From positions 8,016-72,015 of the IMG/VR virus record IMGVR_UViG_3300044647_001578: a DNA stretch of 64,000 nt; one strand, 5' to 3'. The notes beneath the pieces are model-generated. The model ran no database searches and was not told the DNA's origin. It worked only from the letters and a program-made list of their open reading frames with translations. The translations under genes were made by a program, and so were the position numbers. How positions within the stretch are numbered: position 1 is the stretch's first letter; every line of letters starts with the position of its first letter. Source of the stretch: a virus (Duplodnaviria; Caudoviricetes). Positions 1 through 64,000 of this stretch are shown piece by piece.

Positions 1-161
1 GCCCCAATGTACTCTTGGCCAGTCTCTAAGTCTATCAGCAACCATTTTCCTGGTGCTTTTGTATGTATTGTTAGGTCTACAGCTTTTGGAAACTCTTCTA
101 CTTCCGCCCCTTGATACATTTTAGGCAGAAAACTATATGCGTTATTTAAAAGTCTTCTCAT
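1..161 (-). CDS. hypothetical protein (runs off window edge)
   Basis: Hand-translated MRRLLNNAYSFLPKMYQGAEVEEFPKAVDLTIHTKAPGKWLLIDLETGQEYIG...; TATAAT 6 nt upstream of ATG. Confidence 0.7.
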   Translation of the reverse strand, partial: MRRLLNNAYSFLPKMYQGAEVEEFPKAVDLTIHTKAPGKWLLIDLETGQEYIG

Positions 162-168
162 TATACTA

Positions 169-258
169 TTATACTATAGAGCTTTCTTCTATTCTATCCA
201 CTGCATCATCAATTGTTGGTGAGTGTTCTTTTGTGCAACTGCCGCACTCTCTACACAT
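169..258 (-). CDS. 29-aa Cys-rich micro-protein
   Basis: MCRECGSCTKEHSPTIDDAVDRIEESSIV; overlaps the stop of the upstream gene and fills the gap. Confidence 0.55.
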   Translation of the reverse strand: MCRECGSCTKEHSPTIDDAVDRIEESSIV

Positions 259-466
259 TTCTTCCCCATTTAACCTTATTCCAACCACGTTCATGGAAAT
301 AATAAAGTATTGTTTTTGTAAATACTTCAAAGCTGGCTATTGCGCCTGCTGTTACTGGCTCTTTAGTTATTGCCCAAGATATTACAAATGTGTCTGCTGT
401 TCCAATAATTCGCCAAGTAATTGCTTTTAATGCAGACCTTTGTTTGGTCACCTTCATGATGGCCAC
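251..466 (-). CDS. DUF2061-like small membrane protein
   Basis: RSALKAITWRIIGT...TILYYFHERGWNKVKWG matches the family pattern. Confidence 0.8.
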   Translation of the reverse strand: MAIMKVTKQRSALKAITWRIIGTADTFVISWAITKEPVTAGAIASFEVFTKTILYYFHERGWNKVKWGRNV

Positions 467-502
467 TCAATATTATTGTCTTTTGTTACAAGATTCCAAA
501 TT

Positions 503-1258
503 TTAGATGCCCATTTCTTTACGCTTTTGCGTAGCACTGATCGCTTCAATTTCTGCTCCTAACGAGACTTGCTCAATCTTATATCCAACATCTCTTCCAT
601 ATACAATGTTAGTAATGTTTGGCATCTTAATTACCATTGCTTTATCCATTACTGGATCCTGTGCAATATATCCCTTTACCTGATCAAAATCCAAAGGGTC
701 TTTTGCGCTAGTATTATATGTATTCCTTACCCCAAGCATTACTTGCTCTGTTCTATTTACCGCTTCTTCATACAAAGCATGGTGCCCTTCATGCCAAGGT
801 TGATATCTCCCTAGCATTAGTGTTGTTGGTTGTCTCCAGTCGTGTAATTGAAAATCAACGCAGGCTATTCTAGCTGCAACATCATATTCTGTCATGTCGT
901 CAAAGGTTAAGTCTGGGTTTGCTGGTGTTTCCCACATAGCAGTTGTGTCTGGGAAATCTCTAACTGGATTTCTGTTCATCCAAACCACTTTGTCTGGGTT
1001 TCCAAATGATGCTCTTGTCTCTGCTGTTGGATTAATGAAATCAACAACTACATTATGCCCTTGTTTTGCCAATAATCTTGACAATGCGCCCATTCTACGA
1101 GCCTGCTCAATTCTGTCTTCTGCAGTGAATCCAAGATCCTTGTTTAGCTCTGCTCTTACTTCATCGGCATTTAAATGTATTCCATTAATTCTGTCCGCTA
1201 ACTCTTTTGCAAATGTTGACTTACCAGATCCTGGCAGACCAATTACTTGAATAATCAT
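503..1258 (-). CDS. cysC: adenylylsulfate kinase-like P-loop domain fused to HxGH nucleotidyltransferase domain
   Basis: GLPGSGKST Walker A, NADEVRAELNKDLGFTAEDR (CysC-like); C-terminal GRYQPWHEGH and ISAT motifs. Confidence 0.8.
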   Translation of the reverse strand: MIIQVIGLPGSGKSTFAKELADRINGIHLNADEVRAELNKDLGFTAEDRIEQARRMGALSRLLAKQGHNVVVDFINPTAETRASFGNPDKVVWMNRNPVRDFPDTTAMWETPANPDLTFDDMTEYDVAARIACVDFQLHDWRQPTTLMLGRYQPWHEGHHALYEEAVNRTEQVMLGVRNTYNTSAKDPLDFDQVKGYIAQDPVMDKAMVIKMPNITNIVYGRDVGYKIEQVSLGAEIEAISATQKRKEMGI

Positions 1259-1287
1259 TTTACTTCTCTCTGTTTATAAATAACACA

Positions 1288-1328
1288 CCCTACATAAGTA
1301 TTATACTATATGTAGGGCATGCTAGCAA
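1288..1328 (-). promoter_or_regulatory. promoter TTGCTA-N17-TATAAT with an inverted repeat flanking the -10
   Basis: CCCTACATA (1288-1296) / TATGTAGGG (1309-1317) bracket the -10 at 1300-1305. Confidence 0.55.
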
Positions 1329-1335
1329 TGACTTG

Positions 1336-1542
1336 CTATACTTTTTTTCTGCCTGATTTTTTAGGCGGCTTTGGAATTAAACTTGTTTCTCTTCTTATTC
1401 CGTGCTTATTGGTATCAATTTTTACACCTTGTCTTGGATACCTTTTAGGTGTTTCTCTACTTGTAACGGCTCCTGCTGAAGCTCCTGCATTTGGTGCTGG
1501 TGTCGTACTCGTGCCGTCTTCTTTTTTAAAACTATTAGTCAT
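1336..1542 (-). CDS. small basic hypothetical protein
   Basis: ORF track, coupled to upstream micro-ORF. Confidence 0.65.
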   Translation of the reverse strand: MTNSFKKEDGTSTTPAPNAGASAGAVTSRETPKRYPRQGVKIDTNKHGIRRETSLIPKPPKKSGRKKV

Positions 1543-1642
1543 TGGTTAAGCCTGACTCACCATCTCTAGATACATCTGTAATTGTGACTGGGGTGGCGCC
1601 TTGGGTGCTACCCAATGATTCGCATCCACATTCAATACACAT
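1535..1642 (-). CDS. 35-aa micro-protein with N-terminal CxxCGC
   Basis: MCIECGCESLGSTQGATPVTITDVSRDGESGLTND; TAATG stop/start coupling. Confidence 0.6.
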   Translation of the reverse strand: MCIECGCESLGSTQGATPVTITDVSRDGESGLTND

Positions 1643-1791
1643 TATACGCCTCGATTTGCCCAGGCGTTAGCCCAGTAATCTGTTGCGTCTGCAACTGGTG
1701 CTGACTTTGCTTCTGCTTTTGGCTCTGCTTTTACTTCTTCTTTAACTTCAACAACTGGTGTTGTATCAATATCTTTTGTGTTATCTGACAT
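1642..1791 (-). CDS. 49-aa acidic micro-protein
   Basis: MSDNTKDIDTTPVVEVKEEVKAEPKAEAKSAPVADATDYWANAWANRGV; tightly coupled to neighbours. Confidence 0.65.
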   Translation of the reverse strand: MSDNTKDIDTTPVVEVKEEVKAEPKAEAKSAPVADATDYWANAWANRGV

Positions 1792-1793
1792 TA

Positions 1794-1952
1794 TTACTTA
1801 CCGTTCTGTCCGAGGCCTGCGCCATCTTGTGTTGACTTATCTGTTGCTGCAAAAGCTGCTGCTGGTGCCTGTCCTGTTGGGTTTAGATCAAGGTTGTTTG
1901 TGTTTCCAGCCTTAACTTCGTTAAATCCTGTTAAATTCAATCCGTCTGTCAT
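1794..1952 (-). CDS. 52-aa micro-protein
   Basis: MTDGLNLTGFNEVKAGNTNNLDLNPTGQAPAAAFAATDKSTQDGAGLGQNGK; AGGAG SD; TGCTATAAT at 2010-2018. Confidence 0.7.
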   Translation of the reverse strand: MTDGLNLTGFNEVKAGNTNNLDLNPTGQAPAAAFAATDKSTQDGAGLGQNGK

Positions 1953-2027
1953 TTTCTTACTCCTATAGGTTATTTATTTAAGTGGGACTAGTATTCCACT
2001 TATCCCTCTATTATAGCATTTAGTTGA

Positions 2028-2150
2028 TTAGGATCTGTATTTTTTATGCCAGCAGGAATCACAGATATCTATGATTCCACCCTCTGGTTTAGCAGCTAAT
2101 CTACTAGATTTATTACTACATCCTGCTATTTCACAGAATTCACCGAACAC
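2028..2150 (-). CDS. 40-aa putative Zn-binding micro-protein
   Basis: GTG start; FCEIAGC...ICDSCWH. Confidence 0.55.
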   Translation of the reverse strand: MFGEFCEIAGCSNKSSRLAAKPEGGIIDICDSCWHKKYRS

Positions 2151-2293
2151 TATTTAGATCCTTTGGCTGTTTGGCCACGGTACCCTGTCTTCTTCTTATT
2201 CATTGATCCTGGCTTCTTGTAACCAGCGCCATTTGGAGTTGCTGCAATTCTTTGCTCTAAAGCTTTTTTAATTTTATCGTGGTGCTTTCCCAT
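2150..2293 (-). CDS. 47-aa basic micro-protein
   Basis: MGKHHDKIKKALEQRIAATPNGAGYKKPGSMNKKKTGYRGQTAKGSK; TAATG coupling. Confidence 0.65.
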   Translation of the reverse strand: MGKHHDKIKKALEQRIAATPNGAGYKKPGSMNKKKTGYRGQTAKGSK

Positions 2294-2511
2294 TATTTTA
2301 CCTTATCTCCAAACTTTGACCATACTCTTTCGTGTAAAAAGTATCCAATCATTTCGCATGCCGTGTATATGATTGCAAATGCTCCAGAATATTCCCAATG
2401 TGCTTCTCCAGTAATAGCTTTTTCAAAAAAATAAACCATTGTTCCAACAAACCCAATATGAACTGCTGGCCAGGTTATTGATTTGTACAAACTTCTTTTA
2501 TTCGATTCCAT
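2293..2511 (-). CDS. second DUF2061-like membrane protein
   Basis: RSLYKSITW...GYFLHERVWSK, paralogous to 251..466. Confidence 0.75.
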   Translation of the reverse strand: MESNKRSLYKSITWPAVHIGFVGTMVYFFEKAITGEAHWEYSGAFAIIYTACEMIGYFLHERVWSKFGDKVK

Positions 2512-3304
2512 TTTGCTCCTTTATAAGCTCTTCAATTATATCATGTACACGACCTGACTGTGGATCGTCCATATGATCATGCACTAGCAGGTCGCTAATG
2601 CCTATTGATTTTAAGTAATTAATTTTATTTATTAGATGTTCTTTTGTGCCACAAATGAATAAAAGCTTTTCTGATTCGCTGAAGAACTCTTCTCCAAAAC
2701 GGTCAGCTTCTTCTTGTGTATCTCTTATGACTAGTCCAAAACAAATCATTTGATTTTTATTATGAACTGGATTCCTGCTTTTTAAATGATCTTCGTGCCT
2801 ATTTATCATAGAAAGATGAGTAGCATTATGCTTTATTGCTAGTTTTCTTGTTTCGTCTGAGTGCCCTCCCATAACTATTGGTGGTTTAGACCTTAATATA
2901 TCCATATTTAAAAACTTATCAAGCCATATGTCTGTGTAATTAATCCTAGATTCAGTTGTTTGAAGGAACTGGCTTACTAATACTAGATCTTCTACGCTTG
3001 TTTCCCCCGCATGAATATCACCAGAGACTACATTCAAAATTATTTTATTGGGCGCCATCTCATTTATTGATTGGCATATCATTGCCATATACTCGGGGCT
3101 TATTGCATAAGTTCTAATTGCAATCATATATTTTAATTTTTGCTTTGAAGACATAACTCTTACTGCCTTTGTCAAAAAATCTGGTACTTTCGAATGATAC
3201 ACAAGTAGTACTGACTCGTAGCCAGCTTTTTCTAGCCTTGCCGAAAGTTCTGACAAATATTCAATCGACTGCTCGTTGCCTCTTGTCATACAATGAAATT
3301 TCAC
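2498..3304 (-). CDS. luciferase-like (LLM class) flavin-dependent monooxygenase
   Basis: LEKAGYESVLL, LKYMIAIR, ILNVVSG, PPIVMGGHS motifs as in SsuD/LLM TIM barrels. Confidence 0.75.
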   Translation of the reverse strand: MKFHCMTRGNEQSIEYLSELSARLEKAGYESVLLVYHSKVPDFLTKAVRVMSSKQKLKYMIAIRTYAISPEYMAMICQSINEMAPNKIILNVVSGDIHAGETSVEDLVLVSQFLQTTESRINYTDIWLDKFLNMDILRSKPPIVMGGHSDETRKLAIKHNATHLSMINRHEDHLKSRNPVHNKNQMICFGLVIRDTQEEADRFGEEFFSESEKLLFICGTKEHLINKINYLKSIGISDLLVHDHMDDPQSGRVHDIIEELIKEQNGIE

Positions 3305-3343
3305 TATTATCCTTTGTTCAATAACAAGTCTATCATTTAAACA

Positions 3344-3377
3344 TTAAAGGGGCAAGACCTAAGTCCCGCCCCTTTAA
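3344..3377 (-). terminator. intrinsic terminator hairpin
   Basis: TTAAAGGGGC...GCCCCTTTAA just after stop of 3388..4455. Confidence 0.7.
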
Positions 3378-3387
3378 TTTAAGTTAT

Positions 3388-4455
3388 TTACTTCTTTAGT
3401 GCGACCTTTAGCTTAGGGAACTTCTTGTTCCACTTAGTTGCAAGCGCATTGTATTCCGCCTTGTATTTTGCTGCTGCTGTTGCTGCTGCTAGATCAGACG
3501 CTACCTTAGCGGTAACTGTTGCTGAATCTGATGCTGCCTTTGCGTCTGCAAGTGCCTTATCTGCTGCAACCTTATCTGCTGCACGTCCAGCACGTTCTGC
3601 TGCTAGTGCAGCATTAGATGTTGCAAGTGCTTGGTTTGCTGCTGCAAGTTCTGCATTCTTTGCTGCAAGTTCTGCTGCAATATCACGAACTACAATTGTA
3701 GCGCTTACAGAACCGACTGGTGCTGCTAAGCCTGTTACGGCTGTTGCTACTGTTGCATATGCAACTACTGTAATTGAACCAGTTGCAGGTACTGTTACAG
3801 TCTGCTCTTTTGTTCCAAGTGTTGCTGTTGCTGTGTCAGTAGTTAGCGCTGTTGCCAGTGCTGCTCCAGAGCTTGAAACCAAAGTATTAATTGTGGCCCC
3901 ACCCTTTAGATTACCAAACACGTCGTATCCTGATACCTTGAGTACCTGTGATGTACCTGCTGCTGCTGATGCAGGAGCGGTTAGTGTAATTGAGTTCAAA
4001 GCACCTGCGGTACCTTGTACGTAATAAACTGTTGTAGTTCCAGCACGAGTAATCGATACTGATCCTACTGCTGTACTTTTAGTATATACATAAAAGTCTG
4101 CTGATGTTCCAGTTCCTGTTGCAATTGATAGCGTTGAGGTTCCAGATGATGCTGTTACTGCTGCACCAGATGCTGCAAGCGCAGGAACAAGTGTTGCATT
4201 TACTGCAACTGCTGTTACTACTGTTCCAGTGTCTACTGCTGTTACGGCAATCTTCAATGCATCTGCTGCATCGATGCTGTTATCTGCTGGTACTGGTAGT
4301 GCTACAGGTGTTGTTACTACTGTTCCACCTGTTGCTGCAGATCCCGCAACCGTTAGGGTTACAGTTCCAGCGTTAGCGATAGCTGCTGGCGATACAAGCA
4401 TTGTGCTAGTCAGGGCTGCAGCGATGATTAGCGTTACTTTCTTAAATGAGTTCAT
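3388..4455 (-). CDS. secreted Ala/Thr-rich surface (S-layer-like) protein
   Basis: Signal peptide, beta-rich T/A body, Ala coiled coil, basic C-terminus; AAGGAG SD. Confidence 0.7.
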   Translation of the reverse strand: MNSFKKVTLIIAAALTSTMLVSPAAIANAGTVTLTVAGSAATGGTVVTTPVALPVPADNSIDAADALKIAVTAVDTGTVVTAVAVNATLVPALAASGAAVTASSGTSTLSIATGTGTSADFYVYTKSTAVGSVSITRAGTTTVYYVQGTAGALNSITLTAPASAAAGTSQVLKVSGYDVFGNLKGGATINTLVSSSGAALATALTTDTATATLGTKEQTVTVPATGSITVVAYATVATAVTGLAAPVGSVSATIVVRDIAAELAAKNAELAAANQALATSNAALAAERAGRAADKVAADKALADAKAASDSATVTAKVASDLAAATAAAKYKAEYNALATKWNKKFPKLKVALKK

Positions 4456-4502
4456 TTAATTTATTCTCCTTATTTCCTCTGCCTCTTGATGAGAACAGAA
4501 AT

Positions 4503-4703
4503 TTAGTTTAGTTCTATTACTTTTACTTGGAAAGAGCACGGATCTCCGCCTTCATCCCATTCTTGCATTTCTTCTTCTGTCATTGGTGGACCATCGTGTG
4601 TATTACAAAATACATCAGAAATCCATCCTCTGTCATAACCATTCTTGAGCCATATTTCAAACTCTACATGATTAATGTATCCTTCTTTATCTTCTAGATC
4701 CAT
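4503..4703 (-). CDS. hypothetical protein
   Basis: ORF in operon. Confidence 0.65.
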   Translation of the reverse strand: MDLEDKEGYINHVEFEIWLKNGYDRGWISDVFCNTHDGPPMTEEEMQEWDEGGDPCSFQVKVIELN

Positions 4704-4996
4704 TCTGAAAGCTCCTCAAGCATTACGTGCTTGGGCTTTGCGCCAGAAATAGTTTTAACTGGGACCCCTGACTTAAATAGTACCATATAAGGTATGGAGG
4801 TTACAGAGTATTCTGCTGATTTGACAGGATTTTCATCAACATTTAACTTTCCGACCCATAAACCACGCTCATTTGATATCTCGTCTAGTATTGGAGATAT
4901 TCTTTTGCATGGTCCACACCATGGTGCCCAAAAATCTATAAGCACCAACTTGTGATTCTGCAATACAGAATCAAAAGATTCGTCTGTGACTATCAA
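4694..4996 (-). CDS. trxA: thioredoxin
   Basis: DFWAPWCGPCK active site, SIP cis-Pro motif. Confidence 0.95.
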   Translation of the reverse strand: MIVTDESFDSVLQNHKLVLIDFWAPWCGPCKRISPILDEISNERGLWVGKLNVDENPVKSAEYSVTSIPYMVLFKSGVPVKTISGAKPKHVMLEELSEWI

Positions 4997-4997
4997 C

Positions 4998-5207
4998 TTA
5001 CTCTCCCTTTAGTTCATCCGCTGCTTTATTAAATTTATTCATAAATGTTTGGATTACCCAAACTGCGGTTTCTCCTGCATTGGCTGACATTGCTTTTGAA
5101 GCCTCTTCAGTCCTGTCTTCGATAGCAAGGGCGTTGTACCATTTCTGGTACAACTCCTCACCAATCTCTTTAATAATTTCTTCAAGTACAGTTAACTTAT
5201 TATCCAT
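4998..5207 (-). CDS. hypothetical protein
   Basis: ORF in operon. Confidence 0.7.
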   Translation of the reverse strand: MDNKLTVLEEIIKEIGEELYQKWYNALAIEDRTEEASKAMSANAGETAVWVIQTFMNKFNKAADELKGE

Positions 5208-6327
5208 TTAATCTTGCCAACTGGGCTGCCTTTAGTGCAGCAAGTTTATCTGCTGCTGCTTTTACTGCTGCATCATATTCTGCCTGTGCCTTTGCAATTT
5301 GTACATTAACATCTGCCTGCAATGCTAACTTTGCTGCAGCCAACTGTTCAGGGGTTGGTCCTGTTGGTGCTGCTGGCGTTGATGCGACTAAGGTGTGACG
5401 AAGTGCTGCATTTATGTCTATCAACTTCTTAAATGTTCCTTGTCTTCCGACTGTAGAAGAAGTCGTAGAACGAAGAGCAGTAAGCAATTGATCGTATGTA
5501 TATGTAGGCTTTGCTGCCTTAAGCTTAAGCCATTGTGCGCCTGCAACTTGAATTGCAGATGAAGATCCAGCAATGTTCTTTACAATATTTCCTGGACCAG
5601 CGACTGAGAAAAATCCTGGTGCAAAGAAATCAAGTTTAACTTCATCGTTATTGCTATTAGATGAAATTTCATTTTGCTGATCCACATAGCCAACTGAAAT
5701 AGACTCATCTATACAGGCTGGCCAATCAATACGCTTGTAGTCACGACCATTTCCTGAAGGGAAAAAGGTTGGGATACCAATAGCAATTAGGTCCTTAACG
5801 GATTGCTGTGTCACTGGAGTTTTAGGACAGTAGTCTGTTCCTGCTGGACCAAGGTTGTGCATTCCTTGAGACATTGTTACTGCTTGAATATTATACTTAG
5901 ATGCATTAGATTTGACCCAATTAAGAGCATTATAAACTGCAGCCTCTCCTGCATTTTGTCTCATGCCAGTTGAAGTGTTTCCAATAATTTTAATGAAAAC
6001 AATATTTACTTCTGGGTTCGTTCTTACAAAAACGGATGTCATTAGTGTTCCGTGATCAAATCCATTTGATGCGATAAGGTTTGCTGGCATAGATGCTGCT
6101 CCAGCGCCTTCCATAAAAGACTTACCATTAGGACATGTTGTCCATTCTAGAATACAAACCTCTTGAATAATTTTTCCTTGAAATGCTGGTAAGGATGTGT
6201 CAATGCCTGTATCCAATATGGCAACTGCTGGCTTTGAATCTGTACGATTCTTTAGTCCCGCTGCTTGAGCGGTTGTAGGTACTGCTAGTGTGATTGCGAT
6301 TAACGCTGCTATTAGTTTTTTATTCAT
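5200..6327 (-). CDS. secreted subtilisin-like (S8) serine peptidase
   Basis: Signal peptide; VAILDTGID, DHGTLM, SGN oxyanion, GSSSA nucleophile segment. Confidence 0.85.
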   Translation of the reverse strand: MNKKLIAALIAITLAVPTTAQAAGLKNRTDSKPAVAILDTGIDTSLPAFQGKIIQEVCILEWTTCPNGKSFMEGAGAASMPANLIASNGFDHGTLMTSVFVRTNPEVNIVFIKIIGNTSTGMRQNAGEAAVYNALNWVKSNASKYNIQAVTMSQGMHNLGPAGTDYCPKTPVTQQSVKDLIAIGIPTFFPSGNGRDYKRIDWPACIDESISVGYVDQQNEISSNSNNDEVKLDFFAPGFFSVAGPGNIVKNIAGSSSAIQVAGAQWLKLKAAKPTYTYDQLLTALRSTTSSTVGRQGTFKKLIDINAALRHTLVASTPAAPTGPTPEQLAAAKLALQADVNVQIAKAQAEYDAAVKAAADKLAALKAAQLARLNG

Positions 6328-6333
6328 ACCCTA

Positions 6334-6361
6334 AGTCTACTAAATAATAGCAGGATGTCAA
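6334..6361 (-). promoter_or_regulatory. sigma70-type promoter, leaderless transcript
   Basis: TTGACA-N16-TAGACT-N6-ATG. Confidence 0.65.
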
Positions 6362-6528
6362 GGGGTATCTGTTGGTCTTTTATACCACTTGCCATTGTCT
6401 AGTGGTGGGGTGGTGTCCATGCCTTGTGAGTCTAATAAATTAGATAGACTTAAAGCAAGAAGCTCCATATGCATTTCCATTCTAACAACGGCAAGCTCAA
6501 GTTGCCTCAATCTTTCAGATTTTCTCAC
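6358..6528 (-). CDS. hypothetical protein (56 aa)
   Basis: GTG start overlapping upstream stop; MRKSERLRQLELAVVRMEMHMELL... Confidence 0.6.
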   Translation of the reverse strand: MRKSERLRQLELAVVRMEMHMELLALSLSNLLDSQGMDTTPPLDNGKWYKRPTDTP

Positions 6529-6881
6529 TCTTGTATCTCTCTATCTAGTAGTGTTGGTGCTGTTGCCATACTTCCGCAGTTGGCACATTCCATATCAAGA
6601 AAATATGTGGCTATTTCAAACTCTTCAAATATAACTTTTACGTTCCATATGTTACATCCACAAGGGCATAAGTGTGTTGGTGACCCTCTTAAATCCATTG
6701 CGTGATCATAATTTTCTGGCTTTAGGTCACTTATGCTTAAAGGATATTCTCTCTTTTGTGACTGTTCTGCCGCTTCTTCTAACTTGTTTATATAATATAT
6801 TCCAAGAGCATACCTATTTCTGATCCATCTAAAAGAGGATATGATAAAAAAAGCTAACAGTATGTAGGCAACAGTTTCCAT
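6525..6881 (-). CDS. membrane-anchored Zn-ribbon protein
   Basis: N-terminal TM, CPCGC...CANCG; TATAAT-N6-ATG. Confidence 0.7.
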   Translation of the reverse strand: METVAYILLAFFIISSFRWIRNRYALGIYYINKLEEAAEQSQKREYPLSISDLKPENYDHAMDLRGSPTHLCPCGCNIWNVKVIFEEFEIATYFLDMECANCGSMATAPTLLDREIQE

Positions 6882-6895
6882 GATTCAATTATACA

Positions 6896-7453
6896 CTAAA
6901 CTTGGATGTATGTATAGGGGGCTGCTACGCTCATATTGAACTCTGTTGCCGCTTCTAATGCTGCTTTAAGCCTTAGCTTAGGGTTCTTTTGCTTCTTTGT
7001 TGCGTGTAGTGCTCCAAGAGCTATCTGTCCGCCGCTTCCTTCCGCCATATAGTTAACTATGTTTTCTCCAACATGAAAGTCTTCGTCTACAGTAAAAAGT
7101 CTTCCACATACTCCAACAATAAATATTCCACCACTGTCTTCTTCTGACGCAGATCCTACGCTTCCGTATCCGTGATCTTTAAATGCCTGCTTAACGGAGT
7201 CAACAAATTTAGTTCGCATAAACTTATCTAAACCAGAATTTGTTTTAGTCGGTGTATATTTTGGAGGGGTCCACATGTATTGAAGAATTTGCCCCATGCG
7301 GAACGAGTCTGTAAACGCAATTCCATACTGACCGTTTTTAAAAACCTTTGGTTCTTTTCTTGACAAGATCCACCCAGTTTTATCATCTGAGGCGGCGTGG
7401 TCGGAGCCCATATACACAACACCATTTTGGGCAATAGCAACAATACAAGTCAT
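6896..7453 (-). CDS. Ntn-hydrolase / HslV-proteasome-beta-like protease
   Basis: N-terminal MTCIVA, GSD, conserved K, AEGSGG motif. Confidence 0.75.
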   Translation of the reverse strand: MTCIVAIAQNGVVYMGSDHAASDDKTGWILSRKEPKVFKNGQYGIAFTDSFRMGQILQYMWTPPKYTPTKTNSGLDKFMRTKFVDSVKQAFKDHGYGSVGSASEEDSGGIFIVGVCGRLFTVDEDFHVGENIVNYMAEGSGGQIALGALHATKKQKNPKLRLKAALEAATEFNMSVAAPYTYIQV

Positions 7454-7485
7454 GTTATTAGTATACTATTTTTATTTTTGTATGG

Positions 7486-7794
7486 CTAGTCCTCATTGGA
7501 ATGCATTTCTATATGGCTTAATTTAAGCAGAGTTCCCTCTAATTCTGCCTTAACACGAATTAATTCCTGTAAGGCCTCAAAGTATTTGTCTTTCCATTCA
7601 TTTAGATCTTTTTCTAATTTATATAATTTAATCTCAAGATCTTTTAATTCTAGCAAAAGCTGGTCGTGTGCTTTTTCTGCCCTATGCTCTATTCTTTCTT
7701 TTTTGTACCTTCTGGCGCCAATCTGAGCTGTAAGCAGACCGCTAATAGCGGCGGCAAAGAGAGTTATTAGTATCTCAGTTAGGGGAATATTCAT
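7486..7794 (-). CDS. TM + coiled-coil protein
   Basis: N-terminal hydrophobic helix followed by Leu heptads. Confidence 0.7.
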   Translation of the reverse strand: MNIPLTEILITLFAAAISGLLTAQIGARRYKKERIEHRAEKAHDQLLLELKDLEIKLYKLEKDLNEWKDKYFEALQELIRVKAELEGTLLKLSHIEMHSNED

Positions 7795-7823
7795 TATATG
7801 AATATTATACCGTACAATCTATG

Positions 7824-8060
7824 TTAAATTAATAACTCAGAGGCTGTTATATCTAGACCTACATATTTCTTTTTTGCAATATGCTCTTTTACATGATCAG
7901 AACCGTACTGTCTTCCTGCTAAAATAACTATCCATCTTGGCTCTAATTTGTTGTCTGTACAGGATTTACACAATAATAAATTTATTGGCAACAAGACAGA
8001 TTTCTTTGCTGAAAGCTCGTTCTTGCTTTTATTGCAAGAATAACACAATACTTTATCCAT
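7824..8060 (-). CDS. Zn-finger hypothetical protein
   Basis: CYSC...CKSC; start refined to MDKVLC. Confidence 0.65.
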   Translation of the reverse strand: MDKVLCYSCNKSKNELSAKKSVLLPINLLLCKSCTDNKLEPRWIVILAGRQYGSDHVKEHIAKKKYVGLDITASELLI

Positions 8061-8373
8061 GATTTTTTCCTCCTGGCTTTCCTTCAAGCTCTACTCTTAC
8101 TCCATATGATTCCAAGATATTTTTTACCATTTCTACATATTCTATAACTCTGACTCTCATTGAGCCGTCGTATTGTGCAAAATTATTTTCATATAATCTG
8201 ATTGCTAAAAACTCTGGATACTTTACTATGTCCATTTCAAGAGTTGGAGTTGGCTTTTTTAGTTCTCTTATTTTGAGAGCCATCTCTTTGTTGTAGAATG
8301 TTGGTTTATTGGGCTCGCCAGTCCATTCATTTATTCCGTACTTAAAGTGGTTCTTATTCTTATCAATAAACAT
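8053..8373 (-). CDS. hypothetical protein
   Basis: ORF in operon. Confidence 0.7.
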   Translation of the reverse strand: MFIDKNKNHFKYGINEWTGEPNKPTFYNKEMALKIRELKKPTPTLEMDIVKYPEFLAIRLYENNFAQYDGSMRVRVIEYVEMVKNILESYGVRVELEGKPGGKNHG

Positions 8374-8674
8374 GCTTTTCCTTTATTCTTTTCCACACAT
8401 CTTTTGTCTTATGGGCATTTCTTACTTTATCATGAGATCCAGAGTTTAAGTAAACCCCTCCCCAAATTCCGTAATCGCTATTGGCAACACCGCTGTCATA
8501 GCATAGCTTTATAACTGGGCAGGAGAGACAGGCCTCGTCAATGCTCTTTGCTATGTTTACATCAGCTTCATACTTATCAAAAAATAGATTTGTATCCATA
8601 CCAAGGCACAAGGCCAGTTTGTACCAATCTAAATTATCTTCATCTACATTTAAACTATTTAAAATATTTGACAT
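8363..8674 (-). CDS. whiB: WhiB-family Fe-S transcription factor
   Basis: W..ALC, FF, CLSCPVIKLC, YGIWGG; start refined to MSNILN. Confidence 0.9.
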   Translation of the reverse strand: MSNILNSLNVDEDNLDWYKLALCLGMDTNLFFDKYEADVNIAKSIDEACLSCPVIKLCYDSGVANSDYGIWGGVYLNSGSHDKVRNAHKTKDVWKRIKEKHVY

Positions 8675-8888
8675 ATCGTTTTGGCAGTTCCCAGATTCCT
8701 TCACGGCTGACAGAAATCTTTTCTGCCTTACCCCAAGCATCTTTCCTATACATACCTTTTACGTCAGTATAGCCGCCACTATCTTTTTTCCAAATTACAA
8801 GATCATAATTATTCCAAAATGATTCCTGTAACTTTGTGCGAGATCTTTTAATAAAAATCTCAACACCTTTCTCCGTTAGATGTAACAA
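8655..8888 (-). CDS. hypothetical protein
   Basis: ORF immediately downstream of tRNA-Leu. Confidence 0.65.
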   Translation of the reverse strand: MLHLTEKGVEIFIKRSRTKLQESFWNNYDLVIWKKDSGGYTDVKGMYRKDAWGKAEKISVSREGIWELPKRYVKYFK

Positions 8889-8908
8889 ATTACTTTTACC
8901 TTTTCTAG

Positions 8909-8990
8909 TACCCGAAGTCGGACTTGAACCGACATGCTATGAAGCAACAAATTTTAAGTCTGTCGTGTATACCGATTCCACCATTCGGGC
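8909..8990 (-). tRNA. tRNA-Leu(TAA)
   Basis: GCCCGAA/TTCGGGT acceptor, ACAGA-CTTAAAA-TTTGT anticodon arm, long variable arm, GGTTCAAGTCC; no encoded CCA. Confidence 0.9.
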
Positions 8991-8995
8991 ATGTG

Positions 8996-9068
8996 CTGGT
9001 CCACCAGGTCTCGATCCTGGGACATCCAAATTAACAGTTTGGCGCTCTACCAACTGAGCTATGGACCA
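8996..9068 (-). tRNA. tRNA-Asn(GTT)
   Basis: TGGTCCA/TGGACCA acceptor, CCAAA-CTGTTAA-TTTGG arm; atypical T-loop ATCGAGA. Confidence 0.88.
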
Positions 9069-9095
9069 TCATGCACAAAACCGTTGTACTCTGTA

Positions 9096-9125
9096 AGTAT
9101 ACACGAGAAACAGCGGCTTTGTCAA
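9096..9125 (-). promoter_or_regulatory. promoter of tRNA-Asn/Leu/whiB operon
   Basis: TTGACA-N18-TATACT. Confidence 0.6.
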
Positions 9126-9128
9126 CGA

Positions 9129-9272
9129 CTATTTAGTTATTATTTTAACGATATTAACTTTTTTAATTTCGTCATCTATATTAAAAATATCATGAATATA
9201 TTCACTTGCATCTTCTTGATTAAAGGCTTCTACTTCAACCTCTACATCTAATTTAATGCGGTATTTATTCAT
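9129..9272 (-). CDS. hypothetical protein (47 aa)
   Basis: MNKYRIKLDVEVEVEAFNQEDASEYIHDIF...; TATAAT-N6-ATG. Confidence 0.65.
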   Translation of the reverse strand: MNKYRIKLDVEVEVEAFNQEDASEYIHDIFNIDDEIKKVNIVKIITK

Positions 9273-9287
9273 AGTACAATTATATCA

Positions 9288-9578
9288 TTACTTAGCAGAT
9301 TTTTTATCTACTGCTGAAAATGCTGCATTGATTTCGGCTACTGTTAATTTACCATCATCTAAGAATCCACGAGCAAGTTTTTCAACTACTGTAGCAACTC
9401 CTAGGGTTCCAGCCAATATAATAGCCTTATATGTTTCAATACCAACTACTGCTCCAGCTCCAATTACGGACAATCCTGATGCTGCAAATACTGCAATTAT
9501 TCGCATAAAAATATTGTTAATGCTTGCAATTGCTCCTGATCCTACCTGTGTTGGCTCTTCAATATATGCTTTTGCCAT
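9288..9578 (-). CDS. small membrane protein (holin-like)
   Basis: Two hydrophobic helices, DDGKLT tail; GAGG SD. Confidence 0.6.
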   Translation of the reverse strand: MAKAYIEEPTQVGSGAIASINNIFMRIIAVFAASGLSVIGAGAVVGIETYKAIILAGTLGVATVVEKLARGFLDDGKLTVAEINAAFSAVDKKSAK

Positions 9579-9579
9579 T

Positions 9580-9762
9580 TTATTCCTCGTTTCTATTTCT
9601 GATCGGACTTGTAATTATCCAAAGAGCAGTTGTAGCCATGATTCCATAACCAACAATTGTCTTTGCACTTCCGTCCAGAACTACCCAAGCAATAAACATA
9701 CCAAGAAGGGTCCATGCTTGGTCTACCATATCTTTTAGGATATTCTTTATTATTCTTACCAT
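9580..9762 (-). CDS. small two-TM membrane protein
   Basis: WTLLGMFIAWVVL and IVGYGIMATTALWII helices. Confidence 0.7.
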   Translation of the reverse strand: MVRIIKNILKDMVDQAWTLLGMFIAWVVLDGSAKTIVGYGIMATTALWIITSPIRNRNEE

Positions 9763-12437
9763 TTTCTTCTGCCTCCTTGACCTGGTGAATTAGCTCCTGA
9801 GCCTCCACCAGAACTTCCTCCGCCTCCTGTGCCACCTCCAGTGGCTCCTCCTGTGGCAACTGCTGCTGCATTAATTGCCGCACCTGCTGCTACAACTGTT
9901 GCTACAACCATTTCTGTTGCCTCTTCTCTTTCTTCATCTGACATATCTGCGCCTATATTGCTTAGTGCCTGAATAGCCGCTCCAGGGTCTGAAAATGCTG
10001 TTGATAATAACTCTGCAGGATTTTCAAGCAATACCAAAGATGCTGCTACCTCTGCCGTAATAACAACTTCATTTCCGTTTTCATCCTGTCTTACTTCAAC
10101 TGGAGTAGATGCAGGCAAATCTTTATATTCAATTCCAGCTTCTTGTATCTGCTCTTTAGTTAAAGATTCTCCAGGAGCAATAGACTCTACAAGAGCGTCC
10201 GCAATCAATTCTTTTTCTGCATTAGTTAATTTTCCGTCTTCAGATAAAGCATCTGCAAGGCCTTGAACTTCTTCTGCAGTTACTTCACCATCACTTGCTA
10301 ATTCATTTAAAATGTCTTCTGCTTCCTCTGCATCTATTTTGCCATCAGACAATGCGTCATCAACAGATTCTTCTACTGCTTCTTCTGATCCCGCCTCTGG
10401 TTCTTCTGCAGGTGGCTCTTCTGCAGGTGGCTCTTCTGCAGGTGGTTCTTCTGCAGGTGGTTCTTCAGCAGGTGGCTCTTCTGCAGGTGGTTCTTCTGCA
10501 GGTGGTTCTTCAGCAGGTGGTTCTTCAGCAGGTGGTTCTTCAGCAGGTGGCTCTTCTGCAGGTGGTTCTTCAGCAGGTGGTTCTTCAGCAGGTGGTTCTT
10601 CTGCAGGTGGTTCTTCAGCAGGTGGTTCTTCAGCAGGTGGTTCTTCAGCAGGTGGTTCTTCAGCAGGTGGTTCTTCTGCAGGTGGTTCTTCAGCAGGTGG
10701 TTCTTCTGCAGGTGGTTCTTCTGCAGGTGGTTCAGGAGCTGGTGCAGGTGGAGTAGGGTCTGGTTCAGGAGCTGGTGCAGGTTCAGGTGCAGGTGGAGTA
10801 GGAGATGGTTCAGGAGCTGGTGCAGGTGCAGGTGGAGTAGGGGCTGGTTCAGGTGCAGGTGCAGGAACTGCATCAATTACTGTTTGTGCTACTGCTAATA
10901 TTGTAGGTGCGGTAGTTACTTTTTCTACGGCTGTAGAAACAATTGCAAGGTCTGCCACCTTTTCAGTCAATGTTGTACTTGCTGCTGATAACGCCGTTAC
11001 AGTATTTTGTGAAACAGTTGCAATTGGTGCAATAACTGTATTTGTATTTGCTGTATTTGTTGCAACAATAGCAGTAACTGCTGAGTTTAATGTAGCAATT
11101 TGTGCATTTGCTGTATCGATTGCTGCCAAGACTGTTGCATTGTCTGGATCAGGGGTGGGAGTAAATGCAGCGCCTTGACTAATTGTTCCAGTAAATCCCG
11201 TAGTAGTACTTGTATTACTAATATTTGTTACGGGACCATTTGTAGTCTCTCTTACATTAAACCTAGCACCATTTGGTATTGGTCCAGTCACGCTTACATC
11301 TGCTTGCCATGCCCCATCTGCTGGATTAACATCGGCATTAAATCTAACTTGAGTCATTTGTGTCTCTGCTGTTTGCAAGGGATAAACTCTAAGATCCCAA
11401 GCAACGCTAAGGGTGTTTGTAGTTGTTGAATATGTAATTCCAGATCCATTACTCCAGGTGGTCCAGTCATACCCTGCTATAGAAATCGAAGGTGCATTTG
11501 GAGTAGAATAATAGTTTGCACCTTCATTTACACCAAAGGTAATAGTGGCATTGGACCCGACGTAAACATTATTGTATGTGACTCCGCCCATTTGTAAATT
11601 AAATGGAAGGTTCATTCGAACACCAGCGTCATCTACATTAGATAAAACATTTGTGGTAGTGCCAATAGTTGCCGCTAGAGCATTGACTGCATCTTGAGCG
11701 TTATTAATTGCTACGTTTGCTTGAGTTAATTGTGTTTGAGCCTCTGTCCGTGCAGGTGTTACTGCTGCCACTGCCGTAGTTGCTGTAGCAACTGTTGTAG
11801 TAGCCGTATCTACTGCTGTCTGTGCTGATTGAACTAAAACTGTGGCTGTCTCTGATTGGGCAACTTCTGTTGCAATTGCTGTAGCTACTTGTGCAACTGT
11901 GGTTGGTGTTTCTGTCATTAATGGGGTTGCTGTTGATATTACTGTGGCTACCGCAGAATCTACGGTAGTAACGGCTTGCGTTACTACTGCTTGTGCCGCT
12001 ATAACCTCTGGTGTTTGAGTTGTAGCGCTTACTGGGATTGCTGCTACGGCTTCTGTAACGGATGCTACCGTTGAAGTAATTGTTTGAACAACTGCTGTTG
12101 CTGTTTCTACGGCTGAGGATACATTTGATACTTCTGCTACCGCAGCCGTCGCTGCTGCTACCGCTGTATTTGCTGCTGATACAGCAGTGTTAGACGCTGT
12201 TACTGATTCAACCGCAGTGGCTATAGTCACTGTTGCTGTATCAGATGCAGCTGCGGCTTGTGCAACTTCTGTGGTTGCGGTTGCAATGGCTGTGTTTACT
12301 GCCTGCTGTGCAGGGCTTACCACAACTTGTTCTGCAGGAGCAGGAGGCTCATTAGCATTAGCAAAGTTAGGACTAAAAAGGAAAAGCCAGCCGATTATAA
12401 AAAGGCTGGTTAAAAAATACTTTAGCTTTCTAGTCAA
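9756..12437 (-). CDS. large secreted/anchored surface protein with NIDO-like domain and Pro-Glu stalk
   Basis: Signal peptide, A/T/V helical region, VDDAG...LPF...YNNVYVGSNATITFG (NIDO-like), PPAEE repeats, hydrophobic C-terminal segment, Gly-rich RRKW end. Confidence 0.75.
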   Translation of the reverse strand: MTRKLKYFLTSLFIIGWLFLFSPNFANANEPPAPAEQVVVSPAQQAVNTAIATATTEVAQAAAASDTATVTIATAVESVTASNTAVSAANTAVAAATAAVAEVSNVSSAVETATAVVQTITSTVASVTEAVAAIPVSATTQTPEVIAAQAVVTQAVTTVDSAVATVISTATPLMTETPTTVAQVATAIATEVAQSETATVLVQSAQTAVDTATTTVATATTAVAAVTPARTEAQTQLTQANVAINNAQDAVNALAATIGTTTNVLSNVDDAGVRMNLPFNLQMGGVTYNNVYVGSNATITFGVNEGANYYSTPNAPSISIAGYDWTTWSNGSGITYSTTTNTLSVAWDLRVYPLQTAETQMTQVRFNADVNPADGAWQADVSVTGPIPNGARFNVRETTNGPVTNISNTSTTTGFTGTISQGAAFTPTPDPDNATVLAAIDTANAQIATLNSAVTAIVATNTANTNTVIAPIATVSQNTVTALSAASTTLTEKVADLAIVSTAVEKVTTAPTILAVAQTVIDAVPAPAPEPAPTPPAPAPAPEPSPTPPAPEPAPAPEPDPTPPAPAPEPPAEEPPAEEPPAEEPPAEEPPAEEPPAEEPPAEEPPAEEPPAEEPPAEEPPAEEPPAEEPPAEEPPAEEPPAEEPPAEEPPAEEPPAEEPPAEEPPAEEPPAEEPPAEEPEAGSEEAVEESVDDALSDGKIDAEEAEDILNELASDGEVTAEEVQGLADALSEDGKLTNAEKELIADALVESIAPGESLTKEQIQEAGIEYKDLPASTPVEVRQDENGNEVVITAEVAASLVLLENPAELLSTAFSDPGAAIQALSNIGADMSDEEREEATEMVVATVVAAGAAINAAAVATGGATGGGTGGGGSSGGGSGANSPGQGGRRKW
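10401..10730 (-). repeat. 22 x 15-bp coding tandem repeat (PPAEE)
   Basis: Unit (t/c)tcttc(t/a)gcaggtgg on plus strand, varying only at synonymous positions. Confidence 0.95.
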
Positions 12438-12495
12438 CTAGGTGTCTCCTAAGTAATGCAATATCTTTGCTTACTTAATAATTATACCACTTTAA

Positions 12496-12684
12496 CTATT
12501 TAGGATTATCTGTTTTATAAAAACCATTACCTTTAAACTGTATACCAAATGGAGTAAAGTGTCTAGTCATTTCTGACTCACATTCAACACATGTATAGCC
12601 TGGGTCTTCATCCATAATTGATCTATGAGTTGACATTGTTGGGTGTGCATCATCATATGAGCACTTGTATTCGTATACTGGCAT
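12496..12684 (-). CDS. FmdB-like Zn-ribbon regulatory protein
   Basis: MPVYEYKC...H...CVEC...IQFKGNGFYKTD. Confidence 0.85.
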   Translation of the reverse strand: MPVYEYKCSYDDAHPTMSTHRSIMDEDPGYTCVECESEMTRHFTPFGIQFKGNGFYKTDNPK

Positions 12685-12705
12685 TACCTATCCTTTAATT
12701 ATAGT

Positions 12706-12785
12706 GAGCAGTTTCGGGACATACTCAGGTCCATCCTGCGGGTAACGGCCCGCTATCTGCGACTTCCCAGTTACGGGTTGCAGAT
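12706..12785 (-). ncRNA. candidate structured RNA (two hairpins with possible kissing loops plus H-type pseudoknot)
   Basis: AUCUGC/GCAGAU, GCGGG/CCCGC, GGAC/GUCC stems; GUAAC:GUUAC and GAGUA:UGCUC loop pairings; TATAAT at 12790-12795. Confidence 0.6.
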
Positions 12786-12797
12786 TTCTATTATACC

Positions 12798-13214
12798 TTA
12801 CTTGATTTTAATTTCTTTAGGCTTTTTTTCTTCTGGAACAATGCGATCCACATTAATATGTAGCATGCCGTCTTTTAGCTCTGCACCAGATACTTCCATG
12901 TATTCACCTAGGGCAAAAGATCTGACGAACTTTCTACCAGCAATACCCTTGTGAACAATTTCTGCATCTGTAACTTCTACAATTTCACCCTTAATAATAA
13001 GTGTTCCATTGTCTACCGAAACATTAATATCTTCCTTGGTAAAACCTGCAATAGCAAGCGAAAGCCTGTATGTGTCTTCATCTAATTTAAGAAGATCATA
13101 CGGAGGATATGATTGAGAGTTGATTTTGTGTGCAGTATTTAGACGGGCTAGGTCCCTGTTAAAGCCAATAAAAAAAGGATCATTAAATAAATCCATTGCG
13201 AATTGTGTTACCAT
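12798..13214 (-). CDS. small heat shock protein (Hsp20/IbpA family)
   Basis: YPPYDL, LAIAGF, HKGIAGRKFVRSF, LKDGML, PEEKKPKEIKI. Confidence 0.95.
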   Translation of the reverse strand: MVTQFAMDLFNDPFFIGFNRDLARLNTAHKINSQSYPPYDLLKLDEDTYRLSLAIAGFTKEDINVSVDNGTLIIKGEIVEVTDAEIVHKGIAGRKFVRSFALGEYMEVSGAELKDGMLHINVDRIVPEEKKPKEIKIK

Positions 13215-13282
13215 GTTATTCCCCTTTCAAGCGAATAAATTAATATACGGACCCTCTATTGAGCAGTCCGTATATTATTATA
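13215..13282 (-). promoter_or_regulatory. hsp20 promoter and ROSE-like RNA thermometer 5' UTR
   Basis: TGCTATAAT, 11-bp hairpin, then UUAUUC-G-CUU GAAA GGG-GAAUAA hairpin masking the SD. Confidence 0.65.
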
Positions 13283-13302
13283 GCAAAATATTTATATCTT
13301 GT

Positions 13303-13707
13303 CTATTTCTTCTTAGCCCTTACCTTAGCAAGTGCTTCAAAGTCCTTTACCTTAGTATCCCCTAGGTATCCCCAGGCATATCCATCGGCAATCATTTGTT
13401 CATTGACTGATACCTTAGATCCATCTAGGAATATCCATCCAAGGATGCGCCCGTATTTTTCTGATGAGTCCATCTTCTCTGTCTTAATGACAACATCTTT
13501 AGCGTCTTTAATCTTAGACTTTAAATACTCTTTAGATTCAAGCCCCAAAACCTTTTCAGCTTTATCTCTTGTTCTACTTTCTGGAGTATCAATTCCAGCC
13601 AGCCTAACTCTTGAATTAAACGATATGTCAAAACCTAGATCAATCTCTACGTCTATTGTATCTCCGTCTACTACGTTAGTTACTTTCTTAACATGGTATT
13701 CGTACAT
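13303..13707 (-). CDS. thermonuclease (SNase family)
   Basis: VVDGDT, RVRLAGIDTPE, KYGRILG, VNEQMIADGYA. Confidence 0.92.
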   Translation of the reverse strand: MYEYHVKKVTNVVDGDTIDVEIDLGFDISFNSRVRLAGIDTPESRTRDKAEKVLGLESKEYLKSKIKDAKDVVIKTEKMDSSEKYGRILGWIFLDGSKVSVNEQMIADGYAWGYLGDTKVKDFEALAKVRAKKK

Positions 13708-14309
13708 TACTTCTTCTTTACTGCCGCCTTCTTTACAGGAGCCGCCTTCTTAACTGGTGCAGCTGGCGCTGCAACCTTCTTAGCAACAGGCTTACCAAAT
13801 GTTGGTCTTCCAAATCCTACAATTCCTACGATCTGACTTCTACGAAGCTTTGATCCGTTCTTCTTCTTATAAGCACGATTCTTTAGGCAACATTCTCCGC
13901 CATTTCTTTGATCGCCTTTCTTATCTGCAGATGTATTTCCTTCTACAACATCTACTGTGCCGTCTGCATTTACTGCAGCAACAATTCCTACGTGAGAAAT
14001 TCTGTCTACGCCATCTGATGGGAAATCAAAATAGGCAATATCTCCAACTTCTGGTGTTGCTACTTCTGCCATCTGCCAGGCTCCTGCTTTAATGAATGCT
14101 TGCGCTCCTGCTGGTGTGTATACAGTGTTAGGAACTTTTACTCCTGCTTGATCTGCACACCACATAACGAATGATCCGCACCATGGTTGAAAGTTTGCTT
14201 TTGCAAACTTACCATACTTTGTTTCATTGTCTTTTGGTCCTTCAATAGTTCCAACTTCTGCTAGTGCTACTTCCACTAGTCTTGCTGCTGATCCTTGTTC
14301 TGCTGCCAT
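13707..14309 (-). CDS. CHAP-domain endolysin with Lys/Ala-rich tail
   Basis: PWCGSFVMWC, SHVGIV, VEGNT; PVKKAA tail. Confidence 0.85.
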   Translation of the reverse strand: MAAEQGSAARLVEVALAEVGTIEGPKDNETKYGKFAKANFQPWCGSFVMWCADQAGVKVPNTVYTPAGAQAFIKAGAWQMAEVATPEVGDIAYFDFPSDGVDRISHVGIVAAVNADGTVDVVEGNTSADKKGDQRNGGECCLKNRAYKKKNGSKLRRSQIVGIVGFGRPTFGKPVAKKVAAPAAPVKKAAPVKKAAVKKK

Positions 14310-14367
14310 TTTATTTCTCCTAATCTATTTGTATTAAAATATACTGATCCTAGTATACCAAAAAAAA

Positions 14368-15114
14368 TTAAAACCTGTTGTAAACATGAGACAGCACCTT
14401 GTCATAGTGCTCTTGCCTCATATGATCATTTAAAAAGTTATTAAGATTATCTTTAGGCTGCATCCAGGACTCGATCATATCTGTCCCAAGAATTTCCCTA
14501 ATATTTATAGGTTCTGGGAGTCCTCTTTCGGCACACTGTATTTTTAATTCTTCAACAAAATTTAAATACTGCTCGTGCCTTTCTTCAAATTCAAAGTCGG
14601 GATCCAGCTCTGGAAACCTCCAGCTACTTGTCACAATTGTTATAAATTGGGGGACTGGCTCCATAAAAACAACTGTACATTTATCAAAATGTTTTATGAC
14701 ATTATCTATATACGTTGAAACAACTTCCTTCGCTCCAACATAATTTTTTAATTTTTTATTTGGAAGATGATTTCTGCAGTCTATATATCCAAGCCAAGGT
14801 ATAAAAATATTACCCTCTGCGTTCCATTTTTCTAATATAGGTTTTTGGGTACCGCTTGCAAAGTTTAAAAAATCATAGCTATATGCGGATCTACCAGAGT
14901 GACCAGAGATTAATATCTTTGAAGTGTCATCTTCATATCCTATTAAAACATCTTTCATAAATACAGTAAAACCATTTTCATCTGGGGCTTTGGTTTCATA
15001 GTGTGAGTTAGAATGAATTTCCGTACCCGACTCTACATTGCTTGAGAACCAGGCCTTAGAAGAATACCCTAGTCTTGTTGCGTGAGAATCACCTAGTATT
15101 AATATATTTTTCAT
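14368..15114 (-). CDS. SGNH-hydrolase-like hypothetical protein
   Basis: ILILGDSHA N-terminal motif, LGYID, C-terminal DH. Confidence 0.5.
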   Translation of the reverse strand: MKNILILGDSHATRLGYSSKAWFSSNVESGTEIHSNSHYETKAPDENGFTVFMKDVLIGYEDDTSKILISGHSGRSAYSYDFLNFASGTQKPILEKWNAEGNIFIPWLGYIDCRNHLPNKKLKNYVGAKEVVSTYIDNVIKHFDKCTVVFMEPVPQFITIVTSSWRFPELDPDFEFEERHEQYLNFVEELKIQCAERGLPEPINIREILGTDMIESWMQPKDNLNNFLNDHMRQEHYDKVLSHVYNRF

Positions 15115-15139
15115 TATACTCCATTATACTGTTATTTAA

Positions 15140-15694
15140 TTAGCTTGAAGGCTTAAAGTCTACAAGAAATTCTTTTGGGGCAAACCCTGAGCTTAGAGTG
15201 TACCTTTCTTTACCGCTAAGCATAGTTACATGATGCTTGTATTTGCTGTAAAATATAAACAGCTTCCCAGCTGTCGGGCTGAAGGTTATGTCCAAGTCAT
15301 CAAACACTAAGTCTCCACCTTCAAACCCTTCATTTAAATACAATAAATATACTACTGCATCTTCGGGGTCAAAGTGTGATCCCATTTCACTGCCTGGCAT
15401 CATTTTTGATGCAAGAATATTTGGGAAGTGGGAGTATGTATTTTTATCTACACCTACTTTACCCATAAAATCATATACTAATGGGTGAACTTTATCTTTT
15501 ACCAACTGCTTTAGATACATCTGGTCCTCGGATATTAATTCATCTGAGTGGAAGTCTATTTTCATTGTTAGTTGAGTCCTGTGGTTTACAGACAAAAACT
15601 TTTCATCAAGATTGTTAAAACAATCAAAGACTTTTTTAAAATTAATGTCGTCTTTGATGTCGCAAATAGCTACATGCTCGTGTATAAAATTCAT
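15140..15694 (-). CDS. 2OG-Fe(II) oxygenase (prolyl-hydroxylase-like)
   Basis: HFD, YLNEGFEGGDL, H, R motifs; start refined to MNFIHE (TATACT-N7-ATG; the longer ORF overlaps tRNA-Lys). Confidence 0.85.
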   Translation of the reverse strand: MNFIHEHVAICDIKDDINFKKVFDCFNNLDEKFLSVNHRTQLTMKIDFHSDELISEDQMYLKQLVKDKVHPLVYDFMGKVGVDKNTYSHFPNILASKMMPGSEMGSHFDPEDAVVYLLYLNEGFEGGDLVFDDLDITFSPTAGKLFIFYSKYKHHVTMLSGKERYTLSSGFAPKEFLVDFKPSS

Positions 15695-15733
15695 AAATAC
15701 CAGTATACCATTTTCTTTAATTTTTATAAACAG

Positions 15734-15806
15734 TGTCCCCAGATGGTATCGAACCATCGACCCGCAGATTAAAAGTCTGCTGCTCTACCAGCTGAGCTAT
15801 AGGAAC
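15734..15806 (-). tRNA. tRNA-Lys(TTT)
   Basis: GCAGA-CTTTTAA-TCTGC arm, GGTTCGATACC. Confidence 0.92.
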
Positions 15807-15807
15807 G

Positions 15808-15879
15808 TACCCCTGGCTGGGATCGAACCAGCGACCTACAGATTAGAAGTCTGTTGCTCTTCCGCTGAGCTACAAAGGT
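15808..15879 (-). tRNA. tRNA-Arg(TCT)
   Basis: ACAGA-CTTCTAA-TCTGT arm, GGTTCGATCCC. Confidence 0.92.
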
Positions 15880-15880
15880 G

Positions 15881-15954
15881 TGCGGCAGGTAGGACTTGAA
15901 CCTACGATTACCGAATTATGAGTTCGGGGCTTTAACCAACTAAGCTACTGCCGC
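15881..15954 (-). tRNA. tRNA with CAT anticodon (elongator Met or lysidine-modified Ile2)
   Basis: GCGGCAG/CTGCCGC paired 1:72, CCGAA-CTCATAA-TTCGG; lacks initiator features. Confidence 0.9.
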
Positions 15955-15963
15955 TTAGTTAGT

Positions 15964-15993
15964 ATTGTATCTAATTGTATTATTTTTTGTCAA
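15964..15993 (-). promoter_or_regulatory. tRNA cluster promoter
   Basis: TTGACA-N18-TACAAT. Confidence 0.6.
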
Positions 15994-16213
15994 TAGTATT
16001 TTCTACTATTTGCTGCACGTACTCTGAAAAATGTTTTCTTATGCTGCCCATTGGCCTTGAGCCAAAAGAATCCCATAGCCTTTGATATTCTATTATATTT
16101 TGTAATGTTGTTGGACATACAATCAGCCCATTATATGTCTTCATTACGGTTGGCAAAGGCACATGTTTTGTGCAGCATTTGCACTGCTTTGCTAGTTCTT
16201 GATATTCACTCAT
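15980..16213 (-). CDS. hypothetical Cys-containing protein
   Basis: CKCC...CPT; ATGA overlap with terL. Confidence 0.7.
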   Translation of the reverse strand: MSEYQELAKQCKCCTKHVPLPTVMKTYNGLIVCPTTLQNIIEYQRLWDSFGSRPMGSIRKHFSEYVQQIVENTIDKK

Positions 16214-18012
16214 AGTATTTGCATCCTGTCCATTGCTTCTCTCAAACCTTCAGGCATTCTTGGTGCCCTAATCATGTTATAAGATGTTGTGTCTGGGTCA
16301 TCTTTGGCCCCAAAATCATTGTCGTAATTCATAGATTCATATGTATGAATATTAATTTCTTGATTATTATCAAACCTTGTTCTGCTGATCGAATTAAATA
16401 TTGCCCCACATGTTGCGTCCGCCAAGTCTTTAGATCCTTTTCTTGGGTGATCCACTTTGTCTCTCATAATTCTAAGTTGGCATAGCTCATCTATAAGCAG
16501 TGGTATGTGTGGGCCAATTAGTCTCTCTTCCGCCACAATCATAGCCATATCGTCATAATGCTTTTTAGCGACAGACAGAATCTCTGTATTGATGCCATAT
16601 TGTTTTAGTTGTTGCATCATATCATGAGAGTTCCATCTGTCAAAGGTACATATTGCTATATTAAATCCTCTTGTTTTAAGAGAAAGAATGTAGTCTTTTA
16701 CTTCAGTAAAGTCAACAGATTTGTCTGGGGTCGGTGTCCAGTATCTTACAGCATCAACCTCTACAATTGGGGCTGGCTGCGAGTAGGTATCAGTCACCTT
16801 TACGTTAACCCATTTATTTACATGAGCCATTGTTACTGCACAGTGGTCATGCTTTTGAGCCAAGTCTACGTGAATATAATATTTTTTATCTGGGTCTGGT
16901 ATAAACCACTCTTCAAGTCTGCCAAAGTTGTCAACTGCGATTGATCCCACGTTAAAAGCCTTCTCTACTTTTTCTCTAGATTTAAAGAATGCATCTACTG
17001 CATCTGGGGGCATGCAAGCAAATCTTGAAAGAGCATCTGTCGGGTTTGTATAAAATGCTGTTTTAAAATCATCAATCTTTCTAACTGGGTTTATCTCCCA
17101 CGTAGGTCTTTTAATAGCATAAACCTTTGGTATTTTATAAGATATTATATGATCCTCTTCCCATTGTATTTCAAACTCATTTCCTTCTGTACCGTCTGGT
17201 AGTTCTTCGTACATCTTAAACTTATGGTCTCTAATTATAGTTTCTTTTTCGCCTATTACCGCATCATATCTTTGCTGTATATAATCATTCTTAAATCTAG
17301 GAAATGATAGCAATATAACTTTACCAAAATCTGGGAAGCGTGAGTCTACTGATGCCCTGTACATATCATAAACCGCACTACCTGTTTTAGCTTGATCGTG
17401 ACCAGTTGTATTATCAATTGCAAAGCCAGAAATTTCATCCAGAATAACAACGATAACGTTATATCCTTCCCAAGCCTCTCTTTCTGAGTGGCCAGAGTGA
17501 ACCGTTATAGCCTTGTTAAACTGGATTTCAGATGCCTTGGCATAGTACTTCCCAATAAACCATGGCGACTTGTCTATGCGGCTCCTGAAGCCTTTAAAAA
17601 ATACGTTGCTTGCCTGCTGTGAGTTAATTGCAATATTAATAATATCAATAGAGTCGCCTGGAGGTTTGCCGTAATATGTTGCTGGGTCCTTTAGACATAA
17701 TAGTAAATATACTATATACGCTACTGCAATCGTTGAGCAGTAGTCTTTTCCAGAACCTTTTCCTAGCTGTGCGACAACTTCGTTTGCCGTTTGCTTAAAT
17801 CTAATAGATCCCTCTTCGTCTCCAAATAATTTTTTTAGTGTTGTTTCTTTATATATCTGTGAGCTTTTTTCAATCAAAGTATACTGATAATCAGAGAGTG
17901 GAGGTAGACCTAAATAATTTGGGTCATTTACAAATGTGCGAAGATCGACTGGCTTTTCTTCAAACTCTTCACCGTCTAATATATCAATTAAATCTGAGAA
18001 ATCAAATGACAT
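16210..18012 (-). CDS. terL: terminase large subunit
   Basis: LGKGSGKD Walker A, VILDE Walker B, HVDLAQKHD nuclease, FDRWNS, DHPRKGSKDLADA. Confidence 0.93.
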   Translation of the reverse strand: MSFDFSDLIDILDGEEFEEKPVDLRTFVNDPNYLGLPPLSDYQYTLIEKSSQIYKETTLKKLFGDEEGSIRFKQTANEVVAQLGKGSGKDYCSTIAVAYIVYLLLCLKDPATYYGKPPGDSIDIINIAINSQQASNVFFKGFRSRIDKSPWFIGKYYAKASEIQFNKAITVHSGHSEREAWEGYNVIVVILDEISGFAIDNTTGHDQAKTGSAVYDMYRASVDSRFPDFGKVILLSFPRFKNDYIQQRYDAVIGEKETIIRDHKFKMYEELPDGTEGNEFEIQWEEDHIISYKIPKVYAIKRPTWEINPVRKIDDFKTAFYTNPTDALSRFACMPPDAVDAFFKSREKVEKAFNVGSIAVDNFGRLEEWFIPDPDKKYYIHVDLAQKHDHCAVTMAHVNKWVNVKVTDTYSQPAPIVEVDAVRYWTPTPDKSVDFTEVKDYILSLKTRGFNIAICTFDRWNSHDMMQQLKQYGINTEILSVAKKHYDDMAMIVAEERLIGPHIPLLIDELCQLRIMRDKVDHPRKGSKDLADATCGAIFNSISRTRFDNNQEINIHTYESMNYDNDFGAKDDPDTTSYNMIRAPRMPEGLREAMDRMQIL

Positions 18013-18013
18013 G

Positions 18014-18637
18014 CTACCTCCCCATTGAATTAGTTAGAGGGTGGCCAGATGGAACATATCCTTTTGGAACCTTTATCATGTGGTATATATGATTTGGCCA
18101 AGCATAATACTTTTCACTTAAAACTTCTTTAGTTGAATGTTTGCAATGATCTTCTGGACTATGGAATATCAGGTCGCCTTTCAATGGCTTGTATACAATG
18201 TCTTGATCCTCATAGTAAAATTCTCCGCCTTCAAAATCATTAAAGAATATATACATTCCCATGTCAATGCCGTCTGCGTAGTCGAACTCTTCGCCATCAA
18301 CATAAAGTGCTGAGGCCTTTGATGCCTCTAGAAACTCTGAGTTGTCAGAATGTGCATATCTTTTAGTACCTTGTAATAATTTGTGAGGATGAATATTTGT
18401 GCCAACAAAATACCCGTCGTGTAGAAGAGATTGAATCCTAGATCTAATTTCTTGCAAACTCTCAACGCCCTTTTCTTCTATTACCTTAAACCTTTTCTCA
18501 GGGTGCGGCTGCCAGTAGTCTTCTGGGGGGAGGCTATCTAGGTACAGTGTTACCGAGTCAGATTCTTCGGGGCTCATGAAATTACGATATACATATATGT
18601 CTTCGCCAATTTTTTCAAATAAATCTTTATTGAACAT
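18014..18637 (-). CDS. 2OG-Fe(II) oxygenase
   Basis: HSD, FNDFEGGEF, KPLKGDLIFH, KH. Confidence 0.8.
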   Translation of the reverse strand: MFNKDLFEKIGEDIYVYRNFMSPEESDSVTLYLDSLPPEDYWQPHPEKRFKVIEEKGVESLQEIRSRIQSLLHDGYFVGTNIHPHKLLQGTKRYAHSDNSEFLEASKASALYVDGEEFDYADGIDMGMYIFFNDFEGGEFYYEDQDIVYKPLKGDLIFHSPEDHCKHSTKEVLSEKYYAWPNHIYHMIKVPKGYVPSGHPLTNSMGR

Positions 18638-19175
18638 TGGTTATCACTTCTGCGTCGTGAATATTTACTGACTCAACTATGCCAGTAATCTGAGATAGCC
18701 TCTTTGCAACATCCATTTTACATTTAGGGCAACCAGCAGTAACTTCTTTTAAAATTCCAACTAAAACTTCTTGTTTACGTTCTGTCTCGGCAATCTGAGA
18801 TGCTATTTGTGTATTCTCTAATACTCCCACTGACTGAAGCATTGCTATTCTTTTGGTTTCAATATCTGCAATAAGCTTTAGGGCACTCGCTTTCACGCTT
18901 AGCTGCCCCTGGGTGTCCGCATCTTCTACAGTCTTCCAGGCTTCTTTAATTAGCATCGCATAGTGCTGATCTGCTCCAGAGATAGCTTCACGAGCACGGT
19001 CACGGATATTGCTATCATTATGGACTACAGACTTCCATTCGTCAACATATTCCAGGACTTCTTTTCTAGAGAAACCAGTGAGTGTTGCTATCTGTGTTGC
19101 AGAATTTCCCTTTAGAAGTTCTTCCACAACCTTATTCATGCGGTCAAAATGTACCGCTGGCTCTATTTCGCTCAT
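18627..19175 (-). CDS. HTH protein, candidate terminase small subunit
   Basis: N-terminal HTH (SATQIATLTGFSRKEV), helical body, upstream of terL; TATAAT-N6-ATG. Confidence 0.6.
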   Translation of the reverse strand: MSEIEPAVHFDRMNKVVEELLKGNSATQIATLTGFSRKEVLEYVDEWKSVVHNDSNIRDRAREAISGADQHYAMLIKEAWKTVEDADTQGQLSVKASALKLIADIETKRIAMLQSVGVLENTQIASQIAETERKQEVLVGILKEVTAGCPKCKMDVAKRLSQITGIVESVNIHDAEVITNVQ

Positions 19176-19202
19176 AATTAAATTATACCACGTTTTAGTT
19201 GA

Positions 19203-19529
19203 CTAAGACTTGTTGGCAATTTTAAGAAGTATTAGGTATCCAATTAGATCATCAATATCATTATCGCCAGGGAATGCTTTATCGTTTTGAATTCTATTTA
19301 ATTTATCATCAATGCGGACACGAATCTGTTCTGTTGAGTCCGCCTTTGAAAATATACGAATTGGATCTAGTGCTGAGTTTCCATATGAGATATTTTTCTT
19401 TATAAGCATCTCTGCAATCTCTAAACACTCTCTAATGATCTTGTGGCCAGAAGGAGCATCTGTTGCAATTAACTGAAGGTCTGTTATCCAAGCCTGATAT
19501 CCACCATCTTTATTTGGGTACTCGCTCAT
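19203..19529 (-). CDS. DUF1599-like / nucleotide-modification-associated helical protein
   Basis: KNISYGNS, RIDDKLNRI, DDLIGYLIL; start refined to MSEYPN. Confidence 0.65.
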   Translation of the reverse strand: MSEYPNKDGGYQAWITDLQLIATDAPSGHKIIRECLEIAEMLIKKNISYGNSALDPIRIFSKADSTEQIRVRIDDKLNRIQNDKAFPGDNDIDDLIGYLILLKIANKS

Positions 19530-19672
19530 TTTTTTCTCAACAATCCAAACTCTTGTAAATATCTCTGTATAGTCATAGCAGAGACCCCGCACTCTTTACC
19601 TATTTCTGTAACTGTTTTCTTTTGAACTATGTATCTCCTATATAGCCAATCTTTACTTTGATAAAGTTTCAT
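19526..19672 (-). CDS. small HTH DNA-binding protein (48 aa)
   Basis: MKLYQSKDWLYRRYIVQKKTVTEIGKECGVSAMTIQRYLQEFGLLRKK; ATGA overlaps at both ends. Confidence 0.75.
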   Translation of the reverse strand: MKLYQSKDWLYRRYIVQKKTVTEIGKECGVSAMTIQRYLQEFGLLRKK

Positions 19673-20235
19673 CGCTTAGTAAGTACCTGGTTGCTATAGT
19701 GTGCAATCCCAAAGCTATCCGCAACATCAAAATCTATAATTTCTAAACCATATTTCTTATTAAAGTAGTCAGCAGTTCTTTGCTTTCTCATATTTCTTAA
19801 CTGATTTTTATACCAAGATTCAGCATAGCCTGGATTAGCCAATCTTATTGCAGACTTCTCATCCTTCGTAGGATTTTTGTTGCCAATGTACGCCTGCCAC
19901 GAGGATGGACTAATAGTAATAACCTTAGCACCAGTAGACATAAGCTCAGCAATAACAACTCCATAGACATAGGACAATTTTATCACAGCATCAGGTGATC
20001 TGACAAGTATGGCACCTTCAACAGCAATATAATCACTCTTAAGTTCATCTAACATCATGGCCATTTTATTTTTAGCGTCGTGAATTTTTTCATATATATC
20101 TTCGCCTACAAGATTAATCTTTCCCCATTTAAGAGGAACATCATCCTCCATTAAACAAAAAGCTATAGAGTTAGTTGAGGCATCTATGCCTAAAACCCTA
20201 TTTGCTTTTGTCTTTATTAGGCTAGCTAATTTCAT
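19669..20235 (-). CDS. ruvC: RuvC-like Holliday junction resolvase
   Basis: VLGIDAS, IAVE, DVADSFGIA acidic motifs. Confidence 0.8.
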   Translation of the reverse strand: MKLASLIKTKANRVLGIDASTNSIAFCLMEDDVPLKWGKINLVGEDIYEKIHDAKNKMAMMLDELKSDYIAVEGAILVRSPDAVIKLSYVYGVVIAELMSTGAKVITISPSSWQAYIGNKNPTKDEKSAIRLANPGYAESWYKNQLRNMRKQRTADYFNKKYGLEIIDFDVADSFGIAHYSNQVLTKR

Positions 20236-20500
20236 CTACAATGTCTTTCAAAAGCTTTCTTGATTTTAAATTTGTTTCTTTTACGCAAGAAGAACATATG
20301 TCCTCAGAGTTATACCTGCTAAGCTGAGCCTTGCATTTTTTGCAGAGCCTTACTGCACCCTTTTTAATTGCTTTTTTCTCATAATACTTTTGCATAATTC
20401 TTTTGTTTGTTGCAACCCTGCAGCACTCGTCAGAACAATACTTCTGGTTGTGTGTCTTGGAGTCAAAGTCTTTAGCGCATTCTGTATTGGCACAAATCAT
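20222..20500 (-). CDS. Cys-rich Zn-finger protein
   Basis: CANTEC, YCSDEC, CKKC, CSSC. Confidence 0.75.
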   Translation of the reverse strand: MICANTECAKDFDSKTHNQKYCSDECCRVATNKRIMQKYYEKKAIKKGAVRLCKKCKAQLSRYNSEDICSSCVKETNLKSRKLLKDIVDEIS

Positions 20501-21288
20501 ATTTTTGGAACCTTATAAAGATCTATTTCAACAGTACCGATTGGACCTGATTTGTCATAACAGGCCTTCTTGACTGGACAATATGTGCAAGGCATCTTAG
20601 ACTTGGTTGATCCTTCTGGTCTTACTGGTAGGTCTCCATTTTGAAAGTTATCCCAGACCTGCCCCATCCAAGCAAATGCTTCTTCAATAATCGCTTTATT
20701 CTTTTCATTCATTGAAATTGGAATAATCAATATCTCTTGAGTGTTCTTGTTTTCATACAGGAAAAATCCCTCTTTGGCATTTTTTAATTTCATATAGGTT
20801 AATAGCTGAAGCATATGGTTTGCTGATGACTTCATCTCTGATTGTCTTGTATCCCAAACTTCTTGCTTTGCCGTTTTGATTTCACCAATTACAGTCTCGC
20901 CATCATACTCCATAATTAAATCTATAAAGCCTCTAATTGGAGGATACTCATTAATAATTTCTTCTTCTTCTGCTCTCCATTCTGGCATAGTGGCAATAAG
21001 TTTTTGAAGTCTTTCGTGGGCTTGAGTTCCCTGTGCCATATTTGCAACTGCAACGGCATCATTATCATCAATAAATACTGCACCAGAAAATGCCATGTAC
21101 CAATATCTGGGACACGTTCCATGTCCATAACCAAGTGAGCTTGGGCTAAATGACTTCTTTGTCATCTGTCCGTCTGCTCTCTTGGTATTGCGATATGACT
21201 CGTCAAGTAATGAGGCAAACTTTTCTGGATCAAAGAACTTTCCAGTATGCTTTTTAAACTTAAGATTCTTTACAATATCTCTGGCCAT
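20497..21288 (-). CDS. Cas4-like PD-(D/E)XK exonuclease
   Basis: CPR, GTQAH, GFID, EIKT, QLLTY, CTYCPVKKAC Fe-S ligands. Confidence 0.85.
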   Translation of the reverse strand: MARDIVKNLKFKKHTGKFFDPEKFASLLDESYRNTKRADGQMTKKSFSPSSLGYGHGTCPRYWYMAFSGAVFIDDNDAVAVANMAQGTQAHERLQKLIATMPEWRAEEEEIINEYPPIRGFIDLIMEYDGETVIGEIKTAKQEVWDTRQSEMKSSANHMLQLLTYMKLKNAKEGFFLYENKNTQEILIIPISMNEKNKAIIEEAFAWMGQVWDNFQNGDLPVRPEGSTKSKMPCTYCPVKKACYDKSGPIGTVEIDLYKVPKI

Positions 21289-21627
21289 TTATGAGTTGTA
21301 CCTAACGACATACTTAAGTGCATCTACAAGTTTGTCTATGGACTCCTTTACTGAATAGTAAACGTTCTTCTTGTTGTTATTTACAGTTCCCGCTTTATCT
21401 TTAGCGATAGTTGAATACACAGAAGACATTACGGCAAACTTGGTGGACATTGCTTGAAGTTCCATAATAAGCACAGGAGCTTTTGCTGATGGGACATCTG
21501 GTGTCATCAATAGCTTTACAACAATAGCCAATGCTTTGTCTAAGTGCTCATCCTGCATATACTCATGCAGGTCGTTGAACTCTGTTATATCACTAATTAA
21601 TTGAAGTGTGTTTTTATCTTCCGCCAT
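21289..21627 (-). CDS. hypothetical protein
   Basis: Start refined to MAEDKN (GAGG SD). Confidence 0.7.
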   Translation of the reverse strand: MAEDKNTLQLISDITEFNDLHEYMQDEHLDKALAIVVKLLMTPDVPSAKAPVLIMELQAMSTKFAVMSSVYSTIAKDKAGTVNNNKKNVYYSVKESIDKLVDALKYVVRYNS

Positions 21628-21718
21628 TTTTAATCCTCTTGTCCCACTTGTCAATGAATAGTCCGACTGGATACCCAATAATAAATCCTACCATTAATCC
21701 AAATAAAAACATAGTCAT
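21614..21718 (-). CDS. 34-aa single-TM micro-protein
   Basis: MTMFLFGLMVGFIIGYPVGLFIDKWDKRIKNGGR; ATGA overlap. Confidence 0.6.
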   Translation of the reverse strand: MTMFLFGLMVGFIIGYPVGLFIDKWDKRIKNGGR

Positions 21719-22419
21719 TTTAAATTGCCCTCAAACTCAGTTACGTTCATCTTTAGATTGTCAACCTCATGTTTCCCTATCTTGTTTCCCTTATGATCTA
21801 TTGCTTTTTTGTACATCTTTAGCCTTGGCTTATCTGCTGACACTGCTCTTTGAATTTCATCTAAGTAGTCTTGAGTGTCTTGAATTCTTTTATCTGAGGG
21901 GTAGACCTCATTCAAAACATTAATGTTAGAGTCTTGAAATTGTGCAATTGATACTGGTAGTATGCATGCTACATCTGTTCCAGCCTTTACAAAATATTCT
22001 TTGTTTGCTTCGTGAAGCTTCCATACAATTGGAAATGATCCTGTAAATATAGATGATGATAAAACAGTTGTTATAACTTCAGCACCTTCAATGAATTGAT
22101 TTGGTACTGGCATAGTAAGTATGCTTACATCTGGGTCTGTTCTAAATATTAAATTAGTGTTGAAACTTACGGTTCCCTCTCCTCTGCCAGACCATACATG
22201 TTCACTTCCAAGTATCGCTTTCGCTGGGTTCTTTCTATCTCCGTCCCAGACAAATGAAATATCTTGGTCAAAATAAATTCCATACCCAAGAGAGTTTGCT
22301 GCCATTATTGGAGTACAGTTATATGTAACGGAGTGCATCCAGTCTCTCTTTGGGGGCAACTGTCTTATTTTTGCTGATAGGTCCCTGTGGTTGTCTCTGT
22401 ATGCATTAATCGTGTACAT
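21715..22419 (-). CDS. DUF6065-like protein
   Basis: RDWM...YNCTPIMAANSLGY motif. Confidence 0.65.
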   Translation of the reverse strand: MYTINAYRDNHRDLSAKIRQLPPKRDWMHSVTYNCTPIMAANSLGYGIYFDQDISFVWDGDRKNPAKAILGSEHVWSGRGEGTVSFNTNLIFRTDPDVSILTMPVPNQFIEGAEVITTVLSSSIFTGSFPIVWKLHEANKEYFVKAGTDVACILPVSIAQFQDSNINVLNEVYPSDKRIQDTQDYLDEIQRAVSADKPRLKMYKKAIDHKGNKIGKHEVDNLKMNVTEFEGNLK

Positions 22420-22720
22420 TGTTTGTCTCCCAACATTCTATTAGTTGCTCTAGCATTGCCCACTCTATTACTGCAAGCCTTGTCTTTGATCCGTCTGAGC
22501 CAAGCACTAGCTTTAGTACTGGGCTTTTGTCCCTACTCACCTTAAATGTGTCAGTACATATCTTTGACCACATTGATTTAGATATAGATATAGACTTTGA
22601 GTATTCTTTATAATCTACAACAAAATTATGCCAGACGGCATCTCCTTTTTGATAATCTCCACGACCTGAATTCTTTTGGCCTTTGGCGCCATCCCTTTTT
22701 ATTTCTGATCGCTCTGACAT
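22406..22720 (-). CDS. small PD-(D/E)XK nuclease (Hjc-type resolvase-like)
   Basis: NSGRG..KGDA...VDYKE. Confidence 0.55.
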   Translation of the reverse strand: MSERSEIKRDGAKGQKNSGRGDYQKGDAVWHNFVVDYKEYSKSISISKSMWSKICTDTFKVSRDKSPVLKLVLGSDGSKTRLAVIEWAMLEQLIECWETNNVHD

Positions 22721-23544
22721 TAATTCCCACTCTCAACTGCAATTTCATCAGTAGATATCCTTATCAGCTGCATATCTTTATCGACATACTCTGATTCAGT
22801 CATTATGCCATCAGACTCTACAGTATATTTGCTTTCCCACACTATATTTTTATCTGAAACATAATCTAAAAATGTTCTTGCAAAATATCGATTGGCATTA
22901 AAGTATTGTTTTACTCCATGATAAAACGGCTCAGTTGATGGCATTATTACTGCATCACCTGGCATTGGCTTATACTTATAGCTTTTTTTAGAAATATCAT
23001 CATAGACACAAATTTCTCCACCGTCATAACTATTATTTAAATAAAAGTTTATTGTTGCTACGTGCCTTCTAAATTTAATTTCGTTTGGTATCGGAAGCTC
23101 ATCAATATGATAGGCCATCATAAGCTTATCTGGTGGTCCATTGAACTTCTTTTCTTTTTCATACTCATATTTAAAGTAATCCACATGTATGGACTTCTCA
23201 ATAGAGTTTAGCTTGTCCCAATTTAATATGAAGTCTGGCCAAGTTCCAGACTCTTTAAATTCTTTAAAGTAATCTTTATTTATAAATTCAGTTATATCAT
23301 AAATTTCTTTTAAATACTTTTTTTCTTTAATTGCGATATCAGTGCCTGAGTCTAAACTGAGGCCACTATCAAATAGCATCCCTCTTCTTTGGCCCTGCTC
23401 ATACCAATCCCTCCAGGGATCAAGAATAGAATCTACGTTGTCTTCTTCCAACAGATCAATTAGCTCTTGGCTATATTTAAATATGTTTTTGTACACAACT
23501 ATTTGAGGAGCAATTATTATCTTTTCTATATTTTCGTATGACAT
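22720..23544 (-). CDS. 2OG-Fe(II) oxygenase
   Basis: YHID, YLNNSYDGGEI, YKPMPGDAVIMPS, YHGV, NRYF. Confidence 0.85.
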   Translation of the reverse strand: MSYENIEKIIIAPQIVVYKNIFKYSQELIDLLEEDNVDSILDPWRDWYEQGQRRGMLFDSGLSLDSGTDIAIKEKKYLKEIYDITEFINKDYFKEFKESGTWPDFILNWDKLNSIEKSIHVDYFKYEYEKEKKFNGPPDKLMMAYHIDELPIPNEIKFRRHVATINFYLNNSYDGGEICVYDDISKKSYKYKPMPGDAVIMPSTEPFYHGVKQYFNANRYFARTFLDYVSDKNIVWESKYTVESDGIMTESEYVDKDMQLIRISTDEIAVESGN

Positions 23545-23545
23545 T

Positions 23546-23737
23546 TTATCCCAACCTATGTACTGACTCATGTCCTTGTGAACAAGTCCATTTCATTATT
23601 AAATTTACAGGATCCCACAACCCGCCATCTACATCAATATCACATTTAGAGCATGGCTTAATTCCTTGAAGAGTTTCAAATGTAGAGTTGATTTCTTCTG
23701 GCTCATCTTTCTTTAAAAATTCATTAAGATTTGGCAT
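23546..23737 (-). CDS. Zn-ribbon hypothetical protein
   Basis: CSKC...CSQGH. Confidence 0.65.
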   Translation of the reverse strand: MPNLNEFLKKDEPEEINSTFETLQGIKPCSKCDIDVDGGLWDPVNLIMKWTCSQGHESVHRLG

Positions 23738-24728
23738 CAATGTCCTTGATTAACTTATCAACAACATCTGGGTTGTCTCTTAAATAGTTAACTGCCTTTG
23801 CACGTCCTTGAAGTCTTTCTCCATTAACTGTGTACCAAGCTCCGCCCTTTTCGATTGCTCCAACCATCTCAGCAACATCTAAAGTTTCTCCAACTAAATC
23901 TACTCCAAGCGATTCTCCTTGATAGTAGAAGTCGTATTGTCCAGATAGGTTAGGGGGGCCGAGTTTGTTGTAATCAATAATCCAATTGACTGGTCTGCCA
24001 ACTCTTTGTTCAATAATCTTGTCACCAACTTTAACACCAGCTTTGATAGCATTAGCTTCAGCCTCAGAAGACCAAAGCTTAATGACGGTGGAAGAGAAGA
24101 ACTTGACTGCCATTCCTCCTGTCGGTATGTGGGAGGCATGCATAGATCCAAACTGATTTCTCTGTTGTGAGATGAGTACCAATAATGTGTTCTTGTTTGC
24201 ATAGTTTAACATCTTGACTGCGTGAGTCATATCCTTTGCTTCAGCGCCGATTTGCTTTGTGTCTTGCAAATCTTTCATTTCATTTCCATCTTTTTCAAAA
24301 TAAATAGCTGGTAGTAATGCTGATATAGAATCAACTACAATAATATCAACACCTGCATCCATTAGCTTGGTAGCAACATCGACCATATCATTAACTGTTT
24401 TAGCTGGTGAGTAGATAAGGGAAGACGAATCTACTCCAAGCATCTCTGCCCAAGCCTGATCGTAGGATGCTTCAGCATCAATCCATGCACAAGTCTTACC
24501 TTCTTTTTGTGCAATCGCAATCATCTGTAAACAGAATGAAGATTTTCCCGCTGACTTATTGCCCCAAACAAGAACCTGTCTTCCGTAGCCAAGCCCACCT
24601 TTTAAGGCCATGTTAAGGCCAATGCTTGGCGTCTTTTGCTTTTCTACTTTTACGTCTTGTGCTGCTTTAACTCTTGCTCTTGTTTTTGGATCTAGTGCTG
24701 CTAGGATATCGTCTATCGCTATAGTCAT
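23724..24728 (-). CDS. recA: RecA/UvsX recombinase
   Basis: GNKSAGKS, WIDAE, IVVDS, PTGGMAVKF, KGGAWY. Confidence 0.95.
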   Translation of the reverse strand: MTIAIDDILAALDPKTRARVKAAQDVKVEKQKTPSIGLNMALKGGLGYGRQVLVWGNKSAGKSSFCLQMIAIAQKEGKTCAWIDAEASYDQAWAEMLGVDSSSLIYSPAKTVNDMVDVATKLMDAGVDIIVVDSISALLPAIYFEKDGNEMKDLQDTKQIGAEAKDMTHAVKMLNYANKNTLLVLISQQRNQFGSMHASHIPTGGMAVKFFSSTVIKLWSSEAEANAIKAGVKVGDKIIEQRVGRPVNWIIDYNKLGPPNLSGQYDFYYQGESLGVDLVGETLDVAEMVGAIEKGGAWYTVNGERLQGRAKAVNYLRDNPDVVDKLIKDIDAKS

Positions 24729-24758
24729 TTATTCTCTTTCTTTTATACAATTATATCA

Positions 24759-25097
24759 TTAAAATAAATTGCCGTGAAGCTTTGGCCTTTCTTTATTAAT
24801 TTCCATTTTTTTAAATAAAACTTCATCTAAACTATGTTCTACAAAACCACCGTTACGCATTGATGCGTATAGGTCAAGAGTTCTAATTAAGATGTCAACC
24901 ATCTCTTCTACGATTTCTTCAGACCCTTTATTCTTTCTTATAGCTTCAAGAACTTCAGTTACCTCAGAGTGTATTAAAGCCAACTTGTTTCCAAATACGT
25001 CAAAGTTTTTTGGCTTATCCCAAAACCCCTTTTCAATTGCAGTCTCGTGCAATAATGCTGCAAGTACGTCTAGCCCATAGTCTGTGACTAGTACCAT
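24759..25097 (-). CDS. MazG-like NTP pyrophosphohydrolase
   Basis: LIHSEVTEVLEA...EEMVDILIR...KMEIN. Confidence 0.8.
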   Translation of the reverse strand: MVLVTDYGLDVLAALLHETAIEKGFWDKPKNFDVFGNKLALIHSEVTEVLEAIRKNKGSEEIVEEMVDILIRTLDLYASMRNGGFVEHSLDEVLFKKMEINKERPKLHGNLF

Positions 25098-25104
25098 CTC
25101 ACCT

Positions 25105-25356
25105 TTACTCGAAGTCTGTAATGAGCTGGTCGTTATTGAACCCTGATTCATTTTTTCCTTTTAGCGTAAATGTAAATGTCTGATCATCTGAATTGTAATC
25201 AACCTTAAGCTCTTGGTCATCTGTTGCAGCATTCATAAATAAATCTGTGGACACTGTGATTGTGCCAAGCGTCTCTAGTGCCGCAATTAAAATCTTTGGT
25301 ACGCTAAGGGCACCAAATATATCCTCTGCTGTGCTCACTTTAATGTCTTCTGTCAT
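25105..25356 (-). CDS. hypothetical protein
   Basis: ORF in operon, AGGAG SD. Confidence 0.7.
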   Translation of the reverse strand: MTEDIKVSTAEDIFGALSVPKILIAALETLGTITVSTDLFMNAATDDQELKVDYNSDDQTFTFTLKGKNESGFNNDQLITDFE

Positions 25357-28300
25357 CTTATCTCCTTGATATTTAGCGTTCCGTCATCTAGTTTAGCTAA
25401 CGTCACCTTGCATTTCATTCCTTCTCGCATTTTTGCTAAAGTCATTTTATACATTGCTGGGAAAGCAATTGCTCTTGTTAACTTTTTGTCTCTATCTGAC
25501 AACACAATGTGGCTCATTTGCTTTCCAGCCTTTGTTGTATAAGGTGTAAAGTTTACCACAATGTACTCGTCTTCTTCAAGATCGTAGCTCTTTCTATATA
25601 AATAGTCTACAAATAAATCATTGGAGTCTGGATTAATATCTGATACCTTAATGTATCTGGATATTCTATTATCTCCGACCAAAACAAAGTACATCTGACC
25701 AGTTTCAATTTGAGTTTGCTCGGTATGGAATAATCCAACGGACCCAGTTTCATCTACAAGCTCTACTCTTGCCCACCCATTTCCACGCTTGATTGACTTC
25801 ACCATTCCAAACATTACAAATGAACCAAGGTCATCAAACTCTTCAATTGGTCTTGCCTGAGCTTTAATCCTTGGAGGGATTCCTTCAAGATTAAATGTTG
25901 GAATACCTAAGTATTCGTAGTAATTGTCTTTTTCATTTCCTTGCCTTTTGTTATCAGTAAACGCAGCACCGCCGATGGAGTTAAGAGCAGCAATAGCACG
26001 GCTATTAATGCCAGAACCCTTTTTCGATGCCTTATCAATAAAGTCAGCATAGTCACTGAACGGTCTTCTTTCTATTATTTTGTTTGCAATGCTGTCTGAA
26101 ATAAACTTTACTTCAGCCAATCCAAATCTAATTGCATTATCTTGTAAAGAAAAGTAAACCTGGGACTCATTGATATGAGGTAGCAGTACCTTTAGCCCAA
26201 GTCTTTTTGACTCAATTAAATATTCTGTTCTTGCGTCTTTGTCATTTTCATTTTTAAGAATTGAAAACATGAACTCAAGTGGGTAATAAAACTTAAGCCA
26301 AGCAGTATAATAACTAAGCATAGAGTAAGCAACAGCATGGGAGCGGTTAAAAGAATAACCAGCATGCGCTTCAAAATCATGCCATAGCGCTTCGGCTTTT
26401 TTCTTAGTAATGTGTTCTGAAGCCCCAGCAATAAACTTATCCTTGAATTGGTCAAATTCTTTTGCATCTTTTTTCTTTCCAATAATCTTGCGGACCTTAT
26501 CAGCCTCTGCCCAAGTCATGCCGCCCAAGTGTACGCATGCCTGCATAACTTGCTCTTGATATATGATAACACCATATGTGTTCTCGGTAAAAGGCTTCAT
26601 GATTGTGTGCATATAGTCCACAGCTTCATTGCCATTCTTTCGGCTAATGTACGCTGCACCTACTGTATTCATCGCACCAGGACGAACAAGTGCATTAGAA
26701 GCAGCAAGATCTTCAAACTTGTCTATACCCATTTTAATCAAAAGGTTTGTGTATGGAGTTGCTTCTGCTTGGAATACACCCTTTGTATACCCGTCGTTTA
26801 GCATCTTGTAAACATTGGCGTCATCCATAGTCATTTCGGAAAGATTGATTGTCTTGCCATGCCTATCTTTAATTGACTTTAATGTATCAGAGATCACAGA
26901 TAAAGTCTTAAGACCTAGTGCATCTAGCTTAATAAGACCTATATCTGCAACCGTATCCATATCGTATGCGACGACTGGAATTCTTCCTGATACTTTATCT
27001 TGAGAGTCTTCACGAGATTCAACTGGTGCAAACTTTCTTAAATCATCTTTTGCAACAACTACACCAGCAGCGTGTACGCCTACTGATCTGATTCTTCCAC
27101 GAAGTCTATCGGCAAGCCAAACAACTTCTGGGTAGCGCATTCTAAATTCTTTTGTATTTGGAGAATCTATAAAGTCTTCAAATGTATCTACAGATTTTAG
27201 TGCACGATTAACTTCTTGAAGAGGAACCATAAATACACGAGCAGCATCTCTAACAACACCCTTATCTTTAAAATAAGTGTATGTAGAAATAGAAGCAACG
27301 TGCTTGAACCTTTTCTTTAAATAATCTTTAACTTCTTTTCTTCTGCGGTCTTCAAAGTCAGTATCAATATCTGGAAAGTCATTACGCTCTTCATTAATAA
27401 ATCTAAAGAACAGTAGGTCGTACTTAATTGGATCCACATCAGTAATTCCTAATGTATAACAAACTAAAGATCCAGCGGCAGAACCACGCCCAGGCCCAAC
27501 CATAATATTATTTTCTTTAGCCCAATTAATCATATCTCCAACAACAAGGAAGTACGAAGCAAAATTTTTCTTGGCAATAATCCCAAGCTCTTCGTTAAGC
27601 CTGTCCGTATAAATAGGGTCTGAAGCCTTCTGAAGCCTCTCTAAGCCCTTTTCAGCCAACTCTCTTAGTCTTTCATCAGCATCAGTTTTTGGGACTGGCA
27701 GGAGGTCTAGGCCCTGATAGAAGTCATAATCTCCAACCTTATCAGCAATTTCCATTGTATTGTCATAGATGTCTGTTCGATTAATTCCAGCCTTATTAAA
27801 GTCTGCCTCTATTTCAGAACGGCTCTGAATAAATAAATTCATATCTTGAAATGAGATTCTTCGATCAGGATAAAGATAGTTAAATCTATCTAACATGTCC
27901 TTCATATTTCTAGACATATCAAAATCCATATCCTTGTCAGCTTTTGGAGATGTAGAGAGAATAAGTAATGCTTCTTCTAGTATTCTATCTTCTTCTTTAG
28001 CAAAGTGAGCGTCTCCAGTTGCCACCGCCTTAATTTTAAGCTCGTCAGCAAGATCAAGAAGAGCAGCATTTATTTCTGGCGGATTATGAGATTGAACCTC
28101 CACATAAAAATCTTCTTGAAAAGTTTGCTTAAAGTCTTTGAGTATAAGCCTTGCTTCTCCCAATTCGCCTTTTTCGATGCACTTACTAATAAGACCATTA
28201 AGGCATCCGCTAAGGACAATAATACCTTCCGCATATTCTTTTAAAACCTCTCTGTCAATTCTAGGCTTATGATAAAAGCCTTCGTTCCAAGCAAGCTCTT

Positions 28301-28622
28301 GCAGAATATTTATATTCTCCAACCCCTTTTTATTTTTCGCTAGCAAAATAATATGGTTATAGGCCTGAATAGACTTATCCGTTTTAGAGGATCTATCAAA
28401 CCTATCTGTTGGAGAAATGTACGCCTCAACACCAAGAATTGGCTTAATGCCAGTTTCCTTTGCGGCAATTTGCATATCTCTATGTGATGAGAGAGTACCA
28501 TGGTCTGTAATTGCAATCGCAGTTTGCCCAGCATCTAACGCCGCTTGGCATAATTCTTTAGGTGAATTTAGTCCATCCATTAATGAATAGTATGAATGAA
28601 CATGTAGGTGTGTAAAGCTCAT
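25353..28622 (-). CDS. dnaE: DNA polymerase III alpha subunit
   Basis: HLHVHSYYSLMDG PHP domain, GPGRGSAAGSLV, FPDIDTDF, GYSFNRSHA; start refined to MSFTHL. Confidence 0.97.
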   Translation of the reverse strand: MSFTHLHVHSYYSLMDGLNSPKELCQAALDAGQTAIAITDHGTLSSHRDMQIAAKETGIKPILGVEAYISPTDRFDRSSKTDKSIQAYNHIILLAKNKKGLENINILQELAWNEGFYHKPRIDREVLKEYAEGIIVLSGCLNGLISKCIEKGELGEARLILKDFKQTFQEDFYVEVQSHNPPEINAALLDLADELKIKAVATGDAHFAKEEDRILEEALLILSTSPKADKDMDFDMSRNMKDMLDRFNYLYPDRRISFQDMNLFIQSRSEIEADFNKAGINRTDIYDNTMEIADKVGDYDFYQGLDLLPVPKTDADERLRELAEKGLERLQKASDPIYTDRLNEELGIIAKKNFASYFLVVGDMINWAKENNIMVGPGRGSAAGSLVCYTLGITDVDPIKYDLLFFRFINEERNDFPDIDTDFEDRRRKEVKDYLKKRFKHVASISTYTYFKDKGVVRDAARVFMVPLQEVNRALKSVDTFEDFIDSPNTKEFRMRYPEVVWLADRLRGRIRSVGVHAAGVVVAKDDLRKFAPVESREDSQDKVSGRIPVVAYDMDTVADIGLIKLDALGLKTLSVISDTLKSIKDRHGKTINLSEMTMDDANVYKMLNDGYTKGVFQAEATPYTNLLIKMGIDKFEDLAASNALVRPGAMNTVGAAYISRKNGNEAVDYMHTIMKPFTENTYGVIIYQEQVMQACVHLGGMTWAEADKVRKIIGKKKDAKEFDQFKDKFIAGASEHITKKKAEALWHDFEAHAGYSFNRSHAVAYSMLSYYTAWLKFYYPLEFMFSILKNENDKDARTEYLIESKRLGLKVLLPHINESQVYFSLQDNAIRFGLAEVKFISDSIANKIIERRPFSDYADFIDKASKKGSGINSRAIAALNSIGGAAFTDNKRQGNEKDNYYEYLGIPTFNLEGIPPRIKAQARPIEEFDDLGSFVMFGMVKSIKRGNGWARVELVDETGSVGLFHTEQTQIETGQMYFVLVGDNRISRYIKVSDINPDSNDLFVDYLYRKSYDLEEDEYIVVNFTPYTTKAGKQMSHIVLSDRDKKLTRAIAFPAMYKMTLAKMREGMKCKVTLAKLDDGTLNIKEIR

Positions 28623-28828
28623 TAATATCCGCCCATGCATTCATTTCTTGTATGATAAAGTCTTATCTTAGTCATAGTCTTTTTGTTTGGTGCGTAAAGC
28701 TCTTCTCCACAACATGCAGTTTTTAAATACCATTCTCTTGCAAAGAAGTCGTAAAGCATTCCTTTGTAATCCTTATACTTGTGCGCCACAAAAGTATCAA
28801 AAGGATCTGGTATCTCGTATGTGTTCAT
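28622..28828 (-). CDS. hypothetical protein
   Basis: TAGAAT-N6-ATG; coupled to dnaE. Confidence 0.7.
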   Translation of the reverse strand: MNTYEIPDPFDTFVAHKYKDYKGMLYDFFAREWYLKTACCGEELYAPNKKTMTKIRLYHTRNECMGGY

Positions 28829-28834
28829 ATAAGC

Positions 28835-28876
28835 ATTCTACTAAATAACTCAGGGGCAGTCAATAGACTGCCCCTG
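28835..28876 (-). terminator. ssb terminator hairpin overlapping the -35 of the next promoter
   Basis: CAGGGGCAGTC-N4-GACTGCCCCTG (28851-28876); TTGACT-N17-TAGAAT. Confidence 0.7.
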
Positions 28877-28888
28877 GTATTTAATTAT

Positions 28889-29560
28889 TTACCAGTCTAA
28901 GTTGCTACTTGTGGCTGAAGGCTCATCTGAATGAGTACTTTCACCAGCAAAGAAAGCTTCCTGTTCTGTGTAAGGCATGTCACGAACTGCTGCTGTTTCA
29001 AGCTCAAACAGTTCTAGCGACGAAGCATCGAATGGCGCCTCATCTTTTGCTAAAGGAATGATTGTGTAACTTGTGTCTGTCTTTGTTCCAGAACGCTTAA
29101 CACGCCACATCAGATTAGTGATGCTTCCCATTTCGCCAGCATATTCAATTAGTGTTGGAGTAATTGTTTTACCGCTTGACCCCTGAGAAAGAATAGCCAC
29201 ATATGGATCTTCCTTGCCATCGTCAACAAGAACATTAATGTAAAGTCGTGAACGACCCTTCCATCCCGCCTTGTAATCTTTACGGTGTTGTTCACATCCG
29301 TAGCACTTGCCTTGGTCTTCCATTGTGCAAAGACCCTTACGGCGATAATCTTTTGGATTTGTGTGCTCTACAGCAATAAATCCAAGACCAGCCTTTTCGT
29401 TGTATGTTGGTGAGTCTGGATCTAGTTCCTGCAAGAAACGAATCTTTACGCTTTCTGCATCCTCTAGCTTTACCCAGCGACCCTTTGTGCCTTCGCCACC
29501 ACTTGATTGTGGTTTGTCCATAACTTTATTAAGATCTTTTAGACCTTTTACTATTCCCAT
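28889..29560 (-). CDS. single-stranded DNA-binding protein (gp32-like)
   Basis: IRFL, H...C..CYGC Zn site, acidic tail ending LDW; replication context. Confidence 0.75.
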   Translation of the reverse strand: MGIVKGLKDLNKVMDKPQSSGGEGTKGRWVKLEDAESVKIRFLQELDPDSPTYNEKAGLGFIAVEHTNPKDYRRKGLCTMEDQGKCYGCEQHRKDYKAGWKGRSRLYINVLVDDGKEDPYVAILSQGSSGKTITPTLIEYAGEMGSITNLMWRVKRSGTKTDTSYTIIPLAKDEAPFDASSLELFELETAAVRDMPYTEQEAFFAGESTHSDEPSATSSNLDW

Positions 29561-29602
29561 ATGTTTCTCCCTTGTAGTTGATGGTATAAATCCATCTGTT
29601 TA

Positions 29603-30607
29603 TTATTTTTGATGGGTCCAAGATTGATATTCAATATTGGAAACTGCGTTTTTAATACAGGCTTTAATTTCCTCTTCGGTCAAATCGCCAGCATCTTTTG
29701 CATCATGTGGATATATCTTACCATATTCATACGAAGCCCACAAGAGGTCTTTATTCTTTAATCTAGAGGCAATGCTATTGGCAAGCTCACGACCAGCGTG
29801 GTCAGCATCAGTCATTAAAGTAACTTTATTAAAATATCTATTTATTAATGCAATATTTTCTGTGGATATATGCCCGCCAAGTGTTGCAATAACATTGGGG
29901 AATCCCGCCTGATGAACACGGATTGCATCAAAGCTAGACTCTACAATAATAACATTGTCACCTATTTTTTTAGCACGGTGAATGTTAAACATAGTCTTGC
30001 TTCTGGGGAGGTTGGTACTGTTTTTAAATTTCTTTTCTGAAATAGATCTGCCTACGATGCCTACTGCAAGTCCGTCTGGGCTATGTACTGGAACTGTTAC
30101 CATATCCTGCTTTGGAGAATAGCCTAAAGAGAAATGGGCAATTGAAGACATATCGATTCCTCTAGACTTAAAGTAGTCTTGTGCTTCTTTGCTTGCAACT
30201 AAATCATTATATAGATTCTTTAGTATCTCTTCTGGAAACTCTACGAAGTCTGGCTTGTCTTCTAGAATATCGTTTAGAAGATCATCAAAGTTTTCTAATG
30301 TCTCCGCTTCTTTTGAATAGACATATCTCATGGCCTCAAAGTCATTCTTATGCAAAACTCTTTTAACTAGTTCTATTAATGATCCAGTTTCACCACACGA
30401 TGGATTAAAGCATAGCCATGCCCCAGTTGTTTTACTAATACTACAACTTGCGCTGTGTCGGTTGGAATGAAATGGGCAGTAAAAAGAAACCTCTATGTCT
30501 GTTTCACCAGCTACCTGTAAGCCAAGGCTCTTTACAATTGCCTTTATATGTTGCTTAGAGTATTGCGTGGTATCAGCTTTCCTTGCGTAATTGCTTCGTG
30601 CCGCCAT
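29603..30607 (-). CDS. dnaG: DNA primase
   Basis: CPFH...C..C Zn finger, IVES.FD TOPRIM, DADHAG. Confidence 0.92.
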   Translation of the reverse strand: MAARSNYARKADTTQYSKQHIKAIVKSLGLQVAGETDIEVSFYCPFHSNRHSASCSISKTTGAWLCFNPSCGETGSLIELVKRVLHKNDFEAMRYVYSKEAETLENFDDLLNDILEDKPDFVEFPEEILKNLYNDLVASKEAQDYFKSRGIDMSSIAHFSLGYSPKQDMVTVPVHSPDGLAVGIVGRSISEKKFKNSTNLPRSKTMFNIHRAKKIGDNVIIVESSFDAIRVHQAGFPNVIATLGGHISTENIALINRYFNKVTLMTDADHAGRELANSIASRLKNKDLLWASYEYGKIYPHDAKDAGDLTEEEIKACIKNAVSNIEYQSWTHQK

Positions 30608-30834
30608 GCCTTCTTCTTTCCTACGTAAGTGCCATAGAGTGTCATTAAGAACATCCATGTTGTGCCATCAAATTCTACCGAAAAGTTGGTGTCTATGTCA
30701 AGTACCCTAAGATACCCTTTGTCTCTCATCTGGTGCGTAAGCATGCTTTCATATTGATGCTTAATGCGAACCATATCAGAGTCATCTAAAAATTCAACTC
30801 TAACTTGGAATCTTTTTATCGGTTTGTGATTCAT
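30544..30834 (-). CDS. hypothetical protein
   Basis: ORF between helicase and primase. Confidence 0.65.
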   Translation of the reverse strand: MNHKPIKRFQVRVEFLDDSDMVRIKHQYESMLTHQMRDKGYLRVLDIDTNFSVEFDGTTWMFLMTLYGTYVGKKKAWRHEAITQGKLIPRNTLSNI

Positions 30835-32062
30835 TATTTTGGAAAGGATTCTCATAAATTTCTTTGACGATACCCCTGTTGATATCCCAATCTAAGTATA
30901 AACCAAATTCATGTCCATGTCGATTTTTACGTGAGACAATCTCAATCATATTAGTGCCTGGATATCTATGAACAGCCATAGCCATATCAGCATCATACTC
31001 AATAGCCTTTGACCAAGCCACCTGAGACATCATTGGAGGGTTGTCCTGATCCGAAACATCATCCGCAGTCGCTGCTGTGATATCAATAATAGGAATATTG
31101 TTTGAGACTGCAAGCATCTTAAACTCACGAGAAACATTTCTGTTTCTTTCAACTTCAGAGTTACTTCTTTTATTATCATTAAACAGCTGATGGTAATCAA
31201 GGATAACTATATCTGGTTTGTGCTGATCTATCTTGCCCTGAATAGTTGCTGGTGTTACTTCGGTATTGCCCTCATTTGAAATAAGGATAAAACTATTCTT
31301 GTCAGCAAATTTCTTTGAAGACCATGAACGGAAGTCATCAATATTAATGTCTCCCTTAGAAAAATCAGACGCTTTAAATAAACCAGACCCTAGCATTGTA
31401 TAAATACGATCACGCATATTCTCTGGTGACATCTCAAGAGAAACAATCATTGGCTTAAATCCTTGTTCCCAGGCCTTACACGCAAGGTAAGAAGTAAACC
31501 ACGTCTTACCACGCCCTGGCCAGCCGATAGCGACTATAAGGTGTCCTGGAGCCATACCTGTTGGGTATGCCAAGTCTATGGCCTCAAAACCTGTTTTGAT
31601 GCCTGGAGAACCACCCATTTCAGCAGAGCGCACTCTCAATAGCTCCATATGTCTAATTGCTGCTTCGGCATCTGTAATGTCTAAGTCTCGAACATTATTT
31701 GTAAATCTACTAAGGCCAGCTAATTGAGACTGCATATTTTCAAGAACTCTTGAGGCTGCATCTTCTTTTAAGGATGAGCCAGCACGAAGAATAATAGTCT
31801 TAAGCTTGTTTGAAATAAATTCATTTTTAAGTGTATCTAAATAGTATCCTGTCTGGCCTTTAACATCTACTGGCTCAAAGTCTTTGAATTTTTCCTGAAG
31901 GATTCCTGCCTCTGGTACTGCTTTAAACTTATAGTAATATGACTTAAGGCCATCCCAAATATCTTTATGTGATGTAAACAGATCGTCTACGTTATCCGCA
32001 AGGAGTGTACTAATGTCTTTATTCTTGCATACCGCTGAGATTAACTCTGCTTCTGTATTCAC
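30800..32062 (-). CDS. dnaB: DnaB-like replicative helicase
   Basis: GWPGRGKT, SLEMS, ILDYHQL, IEYDAD, KNRHG. Confidence 0.95.
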   Translation of the reverse strand: MNTEAELISAVCKNKDISTLLADNVDDLFTSHKDIWDGLKSYYYKFKAVPEAGILQEKFKDFEPVDVKGQTGYYLDTLKNEFISNKLKTIILRAGSSLKEDAASRVLENMQSQLAGLSRFTNNVRDLDITDAEAAIRHMELLRVRSAEMGGSPGIKTGFEAIDLAYPTGMAPGHLIVAIGWPGRGKTWFTSYLACKAWEQGFKPMIVSLEMSPENMRDRIYTMLGSGLFKASDFSKGDINIDDFRSWSSKKFADKNSFILISNEGNTEVTPATIQGKIDQHKPDIVILDYHQLFNDNKRSNSEVERNRNVSREFKMLAVSNNIPIIDITAATADDVSDQDNPPMMSQVAWSKAIEYDADMAMAVHRYPGTNMIEIVSRKNRHGHEFGLYLDWDINRGIVKEIYENPFQNNESQTDKKIPS

Positions 32063-32382
32063 TCTAGTCCGCCTTGCTCTACCATCTTCTTCGTTTCTTC
32101 TAGTAACAAACGACGCTTCTCTTTATCTTTTTCAATCTCAGTTTTGACTGTATCCATCTTATCAAAGTTATACAAAAAGAACTGTATCGTGTGGCCGTGC
32201 TTTGTAAGGTTAAAATAATACTCAAGCAATTCTTTAGCACGATCAAATCCTACACTATCAATAACATCTTGCATGGCCCATTTTTCACGGAACTTGTTTA
32301 TTGATGGGGCCTTGCCATACTTCTCTTTATAAAGGTTTTGATAAAGGGAAAGCAGGATGTATGGCTCTTTACTATTTGCCAC
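32059..32382 (-). CDS. hypothetical protein
   Basis: ORF in replication operon. Confidence 0.7.
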   Translation of the reverse strand: MANSKEPYILLSLYQNLYKEKYGKAPSINKFREKWAMQDVIDSVGFDRAKELLEYYFNLTKHGHTIQFFLYNFDKMDTVKTEIEKDKEKRRLLLEETKKMVEQGGLE

Positions 32383-32575
32383 GCTTTAGCTCTTCCTCAA
32401 CCTCTTCTGTTTTTTGAATTAGTTTGTTCTCAACAAAAGTGTAGACTCTTTCTGTTGCGGCTTCTACAGTTTCTCCTTGCCTGACATCGTCCTCAATGCC
32501 CACGCCAATTTTAATGCTTTCATAGTTACCAAGATTTCTAGTAAATGAAAGATCGACTTTTACTCTCGTTGTCAT
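32372..32575 (-). CDS. hypothetical protein
   Basis: TRNLGNYESIKI motif. Confidence 0.7.
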   Translation of the reverse strand: MTTRVKVDLSFTRNLGNYESIKIGVGIEDDVRQGETVEAATERVYTFVENKLIQKTEEVEEELKRGK

Positions 32576-32685
32576 TTGTGTTCCGCCTTCTTATGTCTGC
32601 TAAGTGTATCGCTGGCAAATATGCCCCATCGAACTTCTATGTCCCGTTTACAAATATCGCAAGTAACTGCCCTAATCTTTTCCAT
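32572..32685 (-). CDS. 37-aa C2H2-type Zn-finger micro-protein
   Basis: MEKIRAVTCDICKRDIEVRWGIFASDTLSRHKKAEHK; coupled on both sides. Confidence 0.65.
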   Translation of the reverse strand: MEKIRAVTCDICKRDIEVRWGIFASDTLSRHKKAEHK

Positions 32686-33170
32686 TACTCTGCCTTCCAT
32701 ACTGGAACAAACTTACCGTCTTCTGTCTTAGTATACAATACTAAGTTGTTTTTGAGAAGAGCTTGGACCTCTGCTTTTGAAGGAACTTCTTTTGAGTGTC
32801 CTGAATCTAATATATGTTGGTGTATATCTAATATGTTTTTTTGATTAAACATATACTGTGACCAATTTTCGCTGTCTGGTTGTCCTATTGGATATATTTT
32901 TTGAGGGGTAGAAACCTTATCTCCTAGTATATATTCTTGTATCGTCACCCTATGCTTATTAAGCATAAGGGCAACTTCTACAACAGTGTATGCTGTTTCC
33001 ATATTCTTTTTAACTTGAGAATATGAATACATAACTCTCTTCTTGTCTGGGTAGCACCAAGCAATCATTTCATCCTTTGATCTGGATGACTTTAAAACCT
33101 TATGTATCTTATCGTTTAAGAAGAAATACCGTAAGCTTTTTGATTTGCCGTCTCTTTTGATTCCAGCCAT
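32685..33170 (-). CDS. HTH DNA-binding protein
   Basis: YTVVEVALMLNKHRVTIQEYI HTH-like segment. Confidence 0.65.
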   Translation of the reverse strand: MAGIKRDGKSKSLRYFFLNDKIHKVLKSSRSKDEMIAWCYPDKKRVMYSYSQVKKNMETAYTVVEVALMLNKHRVTIQEYILGDKVSTPQKIYPIGQPDSENWSQYMFNQKNILDIHQHILDSGHSKEVPSKAEVQALLKNNLVLYTKTEDGKFVPVWKAE

Positions 33171-33301
33171 TTTCCGAAAGCACTCGTTTCTTTATTGCAC
33201 ATCCAGCGTTTGCCGCACATGATACAGAATAATTCCATATGTAGTTTTTGAGAAAACACTCTGTCTACAAAAACTCTTCCATTACATTTCCCGCACCACA
33301 T
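33116..33301 (-). CDS. Zn-ribbon protein
   Basis: CGKC...CIMCG. Confidence 0.7.
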   Translation of the reverse strand: MWCGKCNGRVFVDRVFSQKLHMELFCIMCGKRWMCNKETSAFGKWLESKETANQKAYGISS

Positions 33302-34101
33302 TATAAAGTAAACAGCTTCCCGTCAACGACACATGAATAATCAGGGGCGACGTGAATCATCTGAATATGTGGGTAGTCATTAACAATGTGAGCAATTGCA
33401 AATCCTTTTTGCCAGTCGTGATGCTGCATGTACTTCATACCTGGACCCTTTTCATCACACATATGTCCAAGCTCATAACCACGAAGTGTTTCTCCTTCGC
33501 CATTATTTCTTAACTCGTATGTTACTAAGTGTGAGGCGATTCTGTGTGAGTGCCCTCTAATTAATGAGACCTGTAGGTCTTCCATGTCTTTACGCACAGA
33601 GCCAGTTGCTGCAATTGAAAGTCCATGGTGTACGTGGATATCTCCAAAGCGTCGCTTTGGCAATTCGTTGTAATGTATGTATTCGTATCCCAATGAGTCA
33701 AGGCCCCATAAAGCTTCTGGGGTTACTTCATTTATATAGTCAGGAAGCTTTGCATCTACATAATTAAAAATTCTAACATCGTGATTACCAAGCGCTGAAA
33801 ATAGCTGAGCTTCTGGAAGCATGTCTCTTGTCTTTGCATAGAAGTCTCTTGCGCCCTTTGCTTCGTGACGCATCATTGGAACAATAAGATCTCGGCTATC
33901 TGTCTTATGAAGGTTTAAAAACTCTGCTGATCTTCCTTCTGTATACTTACTGTAGCATGCTTGATCATCTGTGTCTCCAAGGTAGTCAACGACATCTGGC
34001 TTAAACCACTTCATTACTTTAAACCAAAGTGCAATCATCTTGTCATCCTGATATGGGAACTGCTGGTCGGATGAAATCATCCACTTTAAATCGTTGCTCA
34101 T
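33301..34101 (-). CDS. calcineurin-like metallophosphoesterase
   Basis: SDQQ, LGD, GNHD, HHG, GHSHR. Confidence 0.88.
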   Translation of the reverse strand: MSNDLKWMISSDQQFPYQDDKMIALWFKVMKWFKPDVVDYLGDTDDQACYSKYTEGRSAEFLNLHKTDSRDLIVPMMRHEAKGARDFYAKTRDMLPEAQLFSALGNHDVRIFNYVDAKLPDYINEVTPEALWGLDSLGYEYIHYNELPKRRFGDIHVHHGLSIAATGSVRKDMEDLQVSLIRGHSHRIASHLVTYELRNNGEGETLRGYELGHMCDEKGPGMKYMQHHDWQKGFAIAHIVNDYPHIQMIHVAPDYSCVVDGKLFTL

Positions 34102-34116
34102 TATCTGCCTTAATAT

Positions 34117-34143
34117 GTAAAAAAGTCACGGGTACGTGACTTT
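34117..34143 (-). terminator. intrinsic terminator at end of structural operon
   Basis: AAAGTCACG-TACC-CGTGACTTT with a U6 run. Confidence 0.65.
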
Positions 34144-34144
34144 G

Positions 34145-34183
34145 ATGTTACATTTATTGTAACATATTGGTACAGCTTGTCAA
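34145..34183 (-). promoter_or_regulatory. replication-operon promoter with palindromic operator
   Basis: TTGACA-N16-TACAAT; ATGTTACA-N5-TGTAACAT over the -10. Confidence 0.6.
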
Positions 34184-34187
34184 TAGG

Positions 34188-34625
34188 TTATGCGGTTGCT
34201 GCCACTCCAGTAGCAAATACAATAACCTTAATTGTAGATGCAGTTGCTGATCTAAACAGAACAAAAGCTGATGTTGTTGTTACTTTTGAAACCTGTGTAA
34301 ATATTTGAGATTTAGCCCAAGTTGGCTGACTAATTCCTTCAATATAAAACTGAACCCATACTGCGGGTGGGGAGGCCCACTTTTGATTTCCAAATTTAAA
34401 TTCTTTTGCTTTTGGAGTTCCTGATTCTACATTGATTGATACAGGGCCAGAATTCCAGACCATAGTTGTAACTTGATCTTTCTTTCCTTCTTCTTGAGCA
34501 TTTTGCAATATAATGCTTTGGGCTGTACTTTGTTTTTCTATTGTTCCTAGATCTATAATAAGGTTATTAATAATCTCTGCTGTTACTGGGTCCCCAGGAG
34601 TTATAGCTCTTGATTTTATTGCCAT
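34188..34625 (-). CDS. putative minor tail/structural protein
   Basis: End of tail module; beta-rich C-terminus. Confidence 0.55.
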   Translation of the reverse strand: MAIKSRAITPGDPVTAEIINNLIIDLGTIEKQSTAQSIILQNAQEEGKKDQVTTMVWNSGPVSINVESGTPKAKEFKFGNQKWASPPAVWVQFYIEGISQPTWAKSQIFTQVSKVTTTSAFVLFRSATASTIKVIVFATGVAATA

Positions 34626-34628
34626 TCT

Positions 34629-34787
34629 TTACTCCTTTGGCTGTTCCGCTGGAACTTCCTGTGATTTATTTGCTTCAGCAAGCTGTGTTATTTCTGCTCT
34701 AAGGATTGCTACGTGCGTCTCATACTGTGAGACGATCTCACCGATACGCTGTTGCAAAGCCTGTACTACTAGTTCTACTTTATCCAT
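34629..34787 (-). CDS. 52-aa coiled-coil protein
   Basis: MDKVELVVQALQQRIGEIVSQYETHVAILRAEITQL...; AAGGAG SD. Confidence 0.7.
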   Translation of the reverse strand: MDKVELVVQALQQRIGEIVSQYETHVAILRAEITQLAEANKSQEVPAEQPKE

Positions 34788-34818
34788 TATATCTCCTTGA
34801 TAGATTTACAGTATACCA

Positions 34819-35022
34819 TTATGGCGCATTACTGTCTAGCCCATTTAAGGCTTTATACGATTCTGTTGTCATTTCTTCATCTGTAATTCCATCGTGCCTT
34901 ACAAAAACTTCTGTTAGCAAGGAGCCACAATCTGGGCAGTTTGCATAAGCAAAGCTTGAATCTACAGATGATGCGTAAAGTTCTTTATCATCTATACAGA
35001 CCGCACAAAAAAACTTAAACAT
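34819..35022 (-). CDS. Zn-ribbon protein
   Basis: CAVC...CPDCG. Confidence 0.65.
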   Translation of the reverse strand: MFKFFCAVCIDDKELYASSVDSSFAYANCPDCGSLLTEVFVRHDGITDEEMTTESYKALNGLDSNAP

Positions 35023-37757
35023 TATCTTGCCTCCAATTCCAATATTTTTTGTTCCATGGCTTCAACCTTTTCTTTTAGCTCTCTAACTATTGGTATTAAA
35101 AGCATTGGTATTTTTTGTTCATTTTTAAGTGATGTTGGCTCTCCGTTTAAATTTCTTTGCACAAATAGTCCTAGTCCCGCATCTTCTAAGTCTTCTACGA
35201 TTGGTCCAAATCCATGCTGCCCCCATACGCTTGAATCTGTTTCTGGGTGATTATGCTTGTAGGTATAGAATGCTGGATTTATATCAAGAACTCTGTCATA
35301 ATATGTTTTTGGAGCGTATGTAATATTTTCTTTAAATCTTCTTGAAGATGTATCAGCTACAAGGCCTCCTCCTGCTATGTACCTGTAGTCTCTTGCTCTA
35401 ACATCATTTCTAATTTCAGCAGCGTAACTTCTTTGCGAGGAATCTGCTGCAAATCTAAATGTCTTGGTTTTAGTGTTAACATAAAAAGATGATCCAGGAA
35501 CAGTTGTATCCTGCCCAGCTATAAAGGCATACGTTCCAGTTGAATAGCTACCGCTTTCCCAGCCAAAATGCATTATTGTATCGTTAGAAGGATTTTGAAA
35601 TAAAATTCTAGGCCCTACTGATGTATCTGCGTATAGGTCTGAGGCTGAGCTAATATTAAACCCAGCTATCTTTCCGCTTGTAGCAGTAATTGCTCCTCTT
35701 AATGATAATGCTCCAGATGAAGATAGACTAAATGTATTTACGTTTCCTGAGTAGGCTTTAATTCCAGTATTATCTATAAAAAGTCCGTTGCTTGTATCGC
35801 CAACTACTTTTAACGTACTTAATTCAATAGAACCAGTTACTATCTTTGCGCCCTCAATTTTTGTAACATTGTTATTTATGGCAGATGCAACTTCGGTGGC
35901 AGCAACTTTTAAAGCTACCGCATTATTAGTGTTGGTTATTTTGAGCTCTGCAGCCGTAACGCCATCGGCTGCGGCAACTGCTTTGTCATAAGCCAAGTCA
36001 GCTCTAGCTTTTGCTGTATTAGCTTTAGTAGTTGCATCGGTTGCTGCTGCTGCAATAGCTGCTGCTTTAGCAGCATCGGCTCTTGCTTGTGCATCGGCTG
36101 CTGCTGCGCTTGTTGTTGGATATCCTCCAATTATTGCTCCTGCGGCGTACAGTATACCTTCTTTTGAAACCCTAAAATTAGCATTTGCGGCAACTTGAGA
36201 TCCAACCCACAATCTATAGTCTGGGTCTGAGCCGCTTAGCTTTACAATAGATGGAAGTGTAGCAGTTGTATCTCCTAAAGTTATGTTTCCGCTGCTTTCA
36301 ATTTTTGTATTAGAGCTTTGAATATATCCATCTGTTTGCGATGTTGCATTAATTGTCCAACCACCTACGAATCCTTTACGAGCATCTATCAATCCATCTG
36401 ACGCTTGAATGAAAACGCTCTGTGCTCCAGCCGCATCGTGTGCGTACAAGCCACCAGATTGCATTACAACTCTTGCTCCAGACACCGACCCGTCTGCTGC
36501 AAATGTTCCACCAGCAATTATGCTTCCTGTAGTTACTCTAAGATTTCCAGTAAATGTTCCGCCAGTTGCATTTATTTTACCAGTTGTATATACGTCCGAT
36601 CCGTCCCAATATAAAAATGAGCTTGCGCTTCCAACTCTAAACTGTCCCGTATTTAACCAGTAGTTGTGCCCGAAGTTTGTTGTTGATCTATCTAATATAA
36701 TTCCGTTGTATGTGCCAGCTGTTTGTGTTGGAGTAATTGTATTAGATGTATTTATAGATTGCGTAATGCCTGTTCCTATTTTAAATAGGTCTGCTGTCTT
36801 CCCGCCAATAGATAATATAGATCTTAATTGGACATTGCCTGCTGGGGCATTAGGGTCTGAGACGGGGCCAAAACTTCCAGACGCAACTTGTCCCGCAACT
36901 CCAGTGTTCCAAGAAATACTGTTGAACGGGCTCTTTGCTGTGACTTGCCAATAGTAAACTGTATTTGGAGTTAAGCCTGTTATAGAAAAATTTGTTGTTG
37001 CTTTGCCGTCTACCTGCCCATATTCCCATAATGGATTTGTAACTGTTGCAGGATTATTTGGAGACCATCTAATTACATAGCCATTTGTATCTGCGTCTGT
37101 ACTTGCAGTCCAAGATACATCAATTTTTATACTAAATCCACTCTTATCTTCAGGATCAATTGAAGGAGTTACAGCTACACCAGTTGGCGCTTTAGGAACT
37201 TTTGTTGTGTCTATTTCAGAATTAAGAATCTCTACAGGCCCCGCCGTTACTTCTGATATATTTAGATCATCCCACCTATCTCTTGATCTAACCTTTACCC
37301 ATCTTGGGGCATAGCTTGATGCTTGAATAGTAACGTTAGTTGAAGTTCCAACATAAACAATATTCTGGACAGCAAAATCACTTGTAAGACTTTCAAATAT
37401 AACTACATCATCTTGTGTGCTCAATGGATTTATAGTAAATTTAACTCCATAGGATTTAAATCCTGAAGTTAGAGTTAAGCCTTGGACTGGTAGTGTTCCA
37501 TTTTCTATTACATGATTTACTAAGTATGCAGGCGATCTTTCACTTTCAGTTATTAACTTTGTTTCTTCGTCTTCGTGTAAATATGTGAAAAAAAACTTAT
37601 ACGTTTTATCTTTTACTGGGACCATTCTTATTGTTTTGGTATACGAGTTTGCAGATGTTGATTTAGCTTTTTCTGCAGCGGCGTTTGGATCTGTTTCAAG
37701 ATCAGCTGGGATTGATTCGCCGCCACCATCAGTCATCATTGGGCCCGTATATCTCAT
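35022..37757 (-). CDS. tail fibre/spike with FN3 domain and C-terminal S74-type intramolecular chaperone
   Basis: FN3 (VSWTAS...GLTPNTVYYWQVTA), Gly-rich beta repeats, SSRRFKENI autocleavage motif, terminal coiled coil. Confidence 0.85.
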   Translation of the reverse strand: MRYTGPMMTDGGGESIPADLETDPNAAAEKAKSTSANSYTKTIRMVPVKDKTYKFFFTYLHEDEETKLITESERSPAYLVNHVIENGTLPVQGLTLTSGFKSYGVKFTINPLSTQDDVVIFESLTSDFAVQNIVYVGTSTNVTIQASSYAPRWVKVRSRDRWDDLNISEVTAGPVEILNSEIDTTKVPKAPTGVAVTPSIDPEDKSGFSIKIDVSWTASTDADTNGYVIRWSPNNPATVTNPLWEYGQVDGKATTNFSITGLTPNTVYYWQVTAKSPFNSISWNTGVAGQVASGSFGPVSDPNAPAGNVQLRSILSIGGKTADLFKIGTGITQSINTSNTITPTQTAGTYNGIILDRSTTNFGHNYWLNTGQFRVGSASSFLYWDGSDVYTTGKINATGGTFTGNLRVTTGSIIAGGTFAADGSVSGARVVMQSGGLYAHDAAGAQSVFIQASDGLIDARKGFVGGWTINATSQTDGYIQSSNTKIESSGNITLGDTTATLPSIVKLSGSDPDYRLWVGSQVAANANFRVSKEGILYAAGAIIGGYPTTSAAAADAQARADAAKAAAIAAAATDATTKANTAKARADLAYDKAVAAADGVTAAELKITNTNNAVALKVAATEVASAINNNVTKIEGAKIVTGSIELSTLKVVGDTSNGLFIDNTGIKAYSGNVNTFSLSSSGALSLRGAITATSGKIAGFNISSASDLYADTSVGPRILFQNPSNDTIMHFGWESGSYSTGTYAFIAGQDTTVPGSSFYVNTKTKTFRFAADSSQRSYAAEIRNDVRARDYRYIAGGGLVADTSSRRFKENITYAPKTYYDRVLDINPAFYTYKHNHPETDSSVWGQHGFGPIVEDLEDAGLGLFVQRNLNGEPTSLKNEQKIPMLLIPIVRELKEKVEAMEQKILELEAR

Positions 37758-38732
37758 TTAGAAACCCAAGCCTAGCCTATATTCAATGTCCATCTGCTTG
37801 CCTAAAGTTTTTGTAATAACATCAGTTAGCACAGACCTGCTTATCATTCCATAGTCTGTCCTAAAAGAGTCTTCGTCGTTTATTCTAAGTCCGTCCAGAA
37901 GGGCTGTTGTTGCCCCAGAGCTTTTGGCTTTAACTCCAATTGATATTTTAACTATTGATGATTTATCTGGTGTGCCAGATGTAAATCCGCTGGTATATAA
38001 GTTGCTTAACTTTAATGGCTTAACCTTATAGCCTATCGGAGAATCTCCAGTATACTGCGTAGATGTTTCTCCAGGATATCTAATTTCATAATAGTTATTA
38101 TTTGAATCATATGCTCTTAAGAATATATAGTCTAAGTTTAAATCGCTCTGATAATAAGCCAGGGTCATGCTGTCGTTTGCGCTATACCCAGAGATGTCTA
38201 GATTAAAGTCATAGAAATAATCTTTTGATTGTGATGCTGCTGCGCCAATTGACATATAGTACGGACCTATTTTAGGAGATGATATGGTAACTAGACTTGG
38301 GTAACCTCCAGAACTATCTACCCAAGACTGATTGTCCTCAAATGAAGATATAGATCTACTTGCAAAGTCAGTTGTGCCAATGGTTATATTTGGGAATAAG
38401 CCAATCTCATTGATTATTCCAGATACATCCACTGGGATTGTTGTTTTATATACAACACCGTATGTGCTTTGACCAGTTGTTTGGCTTGTCTGTATATCTA
38501 CACTTGTTATGTTTACTTCTGATCGATAGAATTCAAAATTAAGCTGTGTATCATTTACGGTTGCTGGTACTGATCCGATTCCTAAAGCAATATCTTTTGC
38601 TGTAGTGGTCGCTTGCCCAGCCAAGTATTCCGTTATATACCTTTTACCAAACTTGGTTAAAATGTTTTTAGATCTTGCAATCTCTTTTCCATCTTCATAG
38701 AATATGTATTCTCCATAAATATTATTGTCCAT
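37758..38732 (-). CDS. minor tail protein
   Basis: KNILTKFGK, IALGIG, INEIGLF; tail context. Confidence 0.7.
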   Translation of the reverse strand: MDNNIYGEYIFYEDGKEIARSKNILTKFGKRYITEYLAGQATTTAKDIALGIGSVPATVNDTQLNFEFYRSEVNITSVDIQTSQTTGQSTYGVVYKTTIPVDVSGIINEIGLFPNITIGTTDFASRSISSFEDNQSWVDSSGGYPSLVTISSPKIGPYYMSIGAAASQSKDYFYDFNLDISGYSANDSMTLAYYQSDLNLDYIFLRAYDSNNNYYEIRYPGETSTQYTGDSPIGYKVKPLKLSNLYTSGFTSGTPDKSSIVKISIGVKAKSSGATTALLDGLRINDEDSFRTDYGMISRSVLTDVITKTLGKQMDIEYRLGLGF

Positions 38733-39063
38733 ATACGTTTGCCCCCACAACTGAATCTCCTACGTGATTTTTAACATTAAAAACAAATTCAATGTACTGA
38801 TTTTTATTTTTATCTGTGACGAGCTTTTTACTTACTAAAGTAATGTCTTCAAGGTTGGGTGCATCAAATTCATTTGGTAGTGGTGGCGGATTTACAACTT
38901 CTGAACCTTCTCCACCCTCTCCGTCGACAACAACTTGATCAAAAGAATAAGGGTCAACTATAACATAATAGTCTGGCTTAAGTGTTTTAATTAGCGGGTC
39001 GTCGGGGAAAAGGAAAAGCTTTTGAGGCTTTGCTGATGCCGATGAAGGTTGTCTAGTGCTCAT
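38722..39063 (-). CDS. hypothetical tail-module protein
   Basis: TAGAAT-N6-ATG; context. Confidence 0.65.
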   Translation of the reverse strand: MSTRQPSSASAKPQKLFLFPDDPLIKTLKPDYYVIVDPYSFDQVVVDGEGGEGSEVVNPPPLPNEFDAPNLEDITLVSKKLVTDKNKNQYIEFVFNVKNHVGDSVVGANVYGQ

Positions 39064-39080
39064 ATCTACATTCTACCATT

Positions 39081-42000
39081 TCATCCAGTATAAATCGATC
39101 TACAGACTATACTTGTAGTTGGTGGAGAAGTAGAGTCATAAGTGTTGTCTAACGATAATATTACAAATTTGCTAGCCGCATATCCTGTAGGTATACCAAC
39201 ATCTTCTGTGGAATATATTTTATTCTCTGGATACGATATCTCAATAACATCTCCGACCTGCAAAAGAGGGTTAATAAAAGTTTGAAGAGATAACACTTTC
39301 TGCTGTTTTGACCATTGGTCTGTCATCCATTTTGCAAGGGCTTTTGCCTCATCCTCTCTTTGGATCCAAGTAGAGTCAAACGCCACCTGCTCCTTTTTAT
39401 CCTCATCTGTTAGGTCTGGGTTAATATATTCAAACTGATCAGACGGAGTTATGAAGTCTCCAACCACAATAAATTGCTTTTCTTCTCCGTTGGCAAGAGA
39501 TGTAAATGCACCAGTATTGTTTAATACAAATGTATCCATAGTAAATGGATCAAGGGATGCTCCAACAATTGTTACGTCCTCGTTATTTACCAGCTGCGTA
39601 TATCTTGGGAATCCTGGTGTTGTATATCTTGCTTTAATTCTTCTTAGCTCTCTTGCCACTGGCCCAAATTCTTTTAGCCACGAAACGGTAGCTATTGTTT
39701 CACCCTTATTAAATATAAAATCCCCAAAAGTTTTTATTACAGAGGAAGCTCCGCCAACAAACCCTTTGTATAGGCTGTACTCGTCTTTTGAAAGGAACTC
39801 TTCTTTTGCAATTGATGTTGTATAAACATAGTCAAATGCCGAAACCCCTTGCAAAGACAACAGGCCTATTTTTTCTGTTATGTTTATTGGGTCGGTATCA
39901 ATTACTGCAATGACAGCATTATTAATTGATATCTTAAGGGCTAAAGCTTTTTTTGTTCCGTTTGCTGGAATGGACCAGTTAGCCTTTATATCAATTCTAT
40001 AAAGCTCTCCGCCATTAATATTTGTTATAATTGTTCCATCTGTTTCTTTTTGAGACGTTGTCATCTTGATAGGCTTGCCAGCAGTTATTTTATAAAAATT
40101 AACATCTCTATAGTTTTTGTCAACTGTTGCATTCTGTGAAGTTCCTATTGTAAGCATATATCCACTTTTATTGTCTGGGCTTAAAGCAAATGCAATACCA
40201 GATATTGTTTTTTGATTTCCTGTGGCCTTTTGAGATACCTCGTCAACTAATAGCGGGAAATACATATTAGTTCCAATTGCAAAGCTGTTATTGCTGGTTG
40301 GTGTTACATCTCCTAAAAACTTTGCATCCTCTTTAGTTGTTACTAGCGAGTATACTGTGTTTGGTACAATTATGTTTGGTTTGGATGGATCTTCATTTGT
40401 TTTTTCTGTATGCAGTGGGGCATTGATTGTCATCATTGATCTTGGTATAGAGTTTAAAAGGTTGTCTTTATTTTTTATAGGGTTGCCCTTTTCATCTCTT
40501 TTTACTTCTGTCTCTGTTAATTTAAAAATAGATTGATCTACATTGCTAAATGTTCCTTCGGCTGAGGTCCACTTTCTGCCTTCCCATTCATTTGCAAGAG
40601 AGTCTGTGTTTACATTATGAGTTAATGAGGCTGTGTCTGTTGGCTTTACTACTTCAAAAACATTTCTAGCTTTTATTCTATATACACCAGTTGGCTTAAA
40701 TGTGTTTGGCTGTGCCAAGCCTTGATATTTTTGAATATCGGCTTCAGATGTTATCCATTTAGATTCAGAGGCTTCTCCTCCAATTGGTATGTATTCATAC
40801 AGGATGGCATCGTATTCAATAATTTCTTTTTCTACAACTAAGTATCCAGTAAATGAATAGAATTGTTTTTCTTGTCCCGATATAACTACTGGCTGTAATC
40901 TTATTACACCGTCTTTTGCATAGAGCTCTGGTTTATCTTCATTCCATTTTGGAGCTACTGGAAGCAAAGTGTCCGTCAATGCTGCCGCACCTAGTGTTAC
41001 TACTGGAGAAGTGTAAAGATTATCAGCGTTTACTAAATAAGAAGAGCTTAGCTGTGGACTATATAAAACTTTAATCGCCTTTACTGATGGTACGTTGTCA
41101 ATAGATAAAGAAGCTATGTTTGCTAGGTTCGTAACGGATCCAGAATATTTTGGGGAATATCTAAACGATGCTCTTATGGGATTATCTTTTGCGAATATCT
41201 TATCTCTAGGATAAAACTGCAGGATGTCATTGTGATCAAATATTGCTACAGTTTGTGTGTCTTTACATAAATCTTGTATGTGCTGCCATACAGTTTTTTC
41301 TTTATTTGTATACCAGTGGAAAGGCGTTATAGTAGAAGTATCGCTATCGGATAAATTAAATTGATAATTTGTAAATCCAATTGAATCTAAGAGCCTTCTG
41401 ATTATTGCAACGGAAGACATGTCTGATGTTACTATGTCTGGTGGCTTTATGTATTGAAGTTCTCTAGCACCGTCCAAGGACATTATGTCTACCAAGCCAA
41501 ATTCATCAACGCTATAAGAATCTATGTAGAATGTTCCAAGCTTTACAATCTCCATATCAACTCTTACGTATGGCTTAAGGATAACATTTTTATACAAATT
41601 GATTTTATTTTTATTAAATGAATTTATCTTATCGTAGTTTTCATATCCTTTGTCGTATGCATTTACTGAAATTCTCATTGAGTTTGCTGTTACATCTCCG
41701 ACTGGGACTATGCCGTCAACTTTGTCAGATGAGTTTGCTGATATATTAAAAGACTCTACCCTCTCTCCTATATCAATAACATATCTTGCTGACAGCTCGA
41801 CCATTCCGAGAAATCCTAATTTAGGCGCAGTGCTTGTATCTGGTTTGGTTGATATTGGCACACTTATCTTTTTTACTTCTAGTTTTAATTTATGAATGTC
41901 AATAGATTTTTGAGTATCTAAATCTGCCTCAACAGTTGTCCATGTTGGAAGTCCGTTATAGTATATGTTTATAACGCCATTAACAATACCAGCAGATGTT

Positions 42001-42599
42001 CCATTATAGATTGTTGTTTCGACCCCGTCCTTATTTGTTGCTTTTAGGTTCCATTCTGTTGGAGTTGAGTGTGATGTTTCAAACTTAACAACTATTTTAT
42101 TAGCCGCCGCTGTTTTTAAAATTGGGTACTCTACAGTTAATATGCAATTGGTTAGAGATGTATCTCCTGTTGGGCTAAGCACTACAGATGGGGATACCCA
42201 ATATTTATATGGCAGCTGCATGCTTGAAAAGTATAATCTTTTGTTAAAAGAACTTGACGATGCATATGACTGCTTTGACCCTATTCCACTTTCTAAGTTT
42301 GCCCTTACGCTTCTGTCTCCGTCAATGATATACTGAATGCCAGCCAGCTTTGGTCTTCTTGGATCTATTATGCTGGTTATTGGAAATAGCTTTTCAAATG
42401 GTCTATAAGTATTTCCATAAGCATCTGTTTTTGTTACCTGAAGATCACCAGAAGGATTTGCGGCTGTTCCATTTGGGCCACGCATAGTAACGCCATCAAT
42501 TAAATCATTCATGTTATATTCTACAAAGCACCCATTAGTCATTTTAAATGACTGTGACGTGTTTAAATATCCAAGTAGGCCTGGTGATCCTGTAATCAT
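39081..42599 (-). CDS. large minor tail (tail tip/hub) protein
   Basis: 1172 aa after tape measure; INPLLQVGDVIEI C-terminal motif. Confidence 0.75.
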   Translation of the reverse strand: MITGSPGLLGYLNTSQSFKMTNGCFVEYNMNDLIDGVTMRGPNGTAANPSGDLQVTKTDAYGNTYRPFEKLFPITSIIDPRRPKLAGIQYIIDGDRSVRANLESGIGSKQSYASSSSFNKRLYFSSMQLPYKYWVSPSVVLSPTGDTSLTNCILTVEYPILKTAAANKIVVKFETSHSTPTEWNLKATNKDGVETTIYNGTSAGIVNGVINIYYNGLPTWTTVEADLDTQKSIDIHKLKLEVKKISVPISTKPDTSTAPKLGFLGMVELSARYVIDIGERVESFNISANSSDKVDGIVPVGDVTANSMRISVNAYDKGYENYDKINSFNKNKINLYKNVILKPYVRVDMEIVKLGTFYIDSYSVDEFGLVDIMSLDGARELQYIKPPDIVTSDMSSVAIIRRLLDSIGFTNYQFNLSDSDTSTITPFHWYTNKEKTVWQHIQDLCKDTQTVAIFDHNDILQFYPRDKIFAKDNPIRASFRYSPKYSGSVTNLANIASLSIDNVPSVKAIKVLYSPQLSSSYLVNADNLYTSPVVTLGAAALTDTLLPVAPKWNEDKPELYAKDGVIRLQPVVISGQEKQFYSFTGYLVVEKEIIEYDAILYEYIPIGGEASESKWITSEADIQKYQGLAQPNTFKPTGVYRIKARNVFEVVKPTDTASLTHNVNTDSLANEWEGRKWTSAEGTFSNVDQSIFKLTETEVKRDEKGNPIKNKDNLLNSIPRSMMTINAPLHTEKTNEDPSKPNIIVPNTVYSLVTTKEDAKFLGDVTPTSNNSFAIGTNMYFPLLVDEVSQKATGNQKTISGIAFALSPDNKSGYMLTIGTSQNATVDKNYRDVNFYKITAGKPIKMTTSQKETDGTIITNINGGELYRIDIKANWSIPANGTKKALALKISINNAVIAVIDTDPINITEKIGLLSLQGVSAFDYVYTTSIAKEEFLSKDEYSLYKGFVGGASSVIKTFGDFIFNKGETIATVSWLKEFGPVARELRRIKARYTTPGFPRYTQLVNNEDVTIVGASLDPFTMDTFVLNNTGAFTSLANGEEKQFIVVGDFITPSDQFEYINPDLTDEDKKEQVAFDSTWIQREDEAKALAKWMTDQWSKQQKVLSLQTFINPLLQVGDVIEISYPENKIYSTEDVGIPTGYAASKFVILSLDNTYDSTSPPTTSIVCRSIYTG

Positions 42600-43285
42600 T
42601 AAACTTCTTCCAGTGCTATAGATACATCCCAGAATTCTTGCGCCTCTGGCAGAACCGTAACGGCAGATGCCGTTGATGAGGCAGGTGTTCCAGATATAGT
42701 TCCTGCAACAGTAAATGATGTTGGAGTTGCTGCGGTGATAGTAAATACTCCGTTATATGCTGCAAATGTTGCTCCAGATACGCTAATCTTATTTCCAACT
42801 GCAAAACTATTTCTACCAGTATATGTTGTTACTCCAGCAGCATACGATATAGCGGTTATGTTTGAATTTTTAAATACTCCACCCGTTTTTAAATTTCTTC
42901 TTGTAACAGTAAAACTACAAGATGTGAATGACATCATCATTGTTTTTTCTCTTGAGGCGGTTCCGTTTGGAGAAACTTTTACATTAAATGCACCTTGACC
43001 AGCAACTGACTCATAGAACTCTTTAATGTTCATAGCCCCCCAGGCTCCATCTACAGTCATAGAAGAATATGTTGGTAAGCCTATCCAACTAACTGAAAGA
43101 ATGTCTTTATCAGCAATAAATATCTTTCTTAATGTTCCATTTGACATTCTCTGGGTTTTTTCAATTCTCTGTATATCCAATGTAGCGCTTGCTCTATTGT
43201 GCTCGCTTAATGCCTGCCAGACTACAGGGGTAACCGATGTGTTTTCAAATTTTATAAGGGATCCAAGCGGAAGGGTTAGCGCCAT
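42599..43285 (-). CDS. distal-tail-like protein with inserted beta domain
   Basis: Directly follows tape measure; RMSNGTLRK; inserted SFAVGNKISVSG...YNGVFTITA. Confidence 0.6.
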   Translation of the reverse strand: MALTLPLGSLIKFENTSVTPVVWQALSEHNRASATLDIQRIEKTQRMSNGTLRKIFIADKDILSVSWIGLPTYSSMTVDGAWGAMNIKEFYESVAGQGAFNVKVSPNGTASREKTMMMSFTSCSFTVTRRNLKTGGVFKNSNITAISYAAGVTTYTGRNSFAVGNKISVSGATFAAYNGVFTITAATPTSFTVAGTISGTPASSTASAVTVLPEAQEFWDVSIALEEV

Positions 43286-46200
43286 TATTTAACTCCTACT
43301 GTCATTGATGTGCCAGACATTTTAGAATTTCGGGAATCAAGAGTCTTGATTGCTGTGATAGTCTTCTGTGTTACTATATTTGACAATTGATTTATATCCC
43401 CATCGAATCCATTAATGTTATTTGTAATATTATATGTTGCTCCACCCATTGTAGCATTATTAGCGTTTGGATTAAAGGGGTTCATGTTAGCAGGAACAAC
43501 TGCTTCATTCTTATGAAGCATAGCAAGCATATCTACAGGAACACTATTTATTCCAGTTTCAAATTTAGGAATATTAAATTTACCTCCCTTTAAGTATCCT
43601 CCAGTTGCGCCCCTAACCATATCATCATCCATAAGATCTGAAATCTGAGCTATTTTTTCCATAAATTCTTTGTTAGAAATAGCGCCATTGGCATACTGAC
43701 CTATGATTGAGTCTCTCATTGCTTTTAAGTCATTCTCATTTGGATAAATTTTTCCACTTTGGTACTTTCCAAAACGTGTCCACATCAAAAGTGCATCTAA
43801 GGCTTTTTGAGTAGTGCTAATTCCAGGACCAATTTCTCCTATTGATGTTCTGTACGTATTAAGAATAGAGGTAAACGGATTGCTTCCTGAGCTTCTGGCC
43901 AACATGTCTATGTCACTAGAATTATGACCACCATCAAACCTTACTCCAAGCTTAGCTGCCAGTTCCATTATTGTTTCTTGATTTAAAGATTGATGCTCTC
44001 CGCCTACGGCGTATGAGTACGGTTGATCTATTCCAATTTGTTTTTTTGCTTTATCAATTGCTAATATTTGCAAAGCTCTTTGAGCGCTTTGACCTGCATC
44101 TCCCTCATAAGGATTTCTTGCTGGGGCATAGAAATCTTGATCTCCGTACATTCTTACATGATCTGGGTCAGATTTTTTAGCAGCGTCAAATTGTTCTATC
44201 GGCCTTAAGTTTTTATTTTCATTAACTTCTTTTAATATTTCATCAAGCTCTCTTTGAGAGTATTTTTCTTTTGACAAATAAAATATTTCTTTTGTTGAAG
44301 GGTTTTCTGTAATTACTGGAAGAGGCTCTCCGTCTTTGTGTAGCCCAAGCTCTTTTAATTTTGAAATGTAAGCAGATTCTTCTAATGGAAAAACTGAGCT
44401 AAGCTGTCCTTCTTTTTTGCTGTAATGGAATGGCTTTCCGAATCCTTGCAAGAAATAGCTGTCTGCCGAATGCAGCTGCTCTGGCTTTCCATTGTATTTC
44501 ATTAAATTAGAAAGTGTACTTACAATAAATGGCTTATCTGGTTTCCATGCACCCTGCATATGAGACTGAACTGCATCATAAATTCCAAAGTGTCTTGATG
44601 TTCTAGCTATGGAATGTGAGGCAGCGTCATCGGTTCCAGCAACGGAACCCTTTGGCCCTACAAATCTATCAAATATTTTAAATCCTGCAGCTGTTTCAAA
44701 AAGATCTCCTTGTCCGTCTGTTCTTGGAAACTCATCATTAAACACTCTTATCATTGGAATATCGTCTGGCGTCGTAGGAATATAGTGTGGTTCCATTCCT
44801 CGTGCTCTGTAGGCTGCAATCTCTGCTCTAGTTAAAGGTTCTTCTCCACGATTTCCAAAGAATCCACCTCGTAGGCCGCCATTGTATTCAGTTCTTGCAT
44901 CTGCTGCTATTTTTGCTAATCTAGCTTTTTCTGCATACTCTTCAGCCATTCTAGAAAGTATTGGTGCCATGGCTTTTGTTTTAGATTTAATAGCAATGGA
45001 GTCTTTTGCATTTCCCTTCATTGCAGAAATTAATTGAATAAGCCCTTCTGAGCTTGAAGAGTTTGTTATAGCGTATGGGTCAACATTTTTTAAATTCACA
45101 TTACCTGCTGCTAGCATATTCATTAAAAATTCTTTTACGTCTCTATCGCCCCATTGATATCCTGAATTTATTTTGTCCAGCAGGTCTTGAGCTTTTTTGT
45201 TTGAAGGATCTTTTTTCAAAACATAGGACAGTATTCCCTCTGGGGTTGTAGGTATAACAGCAGAAACCTGATGATTTGTTAACAATGAACTTAAGTTTTC
45301 ATCTATTCCTTGGAATACAACAGCATCATTTCCAAAAGGTCCTCCTGAATGAAGTGGTACGCTCATTCCTTCATGTAATACATATGGAGGGTAAACGTTA
45401 TTTGGTTTAAACTGCTCTGCAGTAACTTTTACTTTTGGCTTTTGTATTGTTGGAGCTAGCTTGCTTTCAACAAATGGTCTTGCTCCGCCAATTACTGCAG
45501 CAGTTGCTGCGTTTGTTGCAAGCTTTGATCCTGCTGCTCCAAGGAATGGGAATGAGCCCTTTGGCAATAAAGCGCCAAGCCCTGGTATTCCTTTTGAAAT
45601 TCCCAACTGCTCAATAAATGCTCTTCCGAATGCAGTTGATACAGTACCAGTTAATCCTGCAGTTAATAAATTTAGTCCGCCAGTTATCCATTCACCTTTC
45701 TTAAAATCTTTACCTGTACTGTTCATCTTTGAAGCATTTGGACCAAAGGTCAATGTTAATATCTTACTGGTTATGTCGTCGTAAATTGCACCAGTGCCAC
45801 CTCCATTTTGAAATAGGCCTTTCCAGTTTGAGGCTGTTGTGTACTTTTCCCATTGAGAAGGACCTTTTTTAGTCCATTCTCCATTTTTATTTTTATAGTA
45901 ATCAGGATTTTTCTCATACAGCTTATCCATTGCTTTATCGGTTGCTGCTTGCTTTTGTGGAGTCATTGCGCTCATTGTGACTTCATGAGAACCATCAGCT
46001 CTATGTGGGTGTACTGCTCCACCCTTATGGAATTTTCCAGGAATCTTTAAGTCTAATAATGACTTTACATTTCTTTCAAGTACACTACGAAGTACCTTGA
46101 GTTGGCCCTCATCAGTTATTCCGCTCTTAGTTAAGATATCATCTATAAATTTTTCTGGACCCTGCTTTGCTATTGACTTTCTTACAGAAGCAAATCCCTT

Positions 46201-49200
46201 AGTAAATTGAGAAGCTTGTTTTCCAACTAAAGTGCTGCCAGCCTTTAATGCTGTTTCAGCTGGGTTGGTTAAACTATCTATCATTCCCCAGTCAAATGCT
46301 CCAAGAGTTTTTTTGCCCTTAAGCAGTAGGTTTCCTGGATGCATGTCTCCGTGGCCTAGTATAGATGAAACTGCTCTCATCTTTCCAAAGCTCTTCATTG
46401 AAGCATTGGCTTTAAGCCAATCCATGTCAAGCGCTCCATGTGGCAACATTGCACCAGCATCTTCTAGTGTTTTCATTCCCTTTGATGCAAAGTCTTTACT
46501 TAATATGACAGATAAATTTTTCCAACTGCCCAAGATGTTGTCAGTACTTGGCATTTTAAATCTTTTAGCTATTGTAGACCCAGTTACTTCAAATGCACCT
46601 TCCATTACATCCTGCATAATCTTCATGTAATGTACAGATCCATCGGCTGCCTGCATTATAGACGGCCTTGACTTTCCTTTTGTAGACTTTCCTATATTCA
46701 TCAGGTCATCAAAATTACCAGCCTTTAATTTTTGTCCAACTTTAATTGCTTGTAATGCTTTAGGAATTGATTTTAGTACAAGACCAACGCCCTTGGCTAT
46801 CGGTCCGCCTGCAAACGTTGATCCTATGCTTGTGTAGTCGTTCCATTTTCCTTCGCCTGCGTATATATTAGTCGCAGACTGCTGAAGGTACTTGCCAAAA
46901 AGTTCATATAATATTGGGCCGCCAGGATTCGTGTGTTTCATAACTGGTGTCATTGTATTAGAGAATGAATGCACAAGGTTAGACCAATCAGATCTCTTGC
47001 TTGGATCTGAAACTTCTCCTGGTTCTAAGAACTTAAGCCAATTAGTGCCTCCAGAATTTCCAGCACTTGAAGTATTCCCAAGATTCATACCTTGCTCTTC
47101 ACGGTATTGATCTACTGTCTTATACTTACTCTTAGTCTTTGGCAGATTTCTTCCGTGACGATGACCCACTTCGCCACCTGTGTGGAATCCAATAGCCTTT
47201 TTAACTTTCTTAAATAGCTTGCCCCAGTCAATAACAGACTCCATAGATCCGCCAGAAACTAATGTACCATTTGGACCAATGCTTCCGCCGCCTTCTATTT
47301 TGCCTTTACTTAAAAAGGTTTCATGTTTTTCTGGAACAAACTCTGGATAAATTGTTTTATATTTATCTGGTAAGAATAGCTCTGCTCTTCTGTTTCTGGC
47401 TCTGTTCTCAGCAGTTGTATTTGGAACAAGAGGTCTGTACTCCCCGTATCCCACTGGCGTAAATGCTGTACCAGGAACAAACTTTGACATATATTCTGCA
47501 ATAGCATTTGCTCTATTTTGTGAAAGGATCTTGTTGTCTTTTCCTTTACCTACAGAGTCTGTGTGTCCTTGAACAACTATTGATGCCAGCTTATGTTTAA
47601 TAAGATCTTTAGCGATTGCCTGAAGTTCTAGTCTTTGTTCTTTATTTAATGTGTAAGAGTTTGTAGCAAAATTAGCTGTAATAGGCGGAACTTCAATTTT
47701 AATTATTTGCTTATTAGCATCTTGCCATGCTTCTATAGGGCCCATTAGCTTTCCGCCCTGCATGTTTACATTTATATTTGATCCGCCAGTTCCAAATGAG
47801 CTATTATGCTTAGATTGAGGAGTTGGATTTATTGGACCGCCCGCTGCATACTTGCCAGCATTTAATGCATCAAATGTTTCTACTCCGTATTTAGAAACCG
47901 AGTCCGCTTTAATTACATATTCGCCATTTGAAAGATAAGCTGGAATAGAATCTGATGTTGCAGTTCCTGCTCCCCTAATATGTCCACCATCTGCTCTGTT
48001 ATACGGGTTACCAGTTCTTTCTATGCTTCCATTATCTCTAACTTTAAAGGTAGAAATCTTTCCGTCTTTGTCTGTTACAGAGAAAAATTCACCAGGATTT
48101 ACCCCTCTTTCTTTTGCAAGTGCCTCAAGTCTCTGGCTTATTCCCATCGGGCCCCAGTCTTTTCTAGCATTACCATAGCTCTCTAAAGAAGCTCCTGGTA
48201 TAGTTGTTGTACCTGTTCCAGCTTTCCCAAGATTGTATGGGTCTGACCTAGTGCCGCTTCCAGAGTCTGGACCAATATTTAATCTTTTGCCGTCAATATT
48301 TATAATCACATTTCCGTTAACATCAATTGTACTTAATGCACCAAGCTTGCCTTCAAGGCTAGCAACCATTGCAGCGCCTAAGTCTAGATCTTTTAATCCA
48401 TTAAGTTTAACTCCAGCCTTTTCTGCTGCGTCAGCAACTGCTGCAAGCATCTTCTTTGACTGTTCGCCCGTCCTCCAAGCTTGTCTTTCTGCTTCTGGCT
48501 TCTTTAGCAATTCTATTTGCCAGTTAAGCATCGCAGTATTTACTTCTGAAATTGCACTTTCAGTATCGGTAATTTTGCCACTTAGATCCCCAAGCTTTTC
48601 TCCTGCTAATTGAGCATTGTCTGAGATTCCTTGCTGCTTGCTCTGTATGGCTTCAATTAGTTTTTGAAGTGGAACATTCTTTAGAATATTTGAATCTTCA
48701 ATTGATTTTTTCTGTGCGTTATATTGAAGCTCACTCTGGTATCCTTGTATATCAAGGCTTGCTTGTTGAGCACCAGCAATGTTTCCAGTTGCAAGTGCGG
48801 CATCATATTCTGCCTGCTTCTTTGCAATCTCTCTTCCTATATCGCCTTCTTGCTTTGCTGCGTCTAGCGCCTTAAGTCTTGCATCTGCAAGCTTATTGTT
48901 TGCATCTATTTGTTTTTGAAGTGAAGCAATCTTATCTCTATCTGATATTTGATCTGCTACAGATTGTCCTCTTGCTGCCTTTTGATATTTTGTCTGAAGC
49001 TGCAACATTCTGTCTAGATCAGCATATTGCTTTTTCAATACGCCTTCTCTGTTAGCAGATTCAACTTTTTTACCTAAAGATATCTGAAGGTTATAAAGAT
49101 CGTTTGTCTGCTCTGCGTTAAGGGCCCTTAAGTCTCCAGTGTATCCCTTAACTTGAATTCTTGTTTTTTGCCATAAAGATAAAGCAGTTTCTTGCTCGTT

Positions 49201-52200
49201 AACAATTTGTCTAATTGATGGGTCAATTTTTGCCATCTCATCAACGACCTCTTTGGTTAAGTAAACTTGATTTTCAACTTGGCTATTAATTTCGTCAATA
49301 GCAATTTTTTCTTGATCAAGCATTAATTGCTTTTCTTGACCACTTGAAAAGTATGTTCCATCCTTAGCTGCTTTTTTACGTGCTTCCTTTAAAGCTTTTG
49401 CTTGTCTAGACTCGACATCCGTAGACAAAGCCATCATTGCAGTATTTAGCTGATTTGCTTGTTCTGTTGCATCACGGTTAGTTGCCATTGCGGTAGTCAA
49501 ACTATCAATTGCAGATGCTGCAGCAGACGCTGTATCCTTTATGTCATTAAATCCTTGTGAACGAACTGTGTAGGCTGCGGCATTTGCTGATTGGTCTGAT
49601 AATGCGTACATAGTGTATATCTTTTTAGCCGCATCTTCTGCTGACATGCCCATAGCGATCAATTGTTCTTTAAGTCTTATGGCAAGCTCTCTCTGTTTTT
49701 CTGGGTCTTCGTTGCCCGTTTGATTAATTAAAGCTACTTGATCAGAATAATTAGTTTTAACTTCTTTTTTTAACTTCTTGTATTCTTCAATAGTTATATC
49801 TAGTGGGGTTCCAGATCCTTGCATGCTTTCGTATAAAAGGGTATTTCTTTCTTTTAATGCCTTTGCATTATTGATTGCTTCTTTTATTTTGTCATTAAAG
49901 TTTGTAAACTTAAGGCCTGCTTTTTCTGCAGCTTCTGCAGTCATTCCATAACCTAATGCGTTTAGTCTAAGGGCCTCTTTGTGAGCCTGCCACCTATCGT
50001 AACCATATTTGGCTATTGCAGCACCTGCTCCAACAGCAAGATTAAATCTAGTAAATATGCTTAATGATATTCCAAGTGCTTTGCTGAAAAGATTTGAGCT
50101 TCCAGTTAGCTTGCTTAGCATTGTTCCATATTTAGTTAGCTGCGGAGCACCCGTAATTTTGTTAGCTCCAACTGCACCTATTGGAGTTCTTGCTTGTATA
50201 AATTTATTACCCATAATGCTTGTGCCTTTTCCTGCACCTGCATTCATCATGCTTCCCATAGCCAAGAATGGAAGGATTGATCCAACTTGTTTAATTACAT
50301 CTCCTTGGGTTCCGCCAACTTTATCGCCAGCATAATTTGCACCTTGCTGTATTCCAAAAAATAATAATAGCTGCTTTAGCATTGGGACTATTCCACCAAG
50401 CCTAAAGCCATTTGGAATAGATCCGCCAGCTTTATATCCATTTGGAATTATTCCACCAGCATTTCTTGGAACAAATAGTTCTGGCCCCTTCTCTCCAACA
50501 ATGTATGGCTGGCCTGCATTAACTGGTCCGCCCTTTTCTCTTCCCTCTAGCTTAAATATTAATTGTTTTAATGCATCTGTAATTGAAGTATCTTTTTTAG
50601 ATTCCCAATTTGCAAACTTCTTTCTAAGTATTTCTCTATCTATTTGAGAAAGAACTTTTCGTCCAAGAGGATCGGACAAAGTTGAAGATGCAGCAGACCT
50701 TATTACTGTATCCATAATATCTGGCTCTAATGCTTTTATTAGCTGGCCTTTTGCATTTTTTGTATAGCCGTACGGCATTTCTTTTGCAAGTTCGCCTGCT
50801 AGCTTGTCGTAAAGAATTCTTTGAGTTCTCTTTGTTAGCCCTGTTGATGCAAAAAGCTTTTCAGCCATTCCAATTTCTAAAGAAGTAACTCCCCAACCAC
50901 CAGTTGAGTCTTTGCCAAATCCTGCTCCAATTCTGTGAAGCGCTTTGCCTTTTGTGATTGCTCCAATTAGTCCGCCTAATATAAATCCATTTTGTGGTGT
51001 TTTAAAAGCATTGTCGGAAAGGCTTACTGCATGTCCAGACTGCCTACGCTTTAGCTCATCTGCTGCAAGCATTTTAGCAATTGCTGCGGGAGTCATTGTT
51101 TTTTCTGGAGACATTGTTACTGATGAATGAACTCCGTGCAAGTCCTGATAGGTTTTTCTTCTTGCATCAGATAGTCTTTCAATCATTGCATTGTAAATAA
51201 CTTTTTCTTCTGCGGTTAAATCAGGGAATCTTGCAACAGTTTGCTTTAGTTTAGGCAAAGCTTCATTAATTTCTTTAAGCATTCGATCATTGTATTGATC
51301 TGCTGTCATCCCTTTTGGAATATCTGAAGTTGCTTCAGCAAAGAATTTTTTTGTGCTGCTTCCCTTTACTCCTAGCAAGTTAACCATTGCTTGGTGTTTA
51401 AAAGAAGGCATGATTGCTGAATAATCTCTAAGGCCAGATGCTGTAGAAAAAACTCCAGCTGGGCCGACGTCTCCCAAAACATTTCCAGAAAGGTTTCCTC
51501 TTCCTAAATCTTTATCTCCACGCAAGGCAGAAGCAACTAGCTGTCTGAAGTACTGGTCGTTTGTAAATTTAGAGTCTGTTGATGCAAATCTTGGATCATA
51601 CTCAGACTCTAGTGCAAGAAGTTTTCTTTTTCCAGCAGGGTCTGTTGGGTCTTTAATTACAACAATTTTTTGTTTTGGTGCATGAAGCCCATGAACTTCA
51701 CGAGCAATTTGTGTTGCTCTCATTTCAGCTAAAGCTGCTTTTTCATCTAATACTGGCTTTACGAATACCTTGCTTCCATCTTTTGAATAAATACCACCAA
51801 TGCCTGCAACTGGAAAGCTTCTTCCTGTTGTAGGAGAAAGTATTTCTCCATATTCAGTAACTTGCTTTTTTGAAAATCTAGAATCTTTGACTGCTTGATC
51901 TGCTTTTACCATTGCAGTTTTTGCTGCTCTTTGGGCTTCTACTTGTTTAATGGATCTTGGCATTCCAAGGAATACTGTTCCTCCTGGGAACAATCTTTGT
52001 GCCATTGGAACCTGGCCGCCATCATTTAATCCTATGTTTTCGCCAATTTCTCCACCAGCGTTTCTTCTTGCAATAATTTTAAGTGCGTGACTTACTCCAC
52101 TAGATGTAGTTAGGAGTGTGGCTAAATTAGTGCCTTTAGCCCAAGAGGGTAGCCTAGAACCTATTGTTCTATTTTCACTTACCCAGGTTAGTCTGCCATC

Positions 52201-55200
52201 TTTTCTTTTAACTATCTGGCCTTTTTGAATTGAGTTATTAGGCTTTCCTGTTATTAGTCCACGAGCTATGGCTTCATCTTTAGTTAAAACCTCTTTAGCT
52301 CTTTCAGTAAATACTTGAGATATAGCAGAAAATAAATTTCTTCTTCCGCCAGCTTTTGATGGGTCAATCCTAATTCCACGCAAAGCAGGCTTAAATATTT
52401 CTTTAGCAAGTCTTTCAAAACCAAACGGGTCGAGCTTGCCGCCGATCATCCTGCTTGCATTTTCTGGAAGTTCTAATTTACGAATCAATTCTTTAAGCGC
52501 TGCTGAGTTTCTTCTTTCTGCTTGAACCGCATCCCCACCTAGTGTGACTGCTGCTTCATTCATTAAGCTGTTCGGATTCATTCCAGAATCTAAGGTTGCT
52601 CTTATTAAGCTTGCTATGTAACTTCCAGTTAAACCTTTTCCATTAGAATTTACTCCAAGATTTAATTCTCTTGGAAGTAGCAATGCCATTCCGCTTAAGT
52701 CTTCTGTAATATGTGTTCTTTGTAACGCTAGCTTTTTAGGATTTCCTAAACCGCCTCCACCGTTTCTTCCAAGACCAGATGTATTTCCTGGTCCGCCGTT
52801 TAGCTCGTACATTAAAGGCATATTTCTTTGTGCAATGTGCGCTGGTATTACTGCTTCTCCAGGTGTTAATACAACTGGGACCTGACCACCTTCTTGTGCA
52901 TAATAAGATTTGCCTCCAAGAATATTTGTTATTAACGGTAGATGCTTTTCAGTAGCAGCTTTATTGATTACAAATGATCCAGGCTCAGCTGTTGTATGGT
53001 ATGTATCTGTGTTGCCAGTTCCTGGAACAAAACCACCTTTTGCAAACTTTGGCTTTGTTGTTTCTATGTTGTATCCAGCACCAGAAGTTCTTACCCCGCC
53101 AAGAGCTCTTGCGATTCTATCAACCATTGCTTTTGTAGGTCCTTTATGGAACATCTCTTTCATATTAGACTTTCCTGTAGCTGGATCTACTACTGGCTGA
53201 GAGGTTAGTGGTACTGTTCCTAGGTTTGCTGTTCTGCCCATTCCCGCTGCAGTTAGTCTTGTTGTTTCTGCAAGCATTGCTTCTACTGTTGCATTTAATG
53301 AAATAATTCTTGCTCTAGCTTGTTCTACTGTTATTTTACTTTGCTGAACTTGCTGAACAATTGCTGCAGTTTCTTTTGCTGCAAGGTCTGTTATCTGGCT
53401 AAACTCTGGCAACAATGCTTGGTAAGAATCAGATAAGCTTGATGTAACAGTTCCTGTTGCCATCACTTCCGCCTTTAGTATCTTAAGCTCTGCTTCAGAT
53501 TGCATAGCAATAGCGGCTGTCATTGCATGCCATTTTGCAGCTTCTGCTGCAACAATTCCTGTGGAGGTTCCTCCTATTGATGTTAGTCCAGGGATTTTTG
53601 GTAGATCGCTGTCCATATAAGCCTGTGGATTTCTGCCAACTCTTATATTTACTGGCTTTGATCCTGGTACTGTTCCAAATATTGTTCCTGCTTGTGGATT
53701 TCCAGATGGAATTAAGTGAGACATGTCTCTAGAATATGGTGCACCAACTAGTGGATTATTTTTATCTACCACTCTTCCAGCGGGTCCTGCTGCCATAATT
53801 ACTCCGCCTGCTACTGTTGATACTGCTGGCTGAACAGATACTTTGGCTGCATTTGCTTTTGCTTCTAGATTTATAAATGATTCTGCAAGTGTATTTACTG
53901 CATTAGATAAAACAATAGTTGCTTCTGTATCCGAGTAGAACGATGTTGCAAGACCTTTAGCAGCAGCATCTGCGGCTATGATCTCTGGTGTTAATAATTT
54001 AAATCCGTGCCCACCCTTTGCTAATTGTCTTAGATGGAATATTCCCTTGATTACATATCCAATAAAGTTGCCCATAACACCCGTCAACATAATAAGAGGT
54101 CCAGCAATTGCTGTGAAACCTCCTAATACATTTAATAATGTTTTAACTGGCTCTGGAAGCTTCTGGAAAAACTTTATAATTGCGTCGACAACTTTTAATA
54201 CCTTTGTGCTTATTCTTAAGAATTGCTCTCCTGCGCCAGCTAGGTCTGCTTGAACTGATGCCCAAGCTCTCTTGAACTGCCCAGAGGCTGATTCTGTCAT
54301 CATCTTTAATTCTCGATCTGAAATTGCTGCTAGTTCTGTTACGCTAGCCTTCATTAAGTCCATTACTTGAAGTGTTTGTGATCCAGACTTTCCTAGGTTT
54401 TCAAATAACGCCGACATTCTTGCAAACTGGAACTTACCAAATAGCTGTTCAATTGCTCTTGATTTATCTAGCGGATTAAGATTGTCTAGTGCGGCCTGCA
54501 ATGATAATATTGTTGCAGTTAGATCACCAGCATTATCATTTACAATACCCTTTAGATCAATTCCAAATCCCATAAACTGCTCTGTTGCAACTTTAGTTGG
54601 GTTAATAAGTGATGCCATCGCTGACTTAATTGCGTTTGCACCTTCTGATGCATTTACTCCGCCTTCTTTCATTGCAGTAAGGTAGAGCGCTAAATCTTTT
54701 ACATCTCCGCCAAGAGATTTAATTACTGGACCAGCTTTAGGAATTGCTTCAGTCAAATCTGCAAGGCTTGTTGATGTCTGGTTTTCAACTGCGTTGAGGA
54801 AGTCAATTGATTGTGCTAGTTCATCGGTGCTCTGCTTAAAGGCATTTTGAATTGCAAGAGTTGCTTTCATCGCATCTTGTCTATCAACTTCACCAAGCAC
54901 GGCAAGTCTTGTTGTTTGCTGCGTAGCGGCAATTAAATCATTACCCTGTTGTCCTGTTGCTGCTAAGTCTGCAGCGAGTGCGATTGTTTCTTTATAGGCA
55001 ACACCATAAGAGCCAGCAATTTCTCTAGCTGTTGCAGTAACATCTTTTCTTACCTGTGCCAGATCTGCAGATGAAGTTGCTGCAAGCCCTCCATAAACTT
55101 TTGTTAATCTTACTAATTCTGCGTCTGCTTCTCTGAATGCTTTTTGTGCTGCCGCTCCGAACATAACCAAAGGAACAGTTAGTCCTACTGTAAGCTGGCG

Positions 55201-55749
55201 ACCAGCCCATTGGGTATTTTTACCCCAGTTAATAAGACCTGTTGATCCGTCAAGCATTACCTTGTTCATTATTGCGGCTTCTTGTCGAGCAATAGCCATC
55301 TTGTTCTTTATTTCATCAAGACCTTTTGCAACCATGACATTGTATTGCATTTGTCCTTGTGCATTTTTGCCTACAGGTTGAACTATAGCCTGTTGCAGCA
55401 TTACCTGCTGCTTAGCTAAGTCTCTAATTAAATTGCTTGTCTTCTTTGTATGGCCGCTCCAAGCATTATAATAATCGTTGAGCTTGAGGCGACCTCTATC
55501 TAAGTTCTTTCCGAACTTGTCTACGTCTGATGATAGGGATACAAAGTGTTGCGAGAACTGTCCTGTTGATGTTAGCGTTGTTGCAAACGACTTGTTCATC
55601 ACAGCAATTTGATTTGCTAGTTTTGCGTTTGTTCCCGCTGTTGTTTCTTGCAGTTTTATGAGTTGGGCAGTAACCGCAGCTAGCTGAGCTCTTAAGCTCG
55701 TAAAGTCTGCGTGGGCGGTAATATTGGTCGTTATTATATTATCTGCCAT
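43285..55749 (-). CDS. giant tape measure protein with kinase-like and OmpA-like cargo domains
   Basis: Follows tail chaperones; N-terminal tape-measure core; lambda gpH-type FAxGG motifs; DLxxxN...DxG and DMHPGN...FDWG kinase motifs; GHTD...RNRR OmpA motif. Confidence 0.92.
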   Translation of the reverse strand: MADNIITTNITAHADFTSLRAQLAAVTAQLIKLQETTAGTNAKLANQIAVMNKSFATTLTSTGQFSQHFVSLSSDVDKFGKNLDRGRLKLNDYYNAWSGHTKKTSNLIRDLAKQQVMLQQAIVQPVGKNAQGQMQYNVMVAKGLDEIKNKMAIARQEAAIMNKVMLDGSTGLINWGKNTQWAGRQLTVGLTVPLVMFGAAAQKAFREADAELVRLTKVYGGLAATSSADLAQVRKDVTATAREIAGSYGVAYKETIALAADLAATGQQGNDLIAATQQTTRLAVLGEVDRQDAMKATLAIQNAFKQSTDELAQSIDFLNAVENQTSTSLADLTEAIPKAGPVIKSLGGDVKDLALYLTAMKEGGVNASEGANAIKSAMASLINPTKVATEQFMGFGIDLKGIVNDNAGDLTATILSLQAALDNLNPLDKSRAIEQLFGKFQFARMSALFENLGKSGSQTLQVMDLMKASVTELAAISDRELKMMTESASGQFKRAWASVQADLAGAGEQFLRISTKVLKVVDAIIKFFQKLPEPVKTLLNVLGGFTAIAGPLIMLTGVMGNFIGYVIKGIFHLRQLAKGGHGFKLLTPEIIAADAAAKGLATSFYSDTEATIVLSNAVNTLAESFINLEAKANAAKVSVQPAVSTVAGGVIMAAGPAGRVVDKNNPLVGAPYSRDMSHLIPSGNPQAGTIFGTVPGSKPVNIRVGRNPQAYMDSDLPKIPGLTSIGGTSTGIVAAEAAKWHAMTAAIAMQSEAELKILKAEVMATGTVTSSLSDSYQALLPEFSQITDLAAKETAAIVQQVQQSKITVEQARARIISLNATVEAMLAETTRLTAAGMGRTANLGTVPLTSQPVVDPATGKSNMKEMFHKGPTKAMVDRIARALGGVRTSGAGYNIETTKPKFAKGGFVPGTGNTDTYHTTAEPGSFVINKAATEKHLPLITNILGGKSYYAQEGGQVPVVLTPGEAVIPAHIAQRNMPLMYELNGGPGNTSGLGRNGGGGLGNPKKLALQRTHITEDLSGMALLLPRELNLGVNSNGKGLTGSYIASLIRATLDSGMNPNSLMNEAAVTLGGDAVQAERRNSAALKELIRKLELPENASRMIGGKLDPFGFERLAKEIFKPALRGIRIDPSKAGGRRNLFSAISQVFTERAKEVLTKDEAIARGLITGKPNNSIQKGQIVKRKDGRLTWVSENRTIGSRLPSWAKGTNLATLLTTSSGVSHALKIIARRNAGGEIGENIGLNDGGQVPMAQRLFPGGTVFLGMPRSIKQVEAQRAAKTAMVKADQAVKDSRFSKKQVTEYGEILSPTTGRSFPVAGIGGIYSKDGSKVFVKPVLDEKAALAEMRATQIAREVHGLHAPKQKIVVIKDPTDPAGKRKLLALESEYDPRFASTDSKFTNDQYFRQLVASALRGDKDLGRGNLSGNVLGDVGPAGVFSTASGLRDYSAIMPSFKHQAMVNLLGVKGSSTKKFFAEATSDIPKGMTADQYNDRMLKEINEALPKLKQTVARFPDLTAEEKVIYNAMIERLSDARRKTYQDLHGVHSSVTMSPEKTMTPAAIAKMLAADELKRRQSGHAVSLSDNAFKTPQNGFILGGLIGAITKGKALHRIGAGFGKDSTGGWGVTSLEIGMAEKLFASTGLTKRTQRILYDKLAGELAKEMPYGYTKNAKGQLIKALEPDIMDTVIRSAASSTLSDPLGRKVLSQIDREILRKKFANWESKKDTSITDALKQLIFKLEGREKGGPVNAGQPYIVGEKGPELFVPRNAGGIIPNGYKAGGSIPNGFRLGGIVPMLKQLLLFFGIQQGANYAGDKVGGTQGDVIKQVGSILPFLAMGSMMNAGAGKGTSIMGNKFIQARTPIGAVGANKITGAPQLTKYGTMLSKLTGSSNLFSKALGISLSIFTRFNLAVGAGAAIAKYGYDRWQAHKEALRLNALGYGMTAEAAEKAGLKFTNFNDKIKEAINNAKALKERNTLLYESMQGSGTPLDITIEEYKKLKKEVKTNYSDQVALINQTGNEDPEKQRELAIRLKEQLIAMGMSAEDAAKKIYTMYALSDQSANAAAYTVRSQGFNDIKDTASAAASAIDSLTTAMATNRDATEQANQLNTAMMALSTDVESRQAKALKEARKKAAKDGTYFSSGQEKQLMLDQEKIAIDEINSQVENQVYLTKEVVDEMAKIDPSIRQIVNEQETALSLWQKTRIQVKGYTGDLRALNAEQTNDLYNLQISLGKKVESANREGVLKKQYADLDRMLQLQTKYQKAARGQSVADQISDRDKIASLQKQIDANNKLADARLKALDAAKQEGDIGREIAKKQAEYDAALATGNIAGAQQASLDIQGYQSELQYNAQKKSIEDSNILKNVPLQKLIEAIQSKQQGISDNAQLAGEKLGDLSGKITDTESAISEVNTAMLNWQIELLKKPEAERQAWRTGEQSKKMLAAVADAAEKAGVKLNGLKDLDLGAAMVASLEGKLGALSTIDVNGNVIINIDGKRLNIGPDSGSGTRSDPYNLGKAGTGTTTIPGASLESYGNARKDWGPMGISQRLEALAKERGVNPGEFFSVTDKDGKISTFKVRDNGSIERTGNPYNRADGGHIRGAGTATSDSIPAYLSNGEYVIKADSVSKYGVETFDALNAGKYAAGGPINPTPQSKHNSSFGTGGSNINVNMQGGKLMGPIEAWQDANKQIIKIEVPPITANFATNSYTLNKEQRLELQAIAKDLIKHKLASIVVQGHTDSVGKGKDNKILSQNRANAIAEYMSKFVPGTAFTPVGYGEYRPLVPNTTAENRARNRRAELFLPDKYKTIYPEFVPEKHETFLSKGKIEGGGSIGPNGTLVSGGSMESVIDWGKLFKKVKKAIGFHTGGEVGHRHGRNLPKTKSKYKTVDQYREEQGMNLGNTSSAGNSGGTNWLKFLEPGEVSDPSKRSDWSNLVHSFSNTMTPVMKHTNPGGPILYELFGKYLQQSATNIYAGEGKWNDYTSIGSTFAGGPIAKGVGLVLKSIPKALQAIKVGQKLKAGNFDDLMNIGKSTKGKSRPSIMQAADGSVHYMKIMQDVMEGAFEVTGSTIAKRFKMPSTDNILGSWKNLSVILSKDFASKGMKTLEDAGAMLPHGALDMDWLKANASMKSFGKMRAVSSILGHGDMHPGNLLLKGKKTLGAFDWGMIDSLTNPAETALKAGSTLVGKQASQFTKGFASVRKSIAKQGPEKFIDDILTKSGITDEGQLKVLRSVLERNVKSLLDLKIPGKFHKGGAVHPHRADGSHEVTMSAMTPQKQAATDKAMDKLYEKNPDYYKNKNGEWTKKGPSQWEKYTTASNWKGLFQNGGGTGAIYDDITSKILTLTFGPNASKMNSTGKDFKKGEWITGGLNLLTAGLTGTVSTAFGRAFIEQLGISKGIPGLGALLPKGSFPFLGAAGSKLATNAATAAVIGGARPFVESKLAPTIQKPKVKVTAEQFKPNNVYPPYVLHEGMSVPLHSGGPFGNDAVVFQGIDENLSSLLTNHQVSAVIPTTPEGILSYVLKKDPSNKKAQDLLDKINSGYQWGDRDVKEFLMNMLAAGNVNLKNVDPYAITNSSSSEGLIQLISAMKGNAKDSIAIKSKTKAMAPILSRMAEEYAEKARLAKIAADARTEYNGGLRGGFFGNRGEEPLTRAEIAAYRARGMEPHYIPTTPDDIPMIRVFNDEFPRTDGQGDLFETAAGFKIFDRFVGPKGSVAGTDDAASHSIARTSRHFGIYDAVQSHMQGAWKPDKPFIVSTLSNLMKYNGKPEQLHSADSYFLQGFGKPFHYSKKEGQLSSVFPLEESAYISKLKELGLHKDGEPLPVITENPSTKEIFYLSKEKYSQRELDEILKEVNENKNLRPIEQFDAAKKSDPDHVRMYGDQDFYAPARNPYEGDAGQSAQRALQILAIDKAKKQIGIDQPYSYAVGGEHQSLNQETIMELAAKLGVRFDGGHNSSDIDMLARSSGSNPFTSILNTYRTSIGEIGPGISTTQKALDALLMWTRFGKYQSGKIYPNENDLKAMRDSIIGQYANGAISNKEFMEKIAQISDLMDDDMVRGATGGYLKGGKFNIPKFETGINSVPVDMLAMLHKNEAVVPANMNPFNPNANNATMGGATYNITNNINGFDGDINQLSNIVTQKTITAIKTLDSRNSKMSGTSMTVGVK

Positions 55750-55758
55750 ATATATATG

Positions 55759-56127
55759 TTACTCTATAGAGTATCCTAATCCTGCTCCGATGCCAAATCC
55801 AGCTTCTGCTGCAAAACCACCTTGTAATGAAACAACATCATCTGCTGATGCTCCTATACCAAGTGCTCTTCTTCTAACATCTTCGAAGGTTGATCCCTCC
55901 CCATTTTGATTACTGCTTTCATTTAATTCAACACCCTGAATTAAAGCTAAGAACTTTCTTTTCTCTTCTTCAGTTTTTTGCATTGACTTAAAAGTCTGGA
56001 CCATCTCTGGCATTGAAAGACTATCTTCTAGTTCTTCGTAATTTTTCCAATTACCTAAAAGAAATACTTCCCCTTCTAAGGCGGCTAAATCTAGTTCTGA
56101 CCAGCCAGTACTGTTGCCGCTAGTAGG
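55759..56127 (-). CDS. tail assembly chaperone C-terminal (T) frame, reached by -1 frameshift
   Basis: -1 frame open from the slippery site C-CCA-AAC (56127-56133) into the 55759..56013 ORF. Confidence 0.8.
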   Translation of the reverse strand, partial: PTSGNSTGWSELDLAALEGEVFLLGNWKNYEELEDSLSMPEMVQTFKSMQKTEEEKRKFLALIQGVELNESSNQNGEGSTFEDVRRRALGIGASADDVVSLQGGFAAEAGFGIGAGLGYSIE

Positions 56128-56423
56128 TTTGGGTCGTCCATCTTAATTCCTCCGCATACTTCAAGAATGCGATTGATTGTTGGAACGTCAAGTGTGTCTT
56201 CAAATGCGTCAATATCTTTAACTAGCTCTGGGAGTTGCTTTTCTAAAGCCACTGCACATGCTTCAATTAAAATTGTTAGTGTTTCGTCTTCTGATGTTAC
56301 TTCTGCTGTCTTTTGAATGACTATCATAAACTTACGAAGCTCTTTAATTGTTAAAGGCTTAAGTTTAACTGTTGCGCCATTTTGTAGTTGAATCTCTTCA
56401 ACGTCGTATACTGTAGTTGCCAA
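56091..56423 (-). CDS. tail assembly chaperone (G)
   Basis: Between major tail and tape measure; GGAGG SD; slippery heptamer near 3' end. Confidence 0.85.
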   Translation of the reverse strand: MATTVYDVEEIQLQNGATVKLKPLTIKELRKFMIVIQKTAEVTSEDETLTILIEACAVALEKQLPELVKDIDAFEDTLDVPTINRILEVCGGIKMDDPNLLAATVLAGQN

Positions 56424-56482
56424 TTTAATCCTCCTAGGATCTTGTCTTAATTATTGTATCATATCCAAAATATAAGAGCAAT

Positions 56483-56509
56483 AGAAAGCCCCCCAATTTC
56501 TTGGGGGGC
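56483..56509 (-). terminator. terminator after major tail gene
   Basis: GCCCCCCAA-GAAA-TTGGGGGGC-TTTCT. Confidence 0.8.
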
Positions 56510-56533
56510 AACCTATTAATTAAATTAAATTAA

Positions 56534-57226
56534 TTATGCTACTAGGACACGGTCAATAATAACGCCGTATTCCTTGCCTGCCTTTGCTTCTACTGGAAGC
56601 AAACGGAAGGTTACTGGGAATGTTGTTGCTGCGTTACGTGATAGTGAGAACTGTGACTGTTGTACAGAAAGAACACGACGAGCATAATATACACGCTCTG
56701 CCTTTGTTACGCCTTCTGTAGGTGCCTGTCCAACTGCTACTAGCTGACGCTCTGTTGGTGCAATACCAAGAGCTCCTGCTTCTAGACCAATTGTAGATGT
56801 CTTTGTATCTGTTGCACCTGCTGTTGCTGCTGATCCTGCTTGTCCGAATACTGCAAGAACGTTCTCAAGAGTACCTTCTGCAAGCTCTGTTGCAATCATA
56901 ACTTCCATTGACTCTTTGAAAAGCTTTGCTGAGTCAAGAAGCTGATCTACTGTTACTGAACCGTATGATGGGTTGTAAGTAATTTGAAGACCGTTATTTG
57001 TAAATCCAACGTTTCTCCACTTTGTAGCGTTTGCTGGCAAGTTAAGTGTGTCTGCGTATGGTACTGTTGCTGGTACTGGTGGTGTTGCTCCTGCTGCCTT
57101 TACAACAAAACTTACACCGTCGGTTGAACCTGGCTCCATGTCATCCTTGTAGTTTGCTGATGTTGAATCAAGTGCTGACAAGAATAGTGGAGAAGCTCCA
57201 ACTAGAATATTTTTGGCTGATGCCAT
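56534..57226 (-). CDS. major tail protein
   Basis: VGFTNNGLQITY...VDQL, FPVTFRLL; GGAGG SD; position; followed by terminator. Confidence 0.85.
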   Translation of the reverse strand: MASAKNILVGASPLFLSALDSTSANYKDDMEPGSTDGVSFVVKAAGATPPVPATVPYADTLNLPANATKWRNVGFTNNGLQITYNPSYGSVTVDQLLDSAKLFKESMEVMIATELAEGTLENVLAVFGQAGSAATAGATDTKTSTIGLEAGALGIAPTERQLVAVGQAPTEGVTKAERVYYARRVLSVQQSQFSLSRNAATTFPVTFRLLPVEAKAGKEYGVIIDRVLVA

Positions 57227-57341
57227 TTGTATTACCTCCATTAAATAAATATATATATTGACTTACTTTTTAAATCTAAATCAAAGCTGGCTAGGCTTTT
57301 TCCTCTTAGCTAATTTTACTGGATAACTTGACTAAAAGCAA

Positions 57342-57851
57342 CTAGTTGAATCTACCCTTAGAATCAGTACTCCTGGAGTATTTGGCCTCTAGGATCACAT
57401 CTGTTGACATAAAGCCTTTTAATTCTAGGGAGGGCTCTATGGGTGATGTTTCTATCACATGAATACTATGGAATTTTAGCTTACTGGGCCGAATTGAATT
57501 ATTTACATCTTGGGCAGATTCGTCCATTCTTCTAAATAGGTCCATCATGATGTTTCTTATTTCATAGATTTCTGTGACATCTGTTGAATATATAGTAAAA
57601 AGAATTTTCTCGCAGGCCAAGAGCCAGATGTCTTCAAATGAAAGACCTATCTTGTCATAGATAATGTGCTTCTTTCCATTTAAAAATTGATCCATTTCTG
57701 GGGATTGCTGTACTGGGATAATGGGTATAATCTCTGTACCTAGGTTATCTGAATAATAATCATAGGCATCAAATATCCCCGCCGCCTTTAATTCTTTCCA
57801 TAAAAATTTACGAAGCTCAAACATTGCGTCTACTTTATAATCTACGGTCAT
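57342..57851 (-). CDS. tail terminator-like protein
   Basis: Synteny directly upstream of major tail. Confidence 0.55.
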   Translation of the reverse strand: MTVDYKVDAMFELRKFLWKELKAAGIFDAYDYYSDNLGTEIIPIIPVQQSPEMDQFLNGKKHIIYDKIGLSFEDIWLLACEKILFTIYSTDVTEIYEIRNIMMDLFRRMDESAQDVNNSIRPSKLKFHSIHVIETSPIEPSLELKGFMSTDVILEAKYSRSTDSKGRFN

Positions 57852-58636
57852 AGCGAGCCTCCAAATGCTGCATGTAATGATGCGTCAGCCTGTACCCTTA
57901 TTTTACCAGGGGTGAAGCTATATTGCACTTTTTTAATATTCATTGGAACATCAAGCGCCTTTGCTATTTTTGAATTAAATATCCTTTGTAGCCCAGACGA
58001 TTTAATTGAAGCGTTAACTAATTGACCTCCAAAAAATCTTCCATACGACAATGCAAACTGGTGTGATGCTTGGGCTCCACCAGGCTTCTTAACGGTCACT
58101 GACGTGCCTTTGGGCATAAAGACTGTTTCACCATCCATCTCGAACACAAGTCGCTCAGCGGACCTTGGGCGGATTACTATGGGCATTCCAGCTTCCATCA
58201 CGTCTGCCTTGTTTGCAAATACATATTTTTTCTTTTGTTTTTTATTTTTAGTTGGTACGGATGAAACTGATGGCTTAAAGTTATAATTTATTCTAAATGA
58301 AAGTCCTTCTGTTTCAATTGTATAAAGTTTAAATAGTCTAGAGGAAGGTGTGCCTGCCTTATTCCATTCGTAAACATGGTGTAATGATCTAGGCTTTGTT
58401 CTTGCCTGTGAATCCATATATAGCCCAAAATCTTTTTCTATCTGATTAAAGATAGTTGTTTTAAACAAATTCTTAAATGATTCGTTTGTAGTTAGTTTAG
58501 ACATTACTGCAGCCTCATAATATAAAAATGCAGATATCTGTGCAACTGTGCTGTCCTTTAAAATTCCTGGGACTGAACCTGCCATCAATCTTTCAAGCCC
58601 ACTGGCAGTCTGAATTAAGGCTACGCTAGAATCCAA
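57848..58636 (-). CDS. head-tail/neck protein
   Basis: Synteny; probable TTG start (LDSSVA). Confidence 0.55.
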   Translation of the reverse strand: MDSSVALIQTASGLERLMAGSVPGILKDSTVAQISAFLYYEAAVMSKLTTNESFKNLFKTTIFNQIEKDFGLYMDSQARTKPRSLHHVYEWNKAGTPSSRLFKLYTIETEGLSFRINYNFKPSVSSVPTKNKKQKKKYVFANKADVMEAGMPIVIRPRSAERLVFEMDGETVFMPKGTSVTVKKPGGAQASHQFALSYGRFFGGQLVNASIKSSGLQRIFNSKIAKALDVPMNIKKVQYSFTPGKIRVQADASLHAAFGGSL

Positions 58637-59051
58637 TTTCCTGATTCTCCGATCTCTTTGCAATAGAGTTATATGCAAGGACATTACCAAATGGATCGGT
58701 AATCGGGGTAGAGCTTATAACCTCAAATACTGTGGGGGTATTGTTTGGATAGTTGATTTCTTTCCAGACTACGTTGCCACTCATATCTCTAACGTTAGTA
58801 ACTTTCTCTCTATACGTTATTGGGTCTGGTGTTCTTATCTCAAGCATTTGCTCATTCATATATTTGTTGTTAAATGTTTGTCTGTCTCCGCCTCTGCCTG
58901 TACCAGAATTTGAAATAATTCCTTTTGCAGAACATGGAACAGACCTAGTAAATATCCACTCTTTTTTAATAGCACCAGTATTTTCATCCTGAGTGTCTAA
59001 TTGAAGGTAGATATCTAGCTTCATTGGCATTAATGAAGTTGCCAGACTCAT
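58626..59051 (-). CDS. head-tail stopper-like protein
   Basis: QDENTGAIKKEW; synteny. Confidence 0.6.
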   Translation of the reverse strand: MSLATSLMPMKLDIYLQLDTQDENTGAIKKEWIFTRSVPCSAKGIISNSGTGRGGDRQTFNNKYMNEQMLEIRTPDPITYREKVTNVRDMSGNVVWKEINYPNNTPTVFEVISSTPITDPFGNVLAYNSIAKRSENQEIGF

Positions 59052-60011
59052 TTAGATTATAACCATACCGTTTGTGACATATGGTGCAAGCAGCTGATCT
59101 GCATATAAACTTCCAGTGCCCTTGTGTGCGGTATCTAAAAATTCAAACTTCCAATCAAAAGTGCTTATATTTTTTACGTACTTGTCTTTCCAAGCACGAT
59201 CTTTTTCAAAGTATTGTTGCATTAATGCTAGGCAAGCTTCTGATACATTGTCTGGGACACGCTTCCATCCATACCAACCTTGAACATCGTACTGGTATCC
59301 TTTTTTAAATGATCCAGAGTATCCTTGGTCATTAATTGATGGAGGTATAAGTCCATTGGCTGTATACACAATGTTGTCCATTAAGTTCTGCTTGTTTGCT
59401 GCAATTGCATATTGTGATTCTGTTATTAGATGCGTAGAATAAAATGGTCCTGGGAGCGGTACGCCTTCTTCTTTAATAAAATCAATTTGCAATATTCTTG
59501 TCTTTAACGGAAGCACGTCTGTGCCACTGCCGTACTGAGTCTCCGTCATATATTTTTCTGAAAAGAATTGATTTGTATAGGCATCAATTAATTTTCTTGC
59601 GTATCGTTCTGCAATTTTTAATTCATTATAAGACCTATAGTTTGGGTCAGATACGTCTGTTCCAATATTTAGTCTATCAAGTGATTCAGAAATGCTAACA
59701 TACGGCCTGACAACATCTACTATTTGTTTGTGTGTTGTTGGGATTCCGTTTACAGAATAGCTCCAGGTAATCTCTAGCGTAGGCTCATTAAAGTTAGATG
59801 CCGCTTGTGGAATTATAATTTCGTAAGTCCCAAAGTCTGAATCTAACTTTGTTGCAGTGTAGGAAGCTGATGGCAAACCGCCAAACGGTGCTCCGTCTGG
59901 GTTGGATCTTTTAGTTAACGCAGTTACTGTGCCGTCTGCGTCTGTTATTTCACCTGCCCAGTAAATTTTAGTTATTACTTTTGAGGCTTGATCTTTATAT
60001 ATTTCTGCCAT
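59052..60011 (-). CDS. head-tail adaptor
   Basis: ARKLIDAYTNQFF, GWKRVPDNVSEAC, ADQLLAPY. Confidence 0.7.
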   Translation of the reverse strand: MAEIYKDQASKVITKIYWAGEITDADGTVTALTKRSNPDGAPFGGLPSASYTATKLDSDFGTYEIIIPQAASNFNEPTLEITWSYSVNGIPTTHKQIVDVVRPYVSISESLDRLNIGTDVSDPNYRSYNELKIAERYARKLIDAYTNQFFSEKYMTETQYGSGTDVLPLKTRILQIDFIKEEGVPLPGPFYSTHLITESQYAIAANKQNLMDNIVYTANGLIPPSINDQGYSGSFKKGYQYDVQGWYGWKRVPDNVSEACLALMQQYFEKDRAWKDKYVKNISTFDWKFEFLDTAHKGTGSLYADQLLAPYVTNGMVII

Positions 60012-60027
60012 TAACTTATGTTAACGT

Positions 60028-60420
60028 TTAGTTGTAGAAGTCTTGAACTTCCTTTGGTGTCGCTAAACGAAAACCCTCCTCTGTATCAAAGATTTTTTGA
60101 GCATCATCTTCAGACATTGCTATAAAAGGATGATCTTTTGTAAAGGTATATCCGTGGATATCGTATCTGTGATTATCTCTTGTCATTCTTACAAGCAGGG
60201 TATCTTCTGGTTGCGCTTTTGGATCAAACTTTGGAAGAATTTCAATTTCTTCTGTGTCTCTTTCAATTGCCTCTACCGTACTTTGATATACACTCCAGGT
60301 AACGCCTTCTTCTGCTAGAGCTGCAATAATGTCTTTTTTATTCTTTAGGCCTTCTGTATCAACTGCAAAATCTGTTGCAATTACTTTTAATTCAGCCACC
60401 TTTAATGTGTCAAACGACAT
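60028..60420 (-). CDS. hypothetical head-associated protein (HeH/SAP-like N-terminus)
   Basis: LKVAELKVIA...KKDIIAAL; AGGAG SD; TGCTATAAT at 60451-60459. Confidence 0.6.
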   Translation of the reverse strand: MSFDTLKVAELKVIATDFAVDTEGLKNKKDIIAALAEEGVTWSVYQSTVEAIERDTEEIEILPKFDPKAQPEDTLLVRMTRDNHRYDIHGYTFTKDHPFIAMSEDDAQKIFDTEEGFRLATPKEVQDFYN

Positions 60421-60473
60421 ATTTTATTTCTCCTTTTTCTAGGTCCTTTAATTATAGCATTGTTAAATTTAAA

Positions 60474-60501
60474 TGAAAAGCCCCCAAAATTAATTGGGGG
60501 C
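60474..60501 (-). terminator. terminator after capsid gene
   Basis: GCCCCCAA-N6-TTGGGGGC-TTTT. Confidence 0.8.
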
Positions 60502-60527
60502 CTTTCTGTAGTCTAATTCTTAATTAA

Positions 60528-61577
60528 TTAAGAAGCAACCTTAACGTTCTTTACAACGACCCAAGCGTCTGCCTGCTCGATTTGAACGCCAACACGAGTA
60601 TACATTGTGTACTCGATTGTGTCCTTGCGTGGCTGGAAGAAGCGGTAAACAGTTACATCACGCTTGATACCAATAACTACGTTATTTGGGAATGTCAAGT
60701 GGACGTCTCCGTGTGAACCTGATGGGCTTGCGTATGTACCTGTCTGTGTCTCAGGAAGCAATGGAACTTCAACGATTGGAATACCAAATGCGTATGGAGC
60801 TACATATCCTGCTGGACCTCCAAGAACAGGAACATCACCACGGATAATGCCAGAGGCAATATCTTGTGGAGTAACGTTCTGAATGTTCTGTGAGTTAGAG
60901 AACAAGTAATCTTGGATCAAGTTTGATCCAGAAAGGAAGCGAAGGTCTGTACGACGTTGCTTGTACTTACGTGGCATTGCCTTAAGAGCCTTGTTGAAGA
61001 TCTCACGGGAAATTCCCGCACCTGCTGCATCTACTACACGACCATGTGTCTTTGCCTTCTTAACTGCACCGTCAAATGACTTGTACAGAGCATCGGCTGA
61101 AAGTGATGTGTCACCGTTAAGAATAAGATCTTCGATGTCATTTCCAGCTTGTGTTGCCATCATACGTGCAATATGATCTTCAAGATCTGCACCTTCGATG
61201 TTGTCTTCTAGAGACTCAGTTGAAAGTTCCCAGTCCATGCGGAGCTTCTTTGTTGTGAGAGAGATCTTTGAGAATGTTACACCCTGGTTTACAGCTGTGT
61301 TTTCTCCTTCGGATGCAAGCTTTACAAGCTTTTCTCCTACTGACATGCGATCAATTTCTGTTGTGTCGGATTTCATACGAACCGTACGTGCAACCTTACC
61401 AATTACGGTAGCATCGAACATATAGTCCAAGAATCTTGCTGATTGTTCTGGGTTTAGAAGTCCACCGTTGCCATTTTCTGAAGCAACATGAACGCCTGAA
61501 CCACCTGTTGAAGAACCGAACCCAGTTGATACTGTTGTACCAGCTGCTGCGGCCTTTTCTAATAATTCATTACTCAT
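60528..61577 (-). CDS. major capsid protein (HK97 fold)
   Basis: GGLLNPEQSARF, LSTESLEDNIEG, DIEDLILNGD, FGIPIVEVP; follows protease/scaffold. Confidence 0.92.
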   Translation of the reverse strand: MSNELLEKAAAAGTTVSTGFGSSTGGSGVHVASENGNGGLLNPEQSARFLDYMFDATVIGKVARTVRMKSDTTEIDRMSVGEKLVKLASEGENTAVNQGVTFSKISLTTKKLRMDWELSTESLEDNIEGADLEDHIARMMATQAGNDIEDLILNGDTSLSADALYKSFDGAVKKAKTHGRVVDAAGAGISREIFNKALKAMPRKYKQRRTDLRFLSGSNLIQDYLFSNSQNIQNVTPQDIASGIIRGDVPVLGGPAGYVAPYAFGIPIVEVPLLPETQTGTYASPSGSHGDVHLTFPNNVVIGIKRDVTVYRFFQPRKDTIEYTMYTRVGVQIEQADAWVVVKNVKVAS

Positions 61578-61598
61578 TTTTATTTCACCTACCTTATT

Positions 61599-62951
61599 TT
61601 AGTTAAAGATTTCATTTACGGAACCGAGGAAAGCTCCTGACCATTTTGATTTGGATTTGGTAAACACCTCAGACCCGCCAAGGTCAGAGGACTTCTTAAT
61701 TGCGGTATCGCCTTCTACGGCATCAACCTGCTTTTGAACACCATCAATGGTGCCCTTTATCTCTGTCACAGCAGCACTAAGTGCGCTGTGCTTTTCTGCC
61801 AACTCAGAAATTCTATCGTCGACGCTCTTGCTGAAAGCTTCTACAGATGTTTTAATTTCTGTAACTTGTGCAGCATTTGCTTCTGTAGCTTTTGTGAGTG
61901 TCTCTGCGAAAAAGCCTTTTAGATCGCCTAACATTTTTGCAAAATCAGGTTCATCAACCATAACTTCTACTGTATCGGCTGCTTTTTCAACGTTGTCGGC
62001 AGAGGCTTCTTCAGTTGCAACTTCTGCAACCTCGGATGATTTGTCAAAAAGATCGACATTTGCTTCATCTGCTGCTGGAGCTTCTACGGCTACGGCTTCA
62101 GTTGATTCGATTGTTGCTTCTGCTGTTAAAGCTTTTTCAACATTATCAATGTTTGTATCTGACATTTTATTACCTCCTTCTACGTTTGCCTGTTTTGCTA
62201 ATTGTGTTTCAGGCAACGGTAATCTTGACTTCTTGAATGAAGCAAGAATCTTATCTATCTCTTTTGACTTATTGATATCTGAACTTTCTACCCAACCGAT
62301 TAGCGCAGCTGGTTTTCCAGATATAGGTGAATCAAAAGTTTTTTCTGTGGACATAAACACTGAGTCGCTGTCTTCGCAATAAAAAATATTTTCTGTTACT
62401 ACATTTGCAGCAAGGCCTTTGTAAATCATTTGTCCGTTAACCTTTTCGATTGACAAAATATTACATAGCTCGTTTGCTGGTGAGTCAACAATTGAAAGCT
62501 CAACTAGATCATAATCCTTGATAAATCTAACTGCTTCTCCTGTTGCCTTGTTAACTTCGTTGTCTGACTCTTTAATCTTTCCGCCGATTGAAAAACCAGA
62601 AAGAGTGCCATCAAGAACTTTTTCCCAAGTATCTTGTGCACCCTTTGAAATGTATGAAGTTACATAAACGCCATTGTAAAAAGTTTGAGACTTTTGATCG
62701 TAGTAGGTTTCTGGTTTGAATGAAACAACTTTACCTACTGCATTCGACTGATGCATCTCACGGAGATTTCCTCTGAAGTTTTCAAAAGCTTTTACGCTTG
62801 CCTCTGCTGTGACTACATCGCCTGTCTGGTCAACATTGTCTAATGTTGCAAAACCAGATACAGTTCTATTTTCTCGATTGACCTTAGTAAACGGAATCGA
62901 CAAATGTAGATTTTCGCCATTACTAGACCAATGGCCTTTTTCAATGTTCAT
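61599..62951 (-). CDS. prohead protease with C-terminal scaffold region
   Basis: VSGFAT, LREMH, GFSIGG, ELSIVDSPAN; acidic coiled-coil C-terminus. Confidence 0.9.
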   Translation of the reverse strand: MNIEKGHWSSNGENLHLSIPFTKVNRENRTVSGFATLDNVDQTGDVVTAEASVKAFENFRGNLREMHQSNAVGKVVSFKPETYYDQKSQTFYNGVYVTSYISKGAQDTWEKVLDGTLSGFSIGGKIKESDNEVNKATGEAVRFIKDYDLVELSIVDSPANELCNILSIEKVNGQMIYKGLAANVVTENIFYCEDSDSVFMSTEKTFDSPISGKPAALIGWVESSDINKSKEIDKILASFKKSRLPLPETQLAKQANVEGGNKMSDTNIDNVEKALTAEATIESTEAVAVEAPAADEANVDLFDKSSEVAEVATEEASADNVEKAADTVEVMVDEPDFAKMLGDLKGFFAETLTKATEANAAQVTEIKTSVEAFSKSVDDRISELAEKHSALSAAVTEIKGTIDGVQKQVDAVEGDTAIKKSSDLGGSEVFTKSKSKWSGAFLGSVNEIFN

Positions 62952-63004
62952 ATGCTTAATTTTAGTGGTTTATCTACTATAACGCAAATAACAGTTGATT
63001 AAAC

Positions 63005-64000
63005 TTATTTGACTTTTGGACCATCGCCCTTGGGGTTTCTGGCCTCTCCGCTTTTATCTGGGGCATTGGCTGATCTTTGTTGATCTCGCTTTTTATTTCC
63101 AGTGGATTTTGCTTTCTGGTCAGCCACCTGCTGTGGCTTTAAATCTACCATTTCGTCCCCGCCGTCAACCGTTGTCATATTCTTTCTAATACGAACTTCG
63201 TTTGGAGTTATTACCTGCATTCTTAAATAAATTTCATCAATACGGCTTTGGGTCTCTTCATCAGTAAGACTGAGCTCGTTGAATTTTAATTGTACGACAT
63301 CTGTCTTTTCTGCAATTAAATAATTTAATTTCTTTTCAAGTCTATCCTGTGAAGGTCGACAAACCTGTTCTTTAAATGTCTTGTCCGCATCTCTGGCAGC
63401 TGCTAGGTTAATCCCCTCTGGGATACCTATCTTGCTAATTGGAACACGGTGAGCCAAAAGAATTTCATCTCTATTAGACTTACGATAAATATTAAATGAA
63501 GACTCTTGCTCTCCTGCTTCAATTGGCTCCATCTTAAATTCTGTTTTTGAATCTGGAGTATCCGCTGGAAGTGGGATATAAAGGGATCTGTGATTCTTGC
63601 CTTTTAGTCCAACCTGGAAAAATTCAAGCAATTTTCTTTCTGACTCTGGTGAAAGCTTTGCTCCTTTTACTGTAATAATATATCTTGGGACCGCCTTGTT
63701 TTCAAAGTAGTCTAAGTTGTATCTTCCAGCAAATTCGTTTCCTGCCAGCGCTTGTTGTGCTGCAATAATATCTGGGACTCCGTAGTAGTTATTCATTGGA
63801 GTGTATTTCTTTAAATGTATAATTTCATTTGGTCGATCTTCTTGACCAGCAATTGGGCTTGGTGTTTCAAGGTCTCCAAAATTTCGGAAGTAAACCGCCT
63901 TGCCATAAAGCAATTGAATAAATCCATCACGTAATCTGCGTACACGCATTGTCTTGGCTGGTATGTGGCCTATGTAGCCTATGTCCCCAGCAGTTGTACG
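63005..64000 (-). CDS. portal protein (5' part outside window)
   Basis: EIIHLK...YYGVP, YFENKAVP, ILLAHRVP, ITPNEVR; frame open to window edge. Confidence 0.9.
   Translation of the reverse strand, partial: RTTAGDIGYIGHIPAKTMRVRRLRDGFIQLLYGKAVYFRNFGDLETPSPIAGQEDRPNEIIHLKKYTPMNNYYGVPDIIAAQQALAGNEFAGRYNLDYFENKAVPRYIITVKGAKLSPESERKLLEFFQVGLKGKNHRSLYIPLPADTPDSKTEFKMEPIEAGEQESSFNIYRKSNRDEILLAHRVPISKIGIPEGINLAAARDADKTFKEQVCRPSQDRLEKKLNYLIAEKTDVVQLKFNELSLTDEETQSRIDEIYLRMQVITPNEVRIRKNMTTVDGGDEMVDLKPQQVADQKAKSTGNKKRDQQRSANAPDKSGEARNPKGDGPKVK

Follow-up and report, generated by a model that had tools for sequence, protein, structure and literature searches.

The tape measure protein (TMP) that is encoded in the window, by which we mean the whole stretch of 64,000 nucleotides that was analysed, is a mosaic with non-ruler modules that are inserted into the protein and exchanged among its relatives. 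We consider it rather probable that this protein consists of a conserved TMP scaffold with two cassette slots at Gly-Gly joints and that the modules exit the tail together with the TMP.

Architecture of the tape measure protein

The gene is a single open frame, and its original assignment as a 4154-aa tape measure gene agrees with the family searches. Here, we found a match to PhageMin_Tail (PF10145, E 7.9e-26) in Pfam, and in PHROGs tape measure families cover aa 13-842, with phrog_10030 as top match (aa 109-842, E 1.3e-114). The gene is flanked by small open reading frames in chaperone position and by minor tail protein genes. The virus is best explained as an uncultured siphophage, ~105-118 kb in size, with Streptomyces phages of the cluster BE type as nearest cultured relatives, and its minor tail protein matches only phages of Streptomyces and Rhodococcus. 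At least 216 relatives of the TMP (2650-4270 aa) were found at E ≤ 1e-3 among 1442 scored, and the best 120 of these 216, which are non-independent samples, were examined. The sequence was taken from a metagenome-derived virus record (67% complete), and thus a chimeric contig or fused reading frames had to be considered. The probability of such an assembly or gene-calling artefact is negligible, since the identical product (P0002) occurs on three contigs and since independent contigs carry full-length relatives (61-86% identity) with the parts in the same order, all of them single open frames of 3719-4268 aa.

The gene, its conserved parts and the joints between them are located as follows (aa positions refer to the TMP):

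43285-55749, minus strand: whole tape measure gene, 4154 aa
53110-55749, minus strand: conserved TMP core (aa 1-880), with PF10145 and TMP PHROGs
54436-55035, minus strand: PF10145 in the TMP core (aa 239-438)
54037-54147, minus strand: hydrophobic segment in the TMP core (aa 535-571)
52750-53109, minus strand: junction cluster 1 (aa 881-1000), FAKGG, AQEGG, NGG, RNGGGG
51982-52056, minus strand: junction cluster 2 (aa 1232-1256), RNAGG, LNDGG, LFPGG
50383-50532, minus strand: junction cluster 3 (aa 1740-1789), REKGG-PVNAGQPYIVGEKGPELFVP, RNAGG, YKAGG, FRLGG
48310-50382, minus strand: second ruler-like part, from hydropathy and composition
48004-48309, minus strand: S4, small variable segment (aa 2481-2582)
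47827-48003, minus strand: canonical TMP C-terminal unit (aa 2583-2641), RADGG-HIRGAGTATSDSIPAYLSNGEYVIK...KYAAGG
43288-43602, minus strand: conserved TMP C-terminal end (aa 4050-4154), GATGG, YLKGG...LHKNEAVVPAN...NITNNINGFDGDINQLS

When the architecture was mapped across the relatives, aa 1-1000 and 1250-2640 were conserved, and there were two variable slots. In the TMP core, identity was 70% or higher for almost every one of the 120 relatives (dN/dS 0.03-0.06). The second ruler-like part, which consists of a Gly-rich hydrophobic stretch (aa 1790-1920) and a helix-former-rich, Gly/Pro-poor stretch (aa 1921-2480), is also kept across the family (dN/dS 0.07-0.13). S4 has no family match, and its identity in two pairs (L030, L033) was 45-53% beside flanks of 95%. 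The canonical unit was matched by the TMP families phrog_25241 and phrog_23013, scored 108.6 bits with the family HMM and showed weak similarity to lambda gpH (751-793). In tblastn it matched annotated TMPs of Gordonia, Mycobacterium, Rhodococcus, Burkholderia and other phages, and also unannotated or hypothetical reading frames in Vibrio and other phages. The C-terminal end is kept in relatives with and without cargo, and 26 HSP ends lie at aa 4024-4052. The scaffold that we propose would run from the N-terminal TMP core via a kinase-like core module, the hydrophobic stretch with the second helical ruler and the GG...GEYVI unit to the C-terminal end.

Gly-Gly joints and module exchange

The original prediction listed 17 xxxGG motifs at the module junctions and all of them were present: FAKGG (aa 905), AQEGG (954), RNGGG (997), RNAGG (1232 and 1765), LNDGG (1244), LFPGG (1256), FILGG (1592), REKGG (1740), YKAGG (1775), FRLGG (1785), RADGG (2588), YAAGG (2637), FHTGG (2858), FHKGG (3243), GATGG (4050) and YLKGG (4055). 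The module borders proposed there (aa 1000-1226, 1253-1586, 1593-1735, 2638-2853, 2860-3238 and 3245-4045) match our homology blocks. Quantification of the GG dipeptides indicated a mild enrichment (53 vs. 39.4 ± 5.7 expected, maximum 58 in 1000 shuffles). The motif [FY]xxGG was strongly enriched (11 copies vs. 2.2 ± 1.5 expected, reached by none of 2000 shuffles), and it exceeded the shuffled mean in all 121 family proteins examined (mean 6.1 vs. 1.4). Junction cluster 1 carries elements of the GG...GE/GS-x-V-I type with weak similarity to lambda gpH 686-765 (blastp E 0.005); 96 HSP ends gather at aa 983-1015 and there is a change-point at aa 993. For cluster 2, we counted 92 HSP ends at aa 1219-1257 with a change-point at aa 1259. 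Cluster 3 has change-points at aa 1736 and 1772, and aa 1726-1773 are matched by phrog_30701 and the TMP family phrog_1538. These short joints, with a consensus of roughly [KG]-[FY]-x-x-G-G-x-[VI], may constitute flexible, conserved inter-domain junctions. The suggestion that the GG motif is a recombination signal was not supported at the DNA level, where no repeat able to serve as such was present at the junctions.

Gain, loss and replacement of modules, as originally proposed, were seen. In 96 of 117 relatives the slot 1 module was swapped for modules of 190-300 aa from at least four further unrelated classes, and the slot 1 classes (at least five) gave pairwise hhalign probabilities of 1.2% or less. 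Slot 2 lacked cargo in 60 of 107 relatives (100-250 aa after aa 2560), and 400-1600 aa followed aa 2560 in the other 47. The claim that this turnover takes place exactly at the GG motifs held in part. In DNA-identity comparisons with six relatives, 13 of 27 change-points were no more than 5 aa away from a GG (background 13.7%, P=1.8e-5) and so were all six of the largest clusters of BLAST HSP ends. However, 14 change-points were located elsewhere, two of them 6-7 aa off a GG (aa 2841, 3310) and 12 at a distance of at least 14 aa (e.g. 2373-2493, 2996, 4004). Within single pairs, dS was about tenfold apart between adjacent segments, which indicates recent recombination; for the L030 pair the values were 0.13 (core), 1.28 (S2), 0.16 (coil), 0.09 (OmpA), 1.14 (S6a), 0.20 (S6b) and 0.99 (S7b). 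S7b of the L038 TMP was 65% identical and its coil 28%, which indicates module exchange between distant TMPs. Recombinants crossing over at Gly-Gly joints would stay functional and thus the modules would behave as cassettes.

The strong enrichment of [FY]xxGG and its placement at module borders would also be expected for a true polyprotein, in which these joints are cut by the same tail-maturation activity that cuts lambda gpH, so that OmpA-like, kinase-like and other proteins would be free in the virion and be injected as separate effectors. Lambda gpH (to gpH* and gpHC) and T5 pb2 (to pb2* and pb2C) are both cut near the C-terminus, according to the text available for each (PMC12617516, PMC10038345). 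As originally stated, gpH contains FATGG and YATGG (KFHFATGG...GEFVF...GYATGG) and is trimmed; in the available text the cut falls in the Gly-rich C-terminal region and the motifs are within the released fragment (PMC12617516). In T5 pb2, the cut separates the hydrophobic stretch from the enzymatic domain (pb2C), which is described as staying in the tail tip until its release at infection (PMC10038345). Cutting would moreover settle how kinase-like modules that require ATP can share one chain with a domain that acts in the wall. However, no protease was identified for the GG joints, the lambda site and protease are given as not known (PMC12617516), and the T5 cut follows an arginine (R1127) and not a GG (PMC10038345). 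Plain flexible linkers would predict Gly-rich joints equally well, the motif copies at aa 905, 954 and 1740-1785 are inside a conserved scaffold that must stay intact as ruler, and for the remaining junctions the HMM of the canonical unit gave no better than E 0.28-0.35. Lambda and T5 release one small C-terminal fragment of about 90-130 aa each, compared with a string of 1400 aa here; the lambda fragment contains no known enzyme, and module turnover is described for neither in these sources. Taken together, we regard the polyprotein as rather unlikely.

Modules in the two slots

If the protein is a scaffold with two cassette slots, slot 1 (aa ~1000-1240) would always be occupied by a single module of ~200-300 aa, which belongs to one of at least five unrelated classes. 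Slot 2 would begin behind the [FY]xxGG at aa 2637, with which the canonical unit closes, and extend to the [FY]xxGG at aa 4055, before the C-terminal end. Its contents here would be an OmpA-like wall-binding domain, a linker, a kinase-like core, another linker and a 600-aa alpha/beta module.

52057-52749, minus strand: S1, slot 1 module (aa 1001-1231), no family match
50977-51981, minus strand: S2, kinase-like module 1 (aa 1257-1591)
50533-50973, minus strand: S3, conserved helical module (aa 1593-1739)
47179-47826, minus strand: S5, OmpA/MotB-like peptidoglycan-binding module (aa 2642-2857)
47389-47670, minus strand: PF00691 core of S5 (aa 2694-2787)
46774-47175, minus strand: S6a, Gly-rich variable linker-like segment after FHTGG (aa 2859-2992)
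46024-46773, minus strand: S6b, kinase-like module 2 core (aa 2993-3242), VHYMK, EGAFE, LGHGDMHPGN, AFDWG
45400-46020, minus strand: S7a, partly hydrophobic, Gly-rich, variable, after FHKGG (aa 3244-3450)
43603-45399, minus strand: S7b, ~600-aa alpha/beta module(s) (aa 3451-4049), conserved core aa ~3708-3848

S2 had originally been counted as swappable cargo, but it was found in 119 of 120 relatives and, as judged from its sequence, is a near-universal core part of the family. Of its seven candidate catalytic residues, six (K1331, E1342, D1412, K1413, D1414, N1419) did not vary in any of 119 relatives, and the seventh (D1427) was kept in 118. S2 has no family match and stays below the Pfam threshold. 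For S6b, sub-threshold Pfam matches to four kinase families, consistent at the clan level, were obtained with ABC1 (E 2.2e-4, 20.9 bits, cut-off 22.9), APH (4.7e-4), HipA_2 and PI3_PI4_kinase; a PDB profile search matched a bacterial Ser/Thr kinase catalytic loop plus DFG (E 0.06), and HipA_2 occurred in 7 of the 30 nearest clusters of the atlas. S6b is 90-94% identical among four relatives (dN/dS 0.09-0.21). The motifs and these matches are in line with the two kinase-like modules proposed originally, but neither module reaches the Pfam threshold, and no relation between the two was detectable. The OmpA-like assignment of S5 is solid at the sequence level: as predicted, PF00691 was matched above its cut-off (E 1.7e-18, 67 bits vs. 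27), MotB-like PADLOC models match as well, and the module was seen in 4 of 13 diverse relatives (dN/dS 0.07-0.23).

The suggestion of six globular modules was confirmed for some parts. S7b is predicted with a confident fold (AlphaFold pLDDT 80-95), but its ~600 aa gave neither a PDB nor a family match; purifying selection acts on S2, S3, S5, S6b and S7b (dN/dS 0.07-0.34). For S3, block-mean pLDDT was ~47-78 over aa 1631-1720 (dN/dS 0.09-0.12), with no match in Pfam or PADLOC. In contrast, S1, S6a and S7a, with Gly-rich or hydrophobic sequences and poor predicted folds, look like fast-evolving linkers. S1 (pLDDT below 50, dN/dS 0.39-0.46) has no Pfam or PADLOC match. S6a occurs as differing alleles (45-63% identity beside flanks of at least 90%; pLDDT below 60), and S7a, for which the shared sequence in P0019 and P0022 is confined to aa 3239-3446, gave mixed pLDDT (dN/dS 0.17-0.54). 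Mean pLDDT was 41.1 over aa 1001-1790, and S6b reached block means of 28-48 in its first two thirds and 56-87 in its last third, in both cases with shallow alignments. Because of this low confidence, no discrete folds are confidently predicted for S1, most of S2 and S6.

The fast evolution of S1, S6a and S7a (dN/dS 0.17-0.54) and the fact that the inserted modules of relatives are mostly without a Pfam family would fit inserts that only change tail length or are tolerated filler. We consider this highly improbable in view of the purifying selection on S5, S6b and S7b, the confident fold of S7b, the OmpA match above cut-off and the high identity of S6b between TMPs in which its flanks are 45-63% identical. 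Among 14 other giant TMPs with a shared module, LysM, CHAP, OmpA and an APH-like match were found in one each.

Putative delivery and known systems

In the scaffold with exchangeable modules that we favor, the modules would remain on or near the TMP inside the tail and exit the tail tip with it at infection. The OmpA-like domain would act in the wall and the kinase-like modules and S7b in the cell, before or at DNA entry. Kinases need ATP and thus the kinase-like modules would have to reach the cytoplasm. Several points speak against this explanation, such as the low fold confidence, the kinase-like matches below threshold and the change-points away from a GG. Moreover, with an OmpA-like domain acting in the wall, one chain would have to span both compartments or be cut, and the lumen of the tail would have to accommodate about 1400 additional residues in each of 3-6 chains, unless the tail becomes longer.

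The space problem would disappear if the slot 2 string served tail assembly (e.g. tip docking, chaperoning, length checking) and were then removed without delivery. As judged by homology, the position of the cargo corresponds precisely to the part of lambda gpH that is trimmed off after tail assembly; only three of six gpHC copies were seen and the others may be lost, according to the available text (PMC12617516). However, tails are assembled without slot 2 cargo in half of the family, and the enzyme-like conservation, the OmpA domain and the hydrolases in the slots of relatives fit infection and not the producing cell. Such a role is therefore very unlikely.

Streptomyces phage Jay2Jay (cluster BE-type; TMP is gene 64 of NC_029098) represents the nearest cultured relative group, with 55-60% identity in the major capsid protein and 31-34% in the TMP N-terminus. 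Its TMP has the core, the hydrophobic stretch, a GG...GEF unit, a slot closed by ...GG and an LHKNEAVL end in the same order. However, it has only 2103 aa, carries one classical cargo, a wall hydrolase (Peptidase_M23, aa 1915-2013), in the equivalent slot, lacks kinase-like and OmpA modules and is not enriched in [FY]xxGG (2 vs. 0.9). Thermus phage P23-45 gp96 is a giant TMP of 5002 aa fused to a virion RNA polymerase, which brings a cytoplasm-acting enzyme into the host, but this is a single N-terminal cargo and the available text reports no GG-delimited cassette array or swapping (PMC10770324). TMP cargo thus need not be a wall hydrolase, and the original statement that such cargoes mostly are needs updating. 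Polyvalent proteins of phages and conjugative elements are described as giant, multi-domain and extensively mosaic, with kinases, ADP-ribosyltransferases, peptidases and lysozymes, and are presumed to reach the host together with the DNA (Iyer et al., 2017; PMC5512222). In contrast to the tail ruler as scaffold here, the word "tape" does not occur in the available text of that paper, and neither Kinase-PolyVal nor ART-PolyVal matched this genome at E ≤ 10. In Actinobacteria, contractile injection systems have Sle1-type effectors that, as described in the available text (PMC13277306), are built on a modular scaffold related to TMPs, and their functional domains at the C-terminus can be exchanged. 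However, these are effectors of a bacterial phage-tail-like particle and not rulers of infectious phages. TMPs that carry a lysin or an RNA polymerase are known, as are polyvalent proteins. The tail of this phage probably carries ready-made proteins into the host.

The tape measure gene, its neighbours and the probable host

The minus-strand reading frame 43285..55749 of the window is uninterrupted over 4154 codons. The encoded protein carries a PhageMin_Tail domain (PF10145, aa 239-438) that scored 91.6 bits against a Pfam gathering cut-off of 33.2 (E 7.9e-26), and PHROG families of tape measure proteins (TMPs) cover aa 13-842, with phrog_10030 as the best match (aa 109-842, E 1.3e-114). Such families also match aa 2583-2655, and a tblastn search with the conserved C-terminal GG...GE[FY]V unit matched many phage TMPs. 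Hydropathy and composition indicate hydrophobic segment(s) and long helical stretches, and the gene order around the frame matches that of the cultured Streptomyces phage Jay2Jay. Every testable feature of a TMP was found, and by its sequence the protein is a member of this family (TP901/PhageMin_Tail type).

Upstream of the TMP gene lie two small ORFs, an Ig-domain protein, head-tail genes and the major capsid protein; downstream follow a 228-aa ORF, a minor tail protein, more tail proteins and then replication genes. The following features are referred to here:

25353-32062 and 33301-34101, minus strand: metallo-phosphoesterase, DnaB-like helicase, primase, SSB and large DNA polymerase, behind the tail genes and on the same strand
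39081-42599, minus strand: 1172-aa minor tail protein
43285-55749, minus strand: TMP
55759-56013 and 56091-56423, minus strand: small ORFs of 84 and 110 aa directly upstream of the TMP gene
60528-61577, minus strand: major capsid protein

The two small ORFs match phrog_10474 and phrog_10504, which have no assigned function. In other siphophages, tail assembly chaperones (G/GT-type) occupy the position directly upstream of the TMP gene.

The source virus record comprises 72 kb with a completeness estimate of 67%, and no near-identical DNA was found in cultured phages. When 50,697 phage records were searched by tblastn, matches to the TMP were restricted to its N-terminal core (aa 6-675) and to a unit at aa 2583-2641 (RADGG...KYAAGG), here called the canonical unit. 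The major capsid protein shares 55-60% identity with Streptomyces cluster-BE-type phages (about 131 kb), and the records matched by the minor tail protein all came from phages of Streptomyces (127) or Rhodococcus (5). The G+C content of the window is 35-45%, mostly 36-41%. Despite this value, the host is probably an actinobacterium, since the capsid protein, the TMP core and the minor tail protein are all closest to Streptomyces cluster-BE-type phages; for the group as a whole, actinobacteria of freshwater or soil are likely hosts. An OmpA-like domain in the TMP is therefore no evidence for a Gram-negative host. As to base composition, positions 10001-12000 form the sole 2-kb stretch with positive GC skew (+0.089); its G+C fraction is 0.449 compared with about 0.35-0.415 elsewhere, and it overlaps an 893-aa ORF (9756-12437, minus strand).

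A tape measure scaffold with two cassette slots

The modules of the TMP are designated as follows:

aa 1001-1231: S1, located in slot 1 (aa ~1000-1240)
aa 1257-1591: S2, first kinase-like module
aa 1593-1739: S3
aa 2642-2857: S5, OmpA-like module, in slot 2 (after aa ~2640 up to the conserved C-terminal end)
aa 2859-2992: S6a, Gly-rich variable part of S6
aa 2993-3242: S6b, 250-aa core of S6 and second kinase-like module
aa 3244-3450: S7a
aa 3451-4049: S7b

Of 1442 candidates that were scored with aa 880-4154 as query, 216 proved to be relatives. The best 120 of these are 2289-4190 aa long and many are located on contigs of 104-119 kb. Here, we found that aa 1-1000 are kept in essentially all mapped relatives and aa 1250-2640 in nearly all of them; S2 is absent only in one protein (P0074), in which aa 1256 joins aa 1568. 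Slot 1 carries the query type in 21 of 117 relatives and is replaced in the other 96; across the family, at least five sequence classes occupy it, which are mutually without detectable relation (hhalign probability of 1.2% or less). At slot 2, 60 of 107 relatives pass almost directly into the conserved C-terminal end and 47 hold 400-1600 aa of varied sequence; TMPs measure about 2700 aa with this slot empty and about 4100 aa with it full. The short forms read ...KF[AS]FGG-MVNMPRYETGG-... before the C-terminal end, which indicates that long forms have their cargo placed between one [FY]xxGG motif and the next. The mapping shows a TMP scaffold that takes cassettes at two slots.

Synonymous divergence within a single pair of genes shifts about tenfold between neighbouring segments. 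For the relative at locus L030, dS was 0.13 in the core, 1.28 in S2, 0.16 in the coil (the second helical ruler part), 0.09 in the OmpA-like module, 1.14 in S6a, 0.20 in S6b and 0.99 in S7b. S6b (46024-46773, minus strand) is 90-94% identical to its counterparts in L030, L031, L033 and L034, while the adjoining S6a shares only 45-63%. As judged from these sequence comparisons, the gene is a recent mosaic. In a more distant TMP lineage (IMG/VR loci L038-L042; TMP ORFs of 3719-3746 aa), the core is 61% and the coil 28% identical to the window TMP; its members lack S1-S3 and have about 750 aa of other sequence instead, which has no Pfam match. These genes carry S7b at 61-65% identity with a dS lower than in the remaining gene, which points to an exchange of S7b between distant TMPs. 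A large survey of phage protein mosaicism stated that, for TMPs, no case of genuine and recent mosaicism could be confirmed (PMC10684548). The window locus and its relatives supply such cases, in which near-identical DNA adjoins segments saturated at synonymous sites.

The original prediction described the TMP as a string of modules delimited by GG motifs, and all 17 xxxGG motifs that it listed are present in their places. GG dipeptides are mildly enriched in the protein (53 compared with 39.4 ± 5.7 in shuffled sequences, shuffle maximum 58). When an aromatic residue was required at -3 ([FY]xxGG), we counted 11 copies compared with 2.2 ± 1.5, a number reached by none of 2000 shuffles, and this form exceeded its own shuffled mean in 121 of 121 family proteins examined (6.1 compared with 1.4). 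The related motifs attributed to lambda gpH were confirmed in the phage lambda record (KFHFATGG...GEFVF...GYATGG), and gpH shows weak local similarity to two parts of the TMP, aa 861-935 (E 0.005) and, further on, aa 2606-2650 (E 0.34).

We also considered that all junctions might be copies of the canonical 59-aa unit. However, an HMM built from aa 2583-2641 and run against the other junctions recovered only aa 905-935 (E 0.28) and aa 3238-3246 (E 0.35), and thus the recurring element is a short joint, roughly [KG]-[FY]-x-x-G-G-x-[VI], rather than the full unit. For the element GGPVNAGQPYIVGEKGPELFVP (aa 1740-1762), the matches were to separate PHROG families, including one with a TMP annotation.

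The 377 internal ends of BLAST high-scoring pairs form 37 clusters, and the six largest (median positions 999, 1241, 2661, 4048, 3240 and 3474, with 96, 92, 67, 26, 9 and 7 ends) all lie within 5 aa of a GG. As a sharper, change-point test, we then segmented the codon-by-codon DNA identity of the window gene with six relatives fetched as DNA. Among the 37 clusters of ends, 13 were located within 5 aa of a GG compared with 5.1 expected (P=0.001), and 13 of 27 change-points were so placed compared with a background of 13.7% (binomial P 1.8e-5), both P values overstating the number of events since the relatives are not independent. The positions of the change-points were as follows:

Change-points of DNA identity along the TMP (aa positions)
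Within 5 aa of a GG (13): 993, 1259, 1736, 1772, 1813, 2584, 2816, 2898, 3246, 3359, 3633, 4046, 4059
Just outside this limit: 2841 (7 aa from a GG), 3310 (6 aa)
Others beyond 5 aa, including: 1840, 1924, 2373-2493, 2884, 2996, 3271, 3384, 3607, 4004

The joints are enriched for recombination breakpoints. The predicted module turnover at GG motifs was borne out in this respect, but 14 of the 27 change-points were more than 5 aa away from any GG, and the S6a/S6b boundary (aa ~2993-3001) is a clear change-point of this kind. The motif had also been suggested to act as a recombination signal. At the DNA level no long repeat marks the junctions, only short imperfect ones of 14-40 nt, and this part of the prediction did not hold. 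In our reading, the joints are conserved linkers between domains, where recombinants stay viable, rather than a site-specific recombination signal.

Wall-binding, kinase-like and other modules

In the OmpA-like module S5, PF00691 matched aa 2694-2787 with 67.2 bits (gathering cut-off 27.2), and S5 also matched MotB-type PADLOC models down to E 1.1e-10. The OmpA-like assignment of the original prediction thus passes the Pfam cut-off, and S5 is an OmpA/MotB-type domain that is predicted to bind peptidoglycan or the wall.

For the second kinase-like module S6b, the elements of a kinase signature were found in order, a Lys (VHYMK), a Glu (EGAFE), an H-x-D-x-x-x-x-N loop (LGHGDMHPGN) and D-[FW]-G (AFDWG), and they are identical in all five aligned sequences. 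Among the Pfam kinase families none scored above its gathering threshold (ABC1, 20.9 bits compared with 22.9; APH, 20.4 compared with 23.2); the sub-threshold matches span four families of one clan, which also include HipA_2 and PI3_PI4_kinase, both far below cut-off. The Kinase-PolyVal HMM did not match S6b. A profile match aligned its catalytic loop and DFG element to bacterial Ser/Thr kinases (E 0.06), and HipA_2 was found on 7 of the 30 nearest Atlas clusters. The AlphaFold model, based on an alignment of five near-identical sequences, has block-mean pLDDT values of 28-48 over the first two thirds and no confident strands.

S2 had no Pfam match at E<=10 and a PDB profile search gave nothing relevant; a CotH HMM had no match in the window's genome at E<=10. 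Nevertheless, six residues (K1331, E1342, D1412, K1413, D1414 and N1419) are the same in all 119 relatives compared, with D1427 kept in 118 of them, and these residues fit the conserved Lys, Glu, D-x4-N loop and following Asp of an atypical-kinase pattern. The dN/dS of S2 is 0.13-0.16, and AlphaFold predicted an N-lobe-like strand/helix unit (block-mean pLDDT 55-81); a fold search with the model of aa 1001-1790 (pLDDT 41) returned helical-hairpin rows only. S2 and S6b showed no relation to each other (blastp E 1.2; hhalign probability 0.2%) in a comparison of low power (Neff 1.4). The kinase calls were supported at the level of kinase-type signatures, which two TMP modules carry, although neither module reached the gathering score of any kinase family.

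Many TMP-like and mid-sized proteins that lack a Pfam family contain a counterpart of the S7b core (aa ~3708-3848). No PDB match was obtained for S7b. In the fold search against BFVD, an uncharacterised protein of a crAss-like phage ranked first (E 1.9e-3, TM 0.24). Both models used for fold searches were multi-domain, so that single domains can be missed, and we make no claim of a new fold. ADP-ribosyltransferases, which have an R-S-E residue pattern, were considered for S7b but not adopted: the Atlas neighbours of this type score only 0.76-0.78, a range in which matches are often due to chance; there was no match to ART-PolyVal or to DUF3626, the DUF3626 control itself matching nowhere; no such enzyme was among the fold-search rows; and the conserved R-x-S-x-H, S-H-x-x-G-x-W, N-G and D-T elements of the alignment consensus do not keep the R-S-E pattern.

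S1, S6a and S7a, with dN/dS values of 0.17-0.54, are rich in Gly or hydrophobic, and their predicted folds are poor; they look more like linkers or membrane-active stretches than globular cargo. Of the original claim of globular modules, purifying selection on the TMP modules, as shown by codon comparisons, is in agreement, but these three fast-evolving stretches are not.

We ran Pfam on 13 close and 14 distant giant TMPs, five variable stretches and two short S2-like matches. Beyond PF10145, the whole set yielded only OmpA (4+1 in the close and distant giant TMPs), LysM (1), CHAP (1) and weak ABC1/APH matches (1+1). No significant Pfam match came from the five variable stretches, of which four are C-terminal tails and one is a replaced middle region. 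Each of the 14 distant proteins (P0145-type and others) has one or more slot-2 modules in common with the window TMP; PF10145 is present in 11 of them, and LysM, CHAP, OmpA and an APH-like domain (E 1.4e-4) occur in one each. Thus, kinase-like and wall-directed modules recur in other TMP lineages. The Jay2Jay TMP holds a Peptidase_M23 domain in the slot equivalent to the one that carries the OmpA-like/kinase-like/S7b string in the window TMP. Free-standing relatives were sought as well: S2 gave only 17 matches, all on short contigs and most likely TMP pieces, and a HMMER search for S6+S7 over 1.84 billion representatives gave 62, almost all of them TMP-like or fragments, with no Pfam families in ten mid-sized matches.

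Possible delivery of the cargo

Within the tail lumen, which they fill, TMPs have their C-terminus at the tip, and they are the first to exit at infection; they are known to carry single wall hydrolases. In Thermus phage P23-45, an RNA polymerase fused to the TMP is delivered (PMC10770324). T5 pb2C, once cut off, remains in the tail tip until its release (PMC10038345), and lambda gpH is cut in a Gly-rich region by a protease and at a site not known, gpH* forming a periplasmic channel (PMC12617516). Because of these precedents and the orientation of TMPs, we propose that the slot-2 string would leave the tail tip first, that the OmpA-like domain would then anchor it in the wall and that kinase-like and uncharacterised enzymes may be brought to or into the cell. 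This route would have to accommodate about 1400 additional residues per chain in the lumen and take ATP-dependent modules as far as the cytoplasm. The window TMP would thus resemble T5 pb2 and P23-45 gp96 in carrying enzymes, here predicted from sequence, on the TMP. Polyvalent proteins (Iyer et al., 2017) are similar in concept, but the window TMP is not a member of this group, since the signature domains PF18762 and PF18760 (Kinase-PolyVal, ART-PolyVal) had no match in the window's genome at E<=10 and that paper does not mention tape measures. A literature search, which covered mainly openly available main texts, found no description of GG-delimited cassette arrays in TMPs. The new feature is an array of several cassettes that recombine at Gly-Gly joints and include kinase-like cargo.

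Overall, the observation behind the original prediction was confirmed and its interpretation was supported for cassettes and for breakpoints at GG, but not for a DNA recombination signal. A more far-reaching reading, which we consider unlikely, is that the [FY]xxGG joints are maturation sites shared with lambda gpH and that the ruler is a cassette polyprotein. Cutting inside the tail would then release free proteins, namely a wall anchor, a kinase or two and an enzyme whose fold has not been seen before. All of them would enter the host before the DNA by injection, and phages would exchange the cassettes much like polymorphic toxin modules. If this were true, the tail lumen would be a programmable effector-delivery compartment and the long-unknown cleavage signal of lambda gpH would be identified. 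We favor the linker reading, and the motif common to gpH is a testable candidate for the gpH processing site.

In this widespread group of uncultured and probably actinobacterial phages, the ruler of the window strings together at least five accessory parts, and close relatives differ by whole modules. TMP modules are a source of uncharacterised protein families, most of them without a Pfam family and S7b without a PDB match. If the modules are delivered, ready-made kinase-like and uncharacterised enzymes would be in the host before any gene expression, which bears on host takeover and counter-defence.

Follow-up and report, generated by a model that had tools for sequence, protein, structure and literature searches.

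The giant tape measure protein of an uncultivated Caudoviricetes virus very probably contains a kinase fold at residues 3003 to 3244, carried on a swappable cassette. We analyzed a 64,000-nucleotide stretch of viral DNA (the window, to which all positions refer), and its sequence argues that this domain is a genuine, selectively maintained, atypical phosphotransferase of the protein-kinase-like (PKL) type. Our overall reading, held with even confidence, is that the cassette would be carried in the virion and would act early on a host target.

Table 1. Features of the tape measure protein (TMP) and its kinase-like cassette
Feature	Residues	Position	Strand	Basis
Tape measure ORF P0001	4154 aa	43285..55749	(-)	Single open frame, PhageMin_Tail, tail-module context
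OmpA-like (peptidoglycan-binding type) domain	2694-2787	47389..47670	(-)	Pfam OmpA, 67.2 bits vs cut-off 27.2
Upstream junction FHTGGEVGHRHGRNLP	2855-2870	47140..47187	(-)	Motif match
Conserved ~110-aa leader (junction) domain	2896-3008	46726..47064	(-)	Homologues P0005-P0008
Gly-rich, mildly hydrophobic leader end SIGSTFAGGPIAKGVGLVLKSIPKAL	2974-2999	46753..46830	(-)	Kyte-Doolittle
PKL domain, FHKGG junction at end	3003-3244	46018..46743	(-)	Alignment A2, hhalign, Pfam sub-threshold, dN/dS, structure
Lys codon (HYMK; putative ATP-anchoring beta3 Lys)	3043	46621..46623	(-)	Invariant 10/10
Glu codon (FEVTG; putative helix-C Glu)	3054	46588..46590	(-)	Invariant 10/10
Catalytic loop H3133-G-D3135-M-H3137-P-G-N3140	3133-3140	46330..46353	(-)	H, D, H, N invariant 10/10
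Asp codon (FDWG; DFG-like, putative metal-binding), 13 residues past Asn3140	3153	46291..46293	(-)	Invariant 10/10
Downstream junction FHKGG	3240-3244	46018..46032	(-)	Motif; relatives diverge just after
Variable cargo region	3250-4045	43615..46002	(-)	Comparison of relatives
Conserved TMP C-terminal end	4046-4154	43288..43614	(-)	Alignment of relatives

Host gene and catalytic residues

A sequence-only reading of this DNA had placed a HipA/PI4K-like protein kinase inside the tape measure, at 46035 to 47170. That stretch is coding on the minus strand only, the plus-strand frame being stop-rich, and the location was borne out: all of the motifs lie inside one open frame, whose residues 239 to 438 match Pfam PhageMin_Tail (91.6 bits; cut-off 33.2). 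The gene is flanked by head and tail-tube genes and by minor tail genes, in the order seen in Streptomyces phage BillNye. Five related viral contigs carry the same giant ORF (3895 to 4210 residues), and the protein has roughly double the length of the tape measures of relatives. The OmpA-like domain, which is also found in the relative P0002, lies upstream of the kinase cassette.

The strings quoted in that reading were all recovered in the claimed order and at the claimed residues, namely, SIGSTFAGGPIAKGVGLVLKSIPKAL (2974 to 2999), KSRPSIMQAADGSVHYMK (3026 to 3043), FEVTG (3053 to 3057), LGHGDMHPGNLLL (3131 to 3143), and GAFDWG (3150 to 3155). FHTGG (2855 to 2859) and FHKGG are indeed 385 residues apart, and Asp3135 is the aspartate it had named. 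Read directly from the window, the spacings D-x4-N and N-x12-D are what we take to be canonical kinase spacings. We aligned 10 homologous kinase modules from two clades that share 22 to 26% identity with one another (alignment A2), and the catalytic set K, E, H, D, H, N, D (columns K41, E52, H131, D133, H135, N138, and D151; residues 3043, 3054, 3133, 3135, 3137, 3140, and 3153) is unchanged in all 10, across both clades.

Each of these motifs is short and the protein is 4154 residues long, so that they might have met by chance in a low-complexity structural protein. This explanation is refuted. Translated in six frames, the window contains the composite pattern H.D.H..N.{8,16}D[FWYL][GE] a single time, 0 of 20000 shuffled versions of the protein contain it, the domain is conserved across two clades, and profile-profile (hhalign) probabilities reach 95.9%, compared to at most 0.6% for a negative control, another 281-residue part of the same protein.

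Selection on the domain points the same way as its residues. Among six sequences, dN/dS ranged from 0.03 to 0.18 (14 informative pairs), and the 30 of 242 domain positions that varied included no motif residue. A complete, invariant catalytic set under purifying selection makes it probable that the domain is a catalytically active, ATP-dependent phosphotransferase. A dead kinase fold, acting as a spacer that adds tail length or as a module that binds a host component, would agree with the doubled length of the protein, with the low confidence of the structure models described below, and with the scaling of tail length with tape-measure length reported in the excerpt of PMC1796659. However, every catalytic residue is invariant at ~25% identity, while variation among close relatives falls at other positions. 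Pseudokinases usually lack at least one catalytic residue, and we regard a dead or purely structural module as highly improbable.

Fold and family placement

The two clades of modules are joined by hhalign at 97.6% probability (E 3.9e-12, 142 columns), and an HMM of the window clade matches the clade-B protein P0008 at E 6e-5, scaled to 1.8e9 sequences. At E<=1, APH profiles matched 10 of the 10 members, ABC1 five, and HipA_2 and PI3_PI4 four each, with HMM matches spanning mainly 30 to 45 residues about the catalytic loop. Three clade-B proteins exceed the Pfam APH cut-off (25.5 to 26.5 bits versus 23.2). The window protein falls below every Pfam family threshold in the kinase region: ABC1 gave 22.0 to 22.1 bits (cut-off 22.9), APH 20.4 to 21.4 (23.2), HipA_2 12.6 (27), and PI3_PI4_kinase 12.5 (27.1), and HipA_C gave no row. 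The window protein thus has a kinase-fold domain that is not demonstrably a member of HipA or PI4K; a kinase fold with a full catalytic set inside the tape measure survives from the sequence-only reading, but the family membership does not.

Against family alignments constructed for this analysis, A2 matched ABC1 at 95.9% (E 5.6e-9) and APH at 88.4%, and the window clade matched APH at 92.6% (96 columns); in the calibration, APH matched ABC1 at 95%. At least 56 of the best 60 matches listed in a PDB profile search were kinases or phosphotransferases whose alignment fell on the catalytic loop, headed by the ABC1 chain 7cy2 (E 0.005), and the loop aligned with those of ABC1, APH, PI3K, mTOR, and ePK chains. 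Two AF2 models had low confidence (mean pLDDT of 39.5 and 45.3; N-lobe about 25 to 30). When an AF2 model was compared with 48,161 chains by VIA-align, 19 of the 20 at Z>=5 were kinases or kinase-like (132 to 177 residues aligned), with Z values of 5.0 to 6.7, a range rated common for unmatched models; they included CtkA (6.4), PI3K/PI4K chains such as Vps34 (6.3) and PI4KII-alpha (6.3), HipA (5.3), and CotH. Foldseek returned no match at E<=0.001, its top row being CtkA (E 0.65). By structure or language model, then, the neighbors (HipA_2, CtkA, HipA, and PI3K/PI4K) are kinase-like, but the AF2 confidence behind the structural ones is low.

These neighbors bear on whether the domain could be a strict HipA-family toxin, which would be injected and would stop host translation, as HipA does, by phosphorylating an aminoacyl-tRNA synthetase. 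The N-lobe is matched by HipA_2 in those four members (best E 0.0016), hhalign pairs 52 columns of A2 with the HipA_2 alignment at E 8.6e-4, 23 of the 30 named ESM-Atlas clusters closest to the domain are HipA_2 sets (score 0.93), and CtkA, HipA, and HipT are matched in structure at Z 4.2 to 6.4, with CtkA also topping the nonsignificant Foldseek list. Yet the probability of the HipA_2 alignment is 23.6% for A2 and 1.2% for clade B, and E. coli HipA gives 0.3% against the A2 profile. In addition to the subthreshold Pfam scores, the loop reads HGDxHxxN rather than the NvDRTxxN...IDHG of our constructed HipA_2 consensus, and the domain is internal to a tape measure rather than encoded on its own beside a partner gene. 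We therefore consider a HipA toxin very unlikely.

Many APH and ABC1/UbiB-type enzymes are small-molecule, lipid, or envelope-precursor kinases, and the domain could be one of these instead of a protein kinase, modifying a substrate associated with the membrane or the cell wall where the phage enters, to aid DNA passage. The best profile matches are ABC1 and APH, the lipid kinases PI3K and PI4K are among the structure matches, the same protein has an OmpA-like wall-binding domain immediately upstream, and the cultured relative BillNye has an envelope-acting Peptidase_M23 domain in the C-proximal part of its tape measure (residues 1906 to 2002 of 2102). However, the matches are mostly limited to the common catalytic core, where other PKL families match too, ABC1 proteins themselves yield equally short APH matches, and a substrate-binding region is not recognizable. 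We judge this reading, including the aid to DNA passage, to be unlikely.

Cassette architecture and distribution

The cassette consists of a His-rich FHxGG junction, the leader, the kinase domain, and a second FHxGG junction, and it sits in the C-proximal cargo part of the tape measure. [FL]HxGGxVGH[RK]H occurs at both cassette ends in P0002, P0003, L002, L005, and L006. The proposal that the module is bounded by FHTGG and FHKGG held up, as the junctions coincide with mosaic breakpoints: P0002, P0003/L003, and L005 are colinear with the window protein to residue 3249 and unrelated beyond. The cargo region, which matched 0 Pfam families, is retained in L002 and L006 and swapped for unrelated sequence in P0002, L003, and L005. 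Despite differing upstream cargo, the C-terminal end is 75 to 91% identical in P0002, P0003, P0005, and L005; this end directly follows the kinase in P0004 and clade B.

The leader alone was matched in P0005 to P0008 (E 1e-27 to 4e-16), with two copies in P0007. P0005, P0006, and P0007 are giant tape measures in which nonkinase sequence follows it, and P0005 is near-identical through GGPIAKGV and divergent beyond. No Pfam family matched the leader. Its end had been described as a pre-toxin-like helix; a hydrophobic Gly-rich leader end does exist (Kyte-Doolittle 19-residue peak of 1.14 at 2974 to 2992, one of about 10 such segments in the protein), but without a Pfam pre-toxin match the likeness is one of analogy.

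The recurrent junctions, ending in GG, could be processing sites, which raises the idea that the kinase works in the producing cell instead of the next host, either late in infection or during tail assembly (e.g., by autophosphorylation or by regulating assembly), or that it is clipped off at those sites before the tail is complete. ATP is plentiful in the producing cell, and by established geometry folded domains may not fit the tail tube. Against this, the C-proximal region of a tape measure exits the tail first, and no gain is evident from housing such a function in this protein. Enzymes embedded in tape measures and studied so far also act at infection, judging by the TM4 hydrolase motif in the excerpt of PMC1796659. 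A producer-cell role is accordingly one to which we give little credence.

The module is rare, forming 7 clusters among 1.8 billion representatives, all from uncultivated phages. The window cassette had 0 matches among 50,697 phage records, with no cultivated phage carrying the module, and P0008 matched these records in the tape-measure N-terminal part only. Related phages with tape measures of 1689 to 2154 residues lack the cassette, and our literature search yielded no account of a tape measure that carries a kinase.

Proposed delivery and comparison with known systems

During infection, tape measure proteins exit at the tail tip and get as far as the inner membrane, which makes release of a virion-carried kinase the most likely mechanism. 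A pre-made kinase would be carried in the virion within the tape measure, be released together with it at infection, work at or across the cytoplasmic membrane, with access to ATP, and act on a host target prior to any phage gene expression, for takeover or counter-defence, much as the sequence-only reading had proposed. We advance this virion-delivered early function tentatively, at slightly less than even confidence; delivery into the host with an anti-defence role is plausible. A conserved and apparently active domain on such a cassette suggests that the phage would supply its host with a ready-made enzyme on infection. Outside the cytoplasm a kinase is without ATP, and a lipid or small-molecule kinase would need cytoplasmic access just as a protein kinase would.

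Further points count against delivery. The tail-tube lumen may not accommodate a folded 27-kDa domain in three copies, and the domains that cultured relatives have in the C-proximal region are wall-acting, not cytoplasmic.

The tape measure of mycobacteriophage TM4 carries a peptidoglycan-hydrolase motif, according to the excerpt of PMC1796659. As in TM4 and BillNye, the window protein has an in-frame, C-proximal accessory catalytic domain that is dispensable in relatives. The known embedded domains cleave the wall on the outer side of the membrane and do so without a cofactor, whereas the kinase-fold domain requires ATP and so would have to act on the cytoplasmic side.

With ABC1/UbiB (PF03109) and APH (PF01636) the domain shares the HGDxHxxN loop and a metal-binding Asp 13 residues on, and its hhalign probabilities to them equal those between the two families. 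It lies just below both Pfam cut-offs, the match extends over only the catalytic core and some of the C-lobe, and those families are free-standing cellular enzymes rather than parts of a virion protein. The N-lobe instead resembles HipA_2, having the pattern G-S-x-P...Y-x-K...E-x-x-G-S in common with HipA/HipA_2/CtkA and PI3K/PI4K, from which the domain differs in the sequence type of its loop and in not being a separate gene.

T7 kinase (gp0.7, T7K) disarms defence systems, as stated in the excerpt of PMC13645617. Its loop, FDMHSGNIM, is like HGDMHPGNLL of the window, but T7K is an early-expressed free protein and not a virion component; a profile comparison of the two reaches only 1.8%, over 12 columns, so kinship is not demonstrated. 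Virion-packaged, injected enzymes do exist, such as the T4 ADP-ribosyltransferase Alt, as do polymorphic-toxin and type VI secretion (T6SS) effector cassettes. Against Pfam, the window protein gave no match to known families of pre-toxins or effector leaders, but its layout is like that of such cassettes, with a conserved leader followed by variable cargo toward the C terminus and with sharp recombination boundaries. Like Alt, the kinase would arrive pre-made with the genome; unlike Alt and the toxin cassettes, its carrier is the tape measure itself.

The carrier protein and its phage

The region 46035-47170, read from the sequence by itself as a HipA/PI4K-like protein kinase, codes on the minus strand only, within a single 4154-aa ORF (43285..55749, minus strand); a plus-strand reading is ruled out by many stops. 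The ORF carries a PhageMin_Tail domain and lies between the tail tube/chaperone and the distal tail genes: by PHROG annotation, protease, capsid, adaptor and Ig-domain (tail tube-like) genes precede it and minor tail genes follow it. The same gene order is found in the Streptomyces phage BillNye, and the N-terminal 700 aa are 37 to 62% identical to tape measure proteins (TMPs) of related phage contigs. By domain content and gene position, the ORF is a phage TMP, and it is about twice as long as the TMPs of its relatives (2102 aa in BillNye; frames of 2154, 1689 and 1774 aa in related phage contigs binned in metagenome-assembled genomes [MAGs]). The kinase cassette is preceded, at a distance of ∼200 aa, by an OmpA-like domain, which is also present in the related protein P0002. 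In the corresponding C-proximal region, the BillNye TMP (L008, 11853-18158) has a Peptidase_M23 domain at aa 1906 to 2002 of 2102.

The window comes from a 72-kb viral metagenome record with an estimated completeness of 67%, and its GC content is 39%. The nearest cultivated phages are Streptomyces siphoviruses of ∼127 to 133 kb (Stanwilliamsviridae, e.g., BillNye), with capsid identities of 55 to 60% and a DnaE identity of 57%. A RecA search recovered related phage contigs (RecA 74 to 91% identical) in a Bacteroidia MAG (L010 and L011, at 91% and 83%) and in a cyanobacterial MAG (L012, at 74%), together with L015 to L017. These MAG-binned contigs, assigned to two phyla, are probably mis-binned phage genomes, and the kinase profile had no match in the three MAGs with related phage contigs; the TMPs of these contigs (1689 to 2154 aa) lack the kinase. 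One MAG-binned contig has 109,918 bases, about the size of a phage genome. Given that the nearest isolates grow on Streptomyces, yet the GC content is 39% and relatives fall in Bacteroidia and cyanobacterial bins, we assign the window phage to no host. The window also contains the phage's own genes for replication and recombination, all on the minus strand.

Features of the window and of its tape measure protein
Feature	Window position	Strand	TMP residue(s)	Remark
Subtilase (Peptidase_S8) ORF	5200-6327	-
tRNA genes, first of two clusters (five genes in all)	8908-9068	-		Leu-taa, Asn-gtt
893-aa ORF	9756-12437	-		Extensin-like Pro-rich region
tRNA genes, second cluster	15733-15954	-		Lys-ttt, Arg-tct, Met-cat
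2OG-Fe(II) oxygenase ORF	22720-23571	-
RecA	23724-24728	-
DnaE-type DNA polymerase III alpha	25353-28640	-		With PHP domain
DnaG-like primase	29603-30658	-
DnaB-like helicase	30800-32062	-
PhageMin_Tail			239-438	Pfam, 91.6 bits (cut-off 33.2)
Variable cargo	52060-52746	-	1002-1230	Replaced in L006
Second kinase-like motif series	∼51460-51850	-	∼1300-1430	By eye; GIGG..VFVK..GDKDLGRGN..GDVG
ADGGHIRGAGTATSDSIPAYLSNGEYVIKADSVSKYG..FDALN motif	47830-47994	-	2586-2640
OmpA-like domain	47389-47670	-	2694-2787	OmpA family, peptidoglycan-associating type; 67.2 bits (cut-off 27.2)
FHTGG		-	2855	String check
Gly-rich stretch		-	2974-2999	String check
KSRPSIMQAADGSVHYMK		-	3026-3043	String check
FEVTG		-	3053	String check
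LGHGDMHPGNLLL		-	3131-3143	String check
GAFDWG		-	3150	String check
FHKGG		-	3240	String check
Variable cargo	43615-46002	-	3250-4045	Replaced in P0002, L003, L005

Catalytic motifs and family relationships of the kinase-like domain

All of the strings quoted in the sequence-only reading were found, in the order claimed, on the minus strand inside the TMP ORF. Six-frame translation of the window gives a single instance of the composite catalytic pattern, and none of 20000 shuffled versions of the TMP contains it. In a 10-row alignment of kinase modules, drawn from the window clade and from a second clade typified by the related protein P0008 (clade B), the columns invariant in all ten modules include Y39, K41, E52, H131, D133, H135, N138, and D151, which correspond to TMP residues 3041, 3043, 3054, 3133, 3135, 3137, 3140, and 3153. 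Going by position, K3043 is the putative ATP-anchoring lysine of beta3 and E3054 the putative helix C glutamate, and H3133-G-D3135-M-H-P-G-N3140 is followed ∼13 residues on by D3153, the putative metal-binding Asp of a DFG-like motif. The spacings D-x4-N and N-x12-D, the canonical ones for kinases, can be read directly in the sequence, and the catalytic loop aligns with the loops of ABC1, APH, PI3K, mTOR, and ePK chains. Identity between the two clades is 22 to 26% in this alignment, and hhalign joins them at 97.6% (E 3.9e-12); the 142 columns aligned reach from the N-lobe as far as the DFG-like motif. Judged by profile, the two clades are homologous, and in sequence their invariant residues include every catalytic residue expected of a protein-kinase-like (PKL) enzyme.

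The module recurs at 90 to 96% identity in five further viral contigs, always within a frame of 3895 to 4210 aa. Among the six sequences, dN/dS was 0.03 to 0.18 in the 14 informative pairs of 15, the remaining pair being the identical contigs L003 and L004. Of the 242 domain positions, 30 vary, no motif residue among them. The low dN/dS and the invariance across deep clades argue for a working active site, against a spacer or a pseudokinase, and we infer that the domain is an active phosphotransferase.

The HipA/PI4K likeness first proposed did not extend to family membership in profile searches. For the window, Pfam HipA_2 (PF20613) reached 11.5 to 12.6 bits (cut-off 27) over N-lobe positions 5 to 57 only, PI3_PI4_kinase (PF00454) reached 11.6 to 12.5 bits (cut-off 27.1), and HipA_C (PF07804) returned no row at E<=10 for the cassette. 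ABC1 (PF03109; 20.8 to 22.1 bits, cut-off 22.9, profile positions 179 to 221 of 244) and APH (PF01636; 20.4 to 21.4 bits, cut-off 23.2, positions 165 to 197 only) also stayed below threshold. At E<=1, the alignment members matched APH in ten of ten cases, ABC1 in five, HipA_2 in four, and PI3_PI4 in four. Three clade-B proteins exceeded the APH cut-off (25.5 to 26.5 bits), over only ∼45 profile positions; because genuine ABC1 proteins and other kinases of bacterial genomes give short APH matches of the same sort, such a match points to the superfamily without singling out a family.

Profile-to-profile comparison was made with hhalign, using references built from Bacteroidota genomes (30 HipA_2, 26 APH, and 20 ABC1 proteins; four APH loci and one ABC1 locus with truncated flanks or poor overlap were dropped, and the short-match proteins L099 to L107 were left unused). 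The 10-row alignment matched ABC1 at 95.9% (E 5.6e-9, 60 columns) and APH at 88.4%, while the window clade matched APH at 92.6% (96 columns, into the C-lobe) and ABC1 at 95.1% (79 columns), a significant profile similarity to bona fide families. The HipA_2 reference of 30 proteins was matched at 23.6% (E 8.6e-4) over 52 N-lobe columns. As calibration, APH against ABC1 gave 95%, HipA_2 against APH 11 to 17%, and HipA_2 against ABC1 <=1%; a negative control (TMP aa 1280 to 1560) gave <=0.6% against the three families and the alignment. Compared as single sequences, Escherichia coli HipA gave 0.3% and T7 gp0.7 gave 1.8%, the latter over 12 columns at the catalytic loop, values that establish kinship to neither.

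A direct search of the PDB with the cassette sequence returned nothing significant, the best row being a spurious ribosomal protein L18 (E 0.011). In the PDB profile search, individual E-values were weak (best, the ABC1 protein 7cy2, E 0.005), and of the 60 matches listed, at least 56 were to kinases or phosphotransferases, with the catalytic loop as the aligned part; those that were not, judged by name, were 5lbh, 2eh3, 5yjz, and 9ugq. AlphaFold2 models were of low confidence, with a mean pLDDT of 39.5 for the 390-aa cassette as a single sequence and of 45.3 with the 10-row alignment, and Foldseek against the PDB gave 0 matches at E<=0.001 (top row, CtkA, E 0.65). A VIA-align scan of 48,161 chains with the low-confidence model found 20 chains with Z>=5, of which none reached Z>=8. 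Nineteen of the 20, at Z 5.0 to 6.7 (132 to 177 residues aligned, rmsd 4.0 to 10.6 Å), were kinases or kinase-like: actin-fragmin kinase, CotH, CtkA, Vps34, PI4KII-alpha, PI4KIII-beta, PI3Ks, SMG1, Tel1, HipA, and two LanM synthetases, whose matched domain we take to be kinase-like. Since Z values below 8 are common for unmatched models, a range that includes the Vps34, PI4KII-alpha, and PI4KIII-beta rows (Z 5.7 to 6.3), we took the make-up of this list, and not its scores, as support. In the ESM Atlas, the domain lies nearest to clusters without a name; of the 30 nearest clusters that have a name, 23 are HipA_2 sets (score 0.93), with one HipA-family cluster and one PI3_PI4 cluster.

We consider it very likely that the domain has a PKL fold. 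The catalytic core follows the ABC1/APH sequence type and the N-lobe the HipA_2/CtkA type, and with the HipA, PI3K/PI4K, APH, and ABC1 thresholds all unreached by the window protein, the domain can be assigned to no described family. HipA toxins are encoded as separate genes, paired with an adjacent HipB-type partner; the present domain forms part of a structural protein of 4154 aa. A second kinase-like motif series, noticed by eye nearer the N terminus of the TMP, had no Pfam match, no PDB match, and hhalign values of <=0.6% to APH, ABC1, HipA_2, and the 10-row alignment, which makes it unlikely to be a kinase.

Mosaic structure of the tape measure cargo

The cassette (aa 2855 to 3244) consists of a leader of ∼110 aa and the kinase-like domain (aa 3003 to 3244), with a junction of the form [FL]HxGGxVGH[RK]H at both ends, seen in the window as FHTGGEVGHRHGRNLP and a degenerate FHKGGAVHPHRADGSHE. 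The cassette is enclosed by the same junctions in the related proteins P0002 and P0003 and the viral contigs L002, L005, and L006. Other TMP modules, too, have hydrophobic-x-x-GG motifs between them, and a self-BLAST of the TMP at E<=1 found no internal repeats. Colinearity of P0002, P0003/L003, and L005 with the window TMP extends to aa 3249, five residues beyond FHKGG; past this point, they continue with 500 to 750 aa of unrelated sequence and then share the last 107 to 147 aa. The FHxGG bounds first proposed for the module thus coincide with a mosaic breakpoint. L002 and L006 retain the window's cargo, and L006 exchanges another segment instead. Neither variable cargo segment contains a recognizable Pfam family. 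No other module separates the kinase from the conserved C-terminal end in P0004 and in clade B.

The Gly-rich amphipathic stretch said to open the module is present, as the mildly hydrophobic end of the conserved leader (aa ∼2896 to 3008); its Kyte-Doolittle value is 1.14 over 19 residues, and it is one of ∼10 such segments in the TMP. The leader matches independently in P0005 to P0008, with two copies in P0007, and is followed by non-kinase sequence in P0005 to P0007. P0005 is nearly identical to the window as far as GGPIAKGV and divergent thereafter, and P0003 has a diverged leader ahead of a 96%-identical kinase. The description "pre-toxin-like" is an analogy, drawn from the leader-like behavior of a segment that different modules follow; Pfam at E<=10 on aa 2855 to 3244 returned kinase families only. 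Elsewhere, the ADGGHIRGAGTATSDSIPAYLSNGEYVIKADSVSKYG..FDALN motif recurs three times in P0007 and twice in P0008 and is also found in P0004 and P0006, perhaps as a further junction or an anchoring element. Taken together, the alignments show that the cargo region of the TMP contains, as a cassette that can be exchanged, a conserved PKL domain that is catalytically complete in sequence.

An exhaustive phmmer search of 1.84 billion cluster representatives with the 390-aa cassette found only seven proteins. The kinase part is present in P0002 (91%), P0003 (69% over the whole cassette, 96% in the core), and P0004 (49%), and P0008 carries a diverged copy. Profile searches added P0009 to P0013 and then P0014, all of the P0008 type. 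A near-length search for stand-alone relatives yielded a single protein, likely a clade-B TMP fragment, and the search for longer relatives spanned proteins of 462 to 2000 aa. Among 50,697 cultivated phage records, the cassette had neither a DNA nor a protein match, and P0008 matched TMP N termini only. In bacterial and archaeal representative genomes, 0 of 44 pattern matches were confirmed as the module. The module is rare and is seen in uncultivated phages only.

Possible role at infection

TMPs are expelled from the tail tip at infection, and some are known to carry wall-cutting motifs. The lambda TMP is located at the inner-membrane ManYZ complex, labeled by a TurboID fusion, and defense systems are described that target TMPs during injection (PMC13190303); the T7 phage kinase is presented as a broad counter-defense tool that disarms defenses (PMC13645617); and a catalytic motif inside the TMP of mycobacteriophage TM4 aids infection (PMC1796659). 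The literature searched, supplements aside, yielded no paper on a kinase inside a TMP, the T7K homologue list of PMC13645617 lying outside that scope. Given the expulsion of TMPs and the location of the lambda protein, a TMP-borne module could by analogy meet cytoplasmic ATP and host targets ahead of any phage transcription. In its proposed mode of action, the cassette resembles both an embedded TMP enzyme and an injected effector.

An ATP-dependent kinase-fold enzyme in a TMP would imply entry of part of the TMP into the cytoplasm in a functional state. The tail would in that case double as an injector of ready-made effector proteins, active before any expressed anti-defense gene, and a TMP-borne kinase would link the T7 kinase that disarms defenses (PMC13645617) with TMP-targeting defense (PMC13190303). 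The sharp cassette boundaries point to a modular cargo system, in which further injected activities might be sought and which might be adapted for engineered phage delivery of proteins. A TMP kinase would surprise a phage biologist and is directly testable, yet it is rare, and the case for it is purely computational.

A broader reading, which we put forward tentatively and regard as rather unlikely when all its parts are taken jointly, is that the giant TMPs of this group of phages serve as polymorphic scaffolds for effector delivery, with an injected kinase effector. Cassettes bounded by His-rich FHxGG junctions would be swapped from phage to phage; the leader (∼110 aa, ending in a Gly-rich hydrophobic stretch) would carry the next module across the cytoplasmic membrane; and the pre-made kinase would phosphorylate host targets within seconds of adsorption, before phage transcription, in counter-defense or takeover. 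The scaffold as a whole would be a phage analogue of type VI secretion system (T6SS) and polymorphic-toxin delivery.
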